The translations under genes were made by a program, and so were the position numbers. DNA of 60,137 nucleotides, counting the filler, from Hausera hauseri (Eukaryota), in assembly GCA_046269625.1 (NCBI GenBank). It is 12 parts of 12 records of this genome, joined end to end, with 100 filler letters (N's around TTAATTAATTAA, not from the genome) between each part and the next. Parts side by side here need not be neighbours in the genome. Positions count along the whole stretch, not along the records: positions 48,221 to 54,067 come from JBJURY010180084.1; positions 54,168 to 60,137 come from JBJURY010160200.1; 10 more parts are not named here. One strand, 5' to 3'. Shown here in pieces: positions 1 through 60,137 of this stretch. The notes beneath the pieces were generated by a model. The model ran no database searches and was not told the DNA's origin. It saw nothing but the letters and a program-made list of their open reading frames with translations. Each line of letters starts with the position of its first letter. The first letter of the stretch is position 1.

Positions 1-99
1 ATTTATCATTGATAGAGTTGATGGTGTGATGGAGTGCCGCATTTTCGGCGCGTAATTCGTTTAACTGCTGTTCGAGTAAAACATTGTTGGTAGTAACTG

Positions 100-650
100 C
101 TGCAGAAATAACTGGTTGAGTGTGTACGTTCAAAACCTCGTACGTTTTGTCCGCCAGTTCGGCCAATTTATCTAGTGTTGTCGATTCTTCAACGACAGTA
201 AGTAAGGCCCTAATTTATATGGGCAAGGCATTCAGGAAGTAGAGTTGCAAAAGATCGGCGTTATGTTATTTAGTCACGCCAAGTGTTTGAAGTTGCACGA
301 GTGAGGTTCTGAGGAAATCAGATGGTTTCTGCGTCCCCATTGCATTGTCGTTGAAGAAACGGTGAATTATTGAGTCCATAGATGATTCCGTAAGTTTCAA
401 AACGGCATTGTAAAGATGAGTATATGGATCAGGTTTCTGGAAGATATCAAGCAAATCATGAATGGCCGTTTTAACAGTTGTTGGTAAAAGACAAAGCAGG
501 TTATGGGCTTTAGTTATCGGATCAATGATGTTGTTAGATTGCAACCAAAGTTTGTGGAAGCTAAACCACGTTTTGTTAGAATGTTTGTGGTCAATAAAAT
601 ACTCCGTGCATTGAGAAACGTGTTTGGCTGGCGAGGTTGAAGAAGTATAA
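100..650 (-). pseudogene. gag: Ty3/Gypsy-type gag (DUF7041-like) fragment
   Basis: The ORF reads ...DPYTHLYNAVLK...AMGTQKPSDFLR. Reading on past the stop gives ADLLQLYFLNALPI*IRALLTVVEESTTLDKLAELADKTYE, which matches the LGDxKPS / LFLxxLP / LDxLAxxAD signature of metazoan Gypsy gag. In-frame stops are present. Confidence 0.75.
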
Positions 651-1079
651 TTACTGAAAGACGCGTGTCGAATTCTGTTTCCACCGTCGATTATTATCCG
701 ATGTCGCCATTGACGACTCGTACGCATGAATGAAGTTAGCGGCCATTTGGTTCGTGGGAAATTCGTAAAGGTCATTCGTCGGACCGTTTTTGAACAAATG
801 ATCAAGTTTCGCGGCAATTTTGTCGCCCTTTGTAACGCATATGGAAATAATGACTGTCTGGTCACCGGATGCTATACAAATGGGCATGATGGACAAGTCG
901 TCGACGTAGGCATTGAACGACTTCATGTTAAAATCTCCGTCATTGACTTTCGATGACGGGTCGATATTCGGTTCAGGATGAAGATAGACGTTGTTCAGTA
1001 TGAAGGATGGTTTGTAATGCAGTTGCCAAGATAACGATTGGAAACGCTGTAACAGTTGTCTGGCGTTCATCGCTGTGCG

Positions 1080-1480
1080 TTTTTCTATACTGTTCCGCAC
1101 AACATGACTGGGTTTGTTACATTGGTAACATGTGCGATTGGAATTTATGTTGACGGATGGACGTAATGTGGTTGATTCCAGCAACAGGTAGTGTGCGTTA
1201 TCAGGTCGTTGTAAATTATCAGAATTACTATGTAACCGTAAAATGTGAGCGAAATAACGGAGAATATATCGACACTTGTCCAAATTGAGACTACCGCTGA
1301 GATTATGTGACAAAGCAAAAGGATCCTCAATGGTAATGTATGCCGACTGCTAGTCTTCGTCTATTTTGTACAGAGGTTTCATTTGTCGTATGGTGGTGAC
1401 ATGCTTATCAAAAGGGAACTCAACGGTGTAGTAATCAAAGAAATCAAGCCACAGATAACCAAGTGTGAGCAAATTGATCG
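1080..1480 (-). pseudogene. TUT4/TUT7-like (Cid1 family) terminal uridylyltransferase fragment: PAP-associated domain plus degenerate CCHC knuckle
   Basis: Reading through the stop at 1350 gives TLGYLWLDFFDYYTVEFPFDKHVTTIR...*...YITIEDPFALSHNLSGSL, then TCYQCNKPSHVVRNS. This matches the GxLWL.F..FY..EFDF..HVISIR / IEDPFDL.HNLG pattern of TUT4/7. Confidence 0.75.
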
Positions 1481-1499
1481 GATTGGATTTATTGTGAAC

Positions 1500-3590
1500 A
1501 ATATTGGCAACGACTTTGTTACCAAGATCGGACATATGCATTTCATAAGATTCTTTTTTCCAGTTGAATAGTAACGAATTCAAATCTGAAATGTCTGATA
1601 TAGGGAATGATTTTATTCAGTACGATTTGTTCGTTGGCAGATTCCTGCAAATACACACAGAGCGAGAAACCGTTAACTTCACTGGTATGCTGCCAAATGC
1701 ATGGATCCCTGATTTCGATAACCTGATCAATCGTGAGGATCTCTTTAAAAATCAACACAATCCTCTCCGTGACATAGTTTTGGTGGTTGAAGAATAAGAA
1801 CGGAAAGTTTGTGAGGGAAGTGGAATTACTAAACGCAATATCAGCAGAGATGAAAAGCGAAAAAAGCGGGTCGGCAATATACCAACCGTACCATTCCATC
1901 AAGAAGCTGCTGAAGATAATACCAATAGAACTCAATGTGCCTGCTAACACATGCAGATAAACACTCCTCATGTTTTTTTCATCATGATGCGAATGACTAC
2001 GATCATGACCGTAACTGTGACCACGGCCATGATCATGTCCGTGGGAATGGCCTTGGTTTTCTTCAGAACCGTGAGAAGGACCATGGCTATGCCCCAGGGC
2101 CATTATTCCAAACAAGTTCACCAGTAAACCCACGACAGATACCAACTTAAGCCGTTCGATACTAACTTCCGGTGGTTAAATTAGACGATTAACATCATTA
2201 CGGAAAACGGATATTGATATTACAATAAGGAAAAGAGCGTTTATAAAACCTGACAATGCTTCGACTCGATGATACCCAAAAGAATAAATTTTCGACGTTT
2301 TCCACCGGCTGACAATAGCCGCGTAGAGGCCCATCACAATTGCAGAATCGAATAACATGTGAAAACCATCGGAAATCAGTGCTAAACTATTTGTCAGAAA
2401 TCCATAGAACAATTCCACAAACGCAAATGCCAAATTAATACAAAGATACAAAAATATCCGTCTCGAATCGTCATCGAACAATATTTCCATCAACGTCTTA
2501 TGGAGATGACTGACAATCGATGGTCCGGTACAATGGAGAAATTCTTCGCCAACAGAAAATGTATAAAGCGGCAAACCGCCTTTGGAATAACCAACGAAAT
2601 TTCCTTTGTTCGTCTTGGTACGATTGTAACTCGATGCCAATAATTTACAAGCTACATGGAAAATAATCCAAACGAAACAACAACAAAAACCCCTCACCAT
2701 AGGCAATCAAAAACAAACTAACGACAACTCCAAACGACAATTCATGATCGGTATTATCACTATCCAAAATGACAATTTTATGAAGCAAAGTCCTGCTCGT
2801 TGTATACGGATGATTCCAGAAAACTGACAAAAACATGCCGGTAAATCCCATTATCCAATTGCCATAAATGCCAATAAACTGACTACCGTATTTCGTCGCC
2901 GTTATTGAATTCACGTAAAAGTCAACGACGTTATTGCTGATACTGATGTAGAAAATAATGGCTAGAATGTGCCAACTTGATTGAGAAATAGATTCCGGAA
3001 CGTTGAAAAAGTTGTCGTATTGATTGGTGAAATAAAAGGCTAGAACGACGAACAACCACGTAATTGACGAAATGATAGACGAGATTGCCGACAGTCGTTT
3101 ATGGCCACCAACAACGTGACTGATGTTTTTACCAACAATTTCTTTACAACCCGTATCTAGTAACAGTCCCAAAACCAGTAAAATAACACCAGCTTTATGG
3201 TCCGATAATCCAAAAGCGGAAAGAATTTTGTTGAGTACCCGTGGAATCAGAACATTGTTATTCAATCCGGCATTAGGAACATTTTCCCCTGGAGATTTCT
3301 CACCATGATCATGATCGAAAAACAAAATGCGGGTTACAGCACAGATAAAAATAAAAGTTCCACGAGATTTTACCATACTACTATCGTTTAAGAAGAAGAG
3401 ACAACTTAAAATAGACAGGACAATCGTTTCATTGTGTTCGAATATCAAAATAAATCTTAATGGTCCACACAATCCCAATCCAATTAATATTAGCACTTAA
3501 ATAAACCAAACTAACAGTGAATATTTAATAACCTTTATCCACTTGTTCGCTTTTAATTTTTGTCCTGACATAAAAGCCTTTTGGAGAACA
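1500..3590 (-). pseudogene. SLC30A5: Zinc transporter ZnT5 (CDF family), intronless, 5'-truncated, with stops and frameshifts
   Basis: Motifs in ZnT5 order across ORFs 3497-3967 (tail only), 2645-3496, 2176-2706 and 1543-2145: LQKAFMSG...WIKV, GLCGPLRFILIFEH, DHKAGVILL, GYSKGGLPLY, DSRRIFLYLCINLAFAFVELFYG, LISDGFHMLFD, a His-rich loop, VYLHVLAGTL and TIQLEK. Confidence 0.9.
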
Positions 3591-3599
3591 ACGTAATTA

Positions 3600-3990
3600 G
3601 TTGTTACTTTATCCGCAACATCAAGTATAGATTTTAATTTAGTAAATAAACCGTGACACGGAAGGCAACCGCAGGGGATCCCATACACAAAACCCCGACT
3701 TACCACATCGTTCCAAATTTCAGGTGCACAAGTTTCATTTAAAAGCAACAGTGACAATCTGTCTTTCAAAGTACCACAAATTAAATCATTTGTTTCAGCT
3801 GGAACTGTAATGTGCATAAGCTGACACCAATTGTTGTTTCGTATATACTGCGGTATATTTGTTACAGCTGCTGTCAAATAGTTACTCACAAAATCATGTA
3901 GTAAATTTGTAACAGCATTTTGTTGGTGCACTGAATTGTCGTTTGTTGAATTCAAATGCACCAACAATGTCCCACCATAATTTGATTAAT
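3600..3990 (-). pseudogene. Uncharacterised Cys-containing domain ('domain X'), paralogous to 6072-6569 and fused in frame to the ZnT5 fragment
   Basis: LLVH...HQQNAVTNL...NDLICGTL...WNDVVSRGFVYGIPCGCLPCHGLFTKLK aligns by eye with the ORF at 6072-6569. Confidence 0.6.
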
Positions 3991-4199
3991 CTGTCCTCGT
4001 ACAATATGTTAATCATNNNNNNNNNNNNNNNNNNNNNNNNNNNNNNNNNNNNNNNNNNNNTTAATTAATTAANNNNNNNNNNNNNNNNNNNNNNNNNNNN
4101 NNNNNNNNNNNNNNNNAAAAAGCGGCCAATGTCATTAAATTATGATTCGGAATGGGCACAAATAGGAATATTATTATGAAATAAATAACACTACACCGT

Positions 4200-4570
4200 A
4201 TGCCTTGTGCCTCAGGTATTTCCTTGCGAAAAAAAACAAAAGTTTGAACGGTCTTAAGTCGCCAATTAGGGAATTCTTGTATGATACTTATGAGGGCCTG
4301 ATGAGACTTGATTTTCAAATCCTCGTCGACATGAATACTAAAACGTGAAAGTAGATAGACAATCTCAGATTTATTCACGTCTGAAAGGAGTAACCTAGGA
4401 ATAGTAGATATATATGTTTTAAGAAAATCAATTTTTGGCTTTCTTTCGGCGGTTATGACATCGTCCTGTTCTTTGTTAATGTTTTCCTGTTTCATCGAAA
4501 ACATCGTACTAATGTCTTGTTGGTCCAACAGTTTTAACTTGGTATCAAATGCTTTTCAAAAGTCTGTTGG
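4200..4570 (-). pseudogene. FRY: Furry (FRY/MOR2/TAO3 family) internal fragment
   Basis: KAFD...LDQQ...INKEQDDVITAERKPKIDFLKTYISTIPRLL...LLSRFSIHVDEDLK...QEFPNWR matches the Furry segment [27 protein letters not shown]...IHMDEELR...DFPDWR. There is a frameshift at a poly-T run. Confidence 0.85.
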
Positions 4571-4707
4571 TGTTTTACAGTTTATATGGGGTGAATACCG
4601 TCATAGGATCGGCTTTGCCGATATCGGTAACTTGTTCCGTGTCCGATGTTCCTTTAACCATAATTCACTTTAGAAAAGCATTTTTAATAGCTGTGTCAGG
4701 TATAAAT

Positions 4708-6045
4708 TTATAATATTCCGTGAGTTTTGTAATGGGGATAAAAAATATCTTTGGAAACATAATCTATAACCAATTTCCAACGATAACTCAAAATTAAATA
4801 TTTGGAGGATGTTGAAATATCACAGATTTTGTGAGATTTTATAGATCTGTAAACACGATCACTCGTACGTTGGAGGTTAAACAAGGTTCTGGGCTCTAAA
4901 CATCTGACAGTAATTTCAATTTTCCTCGAAAGAACCCAATTGATAAAAACAGTCAAAGCACAAGTGCATTGAATACTAGTATCATCTGACACTAAAAATT
5001 CTTTCAATGATGCACTGGTAGAGTCATCATTAAAATCAGAGAGATAATTTCCTCGAAGATCAACTCTTTTACGAACACCGTGAGTATTAATTGAATGTAG
5101 AACGTCCGTAGATGCAGATATTTTAATAAGTTTATTAAATGAAAGATCAAGATCAGTTAAATGTCGCATACGACTAAGCAAGCAGACGGGTGCATCCGGT
5201 TCTGAACTACTATGACGTGGCTGAAGTCCTATTGGATTGTCTGGAAAAAAATTTTCCGTTTCTGTAGTTGCCAATGTTATGAAATTTTGATAACGATTGT
5301 GAGAAAGATTTAAATATCGCATATTAACCAAATTTAACAAATGAGAAGAACCAGATTGATTTAGTTTATTGTGTGCCAAATTCAAATGAAGTAATGAAGC
5401 AAGTTTTTTCGGCACCTCTACGAAATTGTTTCGCGATAAATCCAGGTCAACGACTGCTTTCATTTTGTCGAATGAAGATTTACAAATTGCACTGATAGAA
5501 CAACCGGATATTTTCAGAATAGATAAACACTGCAAACCAAAAGTCCAATAGTTTTTAATGCTTGTCAAATTAAAATTTTCAAAAATATCCAAAAACTTAA
5601 GACCGGGGAAAGATTGTATATAAAATGGTGCAGTGCCGAAATGACAAATTTCTGAACTACGCTTGTGAACGTTAGTCGCGAATAAATTTCCGCGTAAACT
5701 CAGCCATTTTAATTTTACTAAATACTGCAACGGTAAAGATGGCATCTTTTTAATTTGATTGTATGATAGATCGAAAAATTCTAATTTTTCAAACTGAGGT
5801 ATCAGTCCAAAATCAGATGCGTCGTTTACATCAGCTTTCCTTTTTCGCCGAGAAAAATTAATCGGTCTCTGTTCAACATTATTGTTCACAGTATAAGATA
5901 ATTTGAAGCCGGTGTTTTTATTTGATGATACTCGGTTATCCGACGGGTTTCGAAAAATTTTAAATTTATTAAACCGTAAAGAAAGCCCTTTTAGACTTTT
6001 ATAAACAACGGTTGGAGTTATTTGTTGTGTAGCCGACAGACACAT
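4708..6045 (-). CDS. Leucine-rich-repeat protein, Toll-like-receptor ectodomain type (LRRs plus LRRCT); possibly a pseudogene fragment
   Basis: Multiple LxxLDLSxN repeats, an LRRCT cap (IQCTCALTVFINWV...RCLEP...C) and a juxtamembrane-like YRWK. No intact TM helix or TIR domain is visible. Confidence 0.75.
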   Translation of the reverse strand: MCLSATQQITPTVVYKSLKGLSLRFNKFKIFRNPSDNRVSSNKNTGFKLSYTVNNNVEQRPINFSRRKRKADVNDASDFGLIPQFEKLEFFDLSYNQIKKMPSLPLQYLVKLKWLSLRGNLFATNVHKRSSEICHFGTAPFYIQSFPGLKFLDIFENFNLTSIKNYWTFGLQCLSILKISGCSISAICKSSFDKMKAVVDLDLSRNNFVEVPKKLASLLHLNLAHNKLNQSGSSHLLNLVNMRYLNLSHNRYQNFITLATTETENFFPDNPIGLQPRHSSSEPDAPVCLLSRMRHLTDLDLSFNKLIKISASTDVLHSINTHGVRKRVDLRGNYLSDFNDDSTSASLKEFLVSDDTSIQCTCALTVFINWVLSRKIEITVRCLEPRTLFNLQRTSDRVYRSIKSHKICDISTSSKYLILSYRWKLVIDYVSKDIFYPHYKTHGIL

Positions 6046-6071
6046 TTTCCAAAATATTTTGTGTAGCCGAA

Positions 6072-6569
6072 TTACAAAAAACGTAAATGTAACATGTTGA
6101 TTATTTCGTCGTGTCCCAATTTTAATTTAATAAGTAAACTGTGACATGAAAAACAGGCGCAGGGCATCCCACAAACAAAAGCCGGACTCACGGTATTGTT
6201 CCAAGTTCCAGTTGTGCAGATTTCCGTAAAAATCACCGGTGATAATTCATATTCTAGAGTCCGACAAATCAAATCATTTTCAACGGAATTTGTGCTGCAC
6301 ATTATCTGACACAAATTGTAGTAATTGACTTGAAATTGTATACCAGATATCGTTCCTCTAGAGTAATTAGCAAAGACAGAAAATATCAAATTTATCACCG
6401 CCTTTTGTTGGTGCGTGAAAATAGCATATGTTACATTCCGATGCACCAACAACGTCCCGATATCATTTTGTAGAGTTAATTTTGTGGAATTTGTTACAAC
6501 AGGTAACGTATAATTCTTTCTTTTCCTTTCCGAGATAATTACAAAAATAAAATTCATTTTCAACACCAA
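6072..6569 (-). CDS. Uncharacterised Cys-containing protein ('domain X'); may be the N-terminus of the LRR gene
   Basis: 165-aa ORF with a paralog at 3600-3990. It is separated from the LRR ORF by a short duplicated TGTGTAGCCGA motif (about 6027 and 6060). Confidence 0.5.
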   Translation of the reverse strand: MVLKMNFIFVIISERKRKNYTLPVVTNSTKLTLQNDIGTLLVHRNVTYAIFTHQQKAVINLIFSVFANYSRGTISGIQFQVNYYNLCQIMCSTNSVENDLICRTLEYELSPVIFTEICTTGTWNNTVSPAFVCGMPCACFSCHSLLIKLKLGHDEIINMLHLRFL

Positions 6570-6782
6570 AAATTTATTTTCAAACGTTCAAAAAACTTTT
6601 TCAAATTTTATAAGTAGTAATCATGAATTTAAAACAATTTTTTATTACAAAATCACAAAATATGCCATCTAGCTCTCGCTCATGAAACCCCCCGCGGCCG
6701 TTAAATGTCACAGTTTCCATAATCAGCATAATTACTATTAATTTTCATCCGATGCTAAAAATCCAACGTAACGAAATGAACA

Positions 6783-7219
6783 ATGTCCAAATGTCAACAT
6801 TATTCTCCACTAATGGAACGTGATAGAATTCTTGAAAATTTTCAGGCTATTAGTGAAAATCAGAATTTTGAAGAGTGTAATCAAATTTTAGAATCAGTCA
6901 ATTGGGATTTAAGTAAAGCGGTTGAAAATTTAGACCAACTAAGTGAATTTTCTGTTCCTGCAATGAAATCAAGTACTCTATTGAGTCAATCATCAAATCG
7001 ACCAAGAGATTTAGTTTTCAGTGTCGATATTAAAGGCCAAAATGTGGAAATTATTGTTTCAGAAGACCAAACCGTTAGTGATGTTGCCAAAGTAGCAGCA
7101 TTATATATCAACGATCCAGAATGTTTACTCAAAATAAATTGTCCAAAAACTCCATACGATGACAATACAATTTTAAAAATCATGAAGTTACCAAGTCATA
7201 ATAACGTTGTTGCTACTCC
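6783..7219 (+). pseudogene. FAF1: FAS-associated factor 1 N-terminal part (UBA plus first ubiquitin-like domain), truncated by an LTR
   Basis: MERDRILENFQAI...EECNQILESVNWDLSKAV matches the FAF1 UBA domain, and RDLVFSVDIKGQNVEIIVSEDQTVSDV matches UBL1. The last codons of the ORF derive from the LTR that starts at 7220. Confidence 0.8.
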
Positions 7220-7390
7220 TGTTGAATGCACGAAATAAAACTAAAATAAGTAGTAGAACTACAATACGCTCCGGTGGCAAGGTGTGACGTAAAGATAAAA
7301 GAAATAGTAAACTAACGTAGAACGAAACAGTGTGGGCTAACTATGTGGTCTTCGTATGTTCAAGTCGTTGTATTCCATCAGTATTTAACA
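7220..7390 (-). repeat. LTR (171 bp) of the adjacent Gypsy element
   Basis: TG...CA ends with inverted termini TGTTGAAT / ATTTAACA. It lies 3' of the minus-strand integrase. Confidence 0.7.
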
Positions 7391-8909
7391 CTCTACTGTA
7401 GGTACTGAAAGTGACCTATTTGTATTTTTTAGTATCGTTGAATCTGGTTGACAATTTGATGGAGATTCAACGATGTCGGACGTCGTCGTTGAGGGTGGTA
7501 TATCATTCAGCGACGGGGGATGGGTTGGAGGGAAAAGTGGTGAGATTAGCGTGAGGAGTTTGAGGAGTAGGTTCTATTAGCCGGCTGGGTGTACGGTTTG
7601 GAGGAATAGAAATTGGGAAAGGCGGTTGTGTTAGAGAAGGTGTAGAAGGTTTAGTTTGAGATGCATAATCGACGAAATGGCAGGCTTTACATTGTTCATG
7701 TACACCGCTAGTTCTTTGCCGTCTTTAAAAATAATTGCATTATGGGAGTGCAATTGAACTAGTTTGTAAGGACCTAAATACCGTGGTTGGAAACCGCACG
7801 GTGTCTGGTTTCTGAACCAGACGAATTTTTCCGAGTGTAGATACTCCAGTAGGTATGTTTTATTTTTATTCAAGATCCTACAGAAAGAATCTCTGCTGAC
7901 GGCAACAAAATGGTCCTGTGCTAATAGAATAGATTCGTCTGTCGGTGTATCTTCTAAGGCCGTTAACTCGAACAATGAGCGTAAAGATGTTCTGAAAAGG
8001 CTTCTGTAGGTTAACAGCCTGTAGAAGTAGAAGGTGTATTACACCAACCTAGAAGAACAAGCGGAAGGAGAGTAGTCGAACTGCAATTGGATTCAGCGAG
8101 GATTCTCAATGACGTTTTTAGTGTCCTTTGGTATCTCTCTAGCAGACCATTCGATTGAGGGTGGTTCTTTGATGTGTGGATATGGATAATTCCTAATTGG
8201 TTAATAAGAGATTTAAACAAATTTGACTCAAACTTTGTACCTTGATCTGTAATAATGAATCTAGGGGATCCAAATCTACTGATCCACGTGCGTATGAAAA
8301 CGTCGGCGATCGTGTCCGTATTGGTGCTCCGTAGTGGAACGGCTTCTGGCCAACGTAATAAACGATCCATCATGGTCAAAATGAACTGATGACCGTTATC
8401 AGGAGGAAAAGGACTAACGAGATCAACATGAACGGACTCAAAACGTGATGTGCAATGGAAATGGCAAAGTATTGGCTTCACATGTTTGGTGATTTTAAAT
8501 TTCTGGCAAGGCGCGCACTCCTTAACCCACGCTTGCACATCAGAACGCATAGCAGACCACATTACTTGTCGTTGAAGTAAGCGGAGAGTTGCTTTGGCAC
8601 CAGGATGATGTAACGAATGCATGTTTTAAAATACTTGTTTGTGTAAGGATGTAGCGAGAATTATCCTGGATTGTCCTGGTTTGGAGGTATCTAAGGCCTC
8701 GCCGTCGATTATCTGGTGGGATTTGAACAAACTGAGAATATCTTGCGATGGCTGATTTTCCTGGAGCTTTGTCTGAGTGAAGATTGGCGAAAAATTGATC
8801 GAGCCGACTGATCTAGATAGGAAATGGGCAACTAGATTGTCAACACCCTCGATATGTTTGATGTCAAAGTTGAATGTGGACAAATATGAAATTTGCCGTT
8901 CTTGTCGAG
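7391..8909 (-). mobile_element. pol: Ty3/Gypsy LTR retrotransposon pol 3' part (RNase H end, HHCC zinc finger, rve integrase, GPY/F), degenerate
   Basis: FDIKHIEGVDNLVAHFLSR; HSLHHPG...CAPC; VHVDLV; ITDQGTKFES; HPQSNGLLER; PRYLGPY. Stops and frameshifts are present. Confidence 0.92.
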
Positions 8910-9148
8910 NNNNNNNNNNNNNNNNNNNNNNNNNNNNNNNNNNNNNNNNNNNNTTAATTAATTAANNNNNNNNNNNNNNNNNNNNNNNNNNNNNNNNNNN
9001 NNNNNNNNNAAGAACAGAGAAAGGTTAATAAGTGGGTCATTGAATGTACCTCAATGACCACCTTAAGTTGCGGGAATGGTGATGATGCTGATAAATGGTA
9101 CTGAATGACTATTCTTTTTTTTTGTAATACAATGTTGGGTAAGAGAAG

Positions 9149-9350
9149 GAGCCGCAGTGGTGTAGTGGTTAGTGCGCTCGTGTGCCGATCGCATTGTCGT
9201 GGGGTCAAACCCCCAAATAAAAAAATTTTTATTTTTTTTTTTTTTTACCGAAACCTCCAGGGTCCCACCAAGCTTCAAAAATGGGTACCGGTGATATTCT
9301 CTGGGAAAGTAAAAGCGGCAACATAACCCAATCATGTGTCGGTGTCAATG
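9149..9350 (+). mobile_element. tRNA-derived SINE
   Basis: A box TGGTGTAGTGG and B box GGGTCAAACCC, followed by a conserved-core-like AATGGGTACCGG...GTAAAAGCGGC. Confidence 0.6.
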
Positions 9351-10312
9351 AAAAAAATGGGGACACTAACTCCACATTTCCCCATTAGGCTGCATTTAGG
9401 TGTGAAATGGACCTTGCTACTTTTTCACCACTGGGAAAGAGTGAACTAGGTTTACAATAACGAAAACCATTTACAGGTTAGAATTTAAAAAACAAACAAA
9501 CAAAAAACCGTATACTAAGGTTCATGTATTATGCAACGGTAAAACGACTTACCTAATTTGAGCCCTCTGTCAGTCTGGTCCGGCGTGTGTTCCAAGCCAT
9601 TGCTATTTTCTTCATGTCTCAGACGCTTAACTGAACTTGCCATTGCCGGAGACATTTTACTTGCTTGTAATATCGTGTCCGTTTTAGAAGTTCGATAATT
9701 TTTTTTGTTTTATTTTATCTACACATTATCACTCAACACATTTTGGAAGTGTGTCTAATATAATAAACACAACAGTGAATAAACTGGAGCGAAATGTATG
9801 CAAAAGTGATGTTGCACAAAAAATGAATTATTAAAAAATGTCAGTCTGACAAACACTCTAATTGGTTCAATATCCTTATTAGTATCCAAAAAGATGTCGA
9901 ATTAAGTGCACGACTTCAATAGCACCATCTGATCCATATAATGTCGGATATGTGTCTTTTCGTAGAAATGTTACCCGTCACACTGAGTCTTTCACAGTGC
10001 TGGGCTTAGTTATGAGTTGAATGGGCTCTAAAACTTCATATCCAAGGGGCACCACATCTTTCTGACGAGGTTATTTTAATTTACTGTTAACAGAGAGATC
10101 ATCTCAGAGCCAACACATTTTCTGTGTCTTGAGTCACAAAAACACACTTTCACGAGGCTGGAACAGTTCGTTTGCTCGTACTGTGTTGTATTTGTAGATG
10201 AATCAATATATTATAAATGTGAAGTCTTTTGAAGGATTTTAAAGACTGAAAAGAAGCAAATTGTTCAATTCATCATGGCGGCCATGCTTGTGTTTTGGTC
10301 ACTCTACCATAG

Positions 10313-10595
10313 TTATTGTTTCATGAAACTGGGCTGTTGAAATGCCACAGAAAGTGGTACAGTCATCATATGCAGATTCTTTCCTGAGCGTGTGGAGCTA
10401 CAAAGGGAATTGGAAAAATCTGCAGTGAAGGGCTTGGTCTGTTCTTGCTTTGTGCTGGTGCTAACGGGATTTAGCAGCCATGAAACTGCCTCTTGTTTTA
10501 TTCTGTCTCCATCAATTGAAAAAAGTGGAGCAGAGGGACGATTAAGAGTTGGTAATCTTGAGCTCCATTGTTCAACCTCATTCAGGTGAGTAAAC
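10313..10595 (-). CDS. Putative terminal exon of an unidentified intron-containing gene
   Basis: A polypyrimidine/CTGCAG acceptor (TTTTCCTCCCCTGCAG) is followed by about 94 open codons to TAA. A second similar acceptor lies near 12250. The product is not recognised. Confidence 0.3.
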
Positions 10596-11379
10596 CTGCA
10601 GGGGAGGAAAAGTCAAGTCAAATTTATTTATAAAGCACTTTTAAAAACAGCAGTTGTTACCAAAGTGCTTAACAATATAAAAAACAATGGCAGTAATTTA
10701 AAGAAAAAAATGATTTAAAGCATCAAAGGAAAACACAAAACAACAAATCAAATCACACTGGGTTAAAAGTCAGTGAAAACAGATGTTTTTAAAAGTGAAT
10801 TAAAAACAGGAAGGGAAGTGGCCTGTCCAATGTTGGGGGCAGACTGTTCCAACATTTTTCCAGAAGCTATCCTTCCACCAGGCGGACCAGTTTCAATGCA
10901 GACATGTTCCTGTTTTTGATTTTCTACATATGTCTGTTTTGCTACTTTGACATCTTTGTTTTAACTTGTTAAAAAATAATCTGTATTTCTCTCTTATGAT
11001 TGTCTATTGTTGATTGTCCAAGGAAAATCTACTGTTGCTGTTGTCATCATTCTTAGTTTGTAGCCAGGTCTCTCTTGTAAATGAGTCCTCGAGGCTCAAT
11101 GAGATTAACCTGCCTAAATAAAGGTTGAATGAATGAATGAAAAAACTTTGTCAATAGTAATAGTTTTAACTGTAAACAACAACATAGACTTATTCTGTTA
11201 TTCTTACTGGTTTAAACAAAGGTGATTCAGCCAGGCTAAAAAATAAAAATGCTCAGAATTGCTGCAATAAACAGAAAAAAGACTGAGTAAGTCAAGTTCA
11301 AGAACTCAGGCCAGGGTCCCAGTTACACCCAACAATAGCAAAAATATAAATTGTAAAAAGAAACAGTAATACAGATATA

Positions 11380-11926
11380 AATCTGTCATCTTCTGACACT
11401 CAGCATATTCTATAGAGTGTAAACTCTTCAGATGGTGAAACAAGTTAGTTGTGTTCCCACCGCTACTTGGAACGACTCCGACATATTTTGCAGCATACAG
11501 AAACCTGCTGTTTATCAGATCTTTGAAAGCCGAACCACTTCCACACCGCTGAATTAGTCTTTCCTTTCTTATCAATTGTGTCGTCTGCGTTCTCCTCCTT
11601 TGTGAACACTTCTTCAGTCACATTCTGACGGGCGCTCATTTTGATTCGAAAACTTTCCGCACGTCGTAGATTAGCCTAGCTTGCTACCACTGACTGCCGG
11701 ACTCGCGCTCTGCATAATATCTACGTCACCACGCACTTACGTAGTTGTGTCGCGGCTTTTTATGTTCGGGTTGAAACGTCAACCCGAACATAAAATGAAT
11801 GCGTCAGTGAAAAGCTGTAATCATAGCGTAATGTCTTATCGAAAATATGCTTAAAACTCATATTATCGTTATCGAAAAAAAGTATATCGGCGAGATATAT
11901 CGTTATCGAATTTTTGTCCAGCTCTA
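11380..11926 (-). mobile_element. hAT transposon 5' end (TIR plus BED zinc-finger remnant), teleost-like
   Basis: Terminus TAGAGCTGGACAAAAATTCGATAACGATATATCTCG on the minus strand, and the BED-finger remnant SSGGNTTNLFHHLKSLHSIEYAEC. Confidence 0.7.
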
Positions 11927-13074
11927 CGCTAACACTAAGATTTTTTTTCCCAAATGTGACTGTTAACTGTGGTCCTAAAAAAACTTGTTTGATTTCTAAA
12001 AGACGAGCAAATAAACATATTTTTAGCCACAGACCAGATATGCATGACTAAAATAATTAAATTTGGAAAAGCAAGGTCATGTCAACATAGGATTCTGTCT
12101 GCTACATCCACCTCCCTCTCTGTTCTTCTGTATTGGTCAGGCAGATATGCGGGGACCAGTTTGCCACTGTCACACAGTGAAATGGGAGATAGCACTGGAA
12201 GCCACCAGAAATGACCACCAATGAAATGAATCAGATCCATCACTGTCTGCAGGGGAAAGAAGCCCAGCAACACAACCTAATGAATCGAAGACGGGGAGGT
12301 GGGGGGTGAGAGCAGTGGGAATGGGTTTGACGGTGGGGCTTGGGCGACCATCATTTACAACCATATAAAAAAGGAAAGAAAGGTTTTAAGAATCATTTTG
12401 ACCGTTGTAGAACGCATAATCAAAGTTAATGTAAGTTAAAGTAAAAGTTGAAGTTTTATTAATTTCTCTTTACTTAAGTGTAAGTTTAAAAGTGCTTTAC
12501 TGTAAATGTACTTCAATTTGATTAATAAATTCAATTTTGTGAACAGAATATGTCATACACAAGCACTATCACACAAAGGTTTGATCCTTTAAATGGCCTC
12601 TTTTTTCTAGAGCTATTTTATACACATTGAAAGAGGAATTGCAACAAACTTTGACCTTTAGCAAAACGTTTAGCTTATACATAATTTACATTTAGTAGCT
12701 TTAATACAACTGGCATGAGAATTGAGATCAATTTACATATATAATAGAAATCATAACTGCTGCTCACCTGACCTTCCAGACCAAATCTATAACAGTGTAA
12801 TCCATTTGTTTTCTTTTTGTAGGCCATTTTATATATTTACTGACTGTATAAGACTATATTTAACTGTGTTGGTCCTGCTAACTAATGAAAACAAATTTAT
12901 TTTCTCTGCTTTCCTAGTAAAGCACTGATCATTTATTCACTAGGGTCTCACTTATTATATTACAGCCAATCAAGNNNNNNNNNNNNNNNNNNNNNNNNNN
13001 NNNNNNNNNNNNNNNNNNTTAATTAATTAANNNNNNNNNNNNNNNNNNNNNNNNNNNNNNNNNNNNNNNNNNNN

Positions 13075-13975
13075 GCGAACAGTTTCACCCGATGTTTTGT
13101 ACGTGTCAGAATCCAGTTCGATAGAAGCCAGTAGTTGTTTACGTTCTCCACTAACGAGTACGGATTTGTCTAAGTCAATTAAAATGTTAATTTTATGAAA
13201 TACTCCATAGAGTCGTGATTTGTATTTGGCAACAATAGATTGTCCAACAATGGTCTGATAGAATTCGCGTTTTGAAAAACCCAGATTCCGAGCCAACAAT
13301 TCATCAAAGGCAAAATATGTAACATTGTCATGCAGTATAACGAAATATAACCATCTGCGTTTATTTCACATTTCTTTACAGCTAATGTAGCCGTTTTCTT
13401 GACGTATTCACACAATTTCAGTTCCGTTTCCATTAATAAATCGTGTTGTATAATATATGATCGGAAGACTGATTCTGACTTAGTCCATTTTACTATAATG
13501 CCGGATTCCGGATCGGATGGAAGGCCCAATTTTTCACCAATTATATCATGTCCACCTAGCCGTAGACCTTTCGAGTGTACATTGACTGATTGAAAATCCC
13601 ATGCCTGAGCGTCAGCTATAGAATTAAACTGCATTTTAATGGGATTTCGATGCATTGGTTTCATACAGTAGTTTAAAAATAAGCATAAAGCGAGAAATGT
13701 CGCAAATATTTGCAAAGAGTATATCGGTTATTGCATCGGATTGTCCGCAAACGACTTAAAATAGGGTACGTTTCTTGTCGGGTAAAGTAAATACCACTGT
13801 TCTGACGTATTGTCATTTGTGAAAATGTGAATGCGAATTCCGTCAAAGCCACTTCCCAGGCTACGAAACGTAAATCAACCGGTTAGTCCAAGTGCATGAT
13901 AAACTGTTTAGCGTTATTGTCATTGTAGTCATGTTGTGATAATGATCTGTTACTATCAAGTACCAAGTAAATGCT
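13075..13975 (-). pseudogene. Maverick minor capsid (penton-like) protein 1, frameshifted
   Basis: Near-identical in protein to 45057-46101 (METELKLCEYVKKTA..., INILIDLDKSVLVSGERKQLLASI). Confidence 0.75.
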
Positions 13976-14640
13976 GCTCATTGAATCTGTGATGCAAAAA
14001 TCCAACTCGGTGCAATATATCCGTGCCACTTGACGAGATGTTGTTTATTCGAACCTTTGTCACGTGAACGTAGAATTTCCTGAATACGATATACATCGAG
14101 TTTCTCGGGCAGTACCTGCAGTTCCTGTTTGTAGAATTTACTGCGTATTTACTCATTGTTTTCATCCTCTAAAACGTACATGACAGGTGTATGTTTTGTG
14201 TTGATTGTCGAAATGCGGAAAAACTCATTGCTGCAGTTCTGATTGAAATTCTTAATGAATTGCGTCGTACTTATTTTAGAAATACGTACATAAGCATCGA
14301 TTATATATTTTGGTTGCCTGTTGCCGTTGTGTTCGGTTTTGATAAAGCCACATGTTCAAATCATTGATTACCTCAACCGGGCACATTCCGTTGATTCCAC
14401 TGTGTGTAGAATGATTGTATGCATGAATAATATCCGGTTGTACATCTACCCAGCGTTTTTTTCCTTGCTTCGTAAAGAAATCGGTTCGTTCAGGCTGTAT
14501 GCTAACTGTTTCTCTAGCCAACGTTGGGTTTGTTGCCAAGTCTGTTTGATAGTCTTTGCCAGTTTGTCAACGCCAGTATACCCGATGGGATGAAGTGTAT
14601 CAAACCATACTTCATCCGTCACTGTCGTCGATAATGACGC
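13975..14640 (-). pseudogene. Maverick rve integrase/chromodomain with the catalytic core deleted
   Basis: WFDTLHPIGYTGVDKL...WLEKQLAYSLNEP is joined directly to FFTKQGKKRWVD..DIIHAYNHSTHSGI. The 3' chromodomain-like part matches 44700-45060. Confidence 0.8.
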
Positions 14641-14762
14641 TTTTGTTTGCATTGCAGCATTTAAGACAAAATGTTAATAAAAGATTCGGTAAACTAGGCA
14701 AAATGATGAAAACCATGCACCCATATAGCAAAATCATCATATACTTACCGTCACTGATTATA

Positions 14763-15060
14763 CTAAACTGTTCCACCAATGAGTTCACCCAGTAATGACG
14801 CGACAACCAGTAGAATTGTACCAAGGAATCCGCCATATTGCTGGTACATGACCTCTGGATTAAGTCGTTTACTACGAGCGTTGGCAAGACCAATGCGTCG
14901 TTTTCGATACTTTAGTAAATTCCGCTTTCCAATACTAATGTCAACGTGACCCACAACAATATTGTACAAAATTTCCATCAAATCTTAGGAATGATCGCAG
15001 CATGTTTCGCTTATGTCTCGTAGGTGCCTTGAACAAAGCAATAAAGTACGGCTGACTACG
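14763..15060 (-). CDS. Conserved small Polinton protein with a C-terminal GGFL motif (putative virion core/cement protein)
   Basis: EILYNIVVGHVDIS...LLKYRKRRIGLA...QQYGGFLGTILLVVASLLGELIG, a pattern typical of the ORF downstream of the Maverick ATPase. Confidence 0.55.
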
Positions 15061-15305
15061 TTTGAATCGCATTTTTAAACTATTGATGTTGAGATGTAGT
15101 TTTTTATAACCGTTGCCGCTGTGAGGCTAATTTGCATCCAGTTGATGCTGTTGTTCAAATCACAGAACAAATTAATGGCTTGACTGTAGAGCTTCGTTTT
15201 TATACACGTTTCATGCCGGGATCCTGCTTGGTAGGTTTACATTTAACAATGGTTTTTCGGAAATTCTTTATTTTGTCACATTCATGTAAATTTTCAAATT
15301 TGTTT

Positions 15306-15870
15306 TTAGATACAGACTTTCTGATTGAAAATATCAGTTCGTCCGCGCATGTCATGATATTCCTCTATCAAGTAGGCTTGGTTGTGAGGAAATACTTGTC
15401 GTGCAACATAATCAATGATGGTCTGATTACAGGGATTTTTGAACAACACCAAATAGTGTACATTTAGATTTCTTGTTCGATGCTGTCCGACCTGAAGGAA
15501 TACGTTTTGCGTAATGAAAATAATCGACATACCACCGTATCGTGCAATTTTCGTGAACAGGTTGTTGAAATCTGATTGTTTCGAGGCTTCCTGAAATAAA
15601 TCGTCAATGATAATAACGTCACCGTTGCATAATCTCAGACCAGTTCTCATCAAACCCATCAAATACCGTTATTAATTTTAATTTACAAAATTCCGGATGT
15701 GTCAAACCGGACTTACCATCATCACCAATATCCTGATGCCAGTAAATGTGATTGTACCGCGGTGAATGGAACATGTCACGGTAGTTCTGCAAAAGTTTAC
15801 ACACAAAGTGTGTTTTGCTACTTCCACTGGGGCCTACAGTGTGGAAAATTGTACCATTTTGCAGCTTCAT
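15306..15870 (-). pseudogene. A32/FtsK-like DNA packaging ATPase, frameshifted
   Basis: Walker A (VGPSGSSKT), Walker B (VIIIDDL), FTKIARYGGMSIIFITQN and RNLNVHYLVLFKNP. Confidence 0.9.
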
Positions 15871-15941
15871 CTAATAATAGTAATAATAATAATAATACAA
15901 CCTTTTCTCACAATATAATTTGTTTATAATCGTGTTACACG

Positions 15942-15952
15942 CTTATAAATAG
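15942..15952 (+). promoter_or_regulatory. Candidate TATA box in the 96-bp divergent intergenic region between the ATPase and TBP-like genes
   Basis: CTTATAAATAG about 20 nt upstream of the ATG at 15967. Confidence 0.35.
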
Positions 15953-15966
15953 CTAAAGTTTCCATA

Positions 15967-16428
15967 ATGTTAGTTAATATTAACTATCGCGGATATGCTA
16001 CCAAGTGTGACATTAACACACTAGCTTTTAATCAATGGAAGCCGAGGCAGTATATCCTCAAGTGTCCACTGGATTTTACACGCATCATATTTTAATTAGG
16101 AAAGTGTCGTATTATGTGTTGTCGCAAACCAATTACAGCTGACAGTAACAGTAAACTACTACCATTCGGAATTGTCATTGACAAAATCCAATCAATAACG
16201 GTAACGACTCAGTTAGACTACCAATCAATCAATCTGTACAAATTAGCTATGGCCACTGAATGTACCTATAAACCCAAACTGTTTCATGCATTGAGACTGA
16301 CATTGTTTCACCCACTTTGTGTCAATGTGTTTAGCAGTGGAAAAATTGTTGCACTCGGTATTCGGACGGTGGACTATGAACCGATTATTAATCAAATTAA
16401 AAACCGCATAAATGTTTTAGTAAATTAA
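15967..16428 (+). pseudogene. TATA-binding-protein-like protein (two-repeat TBP fold, about 153 aa) with one in-frame stop at 16093
   Basis: Repeat 1: MLVNINYRG...RIIF*LGKCRIM. Repeat 2: IQSITVTTQLDYQSINLYKLA...YKPKLFHALRLTLFHPLCVNVFSSGKIVALG. Compare TBP IQNMV...I.LE.L...YEPELFPGL.Y....P....LIF.SGKVVLTG. Confidence 0.75.
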
Positions 16429-16602
16429 AATAATATACTCTGCATAACAAAATATATATACCATTCCTATGGTCATTCAGATATTACTGCCATGAAAGAC
16501 GACTATAAAACAATTCTACTCAATGGTGACAGTGATGAAAGTTCAGATTGGTCGTGATTGTTTGGCTACAAGAAGGTCAATTCTAATGTCAAATTGATAT
16601 AA

Positions 16603-17148
16603 ATGAGAACAGAACTTATCCAACAATTAGAAAAACTGAGTGATTGTGTGCAGGACGATTATGATGACGATTGTCTGGAAACGAAAAAGGAACTTGCTCA
16701 AAAGTCATTAGCTGCAAAAGCGACGTTAAAAAGGCAAAATGCAATGATTGAAATACGTAAACGAAAATTAAAACCGTCGAGCCAAACACAGACATTTTTA
16801 CCGAATCGAATTTTTCGCGAGTATGAAATGCATTTTCTGCAAACGCCCGTACTGATTTCATTGAAAGACCCGACGTCTCTATGTGCATCCAAGTACAGCT
16901 ATCGTGTAAAACGGCTTTCGGGTAAAAATTTAAATAAACTTTCTGATGCTCTGCATCAATTAAACGTGGATTTAAAGTTAAGCGAAACGACCGTGCAACA
17001 GAAAACTGTCGTTTTACAAACTCAGAAAACGAAATTGTTCGATTTTACCTGTCGCAAAATGTTTAATGTACCCATTGATGATTTAAAGTGTCGACTGAAT
17101 ATTGACTTACAAAGATACAAAGAAAAAGCCGATTTGGAGTGTAGCTGA
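16603..17148 (+). CDS. Hypothetical 181-aa protein (likely Maverick accessory gene)
   Basis: Intact intronless ORF with an NLS-like RKRKLK, lying between the TBP-like gene and dUTPase. AATAAA follows the stop. Confidence 0.55.
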   Translation: MRTELIQQLEKLSDCVQDDYDDDCLETKKELAQKSLAAKATLKRQNAMIEIRKRKLKPSSQTQTFLPNRIFREYEMHFLQTPVLISLKDPTSLCASKYSYRVKRLSGKNLNKLSDALHQLNVDLKLSETTVQQKTVVLQTQKTKLFDFTCRKMFNVPIDDLKCRLNIDLQRYKEKADLECS

Positions 17149-17283
17149 AGTACATTTTAGTTATCAATAAATATTGTTGTTGTTGCCGTTGTTTTGTTTT
17201 ACCGTTTTTCTTTCATTAACCCAATTAACGAGAATAAATATACGTGTAATTTTAATATTGGTATAGGAATAAAAATAATAATA

Positions 17284-17379
17284 ATGAATGATGTAAAGAT
17301 TATCTTAGCAGACAAAAATGCCTTTGCACGGAGACCTGTTACAGCAAACAGTGCAGGCTACGATGTGTTTTCCAATGTC
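17284..17379 (+). CDS. dut: dUTPase N-terminus (truncated by the contig end)
   Basis: MNDVKIILADKNAFARRPVTANSAGYDVFS matches dUTPase motif 1 (P.R.T..SAGYDL). Confidence 0.75.
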
Positions 17380-17738
17380 NNNNNNNNNNNNNNNNNNNNN
17401 NNNNNNNNNNNNNNNNNNNNNNNTTAATTAATTAANNNNNNNNNNNNNNNNNNNNNNNNNNNNNNNNNNNNNNNNNNNNTCATAGTGTACATTTAAATGT
17501 TGACAAATTTTGAGACATTTTTTTACAAGTGACACTATGCAAAATTTAAACAAAGTGGGGGTGGGAATAGTGAAACCCCGACTACGCCAATTGATTTTTC
17601 GGGTGTGGGAATAGTGAAAACCCGACGACGCCAAAATTTCATATAAAATATTGATTATTGAATACTAGTTTCCAAAATATCCATATATAAAATATTGATT
17701 ATTGATTATCGCTAGGGGGAGGGGGTGGTGTCATGCGT

Positions 17739-18950
17739 TCACATCTTACTACTTTTGTGAGTCTTTCGATAAATATCAAGATTCAAATTTTGAGTATCCA
17801 ACATAAACAGATTCAGTGGAACGGAAATCCGTAGTAGAGCAACTTCGTCCTTCAAATCATGATGTGAATCTATTTTCTTTCTCGTCAATGATAAATTTTC
17901 TTCTAACATGTTCAACACCTTTTTATCTTTTGTATAATCTGTATTTTTCTTTTTCAACGCCAAAAGTCCATGACGTTCTTTCAGAAATGCTCTAACTTCT
18001 AGATCAGCTTTATTGTTGAGAAGATTCCCATATTTTTTGTAAATGTTTAAGTAAAGTTTGGTCCGACAGTGTTATCTTTAAATACTTGCATAGCCTTCTC
18101 CAAGTAGATGGTGACCAATATTTCGTTAAATAGTACAGTTCGTAAAAATAATCGTTGTCCTCGCATTTCCGGAAACAGGTCAACTTCAATCCTAGGAATG
18201 TGCTCGGCTGCTGAAATAAGATACTGGTAGCAGCGCGTAAAAAGGTCTCTCAAATCTTTAAAACTCGCATTATAAATGATTTTCGGTTCGGCAATTTTCA
18301 ACTCAACAACGAGCATTAGAGTTCTTGGATACTGTAGTTCGTCAAAAGAAGTTTCGAAGTTATTTCCAGTTTCATGTTTACAAATGAAATTGGTAAAGCC
18401 TCTTAATGACTCGTCAACCATACTTCGTAATTGTGTTGACATTAGAGCAGCTACTGTTGCAGAAAATATCTTTGCTGAATCTGCACTGTCATTGGCTGTC
18501 TTCAGCAAAATATGTGACCACAAATGTGGGTATATATGAAAGCTCGAACACATTTGGGAATCCAGCTGGTTTTAATTTCAAAATCGTTTGGTTGCATAGG
18601 CAGTCCAATTTCGATCAACTCGTCAATGTTGATGAATCATTTGTCCATAAGCTCTTCATGTTAAATATTTTGCAGTTCAACTTTCATTGGATTGCAAATA
18701 AACAAATTCTTCAAACAAAAGGCTTTTGACAACGAATATGACTCAGACCATGGCACTGGAGCGCGAGTAATTCGTGTCGGATACGGAATAGGCAAGGCTT
18801 TAATATTTAATCGATTTCGTTCTTCACAGTCAAGCAAAATGTAGTCAACGATAGACTGTTACAATGAATGCTGATCAATATTCCAAACGTTTTGTGGAGT
18901 TGAGCATGACTCTCATGCAAGGTTTCGGTCAAATGAGGTTGACTCAATTT
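17739..18950 (-). pseudogene. Axonemal inner-arm dynein heavy chain (DNAH3/7/12-like) N-terminal fragment, intronless and frameshifted
   Basis: SIVDYILLDCEERNRLNI...TRAPVPWSESY; VAALMSTQLRSMVDESL; IPRIEVDLFP; GP..YLNIYKKY..LL. Confidence 0.8.
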
Positions 18951-19860
18951 GTCTAATTTGATCTTTCCAAAATCCCCTTATTCATTATCAATGGCCATAA
19001 CGGTTGTTATACGAGTTCCAATATCGATGGTCTCTTTCACAACACCAGAATAATTGTTCTGATTAAACTTTAAAATTATGCCATTAACATCGATAACCTT
19101 GACAATGATCTTCTGAGAAGTACAAAGAGATGGTGTATCACATGCTTGCAATATCATATTATATTCTTTTATCATCTCGAATCCAATGGTTTCTTCAACT
19201 TTAAGTTCAATTTTGTATTGGAAAATATCAATTCAGATGTGGAATCATGAGTAATATCCAAATTGTATTACTGGATTCCAAATTTTGCACTGTCCAAATT
19301 GGTGGCTTGTTCTAATTCAACAGTAAAATTGACCTTTTCATTTTCTGCTATATGGGAAATATTATCCAATTTCTTGAATTGTGAATAGCTGTCATTAACA
19401 TTTTCAATGATAATTTTAACGTTCAACAATGCCTCATCAACTAAAATGAACAAAGATATGCTACATGGAAGATTTGTACCAGATACTCTTGGGCATAAAA
19501 TTTCTTTGTCTAACACTGTTGTGGTAGTAATAACACCGGAATACTAATTAATGGAAAACAGGTCTTTCCGATTGAAATCGAATTTGTTGAAAATGAAAAT
19601 TGATGTCAGCTTTATATCGATAGATTTCAATTCATTGTACGAGAATACCCACTCGAGTTGACACCGGTCCATTTTCAAATAAAGTAAATGTAGTTTCAGA
19701 CAGATTGCTATAATCGATAATCTAGCCAGAATACAATCATTTTCCATGTCACAATTTGACCTTTATTTGAGCCGGTAATCAGGTTTTTCTATCAGCTGTG
19801 TAATCTTTCACGGTAATCAGTGATTGAGGATGTTAATCAAGTAATTCCCATTTCTGACAC
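18950..19860 (-). pseudogene. Protocadherin-like N-terminal cadherin repeats, degenerate and fused to the dynein fragment
   Basis: GVITTTTVLDKEILCP; VKIIIENVND; IAENE...ATNLDS; VKVIDVN...FNQNNYSGVVKE...TVMAIDNE. Confidence 0.8.
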
Positions 19861-20399
19861 CATTGTAATAACCAGATAAAGATATAAAGTAATAAGCTTT
19901 ATTTTTAAACCAATATTAAATCCATTTTCAATTTTTTATAAACATGTAATATACATTTGATATATACATGTTACAGATTTCTTACAAGTTTTTGTACCAT
20001 CGGAAATTTGGCAAGATGCTGCTGTTCACATTTGCAATCAAGAATCACTTGCTTTGTGTCTTTGACATTTGTGCAGTGCCCACTGTGAACATCTTGAAAT
20101 TTTCTATCCATACTGACACGGAATGGAACATTATTCCGCACTTCTTCAATTTGCCCTTTTTTCTATGCAGAAGAATCTCAGGAGTTGTCAAAATTATCAA
20201 CTTTTTCCGATTGCTAATTTTTAGACTTATTATGTTTTCTTGAACTGATGAATATCTGCCAAATGTTTATTCATAAGAAAAGAAATATTAACGTCGTGAA
20301 TGATAATGGGACAAATTATTTTAACTACATACTGGAAATCGCATTTTAAAAGAATATTGTTCGGAAAAAATTGAATCTACAAAATTCTTCTGCAGTTTG

Positions 20400-20895
20400 A
20401 TTGTGGTGGCGCCCGAATCCGCGTCACTACAAGAAATGTTTCTTGAGTGTTATGCGTCGTTTGCGTGAAGCTATTTGCCTCAAGAGGGCGGAATTGTGGC
20501 GAAACATTCTTGGTTTTTGCATCACGATAATGCACCATCTCACACTACATTGGTTCTTCGTGACTTTTATGCTAAAATCTCGATCCATATCATTCAACAA
20601 CAACCCTATTCTCCTGATTTAACATCGGGTTACTTTTGGTTATTCCAAAACTTAAGAGACCGCTAAGGGGACACCGTTTTGACTTGATTGAGGAGATACA
20701 AACCGAATCGAAGAAGGCACTGAAGGTCATTCCGGAATTTGAATTTAGCAAGTATTTCGAGTATTGGTAAAAACGTTGGCCTAAGTGTATTGTGTCGGAC
20801 GGGGATTACTTTGAAGGCGACGAAATAGATTTAGAAGAATAAATAAAGATTTAAAAAATTATAACCAGTCTTATTCATATTTGATCACAGTAGTA
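20400..20895 (+). mobile_element. Mariner (DD34D) transposon 3' fragment
   Basis: WFLHHDNAPSHT...PYSPDL...FWLF; KRWPKCIVSDGDYFEGD; the TIR-like end ATTTGATCACAGTAG is followed by TA. Confidence 0.9.
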
Positions 20896-21059
20896 AATAT
20901 AGCTTAGCAATGAGCTCATATAAGCACCAACACAGGCAATGCGGACTTTACATACACAGTGCTGCTGGAGTTTTATGATCCAGCAGCCCATGTACATCTG
21001 CGTCATTTTCTAACCCTCACGATTACCAACACGATTTAAAAATAGTGTCATTCTTACTA

Positions 21060-22812
21060 CACGATGAATACCAAGCGCAATCAGTGACGACTGGTGTAAA
21101 GTTGAAAATTCTTCAAGCTGTCCACGATAACAGCAAAAAAGTAGCAATTCTCAAGAGGAAACTGGGTGACATTGCTGAAGGGTTTGGAATAAAGTATCAT
21201 AAAAAGGCGAGAAGAGATTGAGTCCAGAGCTTTTTCTGGATGTTTTTCCTCTACGGCAAAAAGATTTCGTGCGGCAGACAAGTTTACTGAAGTTGACAAC
21301 GCTCTCCTCAAGATGTGCTGCACTTCCAAAATAGCCAATGACGAATTGCCGAAGACAAATGCCCAGTCATTTCTATCTCATCTTCGAAGCAGTGAGACAT
21401 CAGAGAGAGATTTGACAATCTTCATGTTGTGGATCCAAAGATGGAAACATCACCACAACATCAAATCGAAACTGATATATGGTGAAAGTGGTGCTGTTTC
21501 TGAAGAAGCCTCACACCACTGGTTTTCAAGTGTCATTCCCAGTCTGCTGCAATGCTTCTCCCCCAGACATATTCAATGGATATGAGACGGGACTATTCTG
21601 GAAATTGACTTCTCAGCGCACCCTTGACTTTGTCGGCGAGAAATATCATGGAGAAAAGCATTCCAAAGGGCGGATCTCTGTCTTCGTAGCTGCCAGCATG
21701 ATAGGCGAGAAGTTACCACTACTGGTCATCGGTAAATCTGGGCGTCCCAGAGCGTTTCGCAATCAGAGCGTGTCTTTGGAGTACGTAAGCAACGAGAAGG
21801 CATGGATGACTTCTGGTATTTTTGAAGAGCACATTCGAAAGATTGATGGCCAAATGAGTGCTGCTAACAGAATGATCCTTCTCATTGTTAACATCTGCCC
21901 TGCCCATCCAAAACTGAATTCGTTTCGATCTGTTACCCTTGTGTTTCTTCCTGCGAACACCACTTCCAAGACGCAACCAATGCAGTGTGGAATTATCTGG
22001 TTACTGAAAATTCATTATCGTAAGCAGTTGATGAATGAGCTGCTCATTGCTCATGATGCCAAGAAACCCTTCCAACCAACCTTATGCGGGCACTATAATG
22101 ACTGAAAATTGCATGGAATCACGTTCAAGTTGAAACAATCGTCACGTGTTTCCGTTCTGCTGGCTTTCGTGATGATACCATTTCTTTTCCCACAACTTCC
22201 TCCGATGGAACGGTTTCCTCCGACGATTCTGTTAGCGTGGGTAACAATTTTGAGCGCCTGTGGCTGCGTTCTCTTTGTCAAATACAGTGAGCACAGTGCT
22301 GTTCACATCGATAAACGATGACATTTTCACCGTAGAAACTCCGGGTGAAGCTGCCATCATCGATTCTCTGATGCCACCAACTGGTGAGACCGTCATGAGT
22401 GATTATTCTGACGATAACTGTACCTGTGGTGATAATGATGAAAATATTCCGTCACAAGCTGAGACTCACGCTATATCAAATTCGCCTCTATCTTTTGAAG
22501 CATTATTCTTCTGTGGATGACTTTTATCATTTAGACAATTTGCAATTTTCTGTTACTAACGCAACATTTAATAGTAAAACACAAACAAATCTTGATAAAT
22601 TTTTAACATGCGACTGATTACCTTTCTCTGCTGAATGCTGTTTTGTGTCTGTTGTCCTCTAAACTCTACAAAGAAAATGTACTGATTTTCACTTCAGTTA
22701 CTATTAAGATTGGATTGTGTGAGTCGATTATAGAGGTGAGAACAAGTCAGTACAACTGCGTAAAGTGTGCAATTTTCAAAAAATCGGTTATAAAATCCTT
22801 TTATAATGAATT
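21060..22812 (+). mobile_element. Pogo/Tigger (CENP-B-like DDE_1) transposon, degenerate
   Basis: WIQRWKHHHNIK...GES; DIFNGYETGLFWK; GEKLPLLVIGKS.RPRAF; NEKAWMTSGIF; ILLIVNICPAHP; FLPANTTSKTQPM. Confidence 0.9.
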
Positions 22813-23214
22813 NNNNNNNNNNNNNNNNNNNNNNNNNNNNNNNNNNNNNNNNNNNNTTAATTAATTAANNNNNNNNNNNNNNNNNNNNNNNNNNNNNNNN
22901 NNNNNNNNNNNNGCATACCACGCAGCACATTCAAACTTACGTATCAAAATGAAGACTTGGTGAATTCTGTACGGCTGTCTAAACTCAGAGCAAACCTAGG
23001 TGTCTCAAGCTGCTTCTTAAATATTGTGTGCGCCCCCAGTTATTATCAGACCTGCGTTTCAGATCTTCTTTAAATGTAATTAATCTATGTCACCCAATGT
23101 AACAACAGCCATGCTGACAACAACAGTACTTGTTTTCTATGAATAATCTATTTCTTTTATTAATTTGACAGGAGAAGATTACATATTCTAGAACTTACAT
23201 TGGTAGGTAAAAGG

Positions 23215-23420
23215 AGCTGCTGTGACGTAGTGACTAACGCACTCGTTGTCAGATTGCATGGTCGTGGCTTCAACAATCCCAGTTGTAGCGTGTTACATTT
23301 CTTCGCCCAGAAAGGCTCCAGCTGCTTACATAGACGCAAGAAAGGGTGCCAAAGAAATTCTCTGGCTAAATAAAAATGCTTACAATACACCCCAATCAGG
23401 TGTCTCTGCCATGGAAAAAC
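23215..23420 (+). mobile_element. Degenerate tRNA-derived SINE, related to 9149-9350
   Basis: GCTGCTGTGACGTAGTGACTAACGCACTCG...TTGCATGGTCGTGG...AAAGGGTGCCAAAGAAATTCTCTGG parallels the contig 3 SINE. Confidence 0.45.
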
Positions 23421-24304
23421 GTGGACGCTAACATTAGGTGGGAATAGACTTTACTTTCACCTCATTAGTAGAGTAGGGAGGACAAACCAGAAAATAAAAG
23501 CCAGAATTAGCAGCGCAAAATACGCCTCTATTTCATTTAGAAACATTCAAGGATCGCAGTGTCAGAAAGCATATTAATGAAGGAGACTGCAATAAGTTAA
23601 AAAGTACAGTAGGTTAGTGAAAAAAAAAGAAATATCTGAAAATGGAGTCTTACATGGATGACGTTAGGACCAACAATGTCTTCATCAAGCTCATCAAACA
23701 AAGAAGACACGATCGACAACACGTAACAATATGGCGAACGTAAGAAGAGTCACGTGATATATTAAAAGCAGATAGAGGAAGCAAAAATCAAACAAAAGTG
23801 GTAGTACTTATTCACTAAAACAAAATAAAATTTTTAGTGAAATTCAAAACAATAAGGATGGAAAAAATTCGTGAACTTAACTTGTGTGTCCATCCTAACT
23901 AATGACAGCTGTGTTCTCTAAACACTCAACAAGGAATCACCTTTTCGAATACCATATTAAGCGAAAAGCTTGCTATAGAGAACAAGACAAAACCCAATCA
24001 TTTACAGCCTCAGGGAAAGGAAATGCAAGTTAATAAGATGAACTACGCAAAAAGTTATAAAGTGGAACCCACCTTCAATCCGGGATACAGGAGAGTAGAA
24101 AGACAAACATCAACCTGGAGAGGAGTCATAGATAAAATCATTATTACAACAAAAACACCACGGAACAAGATAATGATAAATTCATGAAATCCTTAGAAAC
24201 TAATTTTTGCAATGATGGCGGCAATGGCGCCATGTTCCGTCAATGGAACGAACAGAAATTAATGAAGATTATGATACCCAGCCTTTACAGAAAATACGGC
24301 CTTG

Positions 24305-24625
24305 CTGTGACCCAACAGGCGCCCCATAAGTATACATAAGAATGAATAAGATGACCTAAATCACCCCCAGCACCCTTAAGAAGACCAACCCTAACGGGAA
24401 ATATGACCATGTCGTGACCCTAAACCACCCCCAGCGTCCTTATGATACCCAACCTTAACAGACAATAAATATGGCCCTGCCAAGACCCAACAGGCTCCCA
24501 TAAGCATGCATAGGCATGAAGAAGACGACCTAAATCACCCTTATGAAGACCAACCTTAACAGAAAATATGACCCTGCATTTCTCAACAGGCTCCTCATAA
24601 GCTTGCATAGGAAGACCTAACCCAC
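24305..24625. repeat. Short imperfect tandem repeat
   Basis: ACCCAACAGGC.CCCATAAG, GACCTAAATCACCC and AAGACCAACCTTAAC recur 2-3 times. Confidence 0.55.
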
Positions 24626-26789
24626 CCGCTGATGACACCACACTCACATACCTTTATCAAATACTATTACACAATAATAAATTCAACAACAAAAATTATC
24701 CCCCTTTACTACCCGGTTACCCGCTCTCTGACAACACCCACATTTATCAAGTATTACATAATAATTACACAAAACACCTATTACATAACAATTACCTAAA
24801 AAAATAAAATTCTATGAAAGTTGTCTCCCCTTACCCGACTGGATGGATTACATCATCCCTTCAGGTCTTCTCCAGACTCCCTCCAAGTTGTTCTCGATGC
24901 TCCCTGTACAAAATATTTTACACCAGTTATCTCCCTGGATGAATGATGTCCTTCGGTTGCGCATCCTATACTACTTATATGTAATTACTCTTTTACAGTT
25001 GCTACACTTACTTGCGTAGCCTGTGTATCCTGATATATGTATATTCGAGTTCTTATGCAGTATTTACTGCATTAAATGGATATGTTCACAGTGTTTATGC
25101 ATGCATTTAATTAGTTGTGTGTTTTTTTTTAATTCTTTATATCACAAAAGTTTATCTGTTGCATGTTGTGTTTCTTTCATTATCTTTCTCAACATTTCCT
25201 CTTCCGAGACCTTTTATTGGTTTATGAACTGACCGAGGTTGGTGTCTTGAATTGTTTCAGGTGCCAACTTTTCGTACATATTAGTTATTGTTGCCTGGTT
25301 CCTTATACCTGGTGCGGAAATTGTTGAAGAAGCTCGCCTGTTTTCTCTTCTATTGCAGTCATACTATAAGATGGAGAGTTTGTGGATTTCCTCCTAAACC
25401 CAAAATAAAATCTGGAATCCCTGACAACCCCCACCCCCCACCCCACCGACCCACTCCACCCGACCCACCATGAAACATGAAGACCAATGATTCCTCCGAG
25501 GTGATACCACCAGTTTTGCATCTCCCTGCTTTCAGCCATGGCGTTCAGACATTATTCACATCTTCCCATTCCCTGCTCCCTGTTGTCTTCTGCTTTAAAA
25601 TGTAGTTTCAGACCATTCAACATCATGGCTATAATGTTAGACCACAGGATTGTCACGTCCTGGCTCAAATGAGTCTGGTCTAGGTACTTCACAGTATTAA
25701 TGTTAATAATTTATGATGAAGCTGCAGCCTCACGTTTTCTTGACCTCCTGATGTACGAGTACCTTAGAAGTGTTAAAATTAAGTGGGGGTGGCCACATTT
25801 CATTTCATCCACAGGGGGTTAATAGAAGAAGGAGTGAATTAGGGTAATAAATATTTGAACAGTGAAACTGAAGGGAGAATGAGGGTGGAATTGATGAGGT
25901 TCATCACGTACACCACACACGGCGGGGTCTTCACACTGCATTTTAAGGGGGTCCTTATTCCCCTTTTCCATTTATACCATTGGATACTCTACCATCCCCA
26001 AAACTAACAGCAGAGACAGGCTATAGTAATGGCGTCATCACGTACAGGTGGATCCACGCAGTTCATCTGCCCTCCGCTACCTCCTTGCCAACATTACTGT
26101 AAACCACATCCGGTGCAGAGTACTTTTTATATTTTGTTGATACCTTCAATGTTCATTCCACGTGGCATTACATTGAACAAGAGACTATCTTAGATTATTA
26201 ATATCTTTTTGCACTTGTTAAGATCACTGTAACCCGTTCACGATTCATAATGGATGCAAAGTATTTTTATGATTGAAAATGTAATGTGTTTATATTGTGT
26301 TAGCATTTTTCAATTTCAATGCAACGTGTCAATATGTTGAAAGAGAGACCTATGTGACAGAGTAATCTGTGTTTTTTGTTGTTTGTTTGTTTCCAACAGT
26401 GGCGTGTCGAGGAACGTTGTAATGGGTGAATTTATAAAATTGGTACTTGGAAATGAAGATTTTCGTGGTCGCTTGTGCAGTTATCTAGATTTATCGATTA
26501 CTGTGCACTTGCACTGAACAAAGAAACATAAGCCACGCTATGCTGCAACCATGCGTGCAGTCCTAAGATGTGGATCGGTCGCAATTATGGGATATCAACT
26601 CGATTTGCCTACTACTACTATTATTACTAATTCTTGTTTGTTCCACTAACGGAACATAGCGCTATCGCCGCAAAAAATACTTTCTGAGGATCTAATGAAT
26701 TTGTCATTATCTTGTTCCTTGATTTTTTTGTTGTATTAATTTCGTCATGTAGGACTTTTCTCCAGGTTCATGTTTGTCTTTAGACTCTC

Positions 26790-26910
26790 CTGCATCACCC
26801 CCGGAGGGAAATGGAGGGAGTGCATCCCAGCGGGGAATGGAAGAGGTGCATCCCAGAGGGGAATGGAGGGGGTGCATCCCGGAGGTGAATATGGGGGGGG
26901 GGGGGGTACT
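26790..26910. repeat. G-rich minisatellite (about 27-bp unit GGGAATGGAGGGxGTGCATCCCxGxGG)
   Basis: About 3-4 visible tandem copies. Confidence 0.65.
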
Positions 26911-27524
26911 ACTGTAAACCTTTTTGCGTAGTTCGTTTCGTTCTATCAGCTTGCATTTCCTTATCCTGAGTCTTGTCTTGTTCTCTATACTTAACTTGTG
27001 TTTGATATTATGCTCGAAATGGTAATTCCTTGTTGAGTGTTTAGAGAACACAGCTTTCAATAGCTAGGATGTTCACGCAAGTCAAGTTCATTCATTTCTT
27101 TCTTCCATAGTGTTTTCAATTTCACTAACAACATTTTTTTTTTGTTTTATTTAATAAGTACTAACACTTTTACTTGATTGTTGCTCCCTCTGTCTGCATT
27201 TCCGTATTATTTATTAATATATCATGTGACTCGTTCTTCCGTTCCTGATATAGATGCAATGTGTGTTGTCTATCGTATTCTTTCTTTGATATGCCTGATG
27301 AACACCTTATTGGTCGTAATGTAGTCGTTTTTTTTTCTCCACCATCCTCGTAAGACTCCATTACCAAATTTTTGTTTTTTTTTCGCGACCCTATTGCATT
27401 TTTCAATCTTACCACAGTCTACTTNNNNNNNNNNNNNNNNNNNNNNNNNNNNNNNNNNNNNNNNNNNNTTAATTAATTAANNNNNNNNNNNNNNNNNNNN
27501 NNNNNNNNNNNNNNNNNNNNNNNN

Positions 27525-30500
27525 TGACATCACGTGACCAATCATATGATATAACGTGACAAATCACTTGACATCACGTGATTAATCATATGATATAACG
27601 CCAAAAATTACTTGATATCACGTCACCAATCATATAGTATAACGTGAAAAATTACTTGACATCACGTGACCAATCATGTGATATAACGTGACAATTTACT
27701 TGACATCACGTGAACAATGATAAGACATAACGGGAAAAACCAGTTGATATCACGTCACCAATCATATGGTATAACTTGACAAATCATTTGACATCACGTG
27801 ACCTATCATATGACATAACGTGACAAATCACTTAACATAACGTCCCCATTCATATGGTTAAACGTGACAAGTCACTTGACTTCACGTGACCAATCATATA
27901 ATATAACGTTACAAATCACTTGATATCACGTGACTAATCAAATGAGATAACGTGAAAAATTACTTCACATCACGTCATCAATCATATAGTATGAGGTGAC
28001 AAATTACTTGACATCACGTGAACAATCACATGACATAACGTGACAAATAATTGATATCACGTGACCAATCATAAGATATAACGGGACAAATCACTTTGTA
28101 ACCCGTCACCAATTATATGGTATAACGTGACAAATCACTTGACATCACGTGACCAATCATATGGTATAATGTGACAAATTACTTGATATAACATCACCAA
28201 TCATAGGGTATAACGTGTTAAAATCACTTGACATCACGTTACCAATCATAAGACATAACGGGACAAAATACTTGATATCACGTCACCAATCATATGGTAT
28301 AAGGTGACAAATCACTTGACTTCACGTAACCAATCATATGGTTTATCGTGTCTAACGACTTGACATCACGTGACTAATCGTATGATATAACTTGATAAAT
28401 TTCTTTACGTCACGTCCCCAATCATATGGTACAACGTGAAAAATCACTTAATATCACGTGACCACTCATATGACATAACTGGACAAATCACTTGATATCA
28501 CGTCACCAATCATATGTTATAACGTGACAAATCATTTGGCGTCACGTGTCCAATCATATGACATAACGTGACAAATCACTTGGCATCACGTGACCAATCA
28601 TAAGACGTAACGGGACGAATCACTTGGTATCACGCCCCCAATTATATGGTATAATGTGACATATCAATTGACACCACTTGACCAATCATATGATATAACG
28701 CCACAAATCACTTCATATCACGTTACCAATTATAAGATAAAAAGTGACAAACCTTTTAATATCACGTCACAAATCGTATGGTATAACGTGAGAAATCACT
28801 TGACATTAAGGGACCAATCATATGATATAACGTGACAAATCACTCGAAATCACGTGTCTAATATTATGATATGACGTTACAAATCACTTGATATCACGTG
28901 ACCAATCATAAGATATAATGGGACAAATCACTTGATATCACGTCACCCATCATATGGTATAACGTGACAAATCACTTGATATCACGTGAACAATGGTAAG
29001 ACATAACGGGACAAATCACTTGATATCACGTGTCCAATCATATGACATAACTTGACAAATCTCTTGATATCACGTGAACAATCATAAGACATAACGGGAC
29101 AAATCACTTGACATCACGTGACCAATCATATGACATAACGTGACAAATAAGTTGATATCACGTGAACAATCATAAGATATAACGTGACAAATCACTTGAT
29201 ATCATGAGATCAATCATAAGACATAACGGGACAAATCATTTGACATCACGTGACCAATTATATGACATAAGATGACAAATTACTTGACATCACGTGGCCA
29301 ATCATATGACATAACGCGACAAATCACTTGATATCACGCGACCAATCATATGACGTGACGTGACAAATTACTTGATATAACATCACCAATCATAGGGTAT
29401 AACGCGACAAATCACTTGACATCATGTGACCAATCATATGACATAACGCCACAAATCATTTCATATCACGTTACCAATTATAAGATATAATGTGACAAAC
29501 CTTTTGATATCACGTCACAAATCATATGGTATAACGTGACAAATCACTTGACATCAAGGGACCAATCATATCATATAACGTGACAAATCAGTTGACATGA
29601 AGTGACTAATCATATGATATAACGTGAAAAATTACTTGACATCACGTCCTCAATCATATGGTATAACGAGACAAATCACTTGTCATCACGTGACCAATCG
29701 TATGACATAACGGAACAAATCACTTGACATCACGTGTCTAATGTTATGATATGACGTTACAATACACTTGACATCACGTGAACAATCATATGACATAACG
29801 TGACAAATCACTTGATATCACGTGATTAATCATAAGTTATAACGTGACAAATCACTTGAAATCACGTGAACAATATATATGACATAACGTGACAAATCAC
29901 TTGATATCACGTGATCAATCATAAGATATAACGGGACAAATCACTTGACATCACGGGACCAATCATATGACATAACGTTACAAATAAGTTGATATCACGT
30001 GACCAATCATAAGATATAACGGGACAAATCACTTGATATCACGTCACCAATCATATGTCATAACGTGGCAAATCATTTGGCATCACGTGACCAATCATAT
30101 GTCAAAACGTGACAAATCACTTAATATCACGTGGCCAATCATAAGACATAACAGGACGAATCAATTTGTATCACACCCCCATTTATATGATATAAAGTGA
30201 CAAATCAATTGACACCACTTGACCAATCATATTTCATAACGTGACAAATATCTTGATATCACGCGACAAATCATATGATATGACGTGACAAATCACTTTA
30301 CATCACGTGATTAATAATATGATATAACGCAAATAATTACTTGATATCACGTCACAAATCATATAGTATAACGTGACAAATCACTTGACATCACGTGTCT
30401 AATCATATGATATGACGTTACAAATCATTTGATATCACGTCACCAATTATATGGTATAATGTGACAAATCACTTGATATCACGTGAACAATGGTAAGACA

Positions 30501-32598
30501 CAACGGGACAAATCACTTGATATCACGTGTCCAATCATAAGACATAAGGGGAAAAATCACTTGATATCACGTCAGCAATCATAGGTTATAACGTGACAAA
30601 TCACATGATTTAACGTCCCCAATAATATGGTATAACGCGACAAGTCACTTGACATCACGTGACCAATCATATCATATAAAGCGACAAATCACTTGACATC
30701 ATGTCCCCAATCATATGGTATAACGTGAAAAATCAATTGACATCACGTGACCAATCATATGACATAATGTGACAATTCACTTGATATCACGTGACCAATC
30801 ATATGACATAACGTGACAACTCACTTGATATCACGTTAACAATCATAAGACATGATGGGACAAATCATTTGATATCACGTGACCAATCATACGACATAAC
30901 GTGACAAATCAGTTGATATCACGCGACCAATCATACGACATAACGTGACAAATAAATTGATATCACGTCACAAATCATATGGCATAACGTGACAAATCAC
31001 TTTATATCACGTGACCAAATATAAGATATATCGGGACAAAGCAATTGATATCACGTGACCAATCATAAGATATAACTGGACAAATTACTTGATATCAAGT
31101 GACCAAGCGTAAAACGTAACGGGAAAAATCACTTGATATCACGTCACCAATCATATGGTATAACGTGATATCACTTGATATCATGTGACCAATCATGTGA
31201 CATAACGTGACATATCACTTGATATCACGTGACCAATCATAAGACATAACGGGACAAATCACTTGATATCACGTCACCAATCATATGGTATAACGTGACA
31301 AATCAATTGACACCACTTGACCAATCTTATGACACAACGTGACAAATATCTTGATATCACGCGACAAATCATATGATATGACGTGACAAATCACTTTACA
31401 TCACGTGATTAATCATATGATATAACGCAAATAATTACTTGATATCACGTCATCAATCATGTGGCATAAAGTGACAAATCACTTGATATCACGTGAACAA
31501 TCATAAGACGTAATGGGACAAATCATTTGACATCACGTGACCAATCATATGACATAACGTGACAAACAAGATGATATCACGTGACCAATCATAAGATATA
31601 ACGTGACAAATCTCTTGATATCACGTGAACAATCATAAGACATAACGGGACAAATCAAATGATATCACGCGACCAATCATATGACGTGACGTGACAAATT
31701 ACTTGATATAACATCACCAATCATATGGTATAATGAGACAAGTCACTTGACATCACTTGACCAATCATATCATATAACGTGACAAATCACTTGACATGAC
31801 GTGACTAATCAAATGATTTAACGTGAAAAATTACTTGATATCACGTCCTCAATCATATGGTATAACGTGACAAATTACTTGACATCACGTGACCAATAAT
31901 ATGACATAACGTGAAAAATCACTAGATATCACGTGACCAATCATAAGATATAATGGGACAAATCACTTGACATCACGTGACAAATCATATAACATAACGT
32001 GACAAATAAGTTGATATCACGTGACCAATCATAAGATATAACGTGACAAATCACTTGATATCACGTGAACAATCACATGACATAATATGACAAATAAGTT
32101 GATATCACGTGACCAATCATAAGACATAACGCGACAAATCAATTGATATCACGCGACCAATCATATGACGTGACGTGACAAATTACTTGATATAACATCA
32201 CCATTCATATTGTATAACGTGACAAATCATTTGACATCACGTGACCAATAATGTGACGTAACGTGACAAATCACTTGACATCACGTGACCAATCATATGA
32301 CATGACGTGAAAAATTAGTTCATATCACGTGACCAAATATAAGACATAACGGGACAAATCAATTGATATCACGTGACCAATCATAAGACATAACGGGACA
32401 AATTAATTGATATCAAGTGACCAATCATAAAACGTAACGGGAAAAATCACTTGACTTCACGTCGCCAATCATATGGCATAACGTGAAAAATTACTTTATA
32501 TCACGTGACCAAATATAAGATATAACGGGACAAATCAATTGATATCACGTGACCAATCATAAGACATAACGGGACAAATTAATTGATATCAAGTGACC
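27525..32598. repeat. Satellite DNA, 44-bp monomer (CACTTGATATCACGTGACCAAT + CATATGACATAACGTGACAAAT), about 115 copies, filling the whole contig
   Basis: Uninterrupted head-to-tail array with no unique spacers. The monomer is a diverged dimer of 22-bp units. Confidence 0.95.
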
Positions 32599-33099
32599 NN
32601 NNNNNNNNNNNNNNNNNNNNNNNNNNNNNNNNNNNNNNNNNNTTAATTAATTAANNNNNNNNNNNNNNNNNNNNNNNNNNNNNNNNNNNNNNNNNNNNTA
32701 ACTGGAACTTTTTTGCTCTCCGTCTTAATCAGTATACGATGGCATATTCATCTGCCCCAAATTGCCCCAAAAATGGGCCCCATGGCAATTTTTTGATTTT
32801 TGAACTTTGATTTCTTTATATTTTAACACGGTTTCTTCTTCATTGTGCTCCCTTTTTCATGTCATAGATTTTAGTGTCTAGGCATGACCCAAAATCTTAA
32901 TTCGGGTGGGGGGGGGGAATTTTGTAGTTTATTTTTGAGCATCTATGGTGCTTTTTAGCTCCCATGTTAATTGGAACTTTTTTGCTCCCCGTCTTGAGCA
33001 GTATACGATAGATTATTCATCTGCCGCAAGTTGCCCCAAAAAGGGCCCGTGCATTTTTTTTATTTTTGTAATAATATAAAAATAAAATAAAATCGTACA

Positions 33100-34117
33100 A
33101 TGTATTTCATAGACAACTCCAGGAATTACTTCCGAATAGTAATTTACAACTGAAACTGATAAGAGGAAATAGCTTGAAAACAAATCTGAAGGACGGAGAA
33201 GACTATAGACTGGTCACAAAGAAGCTAAATGAAGATATACTCGCTTGACACTCCTATGAAAACAAGCAGTCAAGGCCAGTTAGAGTGATGGCCAAGAAGT
33301 TACATCGTTCTTGTGGAATAGACCAGATAATAGAAGATCTTAAAAAGAAGGGATAAATTGAAAAAGAAGGGATAATTGCTCTTAATGCAACTCTAAAATT
33401 AAAATGGAAAACTAAAGAACCGCTAGACATGTTCATGCTTGAATTTGATGCGGAAGAAGACATAAGCAAAATCTTTCAAATAACAAATACAATGGGCAAT
33501 ACAATGGGCGAGATAGAGGCACTCAGAAAATCTAAACTTATTGCCCAATGTAAAAGTTGTCAAGGATACGGACATACCCAAAAGTACTGTTACAAAGAAT
33601 TCAGTTGTGTTAAATGTGGAGGAAAACATCAAACAAAAGACTGTACAAAGCCACTTGAAGAAAAGCCGAAATAAAAATTCACTGTGGTGGTTCACACCCT
33701 GCGAATTACCGTGGATGCAGTGTAGCTACTGAACTGCAAAAAATTAGGAATAATAGCAGAAAACCAGTTCCAGGAGTTACTCAGGAAATTTCGACAGCCC
33801 CTACCCAAATGTCTACTTCAGCTCCTGTATCAGGTTCATCTCTGAATATCAGTAAACCCAATATGGAAATGAAAAAAAGAAGTGAACCTATGTCAACTTG
33901 GCCAAAGCCGCCCTTAAAAACTTATGCAAATGTGGTACAAACTAATAGTTCCTTTTTGGTTGCTAAATTGCTTATTGATAGCGGAGTTCACCAGACCCTG
34001 CAACAAATCTTGCAAAAAATCGAAAAGCAAGAAGAAATAATTACAACCTTCGAAAATAGGTTGAAAAAGTTTGAGAACTGTACTAGCCTAGCTATGGGCA
34101 AAGATAAATTAATATGA
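33100..34117 (+). pseudogene. Jockey/I-group LINE ORF1 (gag-like, three zinc knuckles), degenerate
   Basis: QCKSCQGYGHTQKYC, CVKCGGKHQTKDC and HCGGSHPANYRGC, preceded by the pre-C2HC segment RPVRVMAKKLH. Confidence 0.85.
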
Positions 34118-34730
34118 ACAGTTCATCGAAAATAATGTCATGGAATGCCAATGGACTTTCTCACCGAAAACAAGAGATGGAAGTAGTCCTAAACAGCGAG
34201 AGAATTGATATTGATATATGTCTTATCTCTGAGACATATTTGGCAAAACAATCATTTCTAAAATTTAGAGGTTATGAATTTTATCACACTGTACATCCAG
34301 ATAACACAGGAAAGGGAGTAGTGCAGTAATTACAAGAGAAAGTATACAATACAATGAAGAGATGGAGTATAGAACAGAAGAAATACAAGCCACAGTTATA
34401 TCTCTGGAACTTAGAAAATATACAGTAGTTGTAGCAGGAATATATTGTCCCCCAAAACATGCACTTAAAAGAAATGATTATATTAAACTATTTCAACACT
34501 TAGGGAAATAATAGGTGGGGGCTTTAATGCAAAACATACTAGGTGGGGCTCCAGATTAACCTCGACAAAAGGAAGGGAATTATTTAGTGCAATGCAGGAC
34601 CACAAATGTCAACCAATCTCAACTGGTAAGCCAACCAGTTCCACAAAACTGGTAAGCCATCAGATCCACAAAAAATACCAGATTTAATAGATTTCTTTGT
34701 TATAAAAGACTTAGCCAGGTTAGAAAAACC
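34114..34730 (+). pseudogene. LINE ORF2 AP-endonuclease domain, truncated
   Basis: KIMSWNANGL...DICLISET...HTVHPDNTGKG; IYCPPK; GGFNAKHTRWGSRL; IPDLIDFFV. The ATG overlaps the ORF1 stop. Confidence 0.88.
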
Positions 34731-34877
34731 TTAGCCAGGTTTAGAAAGTTATGTAAGATTAAGCAGATTGCTATTGCCATTGCTGCCAGTTAGAATGGCC
34801 TAAACCAGACGACAACCTAATTTCTTTTTTAATAAGCCCCCAAGTAGCTTTTTTCTATTGAAAAAAAAAACTGTTAC

Positions 34878-34940
34878 TACCAGGGATCGAACCCGGGCTG
34901 AACTGGTCAGTAGGAATCGACGCTAACCACTGGACTTTAT
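34878..34940 (-). mobile_element. tRNA-derived SINE head
   Basis: Minus strand reads GTCCAGTGGTTAGCG...CCCGGGTTCGATCCCTGG (A and B boxes) without a full cloverleaf. Confidence 0.5.
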
Positions 34941-34989
34941 GCGCCTGCCGAAATATTTAGGATGGATCACACTTCACTTGTCTAACAAC

Positions 34990-36550
34990 AACTTCACAAT
35001 TTATAAATGTGGAATTAAAAATACGATAATTAGAATAAAACAAAAATATAATAACAATGAAATAGTTATAAAGAAGGTTATAAGATAAGGTTTGTTATTA
35101 TAAAAAGGTAAAAAGTATATAAATGAATGTGTGTTTAGTTTGTTACTTCTTCTTTAAATACAAGCAATTTCGGTTAGTTCAGTGATTTTGGGTACTTACT
35201 TGCTTCATGGTTAGATAGTACAAAAACATAATAGTTTCTAGTTATAAAATTGTCAATATTTTTGTGAAGTGATATTTAAATAGGGACTTTAATAAGACTT
35301 CCTGCATAAATACAGCCATCTTAAATTTAGAGCACCCTTTATGTGTGCAGCCGTAGATAAAGTAGTGTATGCAAGGATTGCATTAGAATTGTATTCCACT
35401 CGGAGATGTTTAGTAACCTAGCTTCCGTCGTTTCTTAACTTACATTTTACTTGTGGCACACTCATAATATAATCCCTCAATAAACTAATATTGCTTTATT
35501 AGTGATGATAACAAAAATTTATATAAGACAAATTCTATACTTCTCACTACCCTCCTAATTTCAAGAGGATGAGGGTTCCAGATCCTGCAACTGCTCACTG
35601 TGAAAGAATGAATTTGAGTTGTGAATTCTGACTTCGTTTGAGTGTTTTCAATGAACTTTAATTTTTTCTTTAGATAAGTTGGTTAAGTAACATTGAAGAA
35701 TATTGAATAAAAGAAAAAGTTGATGATCCTACCTTCTTTTATTTGCTCTAAGCCAAGATAGGTTCTCATAAAAAGGTGAAATATCTTGCCAATATATCGG
35801 TAGGCGTATCGTTGCATTGTGTATGCAAAGATTGCATTAGGCTTTTTTCCTGAGATGTTTAGGATACTTGCTTCGATTGTATAACATTAACTTCATAAAT
35901 TATGAAAGTTGAAATAAAAAAGGAAAATCAGAATAGCAATAAAAATAGAATAACAATGAAATAATTATAAAAAGGATAATAAAACATTTAAGTATGTAAA
36001 TGAATGTGTGTTTAAGTGTATTATATTTTACTTAAATACGCACAATTTCGGTTAGCGGTGATTTTGGGTACTTCTTTCATGGTTAGATAGTATGTAAATG
36101 TTTATTTCCTGTTATAGTATTGTCAATATTATTGTATAGTAATGTTTAAATAGTGAAATTAATAAGACATCTCGTATAAATACAACCATCATAAATTTAG
36201 AGCACCCTTTATATGTGTAGCCGTAGAAAAAGTAGTGTATGAAGCCATTGCATTAGGCTTTTAAGCCACTCCCAAGATGTCTGGGATAGTTACTTCACTC
36301 ATATAACGATAACTTCATAATTTATAAAATTGGAGTTAAAAAGACGAAAATTAGAATAAAAAAATAGAGAAACTATGAAATATTAAGGTAAATAAGGTTT
36401 ATAAATTATAAGGTTATAAGTATATAAATGAATATGAGTTTATTTAAAACACAATTTTGGTTAGTTCAATAATTTTTGGATAGTTGCAATTTGGTTACTA
36501 GCCACGCCTCTTGATAAGTGCATTTTTGTTTCCTATTATAAAATTGTCAT
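34990..36550. repeat. Diverged tandem duplication/triplication of an AT-rich unit of several hundred bp
   Basis: AACTTCA.AATT.ATAAA / AAATGAAT.TG / CAATTT.GGTTAG recur near 34990, 35890 and 36310. AAATTTAGAGCACCCTTT occurs at about 35325 and 36195. Confidence 0.7.
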
Positions 36551-37519
36551 TGTTCAGTAACTATTGAATTCCTGAAGTCCTACAAAAAAGGTCTCTCAAC
36601 ATTTTAGGCTCCAGCAAACGGATAAAAAGATCATTTCCCCCCCCCCCATAACCCACTACAGCTGGGGAATTCGGGATTTTTTTTTACAGATTATCGGGAT
36701 CTACGGGCTCATATTGTTTTCGTAGTCTACAAAAAAAGTCTCTTGACATTTTTGCTACAACATATGGTTAAAAAGTTCAAAAATTGTCCCCCTTAATTTC
36801 CCCCTGGGGAACAAAAATCAGATAATGTCTGACTTTTTTCGGGGGTATTGGAACCCGAGCTACAACTTTGGTCTCTTGGGTTTTTTCGCTCCGAGGCTTC
36901 CTTCTGGGTTAGAATTTTAGGGGGGGACCATGAATTTCAGTGGGGGCCTTCTGGCCCCTCAAAGAGGTTTTTGGAGTAACTATGTACGGGCCCCTATTGT
37001 TTTCGAGGAGGCCTACAAAAAAGGTCTCTTGACATTTTGGTCTCCGACGCATGCATAAAAAGATAAAAAATACCCCCCCCCATAAACCCCCTGCCCCGTT
37101 GGAAATAGGGTCTTTTCAGATTTCGAAAGGTCCGAGCATAATAGCAGATTCCTTCCGGATGTGTAGTCTAGATGTATGACACATTAGCAAGAGTGAATGA
37201 ACAGTAAAGTTATGAAAAAAAAGCAATAAAGGATCCGGCAACACTGCAATTCCAGTTAAAATAGTTTAAAAACAATAACAGAAAATCTTCTCGATTGTAC
37301 TTCTTTCGTCCAGTGGGTAAACACAGATAATCTCCTCGTTTTATTACAAAACTACTGGTCAAAAAAAGTTAAAATATTTTTATAAAAAGGTGTGTTATTA
37401 ATAGAGGGCACCAAAAACACTCACAATTGAGTAACCAAATCTCAAAAATTACTTTCTTTAAGGCCGGTCTCGTATGTACCTTTACTACCAGTCTCCTCGT
37501 TTGTACTGTTCAACCGGTA

Positions 37520-37522
<3 letters not shown>

Positions 37523-37590
<68 letters not shown>
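37523..37590. repeat. (GT)n microsatellite
   Basis: About 34 perfect GT units. Confidence 0.98.
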
Positions 37591-37593
<3 letters not shown>

Positions 37594-40500
37594 TTTGTGT
37601 GCCTGTGTATGTGTGGTATTTTCTTTTTATCATACTAGGAAAGATCTTTCTATTGCTCCTATGTAAATTGTGGATTAATCATGACATTTTATTTTCTATA
37701 CTCCTGTAATTGTGAATTTTTGCTGTGTAGCTGGGGCTTCTTGTGGTTGTGTTTCGTCTGGTGGATGCAATTTTATAATTGTCTTTCTTTAAACAACTAT
37801 TTGTGGTTCGGGTTTGTGGTGAAAAGTGTTANNNNNNNNNNNNNNNNNNNNNNNNNNNNNNNNNNNNNNNNNNNNTTAATTAATTAANNNNNNNNNNNNN
37901 NNNNNNNNNNNNNNNNNNNNNNNNNNNNNNNTCTGAGAAAATCCATTATGAAATGTATTTGTTTATGATTATATGTTTGGTCTCAGACTTTTGTCCAATA
38001 CTGTATATCTGAACCATTTCATACCATTTACCACTTCAACTTTGATAAGAAGTGCTGTATTTGGAATATCTGCATTGGTATTTTTCGTAACCGATTGTGT
38101 TTCGTAATATCCGTTTATTTTTACTTAACTTTTATTTATTTCTATGAACCCCCATTTAGTAGCAGCTTCTTTCGATAAGTATGAAGTGTCATGTTGATAT
38201 TGTTGATATTGGTATTTATCAGACCGTTTAAACTTTGCCAAGTGTTGAATGTCATACTAATCTACTTCAATTTTCTTAGCAAATAGTGAAGTGGTAACTG
38301 TTTTCTTACTTCTTCATTAATATTTTTCAGAGAAGAGTTTATTATGACCTTTACTAGATACTTTTAATGTTAGTCCAGATTTTAACGTCAACCATGTCGG
38401 GCTATTTGTAAGATGTTTTCCACGCATCACATATTATGAAGACACCTCTGGAATACGACATGCGAATGTATAATTTCTGTCCACAAAATTAATTTTTGTT
38501 GATTAACCAATTACCCAAAATATCCCAATGTAACATCTGCCATCAAAATTATCTCTGGTAATAAGCAGCATGGGAATAATTGTGTGGCCAATGACAATAG
38601 AAGAGTTAACATTAAAGACTGTTTGACCTCATTTTGTGTAAATTTTTGCTTATTATTATTTGGTTTTTAAGCACCATTGTAACTGTGAATCGTTTGGAGT
38701 TGGTGTACTGTGGATTTTGATTATCCGGTCGAGGAAAGGATTTCTTTTTCATCACCTCAATATAGATGACTGGGCAACGACTGCCAAGAGTTCGTAAAGT
38801 TATCGTAGCATTCTTAAAAGTCTTTGGTCGAGGCGGATTGTTGTTTGTAGCACTATTTCGATTGTACTCTTATGTCATTAGGATAGACCCTGCTTTTTAG
38901 TTGAAGACTTTCCTCGGGCCTGGATTACTTCATTAACCCTGTTTCAAAACACTTATCACATCTATTGACTTCATTCTTAAAACATGAAAATCTTGAATGT
39001 ATTGTTTGAGAGTAACTATTATTTCTGGATTTTCTCAGCCAGTCTTACTCTACCTGCGTACCGATAGATTATATATCGTACAGAGTTTTGACGTGGGCTC
39101 TTGTCGGCATTGTTGTGTTAGATGTGTCTATTCGTATTAAATGCGACTTCTAATTTCGAATAATAAATATTCCTAATTGATGCTGAAAATTAAATGTTCA
39201 TTACCGTAGCCATAGCAAGCCAGCAAAAAAAGTAAATGGTAAGGCTGACATTAAAACTTACATTAAACATTAAAAATTACCTGCGCCTGACTAATAAATC
39301 ATTATTTGAAATATTATTGATTGAAATAACAGGGGTTTAATCCTGAGTTCTGATTTTAACTCGAGGTTTCGATGACTCCTGGCTGGTTGTGAAGGACTGC
39401 ATAATTTACTCATCATGATTATCTTTCGTTAAAGAAATTCTGTCTTGTCGAACAAAATAATTTGTTAAAATAAATGAAAAGTATAATCCATCTAACATCA
39501 ATAAACAGACAGGGAAATTCAATTTTTAACAAATTTTAAAAGATACATTTATTATTTCAAATGTTTATTCATGATGAGTTCACATAAATGATTCAAGATT
39601 TATGAAATTTCATGGATACAATATTCTAACCATTTATATCCCTTTCCAACGGCGTTAACTGGAACAATACAAGTCAGCTTTCACCGCATTAATTACCGAA
39701 GCCCAATATTTCTTGACTAGAAGATTTCTATCATTGACGAGTTCCTCTCCCGATCATTGCTAGATAGTTCCTATAATTAGAAATTTCCAATGAGGGCGAT
39801 TTCCTATACCATGCAACACCACTCCTGCGACTGCAACCCAAAATCACTTCATTCATGATTCGACTTAAACATCCACCTGCTGATCATACCCCCAAGCCCA
39901 CGTATGAATCTTAATAGGAAATATTGGTCATCAGAAGTTTGGTTTAATGGAGTACACGATAATTTTATAATTATTAAAACAAAAAAGTCAGAGGGGTTAT
40001 AATCAACACCGACAATTTATTACATTTCGAAATTTATTAGTAAAATTTCTACAAGTCAATATCAGCGGCTTAAAATCGCAATAATATTCTCCATATTTAC
40101 TTGACTATTGTTCATTAGTTATTCATCTGCATGTCTTCCTTAAAAGAATTCTAAATTTTAATAATCATCATAAATCTATATTCACTTCAACAGTCCTCGT
40201 TTATTCTCGTAATATCCTCAATCAACTATAATAAGACGTAACCTATTCGTTTGTTATATGAACATTCGCATCAGAATTCATTTGAATATTTTCCCGTATA
40301 GTTTGATTCCGTGGTTCCAATAGCATAAGTATCATTAAGGTTTCCGTCCATAATTATTTGTCACAAAATAGAAGTTGATTATTGATTTGACTAATATAAT
40401 TGAAAGATTCCTTGTGGAGTGAATAAGATCTATCTGATATCCTAGTTAATCATAAGCATTAAAAGATATAAAAATAATTTATAATGCAGTAGTAACGATG

Positions 40501-41079
40501 CTGAGAAAATGTATCGGAAAATTCTGATCTCAGTATTAACAATTTCAAACGAAGAGATTGCGTATCAAATGATGATCGTGTCCCGTATAAAAATCGTTAT
40601 CCTCAGAAAAGTATTGTTAGCAGAATGGTTATTTTTGTGTTTTTTATCGTTATGAGTGGTAGTTTATATACTACCGGTTTTCCGAAATGTGAAAAAATCC
40701 GCCTGACATTTTAATAATTCATTCCGAATTGTTTTTACATATGGCCGGTAATTCCGAATTGCGCTTTCACATAAGCCGATAAATTTTGAATTGGGTTTAT
40801 TAATATTATCAGAAATCTGTCCGTTTTCCCTTTAAATCAAAACCCATGGACGAAACATGGAAAGACCAACACTGTCGGACATCTGTCCAAGACTCAGAAT
40901 CAAACATCTGTCCATATACTTGAGCAAAATCTGTCAATCATATGATATGATTTAAAGTTGGTGAAATATGTTTGGGTTTCTCAACCATAAAATCCTAATA
41001 TCTAATTTACCTTTGTTTAAATAAAGTTTAAGATATCTTTTCTTTAGACCAAGGTTTCTGTTTACTCTTAAGAGCGACC

Positions 41080-41652
41080 TGTGGAGTCCGCCCAGTTTAT
41101 TATTTAACTTAGTGAGTTTCGATCACCGGGCGGATCACTGGTGCCGTCCCGTTACTTATGAATTTTAACAACCGACTGAATTAAATTGGTCGGTATATAA
41201 AAAAGGGCAACCGTAATTTTATGTTACATTTTTATACTACAAAAGTTAATTAATGAAAACAAAGAAGTATTAACAATAAAATTTAAAGAAAATAAGAGTT
41301 ACTCAATAAAATGAATAAGACTTACAAGTGTCATAAGCTGACACGAGAAGACTGTAAAGTAAAAGTGTGTTCTCTTAAATGATTGTCGAAGTAAGATATT
41401 TATACCTATGCAAGACAGTATGTATAACAATAAAAATACAATAAATTCTAACAAATTCTACATTAACAAGGTTAATGGAATGTCGAATATAATAAATTCC
41501 GAACGAATTCCACATTAATAATAGTAAAATTTCGAGTAATTAAATATGAATAATAATTTGAAATGTCGTTCATAAACTAAAGTTATGGTAGAATTATTGA
41601 TTAGACTTTGAATTGTCGACAAAATTGTCATTCTGACTTTGAATCGTCGACA
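41080..41652 (-). repeat. LTR (about 573 bp) with adjacent polypurine tract
   Basis: TGTGGA...TCGACA termini. On the minus strand GAGAAGGAAGA immediately precedes TGTCGACG (PPT plus 3' LTR). Confidence 0.7.
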
Positions 41653-41859
41653 TCTTCCTTCTCAGACGGCGCTGCTCTCAGCACCAGGGGATCAGTTTCC
41701 AGAGTGCCATTATCGTATCGGTAGACTGATGACTGGTATTGGAGCCAGTGACCTTGTATCTTAAATTACAATTTCAGTGTTATAGTGTCTTTTGAGGAAG
41801 GTTTCCGCTTACCCATTTTTGTTGCGTCAACATAGATATCATTAGTATCAGCAGATGTT

Positions 41860-43109
41860 AGTAGGGGAAATGCGGGTTCTGCCTCACTCCGCCCTGGGGA
41901 GGTCGCACAGTGCAAAATCAATAGTGCACGTGCTAATTGATAGTGTTCTCGGAGCACTATCGATTGGTAATGTGCTAGCACATTTTTGTTCTTTACACAA
42001 TTGATCGCTGCACGATGCAGTATTGATCGGAATCGATCGGGATAAAGTGCTAATCGATATAGCACATCGAGGCACATGGAAAAGTACATAGTGCAAGTGT
42101 GCAAAAAACAATAATATCGGATTTGGAGAGCGCAGTTCAAACGAATGCACTTAGAATTTAAATCGATTTGAATATTGTGCGTGTCAAGTTCAACTGAAGG
42201 AGAACCCGCATAGGTTTTTTAGGCCCTAAGGAAGCAAAATTCGACAAATATTTAAGCGGGAACAGATAGGAAGCGCCACATTGTAATCCGGGTTTTCCAT
42301 CTCAGATTTCCGAAATTCGGTGCGCAACTCGAATAAATATCGATTTTCACCGAATAATATCGAATATCTTGACACGTAAAAATTTTCTGCGAAATCTGAG
42401 ATCGCCAGTCGATTCCCCATATCTTAGTGCATTTATATAAAAACTGTATTCCGATAAAACCTACAAAGTTGATTTTAGCACACGAGCAAGTGGAAATCTA
42501 AAAATGGAAAAGCGTACACACATGGAAACTAACATTTGCTGTATCCGATTACTCGAATACAAGTCGAACTTTTTGAATAATTTATTTTCTATTCGAATAG
42601 AAGCAAAAATCGAAAAATCTAAAAGCGTAGAGGGATAGAAACCCATATATTGAAAATCCGCTTAAACATTTATTGAATTTTGCTTCATTAGGGTCTAAAA
42701 AACCTCTGCGGGTTCTCCCTCAGTTGAACTTGGCACGCACACTATTCAAAAACTTTGATCTATTTAAGTGCATTCGTTTGAACTGCGCTCTCCAAATCCG
42801 ATATTATTGGTTTTTGCACACTTGCACATGCGCGGCACACTTGCACTGTGCACTGATCGATGCTCCTCGATGTGCTCCACCGATTAGCACTTTATCCCGA
42901 TCGATTCCGGTCAATACAGCACCGTGCAGCGATCAATTGTGAAAAGAACAAAAATGTGCCTAGCAACGGTGCCTAAAGGCACCGTTGCCTAGCACATTAC
43001 CGATCGATAGTGCTCCGGTAGCACTATCAATTAGCATGTACGCTATTGATTTTGCACTGTGCCACCCCCACCCCCCAGTCGGTGAGGGAGAACCCGCATT
43101 TCCCGTGCT
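41860..43109. mobile_element. Non-autonomous mini-Polinton/Maverick (about 400-450-bp TIRs, AG...CT ends, 6-bp TSD GATGTT)
   Basis: Arms 41860-42259 and 42658-43109 are inverted copies. GATGTT lies at 41854-41859 and 43110-43115. The arms are homologous to the terminus of the pPolB-bearing element at 58865-59340. Confidence 0.85.
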
Positions 43110-44158
43110 GATGTTGAAGCTACAGAGACTGACGGGTTGTTCGCAGTTTTTCCAATATCCATTAGTTCAACGGTTTTTGTTAGAGTTTGTGTATTTATTA
43201 CAACTTTCTGTTTTGGAACTTGTTTTTTAGTCTTGATATTGTTAATTTCGACTTGATATTCGTTGATAGATTGATAAATTTTAGGTGTGATTGAAGCTTT
43301 CTCCTTTGTTCTGCAAGGATATTCGCTTTATTATAACGTTTAAGAATCTGTTTCTGAGTTAGGGTTTTGTCTGCATTGATCTGGCTATGATTGAAAATGT
43401 CTCGGATTTCTAGTAATTTGTCGAAGTTAAGGAAAGCTACTTGGGAATTTGTAGCATAAATGTGCATACCGATAATTATCTTACCGGCGAGTTTTTGTCG
43501 GATAGTAGGTCGTATCTAATATTCATCAGCTTGGCCGATTAGATCGCCTTCTCTCAATCCCATGATCAGACTATTATAATTATCGACTCTATCGATGTCA
43601 CAATAGAGGGCACATTGAAGAAGAGTGCTATACTAAATTGGACAAGAGCAGAAGAGGACAAAACACGTGCGGGGTATAGTCAGAAAAGATATGGAGAGAG
43701 AGTGAACAGCAGGCATGCATACGTTGCCAATATTGACGAAGACTGCGAAGAATCCATCAGAGTCGACAAACCCAAAAGGCAGAGCCTCGACAGAAGTAGA
43801 GATAGTCGGGCATTACATTAAATAACTCCAAAGGCTCCCAAAATATTCAAAGGAATGGTCAAGGCATTGAAGAAATGAAGGAAAGAACAGAGGAAAAGGT
43901 ACGGATGTTCATAAAGAAGGGAACATTTGCAGACAGAAACGAAGAAGTACGAATTACAAAAAGTCAAAACGAGAGCCTCCGTGAAGAGGGGATTTTTTCC
44001 CTGGAAGGACTGTCGGAAAAGCTGATCACGTACGATAAACTACAAGGACGGCCAGGTANNNNNNNNNNNNNNNNNNNNNNNNNNNNNNNNNNNNNNNNNN
44101 NNTTAATTAATTAANNNNNNNNNNNNNNNNNNNNNNNNNNNNNNNNNNNNNNNNNNNN

Positions 44159-45060
44159 AAACCGATAAGAAGGCGGTTTCCAACTCGTGCATACCGTGCT
44201 GCAGGCGTAAATAATGTATGGCAAATGGATCTGATAGAAATGATTCCGTACGCCAGCATCAACGATGGGTATCGGTACGTGCTGACATGTATTGATGTGT
44301 CTAATCGTTTGTCACATGCAATTGACGTGAAATCTAAATCCGGTAAAGAGATTACCGACGCTGTTCAGACACTGATACAACAGCAACAGTCGAAGCATTT
44401 ACAAACGGACTTGAGTAAGGAATTCTACAACGCCCACATTGCAGCGGTCTTGAAACGGTTCGGCGTAAACCACTACTCGATGTTTTCCCAATACAAGCCG
44501 GCACTAGTTGAACGATTTAATCGATTACTGCGCGGTCACCTAAACAAATTCTTTATGAAGCAATACAACAAACGCTGGGTAGATGTACTGCCGGATATTA
44601 TTCATGCATACAATCATTCGACACATCGTGGTATCAGTGGATTACGGCCGGTTGACATAATCGATGATTTGGAAATGTGGCGTTATTAAAACCAAACCCG
44701 ACGAGGATGACAGGCAATTAAACGTCGCCCAAAATATAAAATCGGTGATTATGTACGTATTTCAAAGCTGAGTACGACACCACTCATTAAGAATTTCAAT
44801 CAGAACTGGAGCGATGAAGTTTTCCGAATTTCAGCAATCAACACAATGCAAAGTCCGGTTATGTACGTTTTAGAAGATGAAAATGGTGACGAAATACGTG
44901 GAAAATTTTACGAATAAGAACTGCAAGTACAACCGGAAAAACCCGATGTGTATCGTATTCAGGAAATTCTAAGTTCACATGGCAAAGGTTCGAATAAACA
45001 ACATCTGGTCCAATGGTACTGATACACTACACCGAGTTGGATTTTTTCATCGCCGATTGA
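44159..45060 (+). pseudogene. Maverick rve integrase with a C-terminal chromodomain-like region
   Basis: KPIRRRFPTR...WQMDLIEM...YVLTCIDV...LQTDLSKEFYN...LVERFNR...YNHSTH, then KIGDYVRISK...QNWSDEVF...GKFYE. Premature stops are present. Confidence 0.92.
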
Positions 45061-46101
45061 GTGATAGCATTTATTTGGTACTTGATAGTAACAGATTATT
45101 ATCACAACACGACAACAATGACAATATCGCTAAACAGTTTACCATGCACTTGGACCAACCGATCGATTTACGCCACAGAGCCTGGGACATTTTCACCAAT
45201 GACAATACGTCAGAACAGTGGTATTTACTTTACCCGACAAGAAACTAACCATATTTCAAGTCGCTTGTGGACAATACTACACAATAACCGATATATTTTT
45301 CGCAATTATTCGCGAGAAAAATTTTCGGTATATGCTTATTTTTCAAACTACCGTATGAAACTAATGCATTGATATCCCATGGAAATGCAGTTTAAATCTA
45401 TAGCTGATACTGAGGCATAGGGTTTTCAATCAGTCAATGTACACTCAAAACGTCTACGGTTAGGTGGACGTGTTATAATTAGTGAAAAATTGGACCTTTC
45501 ATCCGATGCGGAATCAGATATTATAGTAAATCAGACTAAGTCAGAATGAGTCTTCCACTCATGTATTATACCGCACGATTTACTAGTGGAAACGGAACTG
45601 GAATTGTTTAAATATGTCAAGAAAACGGCCGCATTAGTCGCAAAGACATGTGAAATAAATGCAGATGGTCATATTTCGATTACACTACATGACAATGTTA
45701 CATATTTTGCCTTTGATGAATTATTGGCTCGGAATCTGGGTTTTTCACAACGTGAATTCTATCAAAACATTGTTGGACGATCTATTGTTGCCAAATACAA
45801 ACCACAACTCTATGGAGCATTTCACCGAATCAACATTTTAACGGACTTAACCGAATCCGTACTCGTTGGTGGAGAACGTAAACAACTGCTGGCTTCTATC
45901 GAACTGGATTCTGACACGTACAAAACATCGGGTGAAACTGTTCGCGTTATTATGTTCAGACGCATGTACTTATCATTGTCTCATAATACTGTGTACAGTA
46001 TTTCCGTGTATATGCTTGATGAATTTTGGGAACGAATTAAATTTCTGTTTGGGTCAACGACACATTTGACGTTACATTTTCGACGTCGTCAACATCGATA
46101 A
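45057..46101 (+). pseudogene. Maverick minor capsid (penton-like) protein 1
   Basis: N-terminal IYLVLDSN...DN...FTMHLDQPIDL...WD and C-terminal INILTDLTESVLVGGERKQLLASI...ISVYMLDE..ERIKF..G.T.HLTLHFRR. Confidence 0.8.
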
Positions 46102-46146
46102 TAAACAAACAGCGTCATCATCACCATTATCATCATCGTCGAGATC

Positions 46147-47222
46147 ATGAGTATTTACATGGTGTTGCCAAGCAACAGATGTCCGACGACTGATCCGAAC
46201 AACTCCGCCAGTGAATACGTTATAGACTGGAACAATCCTTTGGATTTATCTGGACAATGGGAGGTTGCACTGACGAAATTTAACTTTCCCTACGCACCGG
46301 TGACATTGAAATGTAGTATGAAAATAACTTACAACAAGACTGTTACTGAAACCAAACACATTCTTGTCCTATGACACTTACTAATAATAAAATAACAGTT
46401 GGAGAATCGGCCATTTGCACGACTGAAGCAAATTACGGTTCACGCGGCAAAATCGGTGTTTTTATTTTAGATCAAAACTTACATTTTATTGCAGATTTTG
46501 AATTTACTGTTACCTTTAAGTCCTCTGAGATGGTGCAGAAATTTGGATTCAAAAATACAGAGTACAAAGGTAACCATATTAAAAGTGAATATGTAGTTTG
46601 TCCAAGATTAAATCCCGTATATTACCAGGCTATGGTGAAATTTACATATACAACAGAAAGGGTATCAGCGTCATACGTATCGATTGGAGCCAATGTCCAT
46701 TGAGAATCTGTAGCACATCTCTGTGAACACTTTTCTTCAAATGAAAAGTAGAAGGAGATATTTAAAGTTTTTGAGTCAGATGCAAATGGGTACATTAAAT
46801 TTGAACTGGCTAAGGATATTGTCGACATTTCATTGGACTAAGCATTGGCCATGGTATTGGGTTTTGAAAAACAGCGGTTTGAGGCATCGACAACGGCGGC
46901 ACATGTTGCAACATTTAAAGCCAAACTGAAAACTGGTCTAAGTCAAATGTACATTTGCGTGAACGTCACCGAACCTATTTTGGTAGGTGGAGTAAGTGCA
47001 CCGCTACTCCATGTAATTTATCCGGAAAGCAGCAAGTATACTTCTGGCCACAATGTCACTGTCAAGCTCGATAATCCAATGTACCTAACTGTGGCATCTA
47101 CATCTATAAACAATGATGAAGTGAATATCCGATATAACGCAGGCTTCCTTATTAAATTGATGTACGGTACCACAACCAGTCTAACTTTTCATTTCCGTCA
47201 AATCCAACAACAACATCATTGA
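46147..47222 (+). pseudogene. Maverick minor capsid (penton-like) protein 2
   Basis: MSIYMVLPSN...PNNSASEY...PLDLSGQWEVAL and MYICVNVTEPILVGGVSAPLLHVI...NPMYLTV...TTSLTFHFRQ. Confidence 0.85.
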
Positions 47223-47588
47223 TTCCGAAATTATTTCCATATACAGTAAACCCCAGCAGGGCGGTGAACTGCCGTATTTTGTTGGTAAACAGTATGGCTC
47301 TGGATAGTTGCGTACATTGGCACGTTTAGCATTTCAGGTGTTGAAGTGTATTGGAGCCGTGGCAGCCAAAACAGCACAGGACGTACTGTATGAAAACAAA
47401 TTGATTTTACCATCATTAATGGAACAGGCCTTGTAAGAAATAAAAAGCGCTACACCGGAGGTCATTGAATCAGTCAAAAACAATTTGCTGGCAGTGGCTT
47501 GAGAAAACTCCGTAGAGAATCATCGAGCTCATCAACTATAAACAAACGTCGTCGTCGTACGATTTTCGATTGATTGCTTGACAGACAA

Positions 47589-48120
47589 ATGGCATCTGCA
47601 TAATCTGAATTGTGTATATTTGACAAAGGTGCACCAGAAATTGTTATTAACAATGCGGCATTTGAAAAAATCTATCCCGTTAATTCGGTTTCAACGGATG
47701 ATAACATTGACATTCAATTTAACATGATGGCATCGGACAATGAATACCTGGATTTGAACGATACGCTACTCTATGTAAAAGTCATTGTTAAAAATGATGC
47801 ATCAACGGTTCTCACGGCAACAGACACTGTCACACCGGCCAATTACTTTTTCCTCACACTGTTCAAGGAGGCTTCACTGACTCTGAACAGTGTCAAAATC
47901 GAAGGCAACATCAGTCTGTACAGTATCAAGGCACTCATTTAAACGGCTCTGAATTACAGACAAGAAAACTACTCATTTGACGAAAACCATCGGATATGAC
48001 GCCACAGCGACAAACCGTCAGGCATGGGTGGCAGAATCAAAAACCCTTACCATGTGTGGACCACTGTACTTTGACTTTTTCGATCAGCCGAAATACCTAC
48101 TGCCCGGTGTTAAAGCCATG
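47589..48120 (+). pseudogene. Maverick major capsid protein (double jelly-roll, PY/hexon) N-terminus
   Basis: *SELCIFD...IYPVNSV...IQF...EYLDLNDTLLYVK...PANYFFLTLF...GPLYFDFFDQPKYLLPGV. Confidence 0.88.
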
Positions 48121-50089
48121 NNNNNNNNNNNNNNNNNNNNNNNNNNNNNNNNNNNNNNNNNNNNTTAATTAATTAANNNNNNNNNNNNNNNNNNNNNNNN
48201 NNNNNNNNNNNNNNNNNNNNCTAATATGAAAATTGAGGCCACATATGTCAATGTTGATGGTGAAGAGTCCAAAAGGGCCTTTAAGACCGGAAATAGGCCC
48301 ATTTTTGAAGCTACAGATATACTACAATGGCTGCATGATGAGCATGCAAAGTTGATTACTGAAGCTGATGAGAACCAGAGTAAGAAGAGCGGATGGGCTC
48401 TGGCAACTATCAAGAACCTACGTGTGCATGTTCACAGGTACTCTCCCATGCGAGGCAGTTCATATATACAGCTGCCAGAATGGATTAGGCAGAAAAACGC
48501 TTGCATTAATGTCCATAATAATGACACCAAGTGTTTCATGTATGCCATTCTATCAAAACTCGTGTCGGATCAAAAACATGCTTCACGAATTTGGCTATAT
48601 AATGATCTGAAACACAATTATGACTTCCAATGCATCACATTCCCTCCATCCTTAGATGAAATAAAGAAGTTCGGACAACTCAACAACATGTCAATCAACA
48701 TCTTGGGATTGGATGAGAAGGATAAATTCTATCCCCTGCAAATATATGATAATGAATTGGAAGATCATAGGGATCTGCTCCTACTAGACGATGGAGAAAA
48801 GAAACATTATATTCAGATCAAGAATTTTGAGCGTCTAGACAGATACCAAATTACGAATCATCATGAACAAATAGAAATATGTAAACGATGCTTTTCCAAT
48901 TTCAGTGGTGATACAGCAGTGGACAAGCTTGCATAGAACAAAATTTACTAACAACAATTACTGTGTAAGACCAGAATTTTCCAAGGAGGACTATATTGAA
49001 TTCAAAAAGTTCGAGAAGAAGATCAGGGTCCTAATAGTTATCTATTGCGACTTTGAAGCTATTCTCCGGCCAATTCACGGCTGCGCTCCCAGCTCTCAAC
49101 ATAACATCACAAAGTCATACCAATGTCACGAACTCTCATCGTATTGCATGTATACCAAAGGACTAGACAGTGAACCATTTGTATTTAGTGGTCCAGGCGC
49201 AGCAGAACATTTCTTGATACGACTTGAAAATATGGCTCATGAGCTTGAAAACATGCTTCAGCAGCATAAGGATACAATGAGAATGTCGTGGAAATAAGCT
49301 GAAGAATGGCACAAGGCAACAACTTGTTACTTTTGCTCCAAATCATTCACCAAGGAAAATCATAAAGTTAAGGATCATTGCAATTTTACAGGCACATATC
49401 GGGGCTCAGCATGCAACAATTGCAACTTACGCTGCGAGACATGCACATATGTGCCTGTAGTGTTTCATAATATCAGTGGCTATAATTCCCACTTCATTGT
49501 TCGAGAACTGGGCAACATTGAAGGAAACATCGATGTCATTCCTGATAGTGAGGAAAAGTACATCACTTTCACCAAGCATGTGGACTACATCAGGCTTCGC
49601 TTCATAGATAGCTTCCGCTTTATGAGCTCGTCATATCGAGTACGCGAAAGGTTTCCTGGAAATTGTTCATAAATTCCTCGTTTACATTTAAGAGAGTTTT
49701 TGAGAGGAATGTCTTAACCAAATTTGTAATATTCTCAACGTGAAACACGACGATTTTTGTATTAGAGTAAATATTGGGACGCATGTTCTGTATCGCTGTA
49801 AGAAATGGATGCTTAAAATCAGGTTTCAGACGACAGACTTTCCAAATAAAACATGGAGATACACTTTGTTTCAAAAAATCTTCTTTTGAAATGTTAATTA
49901 AAACTTCGCCAACTTCCGCGATAAAATGGTATCCAATAAAGAGATAGACAACAATTCAAAACTTCGATCAACCTGTTCATCCAGTGAATTGACATTAAAG
50001 TGACCAAAAGCAAACTTGTCTATATTTTGGATTCCAACATGAAGATCATAATTTAAAATTCAAAATTCAAAAAGCAAATGTAATTGTGT

Positions 50090-50580
50090 TTATTTTTTTA
50101 TACATTTAAACAACAGTTTTTGAATCGTGATACGAATAAACGAAGTCGGAGTACTGATTAGAGTCACGATTGTTACTAAAACAACCCAATACCAATGAAA
50201 CATGTATATTTGTTCATTGAGCATATTAACCGGTAGAACACATTGTGCCGTAATTCCGTTTCTAACACCCGAATGATCCAGTCTGGCATAACGGTAACCG
50301 ACTCGAGGGAAGATCATGGTTGTTTGCCAATCTTGCCCATTAAGAGTGTTTTGAGCAACTTCAATACCAAAAAAATCGAGTTAGTCCCAAAGAAGTTTTT
50401 GCATTAATATCGCTTGGTCGAATGAGTTAATGAGATAGTTGATTTTTAACACGAAATAGCTAAATATCAACCAATTCCCGAGACGTTTACTGACCACAAG
50501 AAAGTTACAAGTTTTATATAATCCTATGCAATAGTTAGCCATTCTTCCTATTCGATTGTCCCATTTTTGCCTCGCTTTTT
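50090..50580 (-). pseudogene. inx: Innexin internal fragment (intronless)
   Basis: SKRLGNWLIFSYFVLKINYLINS...GQDWQTTMIFPRVGY...AQCVLPVNMLNEQIYMFHWYW. Confidence 0.9.
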
Positions 50581-50599
50581 CACTTGAATGTATAACCTG

Positions 50600-51455
50600 A
50601 TTGGCACTGGTAACTAAATGCTAAATATCGGTTCCGGTTAAATTGTAACAAAACATTTGCCACAGAACACGTGAAATTTAGAACATTATGCATTGGAGAC
50701 TGAATACGAAAGGAACCCATTGATAATACAATAAAGAAACCTGGTGGACCATTACGTTTCTGTGAACGAGTATGCATCGTTCGATCTGGCACATTTGGAT
50801 TTGATGAAAGTGTGGCATACTAGTATTTGGTCGACGATTTGGTAACGTTGTCTCTGACTGACTAGAATTTTGTCGGCCGCTTCTTATTGTGTCCCGTTGA
50901 TTTGAATTTGGGCGATAAGCGAGTCTATCCAATAAACTAGAATTTTGACGATTTCTGGTTATTCTTACAGGCAAATCTACATCGTCCCTTCTGTGATTTG
51001 ACAGTTTATCAAAGGATTATTCACTTAAAATGGCGACAATGCAAACATACCTTCCAAATTTTCGATATCTTCACATCAAACTGTTTTTATGCACTTTCCA
51101 TCTATTTTATCAAATATTTTGTAATTCTTGACCTTAGACCGATCCATAGGACATGAATTCTTTTCGTTCGTCCATAATTCGATGCAAATGACACAAAATT
51201 CCTGTGTACAACAAGCCAATCTGGCTACTTTACCATCAATATTAGAAAGACAAATACAACATTCTTTAGGCTTGCCGGCAACCATGTGTAAGACACGAAT
51301 ATTTGCAGGTCGTCCAATAAAATGACTTGGTTTATGAATTGTTCCACGGAAATTTTAGAGGCGGAACATCGGGAGATTTTTGAATACCTTGAATGATAAG
51401 GCGTTTACTAAGTTTCACCTCTTCTGATAGAATTATTAAATAGTGCAGCATACAT
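50600..51455 (-). pseudogene. RING-finger protein fragment (PHRF1/SCAF11-like RING plus R/S/N-rich region)
   Basis: CCICLSNIDGKVARLACCTQEFCVICIELWTNEKNSCPMDR. The zinc-ligand His position is substituted and downstream stops are present. Confidence 0.7.
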
Positions 51456-51575
51456 CCTCTTAGAGCAACAAAGTATTGAGTATTACACCCAAATTTTTTA
51501 TGTTGAATTGAACTATATTATCACGTTTGCAGTGCACTGTTGAATTTAGTGAGATATATCACATGTACAAAACTT

Positions 51576-51685
51576 TATCGAGGCAGAAGATCGGGACCCG
51601 CCTATAGGCTCGACGCAGCGGCAACGGAGGTCCGGCCGTGTCCAAGCAAATGTGCCATAGGGCGCCGGCCGCCGCGGGCATCACA
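51576..51685. mobile_element. Short GC-rich element, possibly a solo LTR/TRIM terminus (TA...CA)
   Basis: 110 bp of sharply higher GC ending in CATCACA and followed by CCTCA, which mirrors CGTCA at 49629-49633. Confidence 0.4.
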
Positions 51686-54294
51686 CCTCACTGGATAGTT
51701 TAGTGAAGAACCTCCCCGCATAAGAACTCAAGGAATGAGAAGCGGTTCTTCCCCACTGCATTTGACCTAGTCAAAAGGACAGGCGTGTTTACTTGTGACT
51801 ACATAACCTCATGGGAAACACTGGATAAGACCTCATTGCCGGACAAGAAGGACTTTTACAGTATCCTCTCTGATTGCAATATCAATGATTCTGACTACCA
51901 GCATGCCCAGAATGTCTGGAATGCATTCCAATGCCGAACAATAGGGGAATACAGTGACATATATTCCAAGACGGACGTGCTGCAGCTGACAGATATCTTT
52001 GAGAGTTTCAGGATGTCACAATGAAGAGCCATGCATTGGATCCGGCTCATTTCGTTACGGTTCCAGGGATGAATTGGGCAGCAATGCTGCGCTATACTGG
52101 TATTAAGCTGCAGATCACTAAGGATTACGACATGATCCTTATGATCGAGTGAGGCATTCGATGTGGAATATGCCAGGCCATTCATGGGTATAGCGAGGCC
52201 AACAACAAGCATATGGCCCAGGATGATCCATCCAAGGAATCGTCATAATTATCATAAATGGATGCCATCAACTTGTATGGATATGCAATGAGCGACCCAT
52301 TGCTGTATGATAACTTCGAATGGATCGAGAATCCTGAAAACATCCCTATATTGGACCTGGATCCCACTGGAGATATGGGCTACATACTGGAGGTGGATAT
52401 GGAATATCTTGCTTTCATCCATGCAAGGCATCAACAGCTGCCTTTCCGCCCTGAAAGCAGGCATCCGACACATGAAAAACATAAGACGCTGCTCTGCCAT
52501 CTGGGTAATAGGGAGAGATATGTAGTTCACTACATCAACCTTCAGCAGGCAGGTAGACATAGACTTCGTATTACCAAGATCTATAGAGCCCTCCAGTTCA
52601 GCCAGTCCATGTGGCTGCAGCCCTACATAGATTTCAATACCAAGCTGTGGACAAATACCAAGAACGACTTTGAGAAAGACCAGTTCATGCTTTACAACTC
52701 GGTCTTTGGCAAGACCATGTAGAATATCATGAACAGGATCAACATCGAACTTGTGTGTGACTGGAAGCGAGAAAAAAACTTATTTCCAAGCCTAACTTCC
52801 ACAGCAGCATCATATATGCTGAGCATTTGGTCAGCATCCATATGCTGAAAACAGCATTGATATTCAACAAGACCATATGGCAATCCTCGACCTGTCAAAG
52901 ACCCTAATATATCATTTCCACTACGGCATCATGGTCCCCAAATTCAAGTCCATTCAGTTGATGAATATAGATACTTGTAGTTTCATCTATCATATCCGTA
53001 CAGAGAACATTTATGAGGACTTTTCCCAGTTGGTAGAGCATATGGATACTACGGACTATCCGAAGGATCATCCCAACTATTCAATTGCCAACAAAAACGT
53101 CCTTGGGAAATTCAAAGACGATGTGAATGGGGCAACAATATCGAGATTTTTGGCTCTCAGATATAAAATGTATGCTCTACACGTATGTGGCCAAATAAAG
53201 AAGCAGGCAAAAGGGGTTCAAAGGGCTCTATTGGTCAAGAAGATCAGTTTTCAAGACTATGACAGTACTGCAGGAGCAGACTCACATTATATCGGAAATG
53301 AAAAGGATCCAATATAGGGATCATAACATACAAACTGTTACCTTACAGAAGGAAAGCCTAGATGGGATGGATGACAAGAGGCAGATCCTCAGCGATGGAA
53401 TTCAGACACTATCGCACGGGCATGTGACATTATTGTAACTATGTACATATTGTTATTCTTTGTTTAATAAATGTTGTATAGAAATATGGTGTTGTCTTCT
53501 TGATCAAGTAATGTGGGATAAGGCCAAGTAAAACTAAGTAACTACTATATAAGATAAGACCAACTAATTTCATAACACATTTACTTAGTAACAATATAAC
53601 TTTGACATAATGCTAAACACTTTTTATATGCACGATGTGAACCATGTTCACAATAAATACATGTAACGTTCTTTGGTATAGCTACCAATTTGTTACATTC
53701 ATATGCACATATTTGCAATTCTGAAAATATGCTATTAAATATCTTCTTCTTTCGCCCATCAGCATGGTATTTGACACAGAACATTGATTCATTTATATCA
53801 CACATTCCAAATATCTCGCATAAGGCAATCTCTGCAAAACTGGGTATTATATTCTTCCAAAGTAAGTTTGTGATGATGATTTGTCAAATAAGCATTTGTT
53901 GCTTAAGCCTTGTTTGTGAAACAATGTAGTGTAGACCTAAAAATAGCATAAGTCACATGTACTATAGTAAAATTCACTTACCCAAATACATAGTGTAGTG
54001 AATGAAACATTATTCACTAGCATTATACGTAGGCCTTTATGATATATTCATTATTATTATCCACAAANNNNNNNNNNNNNNNNNNNNNNNNNNNNNNNNN
54101 NNNNNNNNNNNTTAATTAATTAANNNNNNNNNNNNNNNNNNNNNNNNNNNNNNNNNNNNNNNNNNNNATCCTAAAAGGCACTTAGTTAGTTTTACTTGGC
54201 CTTATCCTAGCTCCCACACTACTTGATCAAGAAGACAACACAATATTTCTACACATTTATTAAACAAAAGAATAACAAAGAATAACAATAATAT

Positions 54295-57200
54295 TTACAA
54301 TTCCACATGTCCATGAGGTTGTATGTGGATTCCATCGCTCAGGATCTGCCTCTTGTCGTCCATCCAATCTAGGCTTTTCTTATACAGAGTTACTGCTTGG
54401 ATGTTATAATCCCTAGATAGGATCCTTTTCATTTTCGATATAATATGAGTCTGCTTCTGCAGAACTGTCACATAGTCTTAAAAACTGATCTTCTTGACCA
54501 ATGTAGCCTTTCGAACCCCTTTTGCCCGCTTCTTTATTTGGCCACATACGTCTAGGGCATACGTTTTAGATCTGAGAGCTACAAATCTCGATATTATTGC
54601 TCCATTCACTTCGTCTTTGAATTTCCCAAGGTCATTCCTATTGGCAATTGAATAGTTGGGATGATTCTTTGGATAGTCCGAGGTATCCATGTGTTGAGCC
54701 AACTGGGCAAAATCCTCATAAATGTCCTATGTATGAATCCGATAGATGAAACTATCAGTATCCATATACATTAGCTGCAGGGACTTGAACTTGTGGACTA
54801 TGATGTCGTAGTAAAAAGGATACATCAGGGTCTTTGACAGGTCGAGAATTGCCATACCCACATATATGGGCTTGTTGAGTACCAATGCCGTTTTCAGAAT
54901 GTGGATGCCTACCAAGTTCTCAGCATATATGGTGCTGCTGTGGAAGTTAGGTTTGGCAATAAGATTCTTTGCCCGCTTCTAATCACATACTAGCTCAATG
55001 TTGATCCTGTTGCGGATATTTTCCCTGGTCTTGCCAAAGACCGAGTTGATGTAAAGCTTGAACTGGTCCTTCTCAAAATTGTTCTTGGCATTAGTCCGCA
55101 ACTTCGTATTGAGATTTATGTAGGGCTGCAGCCATATGGACTGGCTAAACTGGAGGGCTAATGGATCTTGGTAATGCGAAGTCCATGCCTAACTGCCTCC
55201 TGGGGATTGATGTAGTAAACTACATACTTCTCCTTATTACACAGATGACAGAGCAGCTTTCTCTGCTTTCTATGGGGCGGAGGTCTGCTCTCATGGAGGA
55301 AAAGCAGCTGTTGATGCCTTGCGTAAATGGAAGCCGGATATTCCATATCAATCTCCAGTATGTATCCCGTATCTCCTGTGGGATCCAGATCCAGGATAGG
55401 GATGTTCTCAGGATTTTCGACTCATTTGAAGTTATCATACGGCAATGGGGCGCTGATTGCATATCCATACAAGTTGTTGGCATCCAGGTATGATATATAC
55501 ATGAGGATTTCTTGGATGAGTCGTATTCGGCCATATACTTGTTATTGGCCTAGCTGTACCGGTGAATGGCATGGCATATTTCGCTTTTATTGCCTCTCTT
55601 GATAATAAGGATCATGTCGTAATCCTTAATAATCGGCAGCCTTATGCCGGTATATATCAGCATTGCTGCCCAGCTAATCCCCGGAACCGTAAAGAAATGA
55701 GCCGGATCCAGTGCATGACTCTTAATTGTGACATCCGTGAAACTCTCAAAGACATCTGTGAGCAGCAGCACGTATGTCTTGAGGTATATGTCGCCGTATT
55801 TCCCTAATGTTCGGCATTGAAATGCATGCCAGATATTCTGGACATGCTGGTTGTCAGCATCACTGATATCGCAATCAGTGAGGATACTGTAAAAGTCCTT
55901 CTTGTTCGGCAATGAGGTCTCATTCAGTGTTTCCCATGAAGTTATATAGTCATAGGGAAACGTGCCTTTCCTCTTGACGAGGTCAAAGGTAGTGGAGAAG
56001 AATCGCTTTGAACCCTTCAGTTATTCTGCAGGGACGTTCTTCACTAAACTGTCCAGTGAAGACGACATGAAACGAAAGCTAGCCATGAAGCGAAGTCGGA
56101 TTTTGAGCACATGCTTGGTGAAAGTGATGTATTTTTCCTCACTGTTATGGATCACATCTATATTACCATTAATATTGCATAATTCTCGGACTATGAAATG
56201 GAAATCATAGCCACTAAGATTATGGAACACTACATGCACATAAGTACATGTTTTGCAGTGAAAATTGCAGTTGTTTTATGCTGCTGCACGATATGCACCT
56301 GCAAAATGGCAGTGATCCTTGACTTTATGATTTTCCTTGGCGAAGGTCTTGTCGCACAAGTAACATGTTGTTGCCTTTTGCCATTCTTCAGCTTGTTTCC
56401 ACGACATGCTGATTGTATTCTTATGCTGCTGAAGCATGTTTCCAAGCCTATAAGCCATATCTTCAAGTAGTTTCATGAAATGTGCGCTACAGCTTGACCT
56501 CTAATTAGATATGGTTCACTATCCAGTCCTTTGGCATACATGCAATATGATGAGAGTTTATGATATTGGTATGCCGTTACGCTGCTATGTTGAGAACTGG
56601 GAGTGCAGCTGTGAACTAGCCGGAGAATAGCTTCAAAGTCGCAATAGTCGATAATTAGGACCTTGAGCTTCTTCTCGAACTCCTTGAATTCAGTATAATC
56701 CTCCTTGTGCAATTCTGGCCTTAGACAATAATTGTTTCTGCAATACATCTTGTGCTCCGCAAGCCTGTCCATTGCTGCATCACCACTGAAATGGGAAAAG
56801 CATTGTTTACATATCTCTGTTTGTCCATGATGAATCGTAATTTGGGATCTGACTAGACGCTCAAAATTCTTGATCCAAACATATTGTTTTTTTTCTCCAT
56901 TATCTAGTAGGAACAGGTCCCTATAATCTTCCAATTCAGTATCATATATCTGCAGGGGATAGAATTTATCTTCCTCATCCAATCCAAAGATGTTGATGGA
57001 TATATTGTTGATTCGACTGAACTTCTTAATTTCATCTAAGGATGGAGGGAATGTAATACATTGGAAGTCATAGTTGTGCTGCACATCATTATATTGCCAA
57101 ACTTGTGAGACATTATGTTGATCAGGCACGAGTTTTGATAGAATGGCATACATGAAATACATGCTGTCATTATTATGGACATTGACATGCTTTTTTATTA

Positions 57201-58275
57201 GCGATCCAATCAGGGAGTTGAATATATGAACTACCCCGCATGGGGGAGAATCTGTGCACATACACACTCAATCTCTTGATAGTTGCCAGAGTTCATCCGC
57301 TCTTCTTACTCTGGCTCTCATCGGCTTCACGGATCAGCTTTGCATGCTCTTCATGTAGCCATTCTACTATATTGGTGGCTTCAAAAATGGGTCTATTTCT
57401 GGCCTTGAAGGCACTTTTGGACTCTTTACAATCAACATTGGCATGTGGCCTCAAGTTTCATATTTGTCTTAATGGCCTTGTGCTCAGCTATGTTGCCCTA
57501 AAGAATCCGCTTTGTTTCTTCCTCTGTGTACTCTAGGAACTCCTTGATGGTTGTTTGACCAGCTGCATCAATGACATATTTGCGGCATTTTTTCTTTAAT
57601 GCTGCAGCATCAACTGGCTGCTGTCTTTGACTGTTTGATGGAGCCGGTACGCCTGATGCGTCCGATGCGCGTTTTAGTCCTGCATCTATGTGTACTGCAG
57701 GCTGTGGTACTACAGGCCGTGGTACTGCAGGTTGTGCAATTGGCTTATGTTCATTAAAGATGATCTTCTTTGACTTTTATGTGAAGTCAGTCAAATGATG
57801 TTTGTGATCATCATAAAATTGTATGTAATCGCCATCACATAGAGATTCACATCCTGTGCGGATATAATAAATTATCCTGTTGAATTTGTGTCCATAATAG
57901 CTCCTCATGGTATTGTGGCAATTCTGAGGGATGTGTGTTACACATATGCAATACATATGTAAACTGCATTTTTAATTTTCGTTTGGCACAAACGTCGTTA
58001 TTGGCATATTGTTACTGAATATTTGTTTTTTCGACTTGGTGAAGTAAATCAAGTGCTGTCTATGGACATTATAAAAATCTTTATAATTGATTTGTCACAC
58101 TGCCTCACATGTAGGGCATATATAATACTGAACCCTGTTATACATATAGCTAAAGTACTTCTTCATAACACTGTGGCAATTTTCCAGCTCGTGGATTTGA
58201 GCCAAACATTCGCTGTAAAGTTTTCACATCTAAAATCAACCAATTATTTGAGGAGAACAATCAAAAAACTCACCA
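54295..58275 (-). pseudogene. polB: Protein-primed DNA polymerase B (Maverick), copy 2, uninterrupted but decayed
   Basis: Collinear with copy 1: YCDFEA, VKDHCHFAGAYRAAA, VVFHNLSGYDFHFI, FRFMSSSLDSLVKN, KPIYVGMAILDLSKTLMY, YMDTDSFIY and GKFKDE. The 5' limit is approximate. Confidence 0.93.
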
Positions 58276-58864
58276 TTCGTTGAATTGATTTTGGAAATAA
58301 TGAAAAATATAGTCATATCACCATGTACTGCCTAGCTTATTGATTGGTTTTAATGTTCTTTGTTTTAATGCATCAATTAAATTAAATAGAAGGCGGCGCC
58401 AAATTCAAATAAGTTTTCGACCATGGAGAATCGAATGACGTCATTAGATTCTTCGAATAACGCATGTTTGACCGAGTTTTCGAGTACGAATTGCTAAGTA
58501 TTCAACTTGTGAGCTTGAAGTCGAATATCTAACATCATATTCCGATTCGGCATACATGACTTCCTATCCCGCCCCGCTATTAGATTTATCGATTTCCGCC
58601 TCACTGGGCTTTAAATGCACATTCTGCTTAATTCGAAATATAGATTTTATGCCTATATAGTACATTTTGAGGGAATAATTTTTATATGTAAGGAGGTTTT
58701 CACATATGAGGAATCGATTACCGCTGTTAGATTTTTGGAATAATTCGATATTCGATATTCGAACCGAAAAATATTCGAATTTCGAATATCTGACTCGAGA
58801 TTCGAGATCGCCATAGTCGACTTCCTATCTGTCCCCGCTAATTATAATATAGAATGTTGACTCC

Positions 58865-59340
58865 TTAGGTCTAAAAACCTATCGGAAATCTGCCTTAGTT
58901 GCACTTTGGATCGATATTATTCGAAATCGACTAGATAAATTTAAATTCTAACTGCACATTCATATAATGCACCATGTTTGTGTTCGAATGCACCCGGTTA
59001 CATAGCCTAATCATCAATATTGGAAATATCGGAAAACCGATATTACTGATTTTTGCACAGATGCACATGTGCTGTTCACCTGCACAGTACACGAATCGAT
59101 GTGCACTGATGTGCACTATCGATTAGCACTTTGTCCGATCTATTCGATTAATTGTGCAATGTGCAGCGATCGGTTTGTGACATGTGAAAAAATGTGCATA
59201 GCAACAGTGCCTAACGGTACCGTCGCCTAGCACACAACCGATCGAGAGTGCACGATATGCACTATCGATTGCCACATGTGCTAATTGATTTATCGATTCT
59301 CACACCCCCGGGGGTGAGGCAGACTTTCCATTTTCCTACT
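58865..59340. repeat. Terminal inverted repeat of the Maverick (ends ...TTTTCCTACT)
   Basis: Homologous to both arms of 41860-43109. The 5'-AGTAGG terminus reads on the minus strand, upstream of pPolB. Confidence 0.75.
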
Positions 59341-59345
59341 ATTAA

Positions 59346-60009
<664 letters not shown>

Positions 60010-60137
60010 GCTGATATCTTTTAAACATTTACTTTTGAATGAATTGCTTTGTTTTTAACAAATTTTCGCCTATTATTAAAAGGATCGAAATAATCAATGT
60101 GGAATAGATTCTTTTGCATGGATTTTCAAATAAAATT

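Follow-up and report, generated by a model that had tools for sequence, protein, structure and literature searches.

A decaying Ty3/Gypsy mosaic of host gene fragments in Hausera hauseri, very probably built by serial template switching onto host mRNAs

The first 4,016 positions (record JBJURY010817419.1) of the window, i.e., of the whole 60,137-nucleotide stretch of Hausera hauseri DNA that was analysed, filler included, are occupied by pieces that all lie on the minus strand. Read from position 4016 to position 1, these are a module of unassigned origin (module X), a fragment of the zinc transporter gene ZnT5/SLC30A5, a fragment of the RNA uridylyltransferase gene TUT4/7, a stretch without family assignment, and part of a Gypsy gag gene. 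The features are as follows:

3566..4016, minus strand: module X, an open frame without assigned origin, cut by the contig end and present in multiple copies in other mosaics
1483..3565, minus strand: retro-fragment (~2.08 kb) of ZnT5 (SLC30A5), lacking both ends and today a pseudogene
2652..2697, minus strand: 46-nt intron-like insert bounded by GT..AG when read on the sense strand, at the frame break between ORFs 2645-3496 and 2176-2706
1483..1490, minus strand: ZnT5/TUT junction of 8 nt (sense AAATCCAA), found in both donor sequences
1074..1490 (3' edge at ~1074), minus strand: TUT4/7 fragment with the PAP-associated domain (Pfam PAP_assoc) and a degenerate CCHC knuckle
665..1073 (5' edge at ~1073), minus strand: stretch without family assignment, which in every canonical copy is colinear with the TUT piece
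661..665, no strand: deletion junction, at which 888 bp of the canonical element are missing
1..661, minus strand: Ty3/Gypsy gag fragment (Pfam DUF7041), cut by the contig end

Pfam matches in the window were to Cation_efflux (ORFs 2176-2706 and 1543-2145), PAP_assoc (ORF 1350-1583), and DUF7041 (ORF 266-865). The sequence-only reading of this region as five co-oriented pieces joined without spacers was borne out.

The long N-terminal extension of the transporter piece matches SLC30A5 entries, while matches to ZnT7 are confined to the CDF core; in the sister copy L028, SLC30A5 entries align over 57-90% of the length and ZnT7 over 18-22% only. The piece thus combines the CDF core with the long N-terminal multi-helix extension typical of SLC30A5, and the window copy is no intact gene. 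A parent was found in the same genome on contig L041 (C353998), which carries three GT-AG introns of 46, 45, and 45 nt and, when spliced in silico, encodes an intact 255-aa C-terminus ending at the native stop; its exons are 93.6% identical to the window. All three introns are exactly missing from the window (at ~1965, 1741, and 1612), as well as from the copies L004 and L003. Because the parent bears introns, and so is not natively intronless, and the window is free of all three of them, the retro-origin of the ZnT5 piece is demonstrated directly. The assembly search returned no parent for the N-terminal part. The earlier claim that some 2 kb of ZnT5 had no introns held for these three parental introns but not for positions 2652-2697, where a 46-nt GT..AG insert is kept and is the cause of the frame break between the two ORFs named above. 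The size and ends of this insert agree with those of the three parental introns; it is absent from the sister copies L003 and L028 in the alignment, and an intronless contig of sequencing run X1 omits precisely 2652-2697. Counting against the explanation favoured below, the insert could instead have come in by gene conversion from the parent gene, or by an assembly path that ran through it.

The ZnT5 piece is cut at the 5' end at approximately residue 75 and, judged by the parental stop, has lost its last ~15 codons, the 3'UTR, and any poly(A). Such arbitrary truncation of a spliced mRNA (three introns gone, one other intron-like insert kept) with no poly(A) is what LTR-mediated retroposition leaves behind. 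An L1-type processed pseudogene does not fit, since poly(A) is found at no junction and the ZnT5 3' end is missing. The same observations bear on a LINE-type origin, in which a non-LTR reverse transcriptase engaged in target-primed reverse transcription would have changed templates from Gypsy RNA to mRNAs, in the manner of the U6-L1 and Magnaporthe tripartite chimeras. Template jumps of this kind are known to yield co-oriented, spacer-free, multi-part retro-chimeras (PMC2104539), a likeness that extends to the present mosaic. However, LINE chimeras terminate in poly(A) or the 3' part of a LINE and have target-site duplications (PMC2104539), whereas the constant 3' partner here is Gypsy gag-pol; no LINE sequence or poly(A) was found in the minus-strand sequence of the window, and Pfam scans of related loci gave no LINE-type match. 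This origin is therefore very unlikely.

In a side-by-side view of the window, the parent L041 (which continues to its native stop), and canonical TUT copies, the 8 nt at the ZnT5/TUT junction are present in both donors. The joint runs through these shared nucleotides, and the ZnT5 tail indeed continues in frame into the PAP-associated domain, as had been read from the sequence. Measured at further junctions, as the sequence-only reading had proposed, microhomology is ~3 nt (CAC) at 661/665 and, as read from the alignment, 11 nt with one mismatch at the deletion junction of L003. For comparison, the median microsimilarity at switch points in LTR-mediated retroposition is 6 bp (Tan et al. 2016, Genome Res, PMC5131818). 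Contigs L004 and L009 carry the same ZnT5/TUT junction as the window, the three being 92-96% identical; the mosaic was amplified after it had formed.

The assembly is built from short reads and consists of 909,086 contigs, so long-range linkage within repeats is unreliable. The contig might accordingly be a chimeric path through high-copy repeats such as gag and TUT; the same pairs of contigs give discordant identities (66% for gag versus 87% for TUT), and a segment of the parent gene threaded into the contig could account for the lone retained intron. In run X1, the only public run that holds this stretch, none of the short contigs shown bridges 661/665 or position 1490. Nevertheless, a de Bruijn mis-join requires a shared k-mer, and the junctions share 3-8 nt only. 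The ZnT5/TUT junction recurs in three diverged contigs, another contig (C309026) spans the X/ZnT5 junction at 84% identity, and the copies differ by 4-10% and hence represent distinct loci. An assembly artefact is accordingly a highly improbable account of the mosaic.

The PAP_assoc match of the TUT piece has an E value of 8.7e-8. Its intact relative at L027:3980-5095 matches human TUT4 and TUT7 (E values of 4e-64 and 4e-60 in a search of PDB sequences) over the C-terminal catalytic module and the CCHC knuckle. This canonical copy comprises the NTase palm, the PAP-associated domain, and the knuckle that define TUT4/7 (ZCCHC11/ZCCHC6). The window retains only the 3' part of the module, i.e., the PAP-associated domain and the knuckle (1130-1089), which is degenerate in that its last Cys is replaced by Ser. 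Canonical copies (eight rows from six contigs) continue upstream into the NTase domain. At least 60 contigs have TUT copies; these agree in their 3' end, and their 5' truncations fall into steps (aa 1, 72-93, 197, 206-215, 275, and 295); the likely parent is C205329, known from its coordinates only. The stretch at 665-1073 may be either a piece in its own right or the tail end of the transcript that supplied TUT. It has no Pfam match on either strand, and its sole match among 1.84 billion representative proteins, a bacterial Ig-repeat protein, was judged spurious. The TUT, no-family, and gag parts belong to one multi-copy repeat that is older than the mosaic.

Module X was found on at least 13 contigs at 79-92% identity. 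Its partners elsewhere include TOG and PHD_NSD domains (L056), Peptidase_M16 (L058 and L062), and an unnamed stretch leading into TUT (L063); in L065, it lies ~1 kb downstream of the integrase C-terminus. Neither strand has a Pfam match, and a search of the ESM Atlas with the L063 ORF that contains the module gave none either. The contig depth of module X in run X1 is 270-445, versus ~10-25 for ZnT5. Canonical copies of the module diverge from the window at ~3566. The proposed in-frame transition from module X into a 5'-truncated ZnT5 is present, but the junction lies at ~3566 and not at 3497, positions 3497-3499 being a nonsense codon inside ZnT5.

The gag fragment (DUF7041 core at 356-574) contains two nonsense codons. 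Its copies are very numerous, with 89-93% identity and contig depths of 1,800-21,000 in run X1; an intact 423-aa gag is encoded at L017:1166-2437. Related contigs display the gene order of Ty3/Gypsy elements (Metaviridae), with the gag DUF7041 domain followed by RVP in L029 and RVT_1, RT_RNaseH and RT_RNaseH_2, and then Integrase_H2C2 and rve in L030; the window holds only part of gag. The 888 bp missing at 661/665 comprise a DPAGT1 fragment, the leader, and approximately the first 92 gag codons, and the interval that corresponds to 661/665 spans 886-889 bp in contigs L021-L024. L009 and L003 lack the same region through a different deletion. DUF7041 clusters are most common in arthropods, and the DPAGT1 identities, ~50-59%, are flat across phyla.

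The flanking LTRs and primer binding site that the sequence-only reading had led us to look for could not be defined in the related contigs, which are short, and neither could a polypurine tract. The host pieces may lie inside an LTR, in the leader, or between two element copies. The 12.6-kb contig C25563, compared with itself, shows a second element copy and no direct-repeat pair, and the regions downstream of integrase and upstream of gag share no repeat or similarity. The only candidate signals are a TGG-led motif, located ~85 nt ahead of the gag start, and a purine run ~300 nt after integrase; the scans for polypurine tracts and terminal motifs were unconvincing. In the window, the host pieces are flanked on the 3' side by co-oriented gag and on the 5' side by module X at the contig edge. 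The order in L022, C25563, and L065 is integrase, 3' region, host pieces, and gag, the reverse of the published layout of LTR-mediated retroposition, which counts against the explanation that we favour.

Across the surveyed contigs, 16 host gene families are found on the gag strand and none antisense (16:0), in line with the co-orientation seen in the window, and the process is genome-wide. This ratio, like the 8-nt microhomology at the ZnT5/TUT junction, goes beyond chance. Among 15 antisense ORFs scanned, the sole match was to Endonuclease_7. A long UBA1 frame on C287280 is known from its coordinates only. The DPAGT1 fragment lies upstream of gag in 19 contigs of this Ty3/Gypsy family; its 5' ends fall at L025 positions 5612, 5698, and 5797, with a different upstream partner at each. 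Contig depth in run X1 declines stepwise, gag far exceeding TUT and TUT exceeding ZnT5. The mosaic is therefore not a single event but the tip of a nested series (DPAGT1 in 19 contigs, TUT in at least 60, ZnT5 in few).

These regularities are difficult to reconcile with a pile-up at the DNA level, in which cDNA fragments of mRNAs and retroelements would have been captured successively at chromosomal breaks by microhomology-mediated end joining and then spread by segmental duplication. Breaks in mouse zygotes do capture spliced-mRNA cDNA and retrotransposon DNA (PMC4516963), microhomology of 1-11 nt is equally compatible with end joining, and no LTRs were found. However, break capture predicts random orientation rather than 16:0, and the mosaics are always next to one element family. 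Moreover, the DPAGT1 and TUT pieces each keep a constant 3' end while their 5' ends are truncated in steps, and this is the polarity that copying of RNA from 3' to 5' by a polymerase should produce. A DNA-level pile-up is thus very unlikely.

Some related contigs contain chimeric ORFs of 538-882 aa that run through several pieces into gag. The earlier suggestion of chimeric ORFs was correct in that they exist, but they evolve almost neutrally (dN/dS of 0.4-1.0 among copies). These frames, the somewhat lowered dN/dS, and the in-frame X-ZnT5 and ZnT5-TUT joints could be taken as signs of a domesticated gene, selected for a host-gag fusion protein. Yet two in-frame joints are expected by chance in 1 of 9 cases, the near-neutral dN/dS makes no case for such selection, and the window has two nonsense codons each in gag and ZnT5 (the latter at 3497-3499 and 2176-2178), a +1 frameshift at 1553, three 2-nt deletions, and a lost zinc-site Asp. 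A functional fusion is highly improbable, the least likely of the explanations considered.

The copy in the window, dead and decaying, very probably belongs to a chimeric Ty3/Gypsy retroelement made by serial reverse transcriptase template switching onto host mRNAs. Intron loss, the 8-nt joint, and genome-wide co-orientation all support the original proposal of serial switching at the RNA level tied to a Gypsy element. The reverse transcriptase of the element would copy RNA from 3' to 5' and repeatedly leave its template, guided by a few bases of microhomology, for co-packaged host mRNAs or sibling chimeric element RNAs. Every jump would truncate the current piece at its 5' end and add a new spliced, co-oriented piece upstream. 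The retro-origin of ZnT5, the microhomology, the shared junctions, the nesting, and the co-orientation are demonstrated; the Gypsy identity of the reverse transcriptase, its action within a virus-like particle, and the way in which the chimeras were propagated are inferences. The order of events is suggested by copy number and nesting. A DPAGT1 fragment may have been fixed upstream of gag in the ancestor of the family, and TUT4/7 cDNA with its no-family tail would then have been joined and amplified to dozens of copies. In one lineage, the enzyme would have left TUT at position 1490 for a ZnT5 mRNA that was only partly spliced, copied ~2.1 kb, and moved on at 3566 to module X, which was probably carried by another chimeric element RNA. 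The resulting mosaic could have multiplied to a few copies, of which the window copy would have lost 888 bp (DPAGT1, leader, and gag start) and gained nonsense and frameshift mutations.

In retroviral transduction, as in gag-onc fusions, spliced host sequence enters a retroelement genome by template switching of reverse transcriptase, and the reading frame of gag is often kept. The oncogenes acquired in this way are usually located within gag or downstream of it and are under selection for function, whereas the fragments described here are many, lie upstream of gag, and decay almost neutrally. The closest parallel is LTR-mediated retroposition (PMC5131818), in which partial copies of spliced host mRNAs are likewise fused, co-oriented and without poly(A), to LTR-retrotransposon sequence; multi-gene chimeras are on record, including the four-gene "Super" retrocopy, as is secondary amplification of a chimera (Tan et al. 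2016, PMC5131818). Published retrocopies take the place of part of the internal ORFs between two LTRs, with few examples per genome (PMC5131818). In H. hauseri, by contrast, host pieces lie upstream of gag and downstream of integrase, nested over many rounds, with one fragment (DPAGT1) in 19 contigs and chimeras at tens of copies or more. The present case thus matches LTR-mediated retroposition but is unusually serial and amplified. Maize Bs1 (Elrouby and Bureau 2001, 2010), as recounted in PMC5131818, is also an LTR retroelement with cellular gene fragments, drawn from three unlinked genes into a hybrid open frame. By that account, Bs1 is a single low-copy plant element with defined LTRs, whereas here an animal Gypsy family has taken up fragments of at least 16 host gene families and its LTRs are undefined.

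A bolder reading, tentative and on balance doubtful, is that this Gypsy lineage might be a present or recent self-propagating exon-shuffling machine. The mosaics would reside in the LTR (U3) or leader, be carried in the genomic RNA, and be re-spliced and re-shuffled in each replication round, and the co-oriented arrays could serve as templates for antisense small RNAs against host genes. Such a machine would explain the nested 5' truncations, the presence of DPAGT1 in 19 contigs, the exact loss of the 46-nt intron in L003, and the frames of up to 882 aa into gag.

In animal genomes, LTR-mediated retroposition is otherwise documented by a handful of young retrocopies each; here, it is serial and cumulative within one Gypsy family, which has drawn on at least 16 unrelated host genes, joined them head to tail (often in frame), and amplified the products. 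The genome is thus a natural record of reverse transcriptase template switching: its nested copies show where the junctions lie, how long the microhomologies are, in what order the events took place, and what the splicing state was. In practice, gene prediction and orthology assignment in Hausera hauseri will be misled by such mosaics, which may also supply much chimeric coding sequence and much RNA that overlaps host genes.

Positions 1-4016 of the window are the entire 4,016-bp contig C817419, from an assembly of 868 Mb in 909,086 contigs, and the minus strand of this contig holds every long open frame. Pfam searches with the window ORFs returned the domains below and no family for 3497-3967 (module X) or 651-1313.

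2176-2706 and 1543-2145, minus strand: Cation_efflux (Pfam)
1350-1583, minus strand: PAP_assoc (Pfam)
266-865, minus strand: DUF7041 (Pfam)

A DNA search of the genome showed that the contig is built of repeat units, with very many copies of positions 1-661 (89-93% identity), many of 665-1490 (80-92%), and a few of the ZnT5 part (89-92%). In the one public run that contains the stretch, contig depth drops in parallel, from ~1,800-21,000 for gag to 150-500 for 665-1490 and 5-25 for ZnT5, and climbs again to 270-445 at 3750-4016; these are summed contig depths, and copy number can be read from them only roughly.

The ZnT5 part of the window is a retrocopy whose parent is present in the genome. 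The parent locus (L041, on contig C353998) aligns with window positions 2213-1483 at 93.6% exon identity and carries three extra GT..AG-ended segments of 46, 45, and 45 nt that neither the window nor the sister copies L004 and L003 contain; without these introns, it encodes an unbroken 255-aa ZnT5 C-terminus with a natural stop. Another sister copy, L028, matches SLC30A5 entries over the N-terminal extension, and matches to ZnT7 cover the CDF core only. The window copy has decayed: it contains two nonsense codons (2176-2178 and 3497-3499), a +1 frameshift at position 1553, three deletions of 2 nt, and an Asp-to-Gly replacement in the HxxxD zinc-site motif.

At the junction between ZnT5 and TUT, 8 nt (sense AAATCCAA, 1490-1483) are common to the ZnT5 parent, to canonical copies of TUT (related copies elsewhere in the genome), and to the window, which tracks ZnT5 upstream of these bases and TUT downstream. 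The parent extends 15 codons beyond the junction to its stop, so the captured ZnT5 lacks the 3' end and poly(A). Because the same junction is found in L004 and L009 (92-96% identity), it is real and arose before these copies diverged. On the other side of ZnT5, four canonical copies of module X part from the window just after 3566, beyond which, as a lead only, the window reads as ZnT5 on comparison with the human N-terminal region; the boundary previously placed at 3497 is actually the nonsense codon within ZnT5. Contig C309026 also runs across this junction, with 84% identity. At 661/665, the window lacks 886-889 bp that are found between these points in L021-L024, with junction microhomology of ~3 nt. 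The ZnT5-bearing L009 and L003 retain 350 of the 888 bp and lack the rest together with the counterpart of window 665-997; these deletions arose independently of that in the window, from a common ancestral mosaic. As read from the alignment, L003 has a further deletion that joins ZnT5 position 1640 to TUT position 1184 over 11 similar bases with one mismatch.

Canonical copies of 665-1490 run on upstream into the nucleotidyltransferase domain (L007, L026, and L027). One of these, L027:3980-5095, matches human TUT4 and TUT7 (E-values of 4e-64 and 4e-60, respectively) over the C-terminal catalytic module and a CCHC knuckle. In the window, everything before the PAP-associated domain is missing from the TUT piece, and the knuckle at 1130-1089 no longer has its last cysteine. 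Neither Pfam nor a protein database search detected relatives of the stretch at 1073-665 (~136 codons); since it is colinear with TUT in every canonical copy, it may be the TUT transcript's own tail. The TUT piece is found on at least 60 contigs with a constant 3' end and with 5' ends clustered at residues 1, 72-93, 197, 206-215, 275, and 295. Its likely parent, with tiny introns, is C205329:371-894, where, judging from match coordinates only, three TUT-like matches (aa 184-212, 210-270, and 269-324) lie 42-44 nt apart, one exon boundary being no more than a few codons away from the ZnT5-TUT junction on its TUT side. Several diverged copies also show an antisense open frame of 76-170 aa over the unassigned stretch.

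Window 726-956, plus strand: antisense frame, no family match
L027:3437-3916, plus strand: antisense frame, no family match
L024:3097-3606, plus strand: antisense frame, no family match
L026:2289-2714, plus strand: antisense frame, no family match

The repeat at 1-661 is a Ty3/Gypsy gag. Related loci encode an intact 423-aa gag with DUF7041 (L017:1166-2437), a retroviral protease after gag (L029), and RT, RNase H, Integrase_H2C2, and rve (L030); in the ESM Atlas, the closest clusters are DUF7041 families, which occur most often in arthropods. Upstream of window position 661, every gag-bearing contig has 610-890 bp in common with the others before the sequences diverge. The shared stretch includes a DPAGT1 fragment (Pfam Glycos_transf_4; 50-59% identity to animal DPAGT1, E ~1e-37), present in 19 contigs at 70-85% identity. 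Its 5' end corresponds to position 5612, 5698, or 5797 of L025, each time with a different upstream partner, and some copies reach further upstream.

Upstream partners identified with Pfam, all on the gag strand
UBA1
OST-alpha fused to protein kinase, in one 710-aa frame
APC/Arm
Laminin_G
Helicase_C
ABC transporter membrane domain
TOG
NSD-type PHD finger
peptidase M16
multi-KH vigilin-like protein
CLEC16A fused to MEIOB, in one 219-aa frame

With ZnT5, TUT, and DPAGT1, the sense-oriented host families total 16, and none of the 15 antisense ORFs scanned matched a host gene. The process is genome-wide, as the sequence-only reading proposed, and it is also nested. The only antisense Pfam match near a mosaic, Endonuclease_7 at L026:5410-5760 (plus strand, E 5e-7), probably belongs to an unrelated mobile element or a gene beyond the mosaic. 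The CLEC16A-MEIOB frame (L033:3119-3775, plus strand) is another in-frame fusion of two genes, a C-terminal piece of CLEC16A with an N-terminal OB piece of MEIOB, and a vigilin-like multi-KH fragment of ~2.1 kb lies upstream of it. Module X recurs in other mosaics; the 613-aa frame L063:1-1839 (minus strand) starts with it and ends with a TUT piece, and the ~460 aa in between have a high content of F, Y, N, I, and C, with no Pfam or Atlas match. A stop-free UBA1-like frame of 1004 aa, located by match coordinates only (C287280:3006-3641), is 67% identical to the UBA1 fragment of C25563 and represents either a parent gene with few introns or a retrogene that is well preserved.

In L022, C25563, and L065, the order is integrase, a 3' region of ~0.4-0.5 kb, host pieces, DPAGT1, leader, and gag, which suggests that the host pieces are located where an LTR is expected. 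The same order would be expected if the pieces lay in U3 and the short-read assembly had collapsed, and dimer-length products could be another source. Self-comparison of C25563, comparison of regions downstream of integrase with those upstream of gag, and motif scans defined no LTRs, primer binding site, or polypurine tract. One subfamily has a ~2.2-kb ORF-free spacer without DPAGT1 between integrase and gag (L044:272-2530, plus strand, on C218521), which may represent the native LTR together with the leader. At ~1680 in L009, immediately 5' of the deletion junction, lies a conserved TGG-led motif (TGGTGTGTTTCGT...) with CA before it; L021, L024, and other copies have equivalents ~85 nt before the start of gag, a position that makes the motif a candidate primer binding site. 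The same contig pairs show 87% identity in TUT and 66% in gag, a discordance that indicates either recombination between subfamilies or chimeric contigs.

The predicted chimeric ORFs do exist, as frames of 538-882 aa that cross several pieces in related contigs, but their function is weakly supported because pairwise comparisons between copies of the TUT, unassigned, and DPAGT1 segments give dN/dS values of 0.4-1.0 (median near 0.65), which amounts to relaxed, near-neutral evolution. Two frames, of 882 aa (L022:2830-5475, plus strand) and 860 aa (L032:2749-5328, plus strand), start in host pieces, cross the DPAGT1 fragment and the leader, and enter gag; they are surprisingly long, given 10-20% divergence from their relatives.

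The host pieces are co-oriented with gag and constantly linked to one Gypsy family, they have lost introns and mRNA 3' ends, their 5' truncations are stepped and their 3' end stays constant, and their junctions show microhomology. Together, these features are consistent with template switching by the reverse transcriptase of the element, which would be guided by microsimilarity; the serial switching between mRNAs suggested earlier fits this evidence. A microsimilarity-guided template-switching model, along with multi-gene chimeras and secondary amplification, has been described by Tan et al. 2016 (PMC5131818); the present mosaics differ from those in layout and scale.

The ZnT5 copy was also described earlier as intron-free; it lacks the three parent introns but keeps a 46-nt GT..AG intron-like insert at 2652-2697 (minus strand), which puts the two large ZnT5 ORFs out of frame with each other. 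L003 and L028 precisely lack this insert, as does one contig of the public run. It could have been threaded into the contig by the assembler as a short stretch of the parent gene, or brought in by gene conversion from the parent. A further reading is that the captured mRNA was incompletely spliced and that the insert was spliced out later, once the mosaic had been transcribed again in the L003 lineage. If the L003 lineage did lose the insert through splicing, the mosaic has propagated via RNA.

Follow-up and report, generated by a model that had tools for sequence, protein, structure and literature searches.

The window (the whole stretch of DNA that was analysed, 60,137 nucleotides of Hausera hauseri, filler included) strings together fragments that are unrelated to one another, with N-linkers between them. 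The part relevant here is the fragment at 13075-17379, which carries the remains of a Maverick and whose features are collected in Table 1. The gene that concerns us most encodes a miniature TATA-binding protein (TBP) relative, which we call mini-TBP. The sequence-only reading had described an intronless ORF of about 153 codons with two TBP-like repeats and one TAA, lying head-to-head with the packaging ATPase at a distance of 96 bp. Both descriptions hold, the first by ORF reading, Pfam, AF2 and VIA-align, the second by an ATPase start codon at 15870 on the minus strand. The TAA is codon 43, the sole internal stop, and is absent from most related copies (two sequencing runs). Several otherwise near-invariant residues have also gone from this copy of the protein, including both acids of the TFIIB stirrup. 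Since the genes for the ATPase, the integrase and a small basic protein ending in a GGFL motif are all frameshifted, the copy is decayed throughout.

Table 1. Features of the Maverick fragment at 13075-17379, in window coordinates
Feature	Position	Strand	Basis or remark
Putative minor capsid (penton) gene, broken, cut by fragment end	13075..13981	-	Order after integrase; N-terminal motif
Retroviral-type integrase with chromodomain, broken, internally shortened	13984..14631	-	tblastn, three frames
Small basic protein, GGFL motif at end, frameshifted	14775..15099	-	tblastn E 1e-19 to cluster C3
Packaging ATPase, frameshifted	15309..15870	-	tblastn E 2e-58, two frames
(T/C)ATAAAC(A/G) box TATAAACA, putative mini-TBP site	15921..15928	-	58 nt before ATPase ATG
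Canonical TATA box TATAAATA, putative promoter read by host TBP	15944..15951	+	23 nt before mini-TBP ATG
Mini-TBP gene, decayed copy	15967..16428	+	153 codons plus stop, intronless
Likely SSB gene (the earlier "unknown ORF")	16603..17148	+	HMM of family C2, E 6e-19
Possible dUTPase start, 32 codons, cut by fragment end at 17379	17284..17379	+	SAGYD motif only

Relatives of the ATPase match Pox_A32 (Pfam, E 3.8e-6), and those of the integrase match rve (E 4.5e-15) and Chromo. The GGFL protein is a putative core protein. The penton label is weak, with no tblastn match at E ≤ 1e-3 for that gene in this fragment. Downstream of the mini-TBP gene the earlier reading had placed an unknown ORF and then a dUTPase. 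The ORF stands and has acquired a family (C2), a member of which adjoins the TBP gene in 23 of the 80 loci related to this one. The dUTPase is no more than a possible one: the stub has a SAGYD sequence, presumably dUTPase motif 1, and no Pfam or PDB match. The predicted structure of a C2 relative (pLDDT 93.7) finds its best fold matches in DUF2815 (Z 7.6) and the Enc34 single-stranded DNA-binding protein (SSB; Z 7.4), followed by T7 gp2.5 (Z 7.2) and ASFV CP312R (Z 6.7), all below 8. On that model the ORF likely encodes an SSB with a T7 gp2.5-like OB fold. Nearly every well-covered type of related locus has a small possible SSB gene near its TBP gene (clusters C2, C13, C18 and C26). C13 matches the giant-virus DUF5871/DUF2738 clusters, C18 and C26 are possible SSBs by motif only, and C2 and C13 match each other weakly (hhalign probability 19.7).

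Two short elements share the 96-bp gap between the divergent genes. TATAAACA is turned towards the ATPase, TATAAATA towards the TBP gene, and in this fragment a perfect copy of the former box is kept before the ATPase only. Elsewhere in the window lie three further Maverick fragments (44159-48120, 48221-54067 and 54168-60137), which between them hold an integrase, putative penton and MCP genes, broken PolB genes and a DEDD-like gene. In the fragment at 44159-48120, TATAAACA occurs twice (near 47105 and near 47537), upstream of the pVII-like gene and the putative MCP gene. Other fragments carry host-like genes at 1546-3496, 4711-6126 and 6780-7235: a cation-efflux gene (apparently intronless, and interrupted), an LRR protein and a UBA-domain protein.

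The predicted fold and the family

Searched with an X in place of the stop at codon 43, the window protein matches the Pfam TBP family (PF00352) with an E value of 4.5e-10 and 39.7 bits against a cut-off of 22.9, over residues 73-136 only, which is the second repeat; intact relatives score 47.8-63.7 bits. A sequence search of the PDB returns TBPs only. The AF2 model, built on a 35-row alignment, has a pLDDT of 93.3, and every Foldseek match to it at E ≤ 0.001 is a TBP. VIA-align lays residues 1-153 on TBP with Z of 10.9-13.4 across 38 entries and an rmsd of 2.6-3.1 Å over 143-149 residues; the next fold reaches Z 6.7. The predicted structure is thus a whole two-lobed TBP saddle (148 of 153 residues), as had been expected of the stop-corrected protein. 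Sequence alone reveals only the second lobe, and it is the span of the structural match that shows both to be present.

How widespread is such a protein? Among the 41 candidates of a word-based search, 35 are intact proteins; they are 109-198 aa long, and identity reaches 72-73% in the nearest. With a profile, 3,270 clusters were found at E ≤ 0.001, and the best 150 of them were analysed. Among these, 122 full-length representatives of 50%-identity clusters (125-310 aa) include 110 with the mini-TBP signature, of median length 165 aa, and 12 of cellular type. In a tree the mini-TBP family (33 rows) forms one side of a branch with SH-aLRT 99, set apart, as the check proposed earlier had sought to learn, from other Maverick TBPs and from the cellular side, which consists of 12 unlabelled cellular-type rows. 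Across 41 locus pairs of 65-99% identity with usable dS, dN/dS has a median of 0.15 and a maximum of 0.45, and is below 1 in all 41. By this measure the family is under purifying selection.

The idea that this is a multi-copy Maverick gene is borne out by 80 metagenome loci with a mini-TBP (kept of 83). Their neighbours include the ATPase in 29 loci, the GGFL protein (cluster C3) in 21, a DEDD-like protein in 17, integrase in 16, putative penton in 13, putative MCP in 11, protease in 8 and PolB in 7. Pfam supports the ATPase, integrase, protease and PolB in these loci. The capsid, core, pVII and DEDD labels are ones we presume from gene order and motifs; conserved ORFs of 410 and 350 aa sit in the expected capsid order, with no Pfam match. 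One contig (L085) carries pPolB, an rve integrase, an A32-type ATPase and an adenain-type protease together with a mini-TBP. The gene had been expected to lie between terminal repeats. It lies between core genes in three loci (L058, L068, L085), and a search of five long loci (those three, L009 and L023), which are possibly partial, turned up no terminal repeats. A single public run has 28,484 contigs on the fragment at 13075-17379, covering all 30 bins, and one run has 7,521 contigs on a 1.1-kb region. Searches of IMG/VR with the TBP, ATPase and MCP alignments found no relative, and a motif scan of it gave three loci, none with any Maverick gene; a phage collection gave no match.

Two observations stand beside these. 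Of 36 motif matches in GTDB bacterial genome bins, 12 are Maverick contigs (L085, L087, L089, L092, L094, L097, L102, L103, L104, L106, L109 and L112), most likely eukaryotic contamination. Mini-TBP elements (L058, L061, L063, L068 and relatives) also carry accessory genes: phospholipase A2-like, KilA-N, LRR, RING, dual-specificity phosphatase and E2 ubiquitin-conjugating domain.

The residues of the saddle

Compared with cellular TBP (PF00352, including TRF2/TBPL1 and yeast TBPm3), mini-TBP keeps the two-lobed saddle over its whole length (Z about 13) and differs in being only about 20-25% identical, with a shortened first lobe and a changed DNA face. Residue numbers here are those of yeast TBP, by alignment. 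We had been pointed to the DNA-intercalating phenylalanines, and three of the four are kept in the 110 representatives: F116 in 104, F190 in 109 and F207 in 108. At F99 there is no Phe; by a register set by hand, as was that for A101 to Gln, the residue is Pro in 76 of 76 closer rows, and in MAFFT it is a gap. N69 is kept in 87 of 110, 17 rows lacking that end.

The rest of the DNA face has been rebuilt. Among the same 110, V122 has become Arg in 104, T124 Met in 108, N159 Ser or Thr in 109, V161 Thr or Ser in 108, L205 Asn in 108, I194 Arg in 78 and V71 Asn in 67, and V203 is Cys or Ser in the 76 closer rows. At least eight DNA-face positions are thus fixed to residues other than those of cellular TBP, whose DNA face is hydrophobic. 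The DNA contacts listed for TBP include V71, F99, A101, V122, T124, N159, V161 and L205 (PMC12529657, in part). The altered-specificity positions of TBPm3 are I194, V203 and L205 (PMC1636458, in part), and all three are changed in the family.

The acids of the stirrup, E186 and E188, which bind TFIIB (PMC10005294 and PMC7221094, both in part), are kept: E186 in 100 of the 110, with Asp in another 6, and E188 in 108. No TFIIB was found in 290 kb of mini-TBP loci with a profile of seven Maverick TFIIB-like proteins (best E 0.65). The N-lobe is cut down in near relatives, with 36 residues from N69 to F116 against 47 in cellular TBP and a median of 21 from G125 to N159 (34 relatives) against 34; a deeper group is less shortened, at 44 and 30. 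Helix H2 of this lobe, which is long and basic in canonical cellular TBP, has 7 residues in the AF2 model of the window protein. The helix region of the N-lobe is the site for TAF1, TFIIA, Brf1 and Mot1 (PMC7221094, in part), and the N-lobe contacts the 3' half of the DNA site (PMC1636458, in part).

The (T/C)ATAAAC(A/G) box and where it occurs

The box in the window is one instance of a recurrent site, in full (T/C)ATAAAC(A/G). Counted in the 80 nt before starts, with expected values from shuffles, ATAAAC precedes 23 of 24 related ATPase ORFs against 1.7 expected, and the sole miss (L073, which is also a row in the ATPase tree) is a mis-started fragment of a frameshifted gene. It lies upstream of the GGFL protein in 16 of 19 cases, putative MCP in 8 of 10, putative penton in 10 of 16, integrase in 8 of 15 and PLA2 in 8 of 9. 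Genes that are not obviously structural have it too (DEDD-like 9/13, LRR 5/5, C18 3/4). ATAAAC is the top-scoring 6-mer before core genes, with 82 occurrences against 6.4 expected. With L073 and one locus of another TBP type (L080) dropped, here and in the distance set below, YATAAAC precedes 79 of 94 distinct core-gene starts in 33 of 35 loci (100 nt, seven core classes). The C at the 3' end is specific, there being 79 sites with YATAAAC and 2, 3 and 9 with A, G and T in its place. In L085, which was found through its ATPase motif, the box lies within 130 nt before 7 of 7 core genes.

The site is oriented and spaced like a promoter element. It lies on the sense strand, with one antisense case among 130 upstream regions of ten box-bearing classes, and its distance from the ATG has a mode of 35-39 nt (37 of 113 boxes), as do the ordinary TATA boxes of other genes. 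A -30 element followed by a short leader would account for this peak; for 13 of the 113 boxes the distance to the annotated ATG is 7-13 nt, which is too little for a -30 element of that start. The box is also kept in two reading frames inside upstream genes. The TBP gene itself is different. ATAAAC is at background before it (4/53 against 2.9 expected), canonical TATA is enriched before the TBP genes of the family (21/53 against 4.7), and so is TCA(T/C)T (35 against 14.4), most often 30-32 nt from the TATA.

Mavericks of other kinds offer a comparison. One lineage, which we call type B (L125 in G001:C86, L126-L138 in G003, and L080), has a different TBP of 180-230 aa beside its core genes, on a separate branch with SH-aLRT 95. 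In G001 and G003 this TBP adjoins a TFIIB-like gene (Pfam Zn_Ribbon_TF / TFIIB); in L080 the TBP's neighbour has no such match. The Maverick lineage with its own TFIIB has Asp or Asn at the first stirrup position. Type-B elements thus resemble those with mini-TBP in encoding a TBP next to core genes, and differ in the adjacent TFIIB-like gene, the altered stirrup and the want of an ATAAAC box before core genes: it occurs in 1 of 38 upstream regions, 13 of the 14 type-B regions being from one bin. The box does occur before the TFIIB gene in 4 of 7 type-B elements. Nine other Maverick contigs, with another TBP or none seen, have it at 0 of 18 starts. As controls of co-occurrence these are small in number, partial and mutually related. 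In the ATPase tree the state of mini-TBP plus box falls in three separated lineages, in a tree where long branches meet. Two of its "no TBP seen" labels need care: the L097 contig carries a type-B TBP, and the label of L109 is doubtful, its bin (labelled as a bacterium) holding 41 TBP matches.

A different motif, ATTTAAG, is enriched upstream of core genes in L125-L138 (8/38 against 0.7 expected), mostly before putative MCP, and is possibly the type-B lineage's own box; it lies partly within the opposite-strand TBP gene. A third type is seen in L092, a contig of 4.6 kb whose TBP is near-canonical (E 9e-30 to yeast TBP). It also has BIR, ATPase, putative MCP and PC4-like genes, and it has ATAAAC on neither strand. 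At least three kinds of TBP thus seem to occur in Mavericks.

A proposed late-promoter factor and its competitors

The reading we favour, and think fairly probable, is that mini-TBP is a viral promoter-recognition factor that gives the element an early-to-late switch, much as ORF24 and its TATT box do in herpesviruses, with "early" and "late" here judged from gene type. Mini-TBP likely binds (T/C)ATAAAC(A/G) before packaging, integrase and putative capsid genes and recruits host TFIIB and Pol II. In the proposed sequence of events, host TBP would read the ordinary TATA box and initiator upstream of the gene for mini-TBP and of other non-structural genes. Mini-TBP, once made, would bind the variant box as a -30 element, through the minor groove and with three Phe wedges. 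Its intact C-terminal stirrup would dock host TFIIB, Pol II would start at the virion genes, and these would switch on. The non-canonical C is in the 3' half of the box, the half that the remodelled N-lobe, where the protein has changed most, would face; a candidate for reading that C is the Arg fixed at yeast V122. The shortened N-lobe helix may help mini-TBP to escape TAF1, TFIIA and Mot1.

Suppose instead that the box is a genuine promoter element read by host TBP/TFIID or by some other viral protein, while mini-TBP acts elsewhere at AT-rich DNA, for example as a general TATA factor for all the element's genes or as a repressor. The link between mini-TBP and box is a correlation only, and 64% of boxes begin TATAAAC. 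Wild-type TBP has moreover been crystallised on a C(-25) TATA variant (PDB 1qn3, by its title), so host TBP may also bind the box. Set against this, C stands at position 1 as well in 35% of boxes, and the box is missing from Mavericks with other TBP types or none seen (1/38 and 0/18). Box-bearing lineages have no other common gene family besides core genes and SSB-like proteins. TBPm3 disfavours C in the 3' half of its site, and a G:C pair is sterically awkward in the minor groove (PMC1636458, in part). We judge this account unlikely, though a serious one.

The sequence-only reading had offered two roles, a promoter factor of the element's own or a TFIID decoy. The matching box argues for the first. 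In the second, mini-TBP would sequester host TFIIB or TFIID partners and so shut down or redirect host transcription. In its favour, the stirrup is almost invariant, and an intercalating Phe is lost, as in TRF2, which does not bind TATA (PMC10005294, in part). The DNA-facing positions, however, vary as little as the stirrup does, with new residues fixed there, and the helix region that binds TAF1, TFIIA, Brf1 and Mot1 is shortened (21 against 34 residues). A decoy would also leave the box unexplained. With the DNA face the most conserved part of the protein and the lobe that binds TAF1, TFIIA and Mot1 cut down, a TFIID decoy is disfavoured, and we hold the decoy idea quite improbable.

Less probable still is that the motif is a terminator or polyadenylation-type signal and that the TBP-like protein bends DNA in replication or packaging. 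ATAAA does resemble AATAAA, and the TBP gene often sits beside the SSB-like gene and the ATPase. Position -1, however, is a pyrimidine (T or C) in 97 of 103 sites, with A at 3 of them, and the box tracks the downstream gene, not the upstream one: it is present in 9 of 10 TBP-to-ATPase intervals, 1 of 8 from TBP to C13, 0 of 10 from DEDD to TBP and 0 of 11 from C2 to TBP. It is also present before 8 of 9 ATPase genes without a near upstream gene, and in the window it precedes the ATPase with no upstream gene on its strand. The conserved stirrup, too, speaks against this reading. Last, the chance insertion of a host TBP retro-pseudogene into a single Maverick copy would suit an intronless, broken gene but has next to no probability, being refuted by intact homologues among Maverick genes in dozens of loci with dN/dS below 1, by a branch apart from cellular TBPs and by the 7,521 contigs of one run on the 1.1-kb region. 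Fold, family and selection together dispose both of a protein without the TBP fold and of a single host retro-pseudogene.

The late-promoter reading has a precedent. Viral TBP mimics acting at variant TATA boxes are known in beta- and gamma-herpesviruses (PMC12529657, in part). Like KSHV ORF24, EBV BcRF1 and HCMV UL87, mini-TBP is a TBP-fold protein with a changed, more polar DNA face that would mark a variant TATA box before late genes, in a virus without its own RNA polymerase, and in ORF24 the contact positions V122, T124, V161 and L205 are also changed (PMC12529657, in part). The differences are as plain. ORF24 has 752 aa and all four Phe, binds Pol II directly in a six-protein complex, and its model is described as incompatible with TFIIB binding (PMC12529657, in part), whereas mini-TBP is a bare core of 145-170 aa with the TFIIB stirrup kept and one Phe fewer. 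The N- and C-terminal domains of the ORF24 type are absent, and the five partner activators were not found among the neighbours scanned. The herpesvirus box is TATT and the Maverick box (T/C)ATAAAC; the herpesvirus proteins are weak fold matches in Foldseek. By analogy, mini-TBP most likely works like a herpesvirus late-promoter TBP without being a member of that system.

Many Nucleocytoviricota that have a TBP also have their own polymerase. Their TBP-like proteins are Foldseek matches to mini-TBP (E down to 4e-7, 10-21% identity). They share with it a diverged N-lobe regulatory surface and differ in usually being accompanied by a viral TFIIB and in a poorly conserved stirrup (about 40%) (PMC7221094, in part). 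Neither the text nor four of the five supplements of that paper mention Polintons or Mavericks.

The sequence-only reading could not say whether such a gene had been reported, and in one respect it had. A TBP-like gene, possibly of the mini-TBP family, is labelled in a MELD virus, a midsize element with an adintovirus-like PolB, in the legend to Fig. 5 of Starrett et al. 2021 (PMC8502044, in part). The datasets there are non-animal, and the legend gives the label only, with no family, residues or promoter described; the supplement that was searched adds nothing further on the gene. In the Maverick/Polinton literature, covered by titles and the starts of abstracts, we did not find the mini-TBP family or its box, which subscription papers, Repbase and supplements may hold, and the main text of four Polinton papers has no TBP, TATA or promoter. 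What is new, in that we have not found it in print, is the family together with its matching box; the label in MELD virus was known.

We lean, though by no great measure, towards the broader statement that a widespread group of Mavericks has an early-to-late switch of its own, worked by a single reprogrammed TBP of 150 aa, a natural altered-specificity TBP that reads (T/C)ATAAAC, engages host TFIIB and Pol II and evades the regulators of host TBP. When and how Mavericks express their virion genes bears on whether they are true viruses. With a dedicated factor and a box to match, a direct test becomes simple: one small protein, one 8-bp site and one reporter. The pair would be a natural orthogonal TBP-promoter system, with a TBP saddle retuned to read a G:C pair, and the box could help in mapping late genes and in judging, over many elements, how intact they are. 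If the switch is real, no viral pre-initiation module would be smaller; it would have converged with that of TATT and ORF24, and would be a sign that the Mavericks with mini-TBP replicate as autonomous nuclear viruses.

What the first reader, a model, noticed from the sequence alone, without database searches (positions are those of the whole stretch)
49629..51690. Discrete insertion in pPolB carries a concatemer of three unrelated, co-oriented, intronless host-gene fragments
Seen: pPolB copy 2 reads ...FMSSSLDSLVKN without interruption, whereas copy 1 is split at exactly this point. The insert (49634-51685) is flanked by CGTCA/CCTCA (5-bp TSD-like, one mismatch). Inside it, a 1.94-kb block is flanked by a perfect 7-bp direct repeat TATCGAG (49634-49640 and 51576-51582). 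That block holds, all on the minus strand and nearly abutting, a RING-protein fragment, an innexin fragment and a third unidentified coding fragment (about 49641-50070). It has no TIRs, no poly(A) tail and no transposase. Known: LTR and non-LTR reverse transcriptases can switch templates and make chimeric retrocopies. Inference: multi-mRNA chimeric cDNAs are being integrated as single units. Because the empty-site sequence is visible in a paralog, this is the clearest evidence in the window for a gene-fragment concatenation and mobilisation system.
Basis: partly seen in the sequence, partly recalled or inferred. Interest (0 to 1): 0.85.

Follow-up and report, generated by a model that had tools for sequence, protein, structure and literature searches.

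The report
Retrotransposon remnant carrying fused gene pieces
A 2-kb piece of DNA that splits a virus-like transposon gene holds broken, same-direction fragments of several genes, one of flatworm type, and is likely a repeated retrotransposon remnant whose cargo was likely stitched together from messenger RNAs; similar fused fragments elsewhere in the assembly hint that this may be common in this genome.

Summary
The insertion is real. A 2,052-bp insert (49634-51685) splits a Polinton-type pPolB. Its flanks are CGTCA/CCTCA. A paralog and 12 public contigs show the empty site. On the minus strand it holds a 110-bp GC-rich module, a probable fourth coding piece, a RING piece, a flatworm-type innexin piece (residues ~103-336, three stops) and an unidentified coding-like piece.

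The insert is a diverged low-copy family, not a one-off. The inner TATCGAG sits on the module boundary, so it is more likely a switch scar than a target duplication. Contigs 1, 2 and 5 carry similar concatemers, two beside Gypsy gag or integrase.

Best reading (0.55): a non-autonomous LTR-retrotransposon derivative whose cargo was joined by reverse-transcriptase template switching, a mechanism already published for other animals. Against it: no second LTR, no PBS, no PPT. mRNA origin is inferred, because parent genes could not be retrieved, and the outer junctions were not shown in reads. The cargo is decayed. Verdict: a new variant of a known kind, of moderate interest.

The parts
48221..49633 (+). 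Polinton-type pPolB, left part, decayed (target of the insertion)
   Evidence: Pfam DNA_pol_B_2 E 2e-5 and Endonuclease_7; 83% to copy 2
49629..49633 (+). Left target-site duplication CGTCA
   Evidence: empty-site contigs join 49630 to 51688
49634..49640 (+). Terminal 7-mer TATCGAG, same as the inner end of the GC module; the third piece's frame stays open through it
49641..50059 (-). Third piece: coding-like, one frameshift near 49900, unidentified; more repeated than the rest of the cargo
   Evidence: codon model best frame 0.076 and 0.238; no homologue; summed depth 444 against 50-173
50060..50112 (-). AT-rich spacer, GT..AA with AATAAA: intron remnant or UTR, undecided
   Evidence: sequence
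50093..50737 (-). Innexin fragment, residues ~103-336 of flatworm orthologues, cut at both ends, 3 stops, two short gaps
   Evidence: Pfam; 44-49% to trematodes, 65% to P0007; tree
50738..51075 (-). Linker, low-complexity, coding status ambiguous
   Evidence: codon model undecided
51076..51354 (-). RING-finger fragment with in-frame ATG near 51285; parent gene unidentified
   Evidence: Pfam zf-RING_2 E 1e-6; PDB RING hits; no full-length homologue
51354..51374 (+). Partial copy (17 of 21) of the GC module's inner end
   Evidence: 0 of 300 shuffles reach 17; one contig joins 51370 to 51597, side 28 letters
51330..51517 (-). Probable fourth coding piece, unidentified; may be the 5' part of the RING gene
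   Evidence: codon model; PDB hit not significant per domain
51576..51685 (-). 110-bp GC-rich module (66% GC), reads TGTGATG...CTCGATA; candidate short LTR
   Evidence: no Rfam, tRNA or stable fold
51686..51690 (+). Right target-site duplication CCTCA (one mismatch)
51688..53541 (+). pPolB, right part, decayed
   Evidence: 83% to copy 2
54182..57464 (-). pPolB copy 2 on a separate contig, showing the empty site near 56060

Best explanation
The insert is a decayed element, present in several diverged copies, and likely a non-autonomous LTR-retrotransposon derivative whose cargo was likely joined from host mRNAs by reverse-transcriptase template switching before an LTR integrase likely placed the whole unit in a Polinton pPolB. 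Steps: (1) co-packaged mRNAs are copied in succession, giving same-sense pieces cut at both ends, without poly(A) (inferred); (2) the chimera keeps element ends and is copied in trans into several diverged copies (repetition shown, route inferred); (3) one copy integrates with a 5-bp duplication into one of very many pPolB copies, probably just because they are abundant (insertion shown); (4) it decays (shown). The missing second LTR, PBS and PPT are best explained if this copy is a solo LTR-like remnant with the cargo inside the repeat (inferred). It has no evident function.
For: - A 5-bp duplication with a TG../..CA end on one side. The other end is one transition from TG/CA; TACA and TGTA ends exist in plant Copia elements (PMC9804982 passages).
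- Pieces are co-oriented, cut at both ends and lack poly(A), as in LTR-mediated retrocopies, which can combine two or more genes and re-transpose (PMC5131818 passages).
- Short matches to the module end at two cargo boundaries: 7 of 7 and 17 of 21.
- Low-copy family: interior summed depth 50-173 against 4-25 for single contigs; up to 8 contigs differ at one site.
- Same kind of cargo abuts Gypsy gag (DUF7041) in contig 1 and integrase in contig 2, with the same dinucleotide profile as the insert.
- In contig 1 the ZnT piece aligns to human ZnT7 over 273 residues without an intron-sized gap.
Against: - No second LTR: end-to-end direct score 51 against a shuffled mean of 52.
- No PBS-like or PPT-like motif in the insert.
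- Integrase needs 15-20 bp at each end (PMC5131818), and one end has only 7 bp matching the module.
- The Gypsy genes in contigs 1 and 2 look CsRn1-like (recalled), a lineage with 4-bp duplications (PMC2582038), and share no sequence with the insert.
- No exon junction was tested. A 645-bp intron-free stretch arises by chance 1-20% of the time for mean exons of 150-400 bp.
- The 52-nt GT..AA spacer could be an intron.
- The outer junctions are not among the 8 records shown.
Confidence: 0.55

Rival explanations
1. DNA-level capture: a pack-type DNA transposon or Helitron with eroded ends gathered genomic pieces.
For: Such elements capture several fragments (PMC6431247, PMC8277862 passages). The GT..AA spacer may be an intron. 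A 3-bp TCA duplication is also readable. Contig 5 cargo has no Gypsy gene beside it.
Against: No TIR; no TC/CTRR ends or hairpin (fold z +1.2); a target duplication is present; all pieces share one strand; long intron-free coding stretches in contig 1.
Confidence: 0.17
2. A non-LTR or Penelope-type chimera: target-primed reverse transcription hopped across mRNAs and ended on a short GC-rich RNA at the 5' end, like U6-L1 chimeras (recalled).
For: Same-sense pieces, a ~110-nt module at the sense 5' end, a single target duplication, no second LTR.
Against: No poly(A) or simple-repeat tail; no Rfam, tRNA or ribozyme match; the TG/CA end and the multi-copy diverged family are not expected.
Confidence: 0.13
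3. Two nested events: a 110-bp solo LTR or SINE inserted first, then a 1.94-kb chimeric retrocopy inserted into it with a 7-bp target duplication.
For: Perfect TATCGAG on both sides of the cargo, exactly at the composition step.
Against: It needs the second insertion to hit exactly the first 7 bases of the module. A contig 7.5% diverged has the same inner junction (30 letters on the short side, just under the tool's 31-letter rule).
Confidence: 0.1
4. Assembly or amplification chimera, possibly between two organisms in the sample.
For: Short-contig assembly; contig 3 looks teleost-like (recalled); outer junctions not seen in reads; X1 may be the source run and holds only half the words.
Against: Both pPolB flanks resume in register with a duplication; insert and pPolB contigs have similar single-contig depth (4-25 and 7-12); no vertebrate-like CpG decay in the pPolB pair (0.089 against 0.108).
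Confidence: 0.05

Closest known systems
LTR-mediated chimeric retrocopies in animals (Tan et al. 2016, PMC5131818; passages read)
   Same: Partial mRNA pieces cut at both ends, no poly(A), two or more parent genes, short similarity at junctions, further rounds of transposition.
   Different: There the cargo replaces internal ORFs between two LTRs. Here there is one 110-bp module plus 7 bp, three to four or more pieces, and flatworm-type cargo (the word flatworm does not occur in that paper's main text).
Pack-TIRs, Pack-MULEs and gene-capturing Helitrons (PMC8277862, PMC6431247; passages read)
   Same: Non-autonomous, about 2 kb, multi-copy, carrying gene fragments.
   Different: No TIRs, no Helitron ends, cargo all on one strand and apparently spliced.
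Burro/GYPSM1 giant Gypsy elements of planarians (PMC6431247; passages read)
   Same: Flatworm LTR elements carrying host-like domains.
   Different: Burro domains sit in an intact polyprotein; this cargo is broken and non-coding, and no Burro similarity was tested.
CsRn1-lineage Gypsy elements (PMC2582038; passages read)
   Same: Gag and integrase beside cargo in contigs 1 and 2 resemble this lineage (recalled).
   Different: They have 4-bp duplications, TGT..ACA ends and a tRNA-Trp PBS; the insert has a 5-bp duplication, one TA end and no PBS.

Membership tests
LTR retrotransposon derivative (TRIM-like or solo LTR) | 4-6-bp target duplication | tested here: met
   CGTCA/CCTCA, one mismatch; empty sites seen
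LTR retrotransposon derivative (TRIM-like or solo LTR) | TG...CA termini | tested here: inconclusive
   One end canonical, the other TA; such ends known in plants
LTR retrotransposon derivative (TRIM-like or solo LTR) | Two LTRs flanking an internal region | tested here: not met
   Only 7 bp repeated; not required of a solo LTR
LTR retrotransposon derivative (TRIM-like or solo LTR) | PBS and PPT | tested here: not met
   Motif scans found none in the insert; a solo LTR would lack them
LTR retrotransposon derivative (TRIM-like or solo LTR) | Paired copies around gag-pol elsewhere in the genome | not testable with these tools
   No genome held
LTR-mediated chimeric retrocopy | Loss of parental introns | not testable with these tools
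LTR-mediated chimeric retrocopy | 5' and 3' truncation, no poly(A) | tested here: met
   Innexin residues ~103-336 of ~450-500
LTR-mediated chimeric retrocopy | Microsimilarity at switch points | tested here: inconclusive
   Matches to the module end at two boundaries; parent sequences unknown
Pack-TIR / Pack-MULE | Terminal inverted repeats | tested here: not met
   Score 14 against shuffled mean 17.5
Helitron | 5'-TC, 3'-CTRR with hairpin, no duplication (recalled) | tested here: not met
   Ends and duplication; fold
Non-LTR retrocopy / small-RNA chimera | 3' poly(A) or repeat tail; known small RNA at the 5' end | tested here: not met
Viral innexin (vinnexin) segment | Innexin related to viral or insect innexins | tested here: not met
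   Groups with flatworm innexins; none in viral contigs

The most novel reading that the evidence does not exclude
In a large flatworm genome, LTR retrotransposons repeatedly take host mRNA pieces into the LTR itself. Reverse transcriptase leaves the element a few bases after priming, hops across mRNAs and re-enters at the LTR end. That gives enlarged cargo-laden LTRs, each capture leaving a partial copy of the LTR end, which are scattered as solo LTRs. With 4 of 12 contigs carrying such concatemers, a sizeable part of the genome would be a shuffled archive of its own transcriptome.
Probability: 0.2. Interest if true: 0.72.

Novelty: new variant of a known kind. Interest (0 to 1): 0.42.

Why it matters
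If confirmed, it extends LTR-mediated exon shuffling to flatworms, with longer multi-gene chains and perhaps at genome scale. That would bear on genome inflation, on false gene-family expansions in annotation, and on small RNAs made against host genes. It would also give a natural record of template switching. As a single decayed insert it is only one example of a known process.

Tried and rejected
- Whole genome: none held.
- No RNA holder listed.
- Third piece: nothing in the homologue search, in 1.84 billion representatives (only the downstream frame plus read-through was sent), the Atlas, PDB or PHROGs. A weak plus-strand Maelstrom hit (E 5e-4, below cut-off) was rejected: that frame has stops, PDB gives no support and the codon model prefers the minus strand.
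- Fourth piece: the SPMIP5 hit comes from a duplicated target, E about 6 per domain; Atlas blank.
- RING parent not found.
- The module is not a tRNA, an Rfam RNA or a stable hairpin. It has no other copy in the window and no exact 26-mer match in JGI metagenomes.
- Viral origin of the innexin: no relative.
- A PBS-like motif in contig 1 was dropped because it lies inside a coding-like frame.
- A vertebrate host for the pPolB is not supported by CpG decay; a cruder count had hinted at it.
- Earlier scan notes: nothing.
- Paper searches for gene-fragment concatemers in flatworm genomes listed no such report; the library lacks most subscription papers, and no supplements were read.
Full report
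Setting. The window is not continuous DNA. It is 12 contigs of 4-6 kb joined by N44-TTAATTAATTAA-N44 spacers. The insert lies in contig 11 (48221-54067) and pPolB copy 2 in contig 12. No whole genome is held. One public run, X1, holds half of the sampled words; it may be the source sample, so it is not independent support.

Observation. The pPolB flanks align to copy 2 at 83% on both sides and resume in register. The 2,052-bp insert is bounded by CGTCA and CCTCA. In X1, 8 of 15 listed joint rows (79 in all; 12 contigs) skip this interval, so the empty site is common among paralogs. The contigs at the best-aligned joint carry the left form of the duplication. A 3-bp TCA reading is possible, but the 5-bp reading also gives a CA end, which favours it. 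There is no TIR (score 14, shuffled mean 17.5) and no long direct repeat between the ends (51 against 52).

Anatomy, read on the minus strand. First comes a 110-bp module of 66% GC against 32-37% in the cargo, starting TGTGATG and ending CTCGATA. It matches no tRNA or Rfam family and folds no better than shuffles. Then a probable coding piece at about 51330-51517, then a RING finger (Pfam E 1e-6), an ambiguous linker, an innexin piece, a 52-nt AT-rich spacer, and the third piece. The third piece's frame stays open into the terminal CTCGATA.

Identity of the pieces. The innexin covers residues about 103-336 of trematode orthologues (44-49%) and is 65% identical to the unnamed P0007. In a tree it pairs with P0007 (91/98) among flatworm sequences, within a 100/100 group that also holds unnamed rows. 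It has three stops and two short gaps. The third piece has no homologue in any library tried. A codon model trained on cargo-like pieces from the window chose the right frame in 7 of 8 leave-one-out tests. It scores both frames of the third piece, and the fourth piece, best of six on the minus strand. That the host is a flatworm is inferred from the innexin alone.

The 7-bp repeat. TATCGAG occurs somewhere in 26 of 300 shuffled inserts, so it is not rare. Its inner copy lies on the GC change point (51579), where chance expectation within 10 bases is about 0.001. A second, partial copy of the module end (17 of 21) lies at 51354-51374; 0 of 300 shuffles reach that score, though longer windows are weaker (2 and 9 of 300). 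One X1 contig joins 51370 to 51597, a form without the fourth piece, with only 28 letters on the short side, so it is a weak hint.

Copy number. Summed contig depth is 43,000-600,000 over pPolB, 50-173 over most of the insert and 444 over part of the third piece, against 4-25 for single listed contigs. Up to 8 contigs differ from the window at one site. One 226-nt contig with 17 differences crosses the inner junction, with 30 letters on the short side. Summed depth is not a copy number, but the insert is clearly a diverged low-copy family. Only 8 of about 46,000 records were shown, none across the outer junctions.

Context. Three other contigs carry co-oriented, abutting gene pieces. Contig 1 has an unknown piece, a ZnT5/7-type transporter and a PAP-associated (TUT-like) piece, running into Gypsy gag. 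Its ZnT part aligns to human ZnT7 over 273 residues without an intron-sized gap. Contig 2 has Gypsy integrase, a UBA piece on the opposite strand, the same unknown gene (71% at DNA level), an LRR and a furry-like piece. Contig 5 has a weak cadherin match and an ungapped 157-residue dynein heavy-chain piece. The insert's dinucleotide profile matches contigs 1 and 2, but it shares no sequence with them.

Mechanism. Shown: a discrete unit, a short duplication, several diverged copies, truncated same-sense pieces, decay. Inferred: mRNA origin, template switching and LTR integration. Tan et al. 2016 (PMC5131818, passages) describe this process in flies, mosquito, fish, chicken and mammals, including chimeras of two or more genes that re-transpose, but with both LTRs retained. 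Here only one module and 7 bp remain, with no PBS or PPT. A solo LTR with cargo inside it would explain that. In that model reverse transcriptase leaves the element 7 bases after priming, at a shared CTCGATA, crosses several mRNAs and re-enters at the LTR end. The model accounts for the duplicated 7-mer, the sense orientation and the partial repeat at 51354, but it is untested, and I give it 0.2. LTR-mediated capture in any form gets 0.55.

Results against. CsRn1-like elements make 4-bp duplications (PMC2582038). One end is TA; TACA and TGTA ends are reported for plant Copia elements (PMC9804982). A 645-bp intron-free stretch is only weak evidence (1-20% by chance). The spacer may be an intron.

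Rivals. DNA-level capture (0.17) lacks TIRs or Helitron ends. A non-LTR chimera (0.13) lacks a tail. Nested insertion (0.10) needs an exact hit on the module end. Artefact (0.05) does not explain in-register flanks with a duplication. Contig 3 looks teleost-like from recall, so a mixed sample is possible. However, pPolB and insert contigs have similar single-contig depth, and the pPolB pair shows no CpG decay excess.

Novelty. Six paper searches (listings only) found no report of such concatemers in flatworms; the library is incomplete and no supplements were read. The closest flatworm case is the Burro elements (PMC6431247, passages), whose host-like domains are in intact polyproteins. Verdict: real, a variant of known LTR-mediated retroposition, non-functional as it stands. 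Its interest lies in the apparent abundance of such chains and in the possible cargo-in-LTR design. Interest 0.42.

Noticed in passing
window 270-4016 (contig 1, minus): Unknown saposin-like piece (label recalled), long intron-free ZnT5/7 piece, TUT-like PAP-associated piece with a zinc knuckle, running into Gypsy gag.
   Followed up: partly
window 4117-8909 (contig 2): Gypsy integrase followed by a FAF1-like UBA piece on the opposite strand, the same unknown gene as contig 1 (71%), an LRR and a furry-like piece; a possible LTR end near 7264.
   Followed up: partly
window 17480-22812 (contig 5): Cadherin-like and axonemal dynein pieces on the minus strand, a G-rich tract followed by TG at about 17713-17735, a nested mariner-like piece (recalled) and a DDE_1 transposase.
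   Followed up: partly
window 9010-12974 (contig 3): hAT transposase and repeat tails that look teleost-like (recalled), low CpG: possible contaminant or transferred element.
   Followed up: no
window 13075-17379 and 44159-48120 (contigs 4, 10): A second Polinton family (integrase, TBP-like gene, probable dUTPase start and capsid genes, the last two recalled), CpG-rich, unlike the CpG-poor pPolB family.
   Followed up: no
window 48221-54067: The pPolB family is extremely abundant in run X1 (summed depth 10^4-10^5 against about 10 per contig), suggesting thousands of Polinton copies.
   Followed up: partly
window 27525-32598 (contig 7): 44-bp satellite, 115 copies, 78% matches.
   Followed up: no
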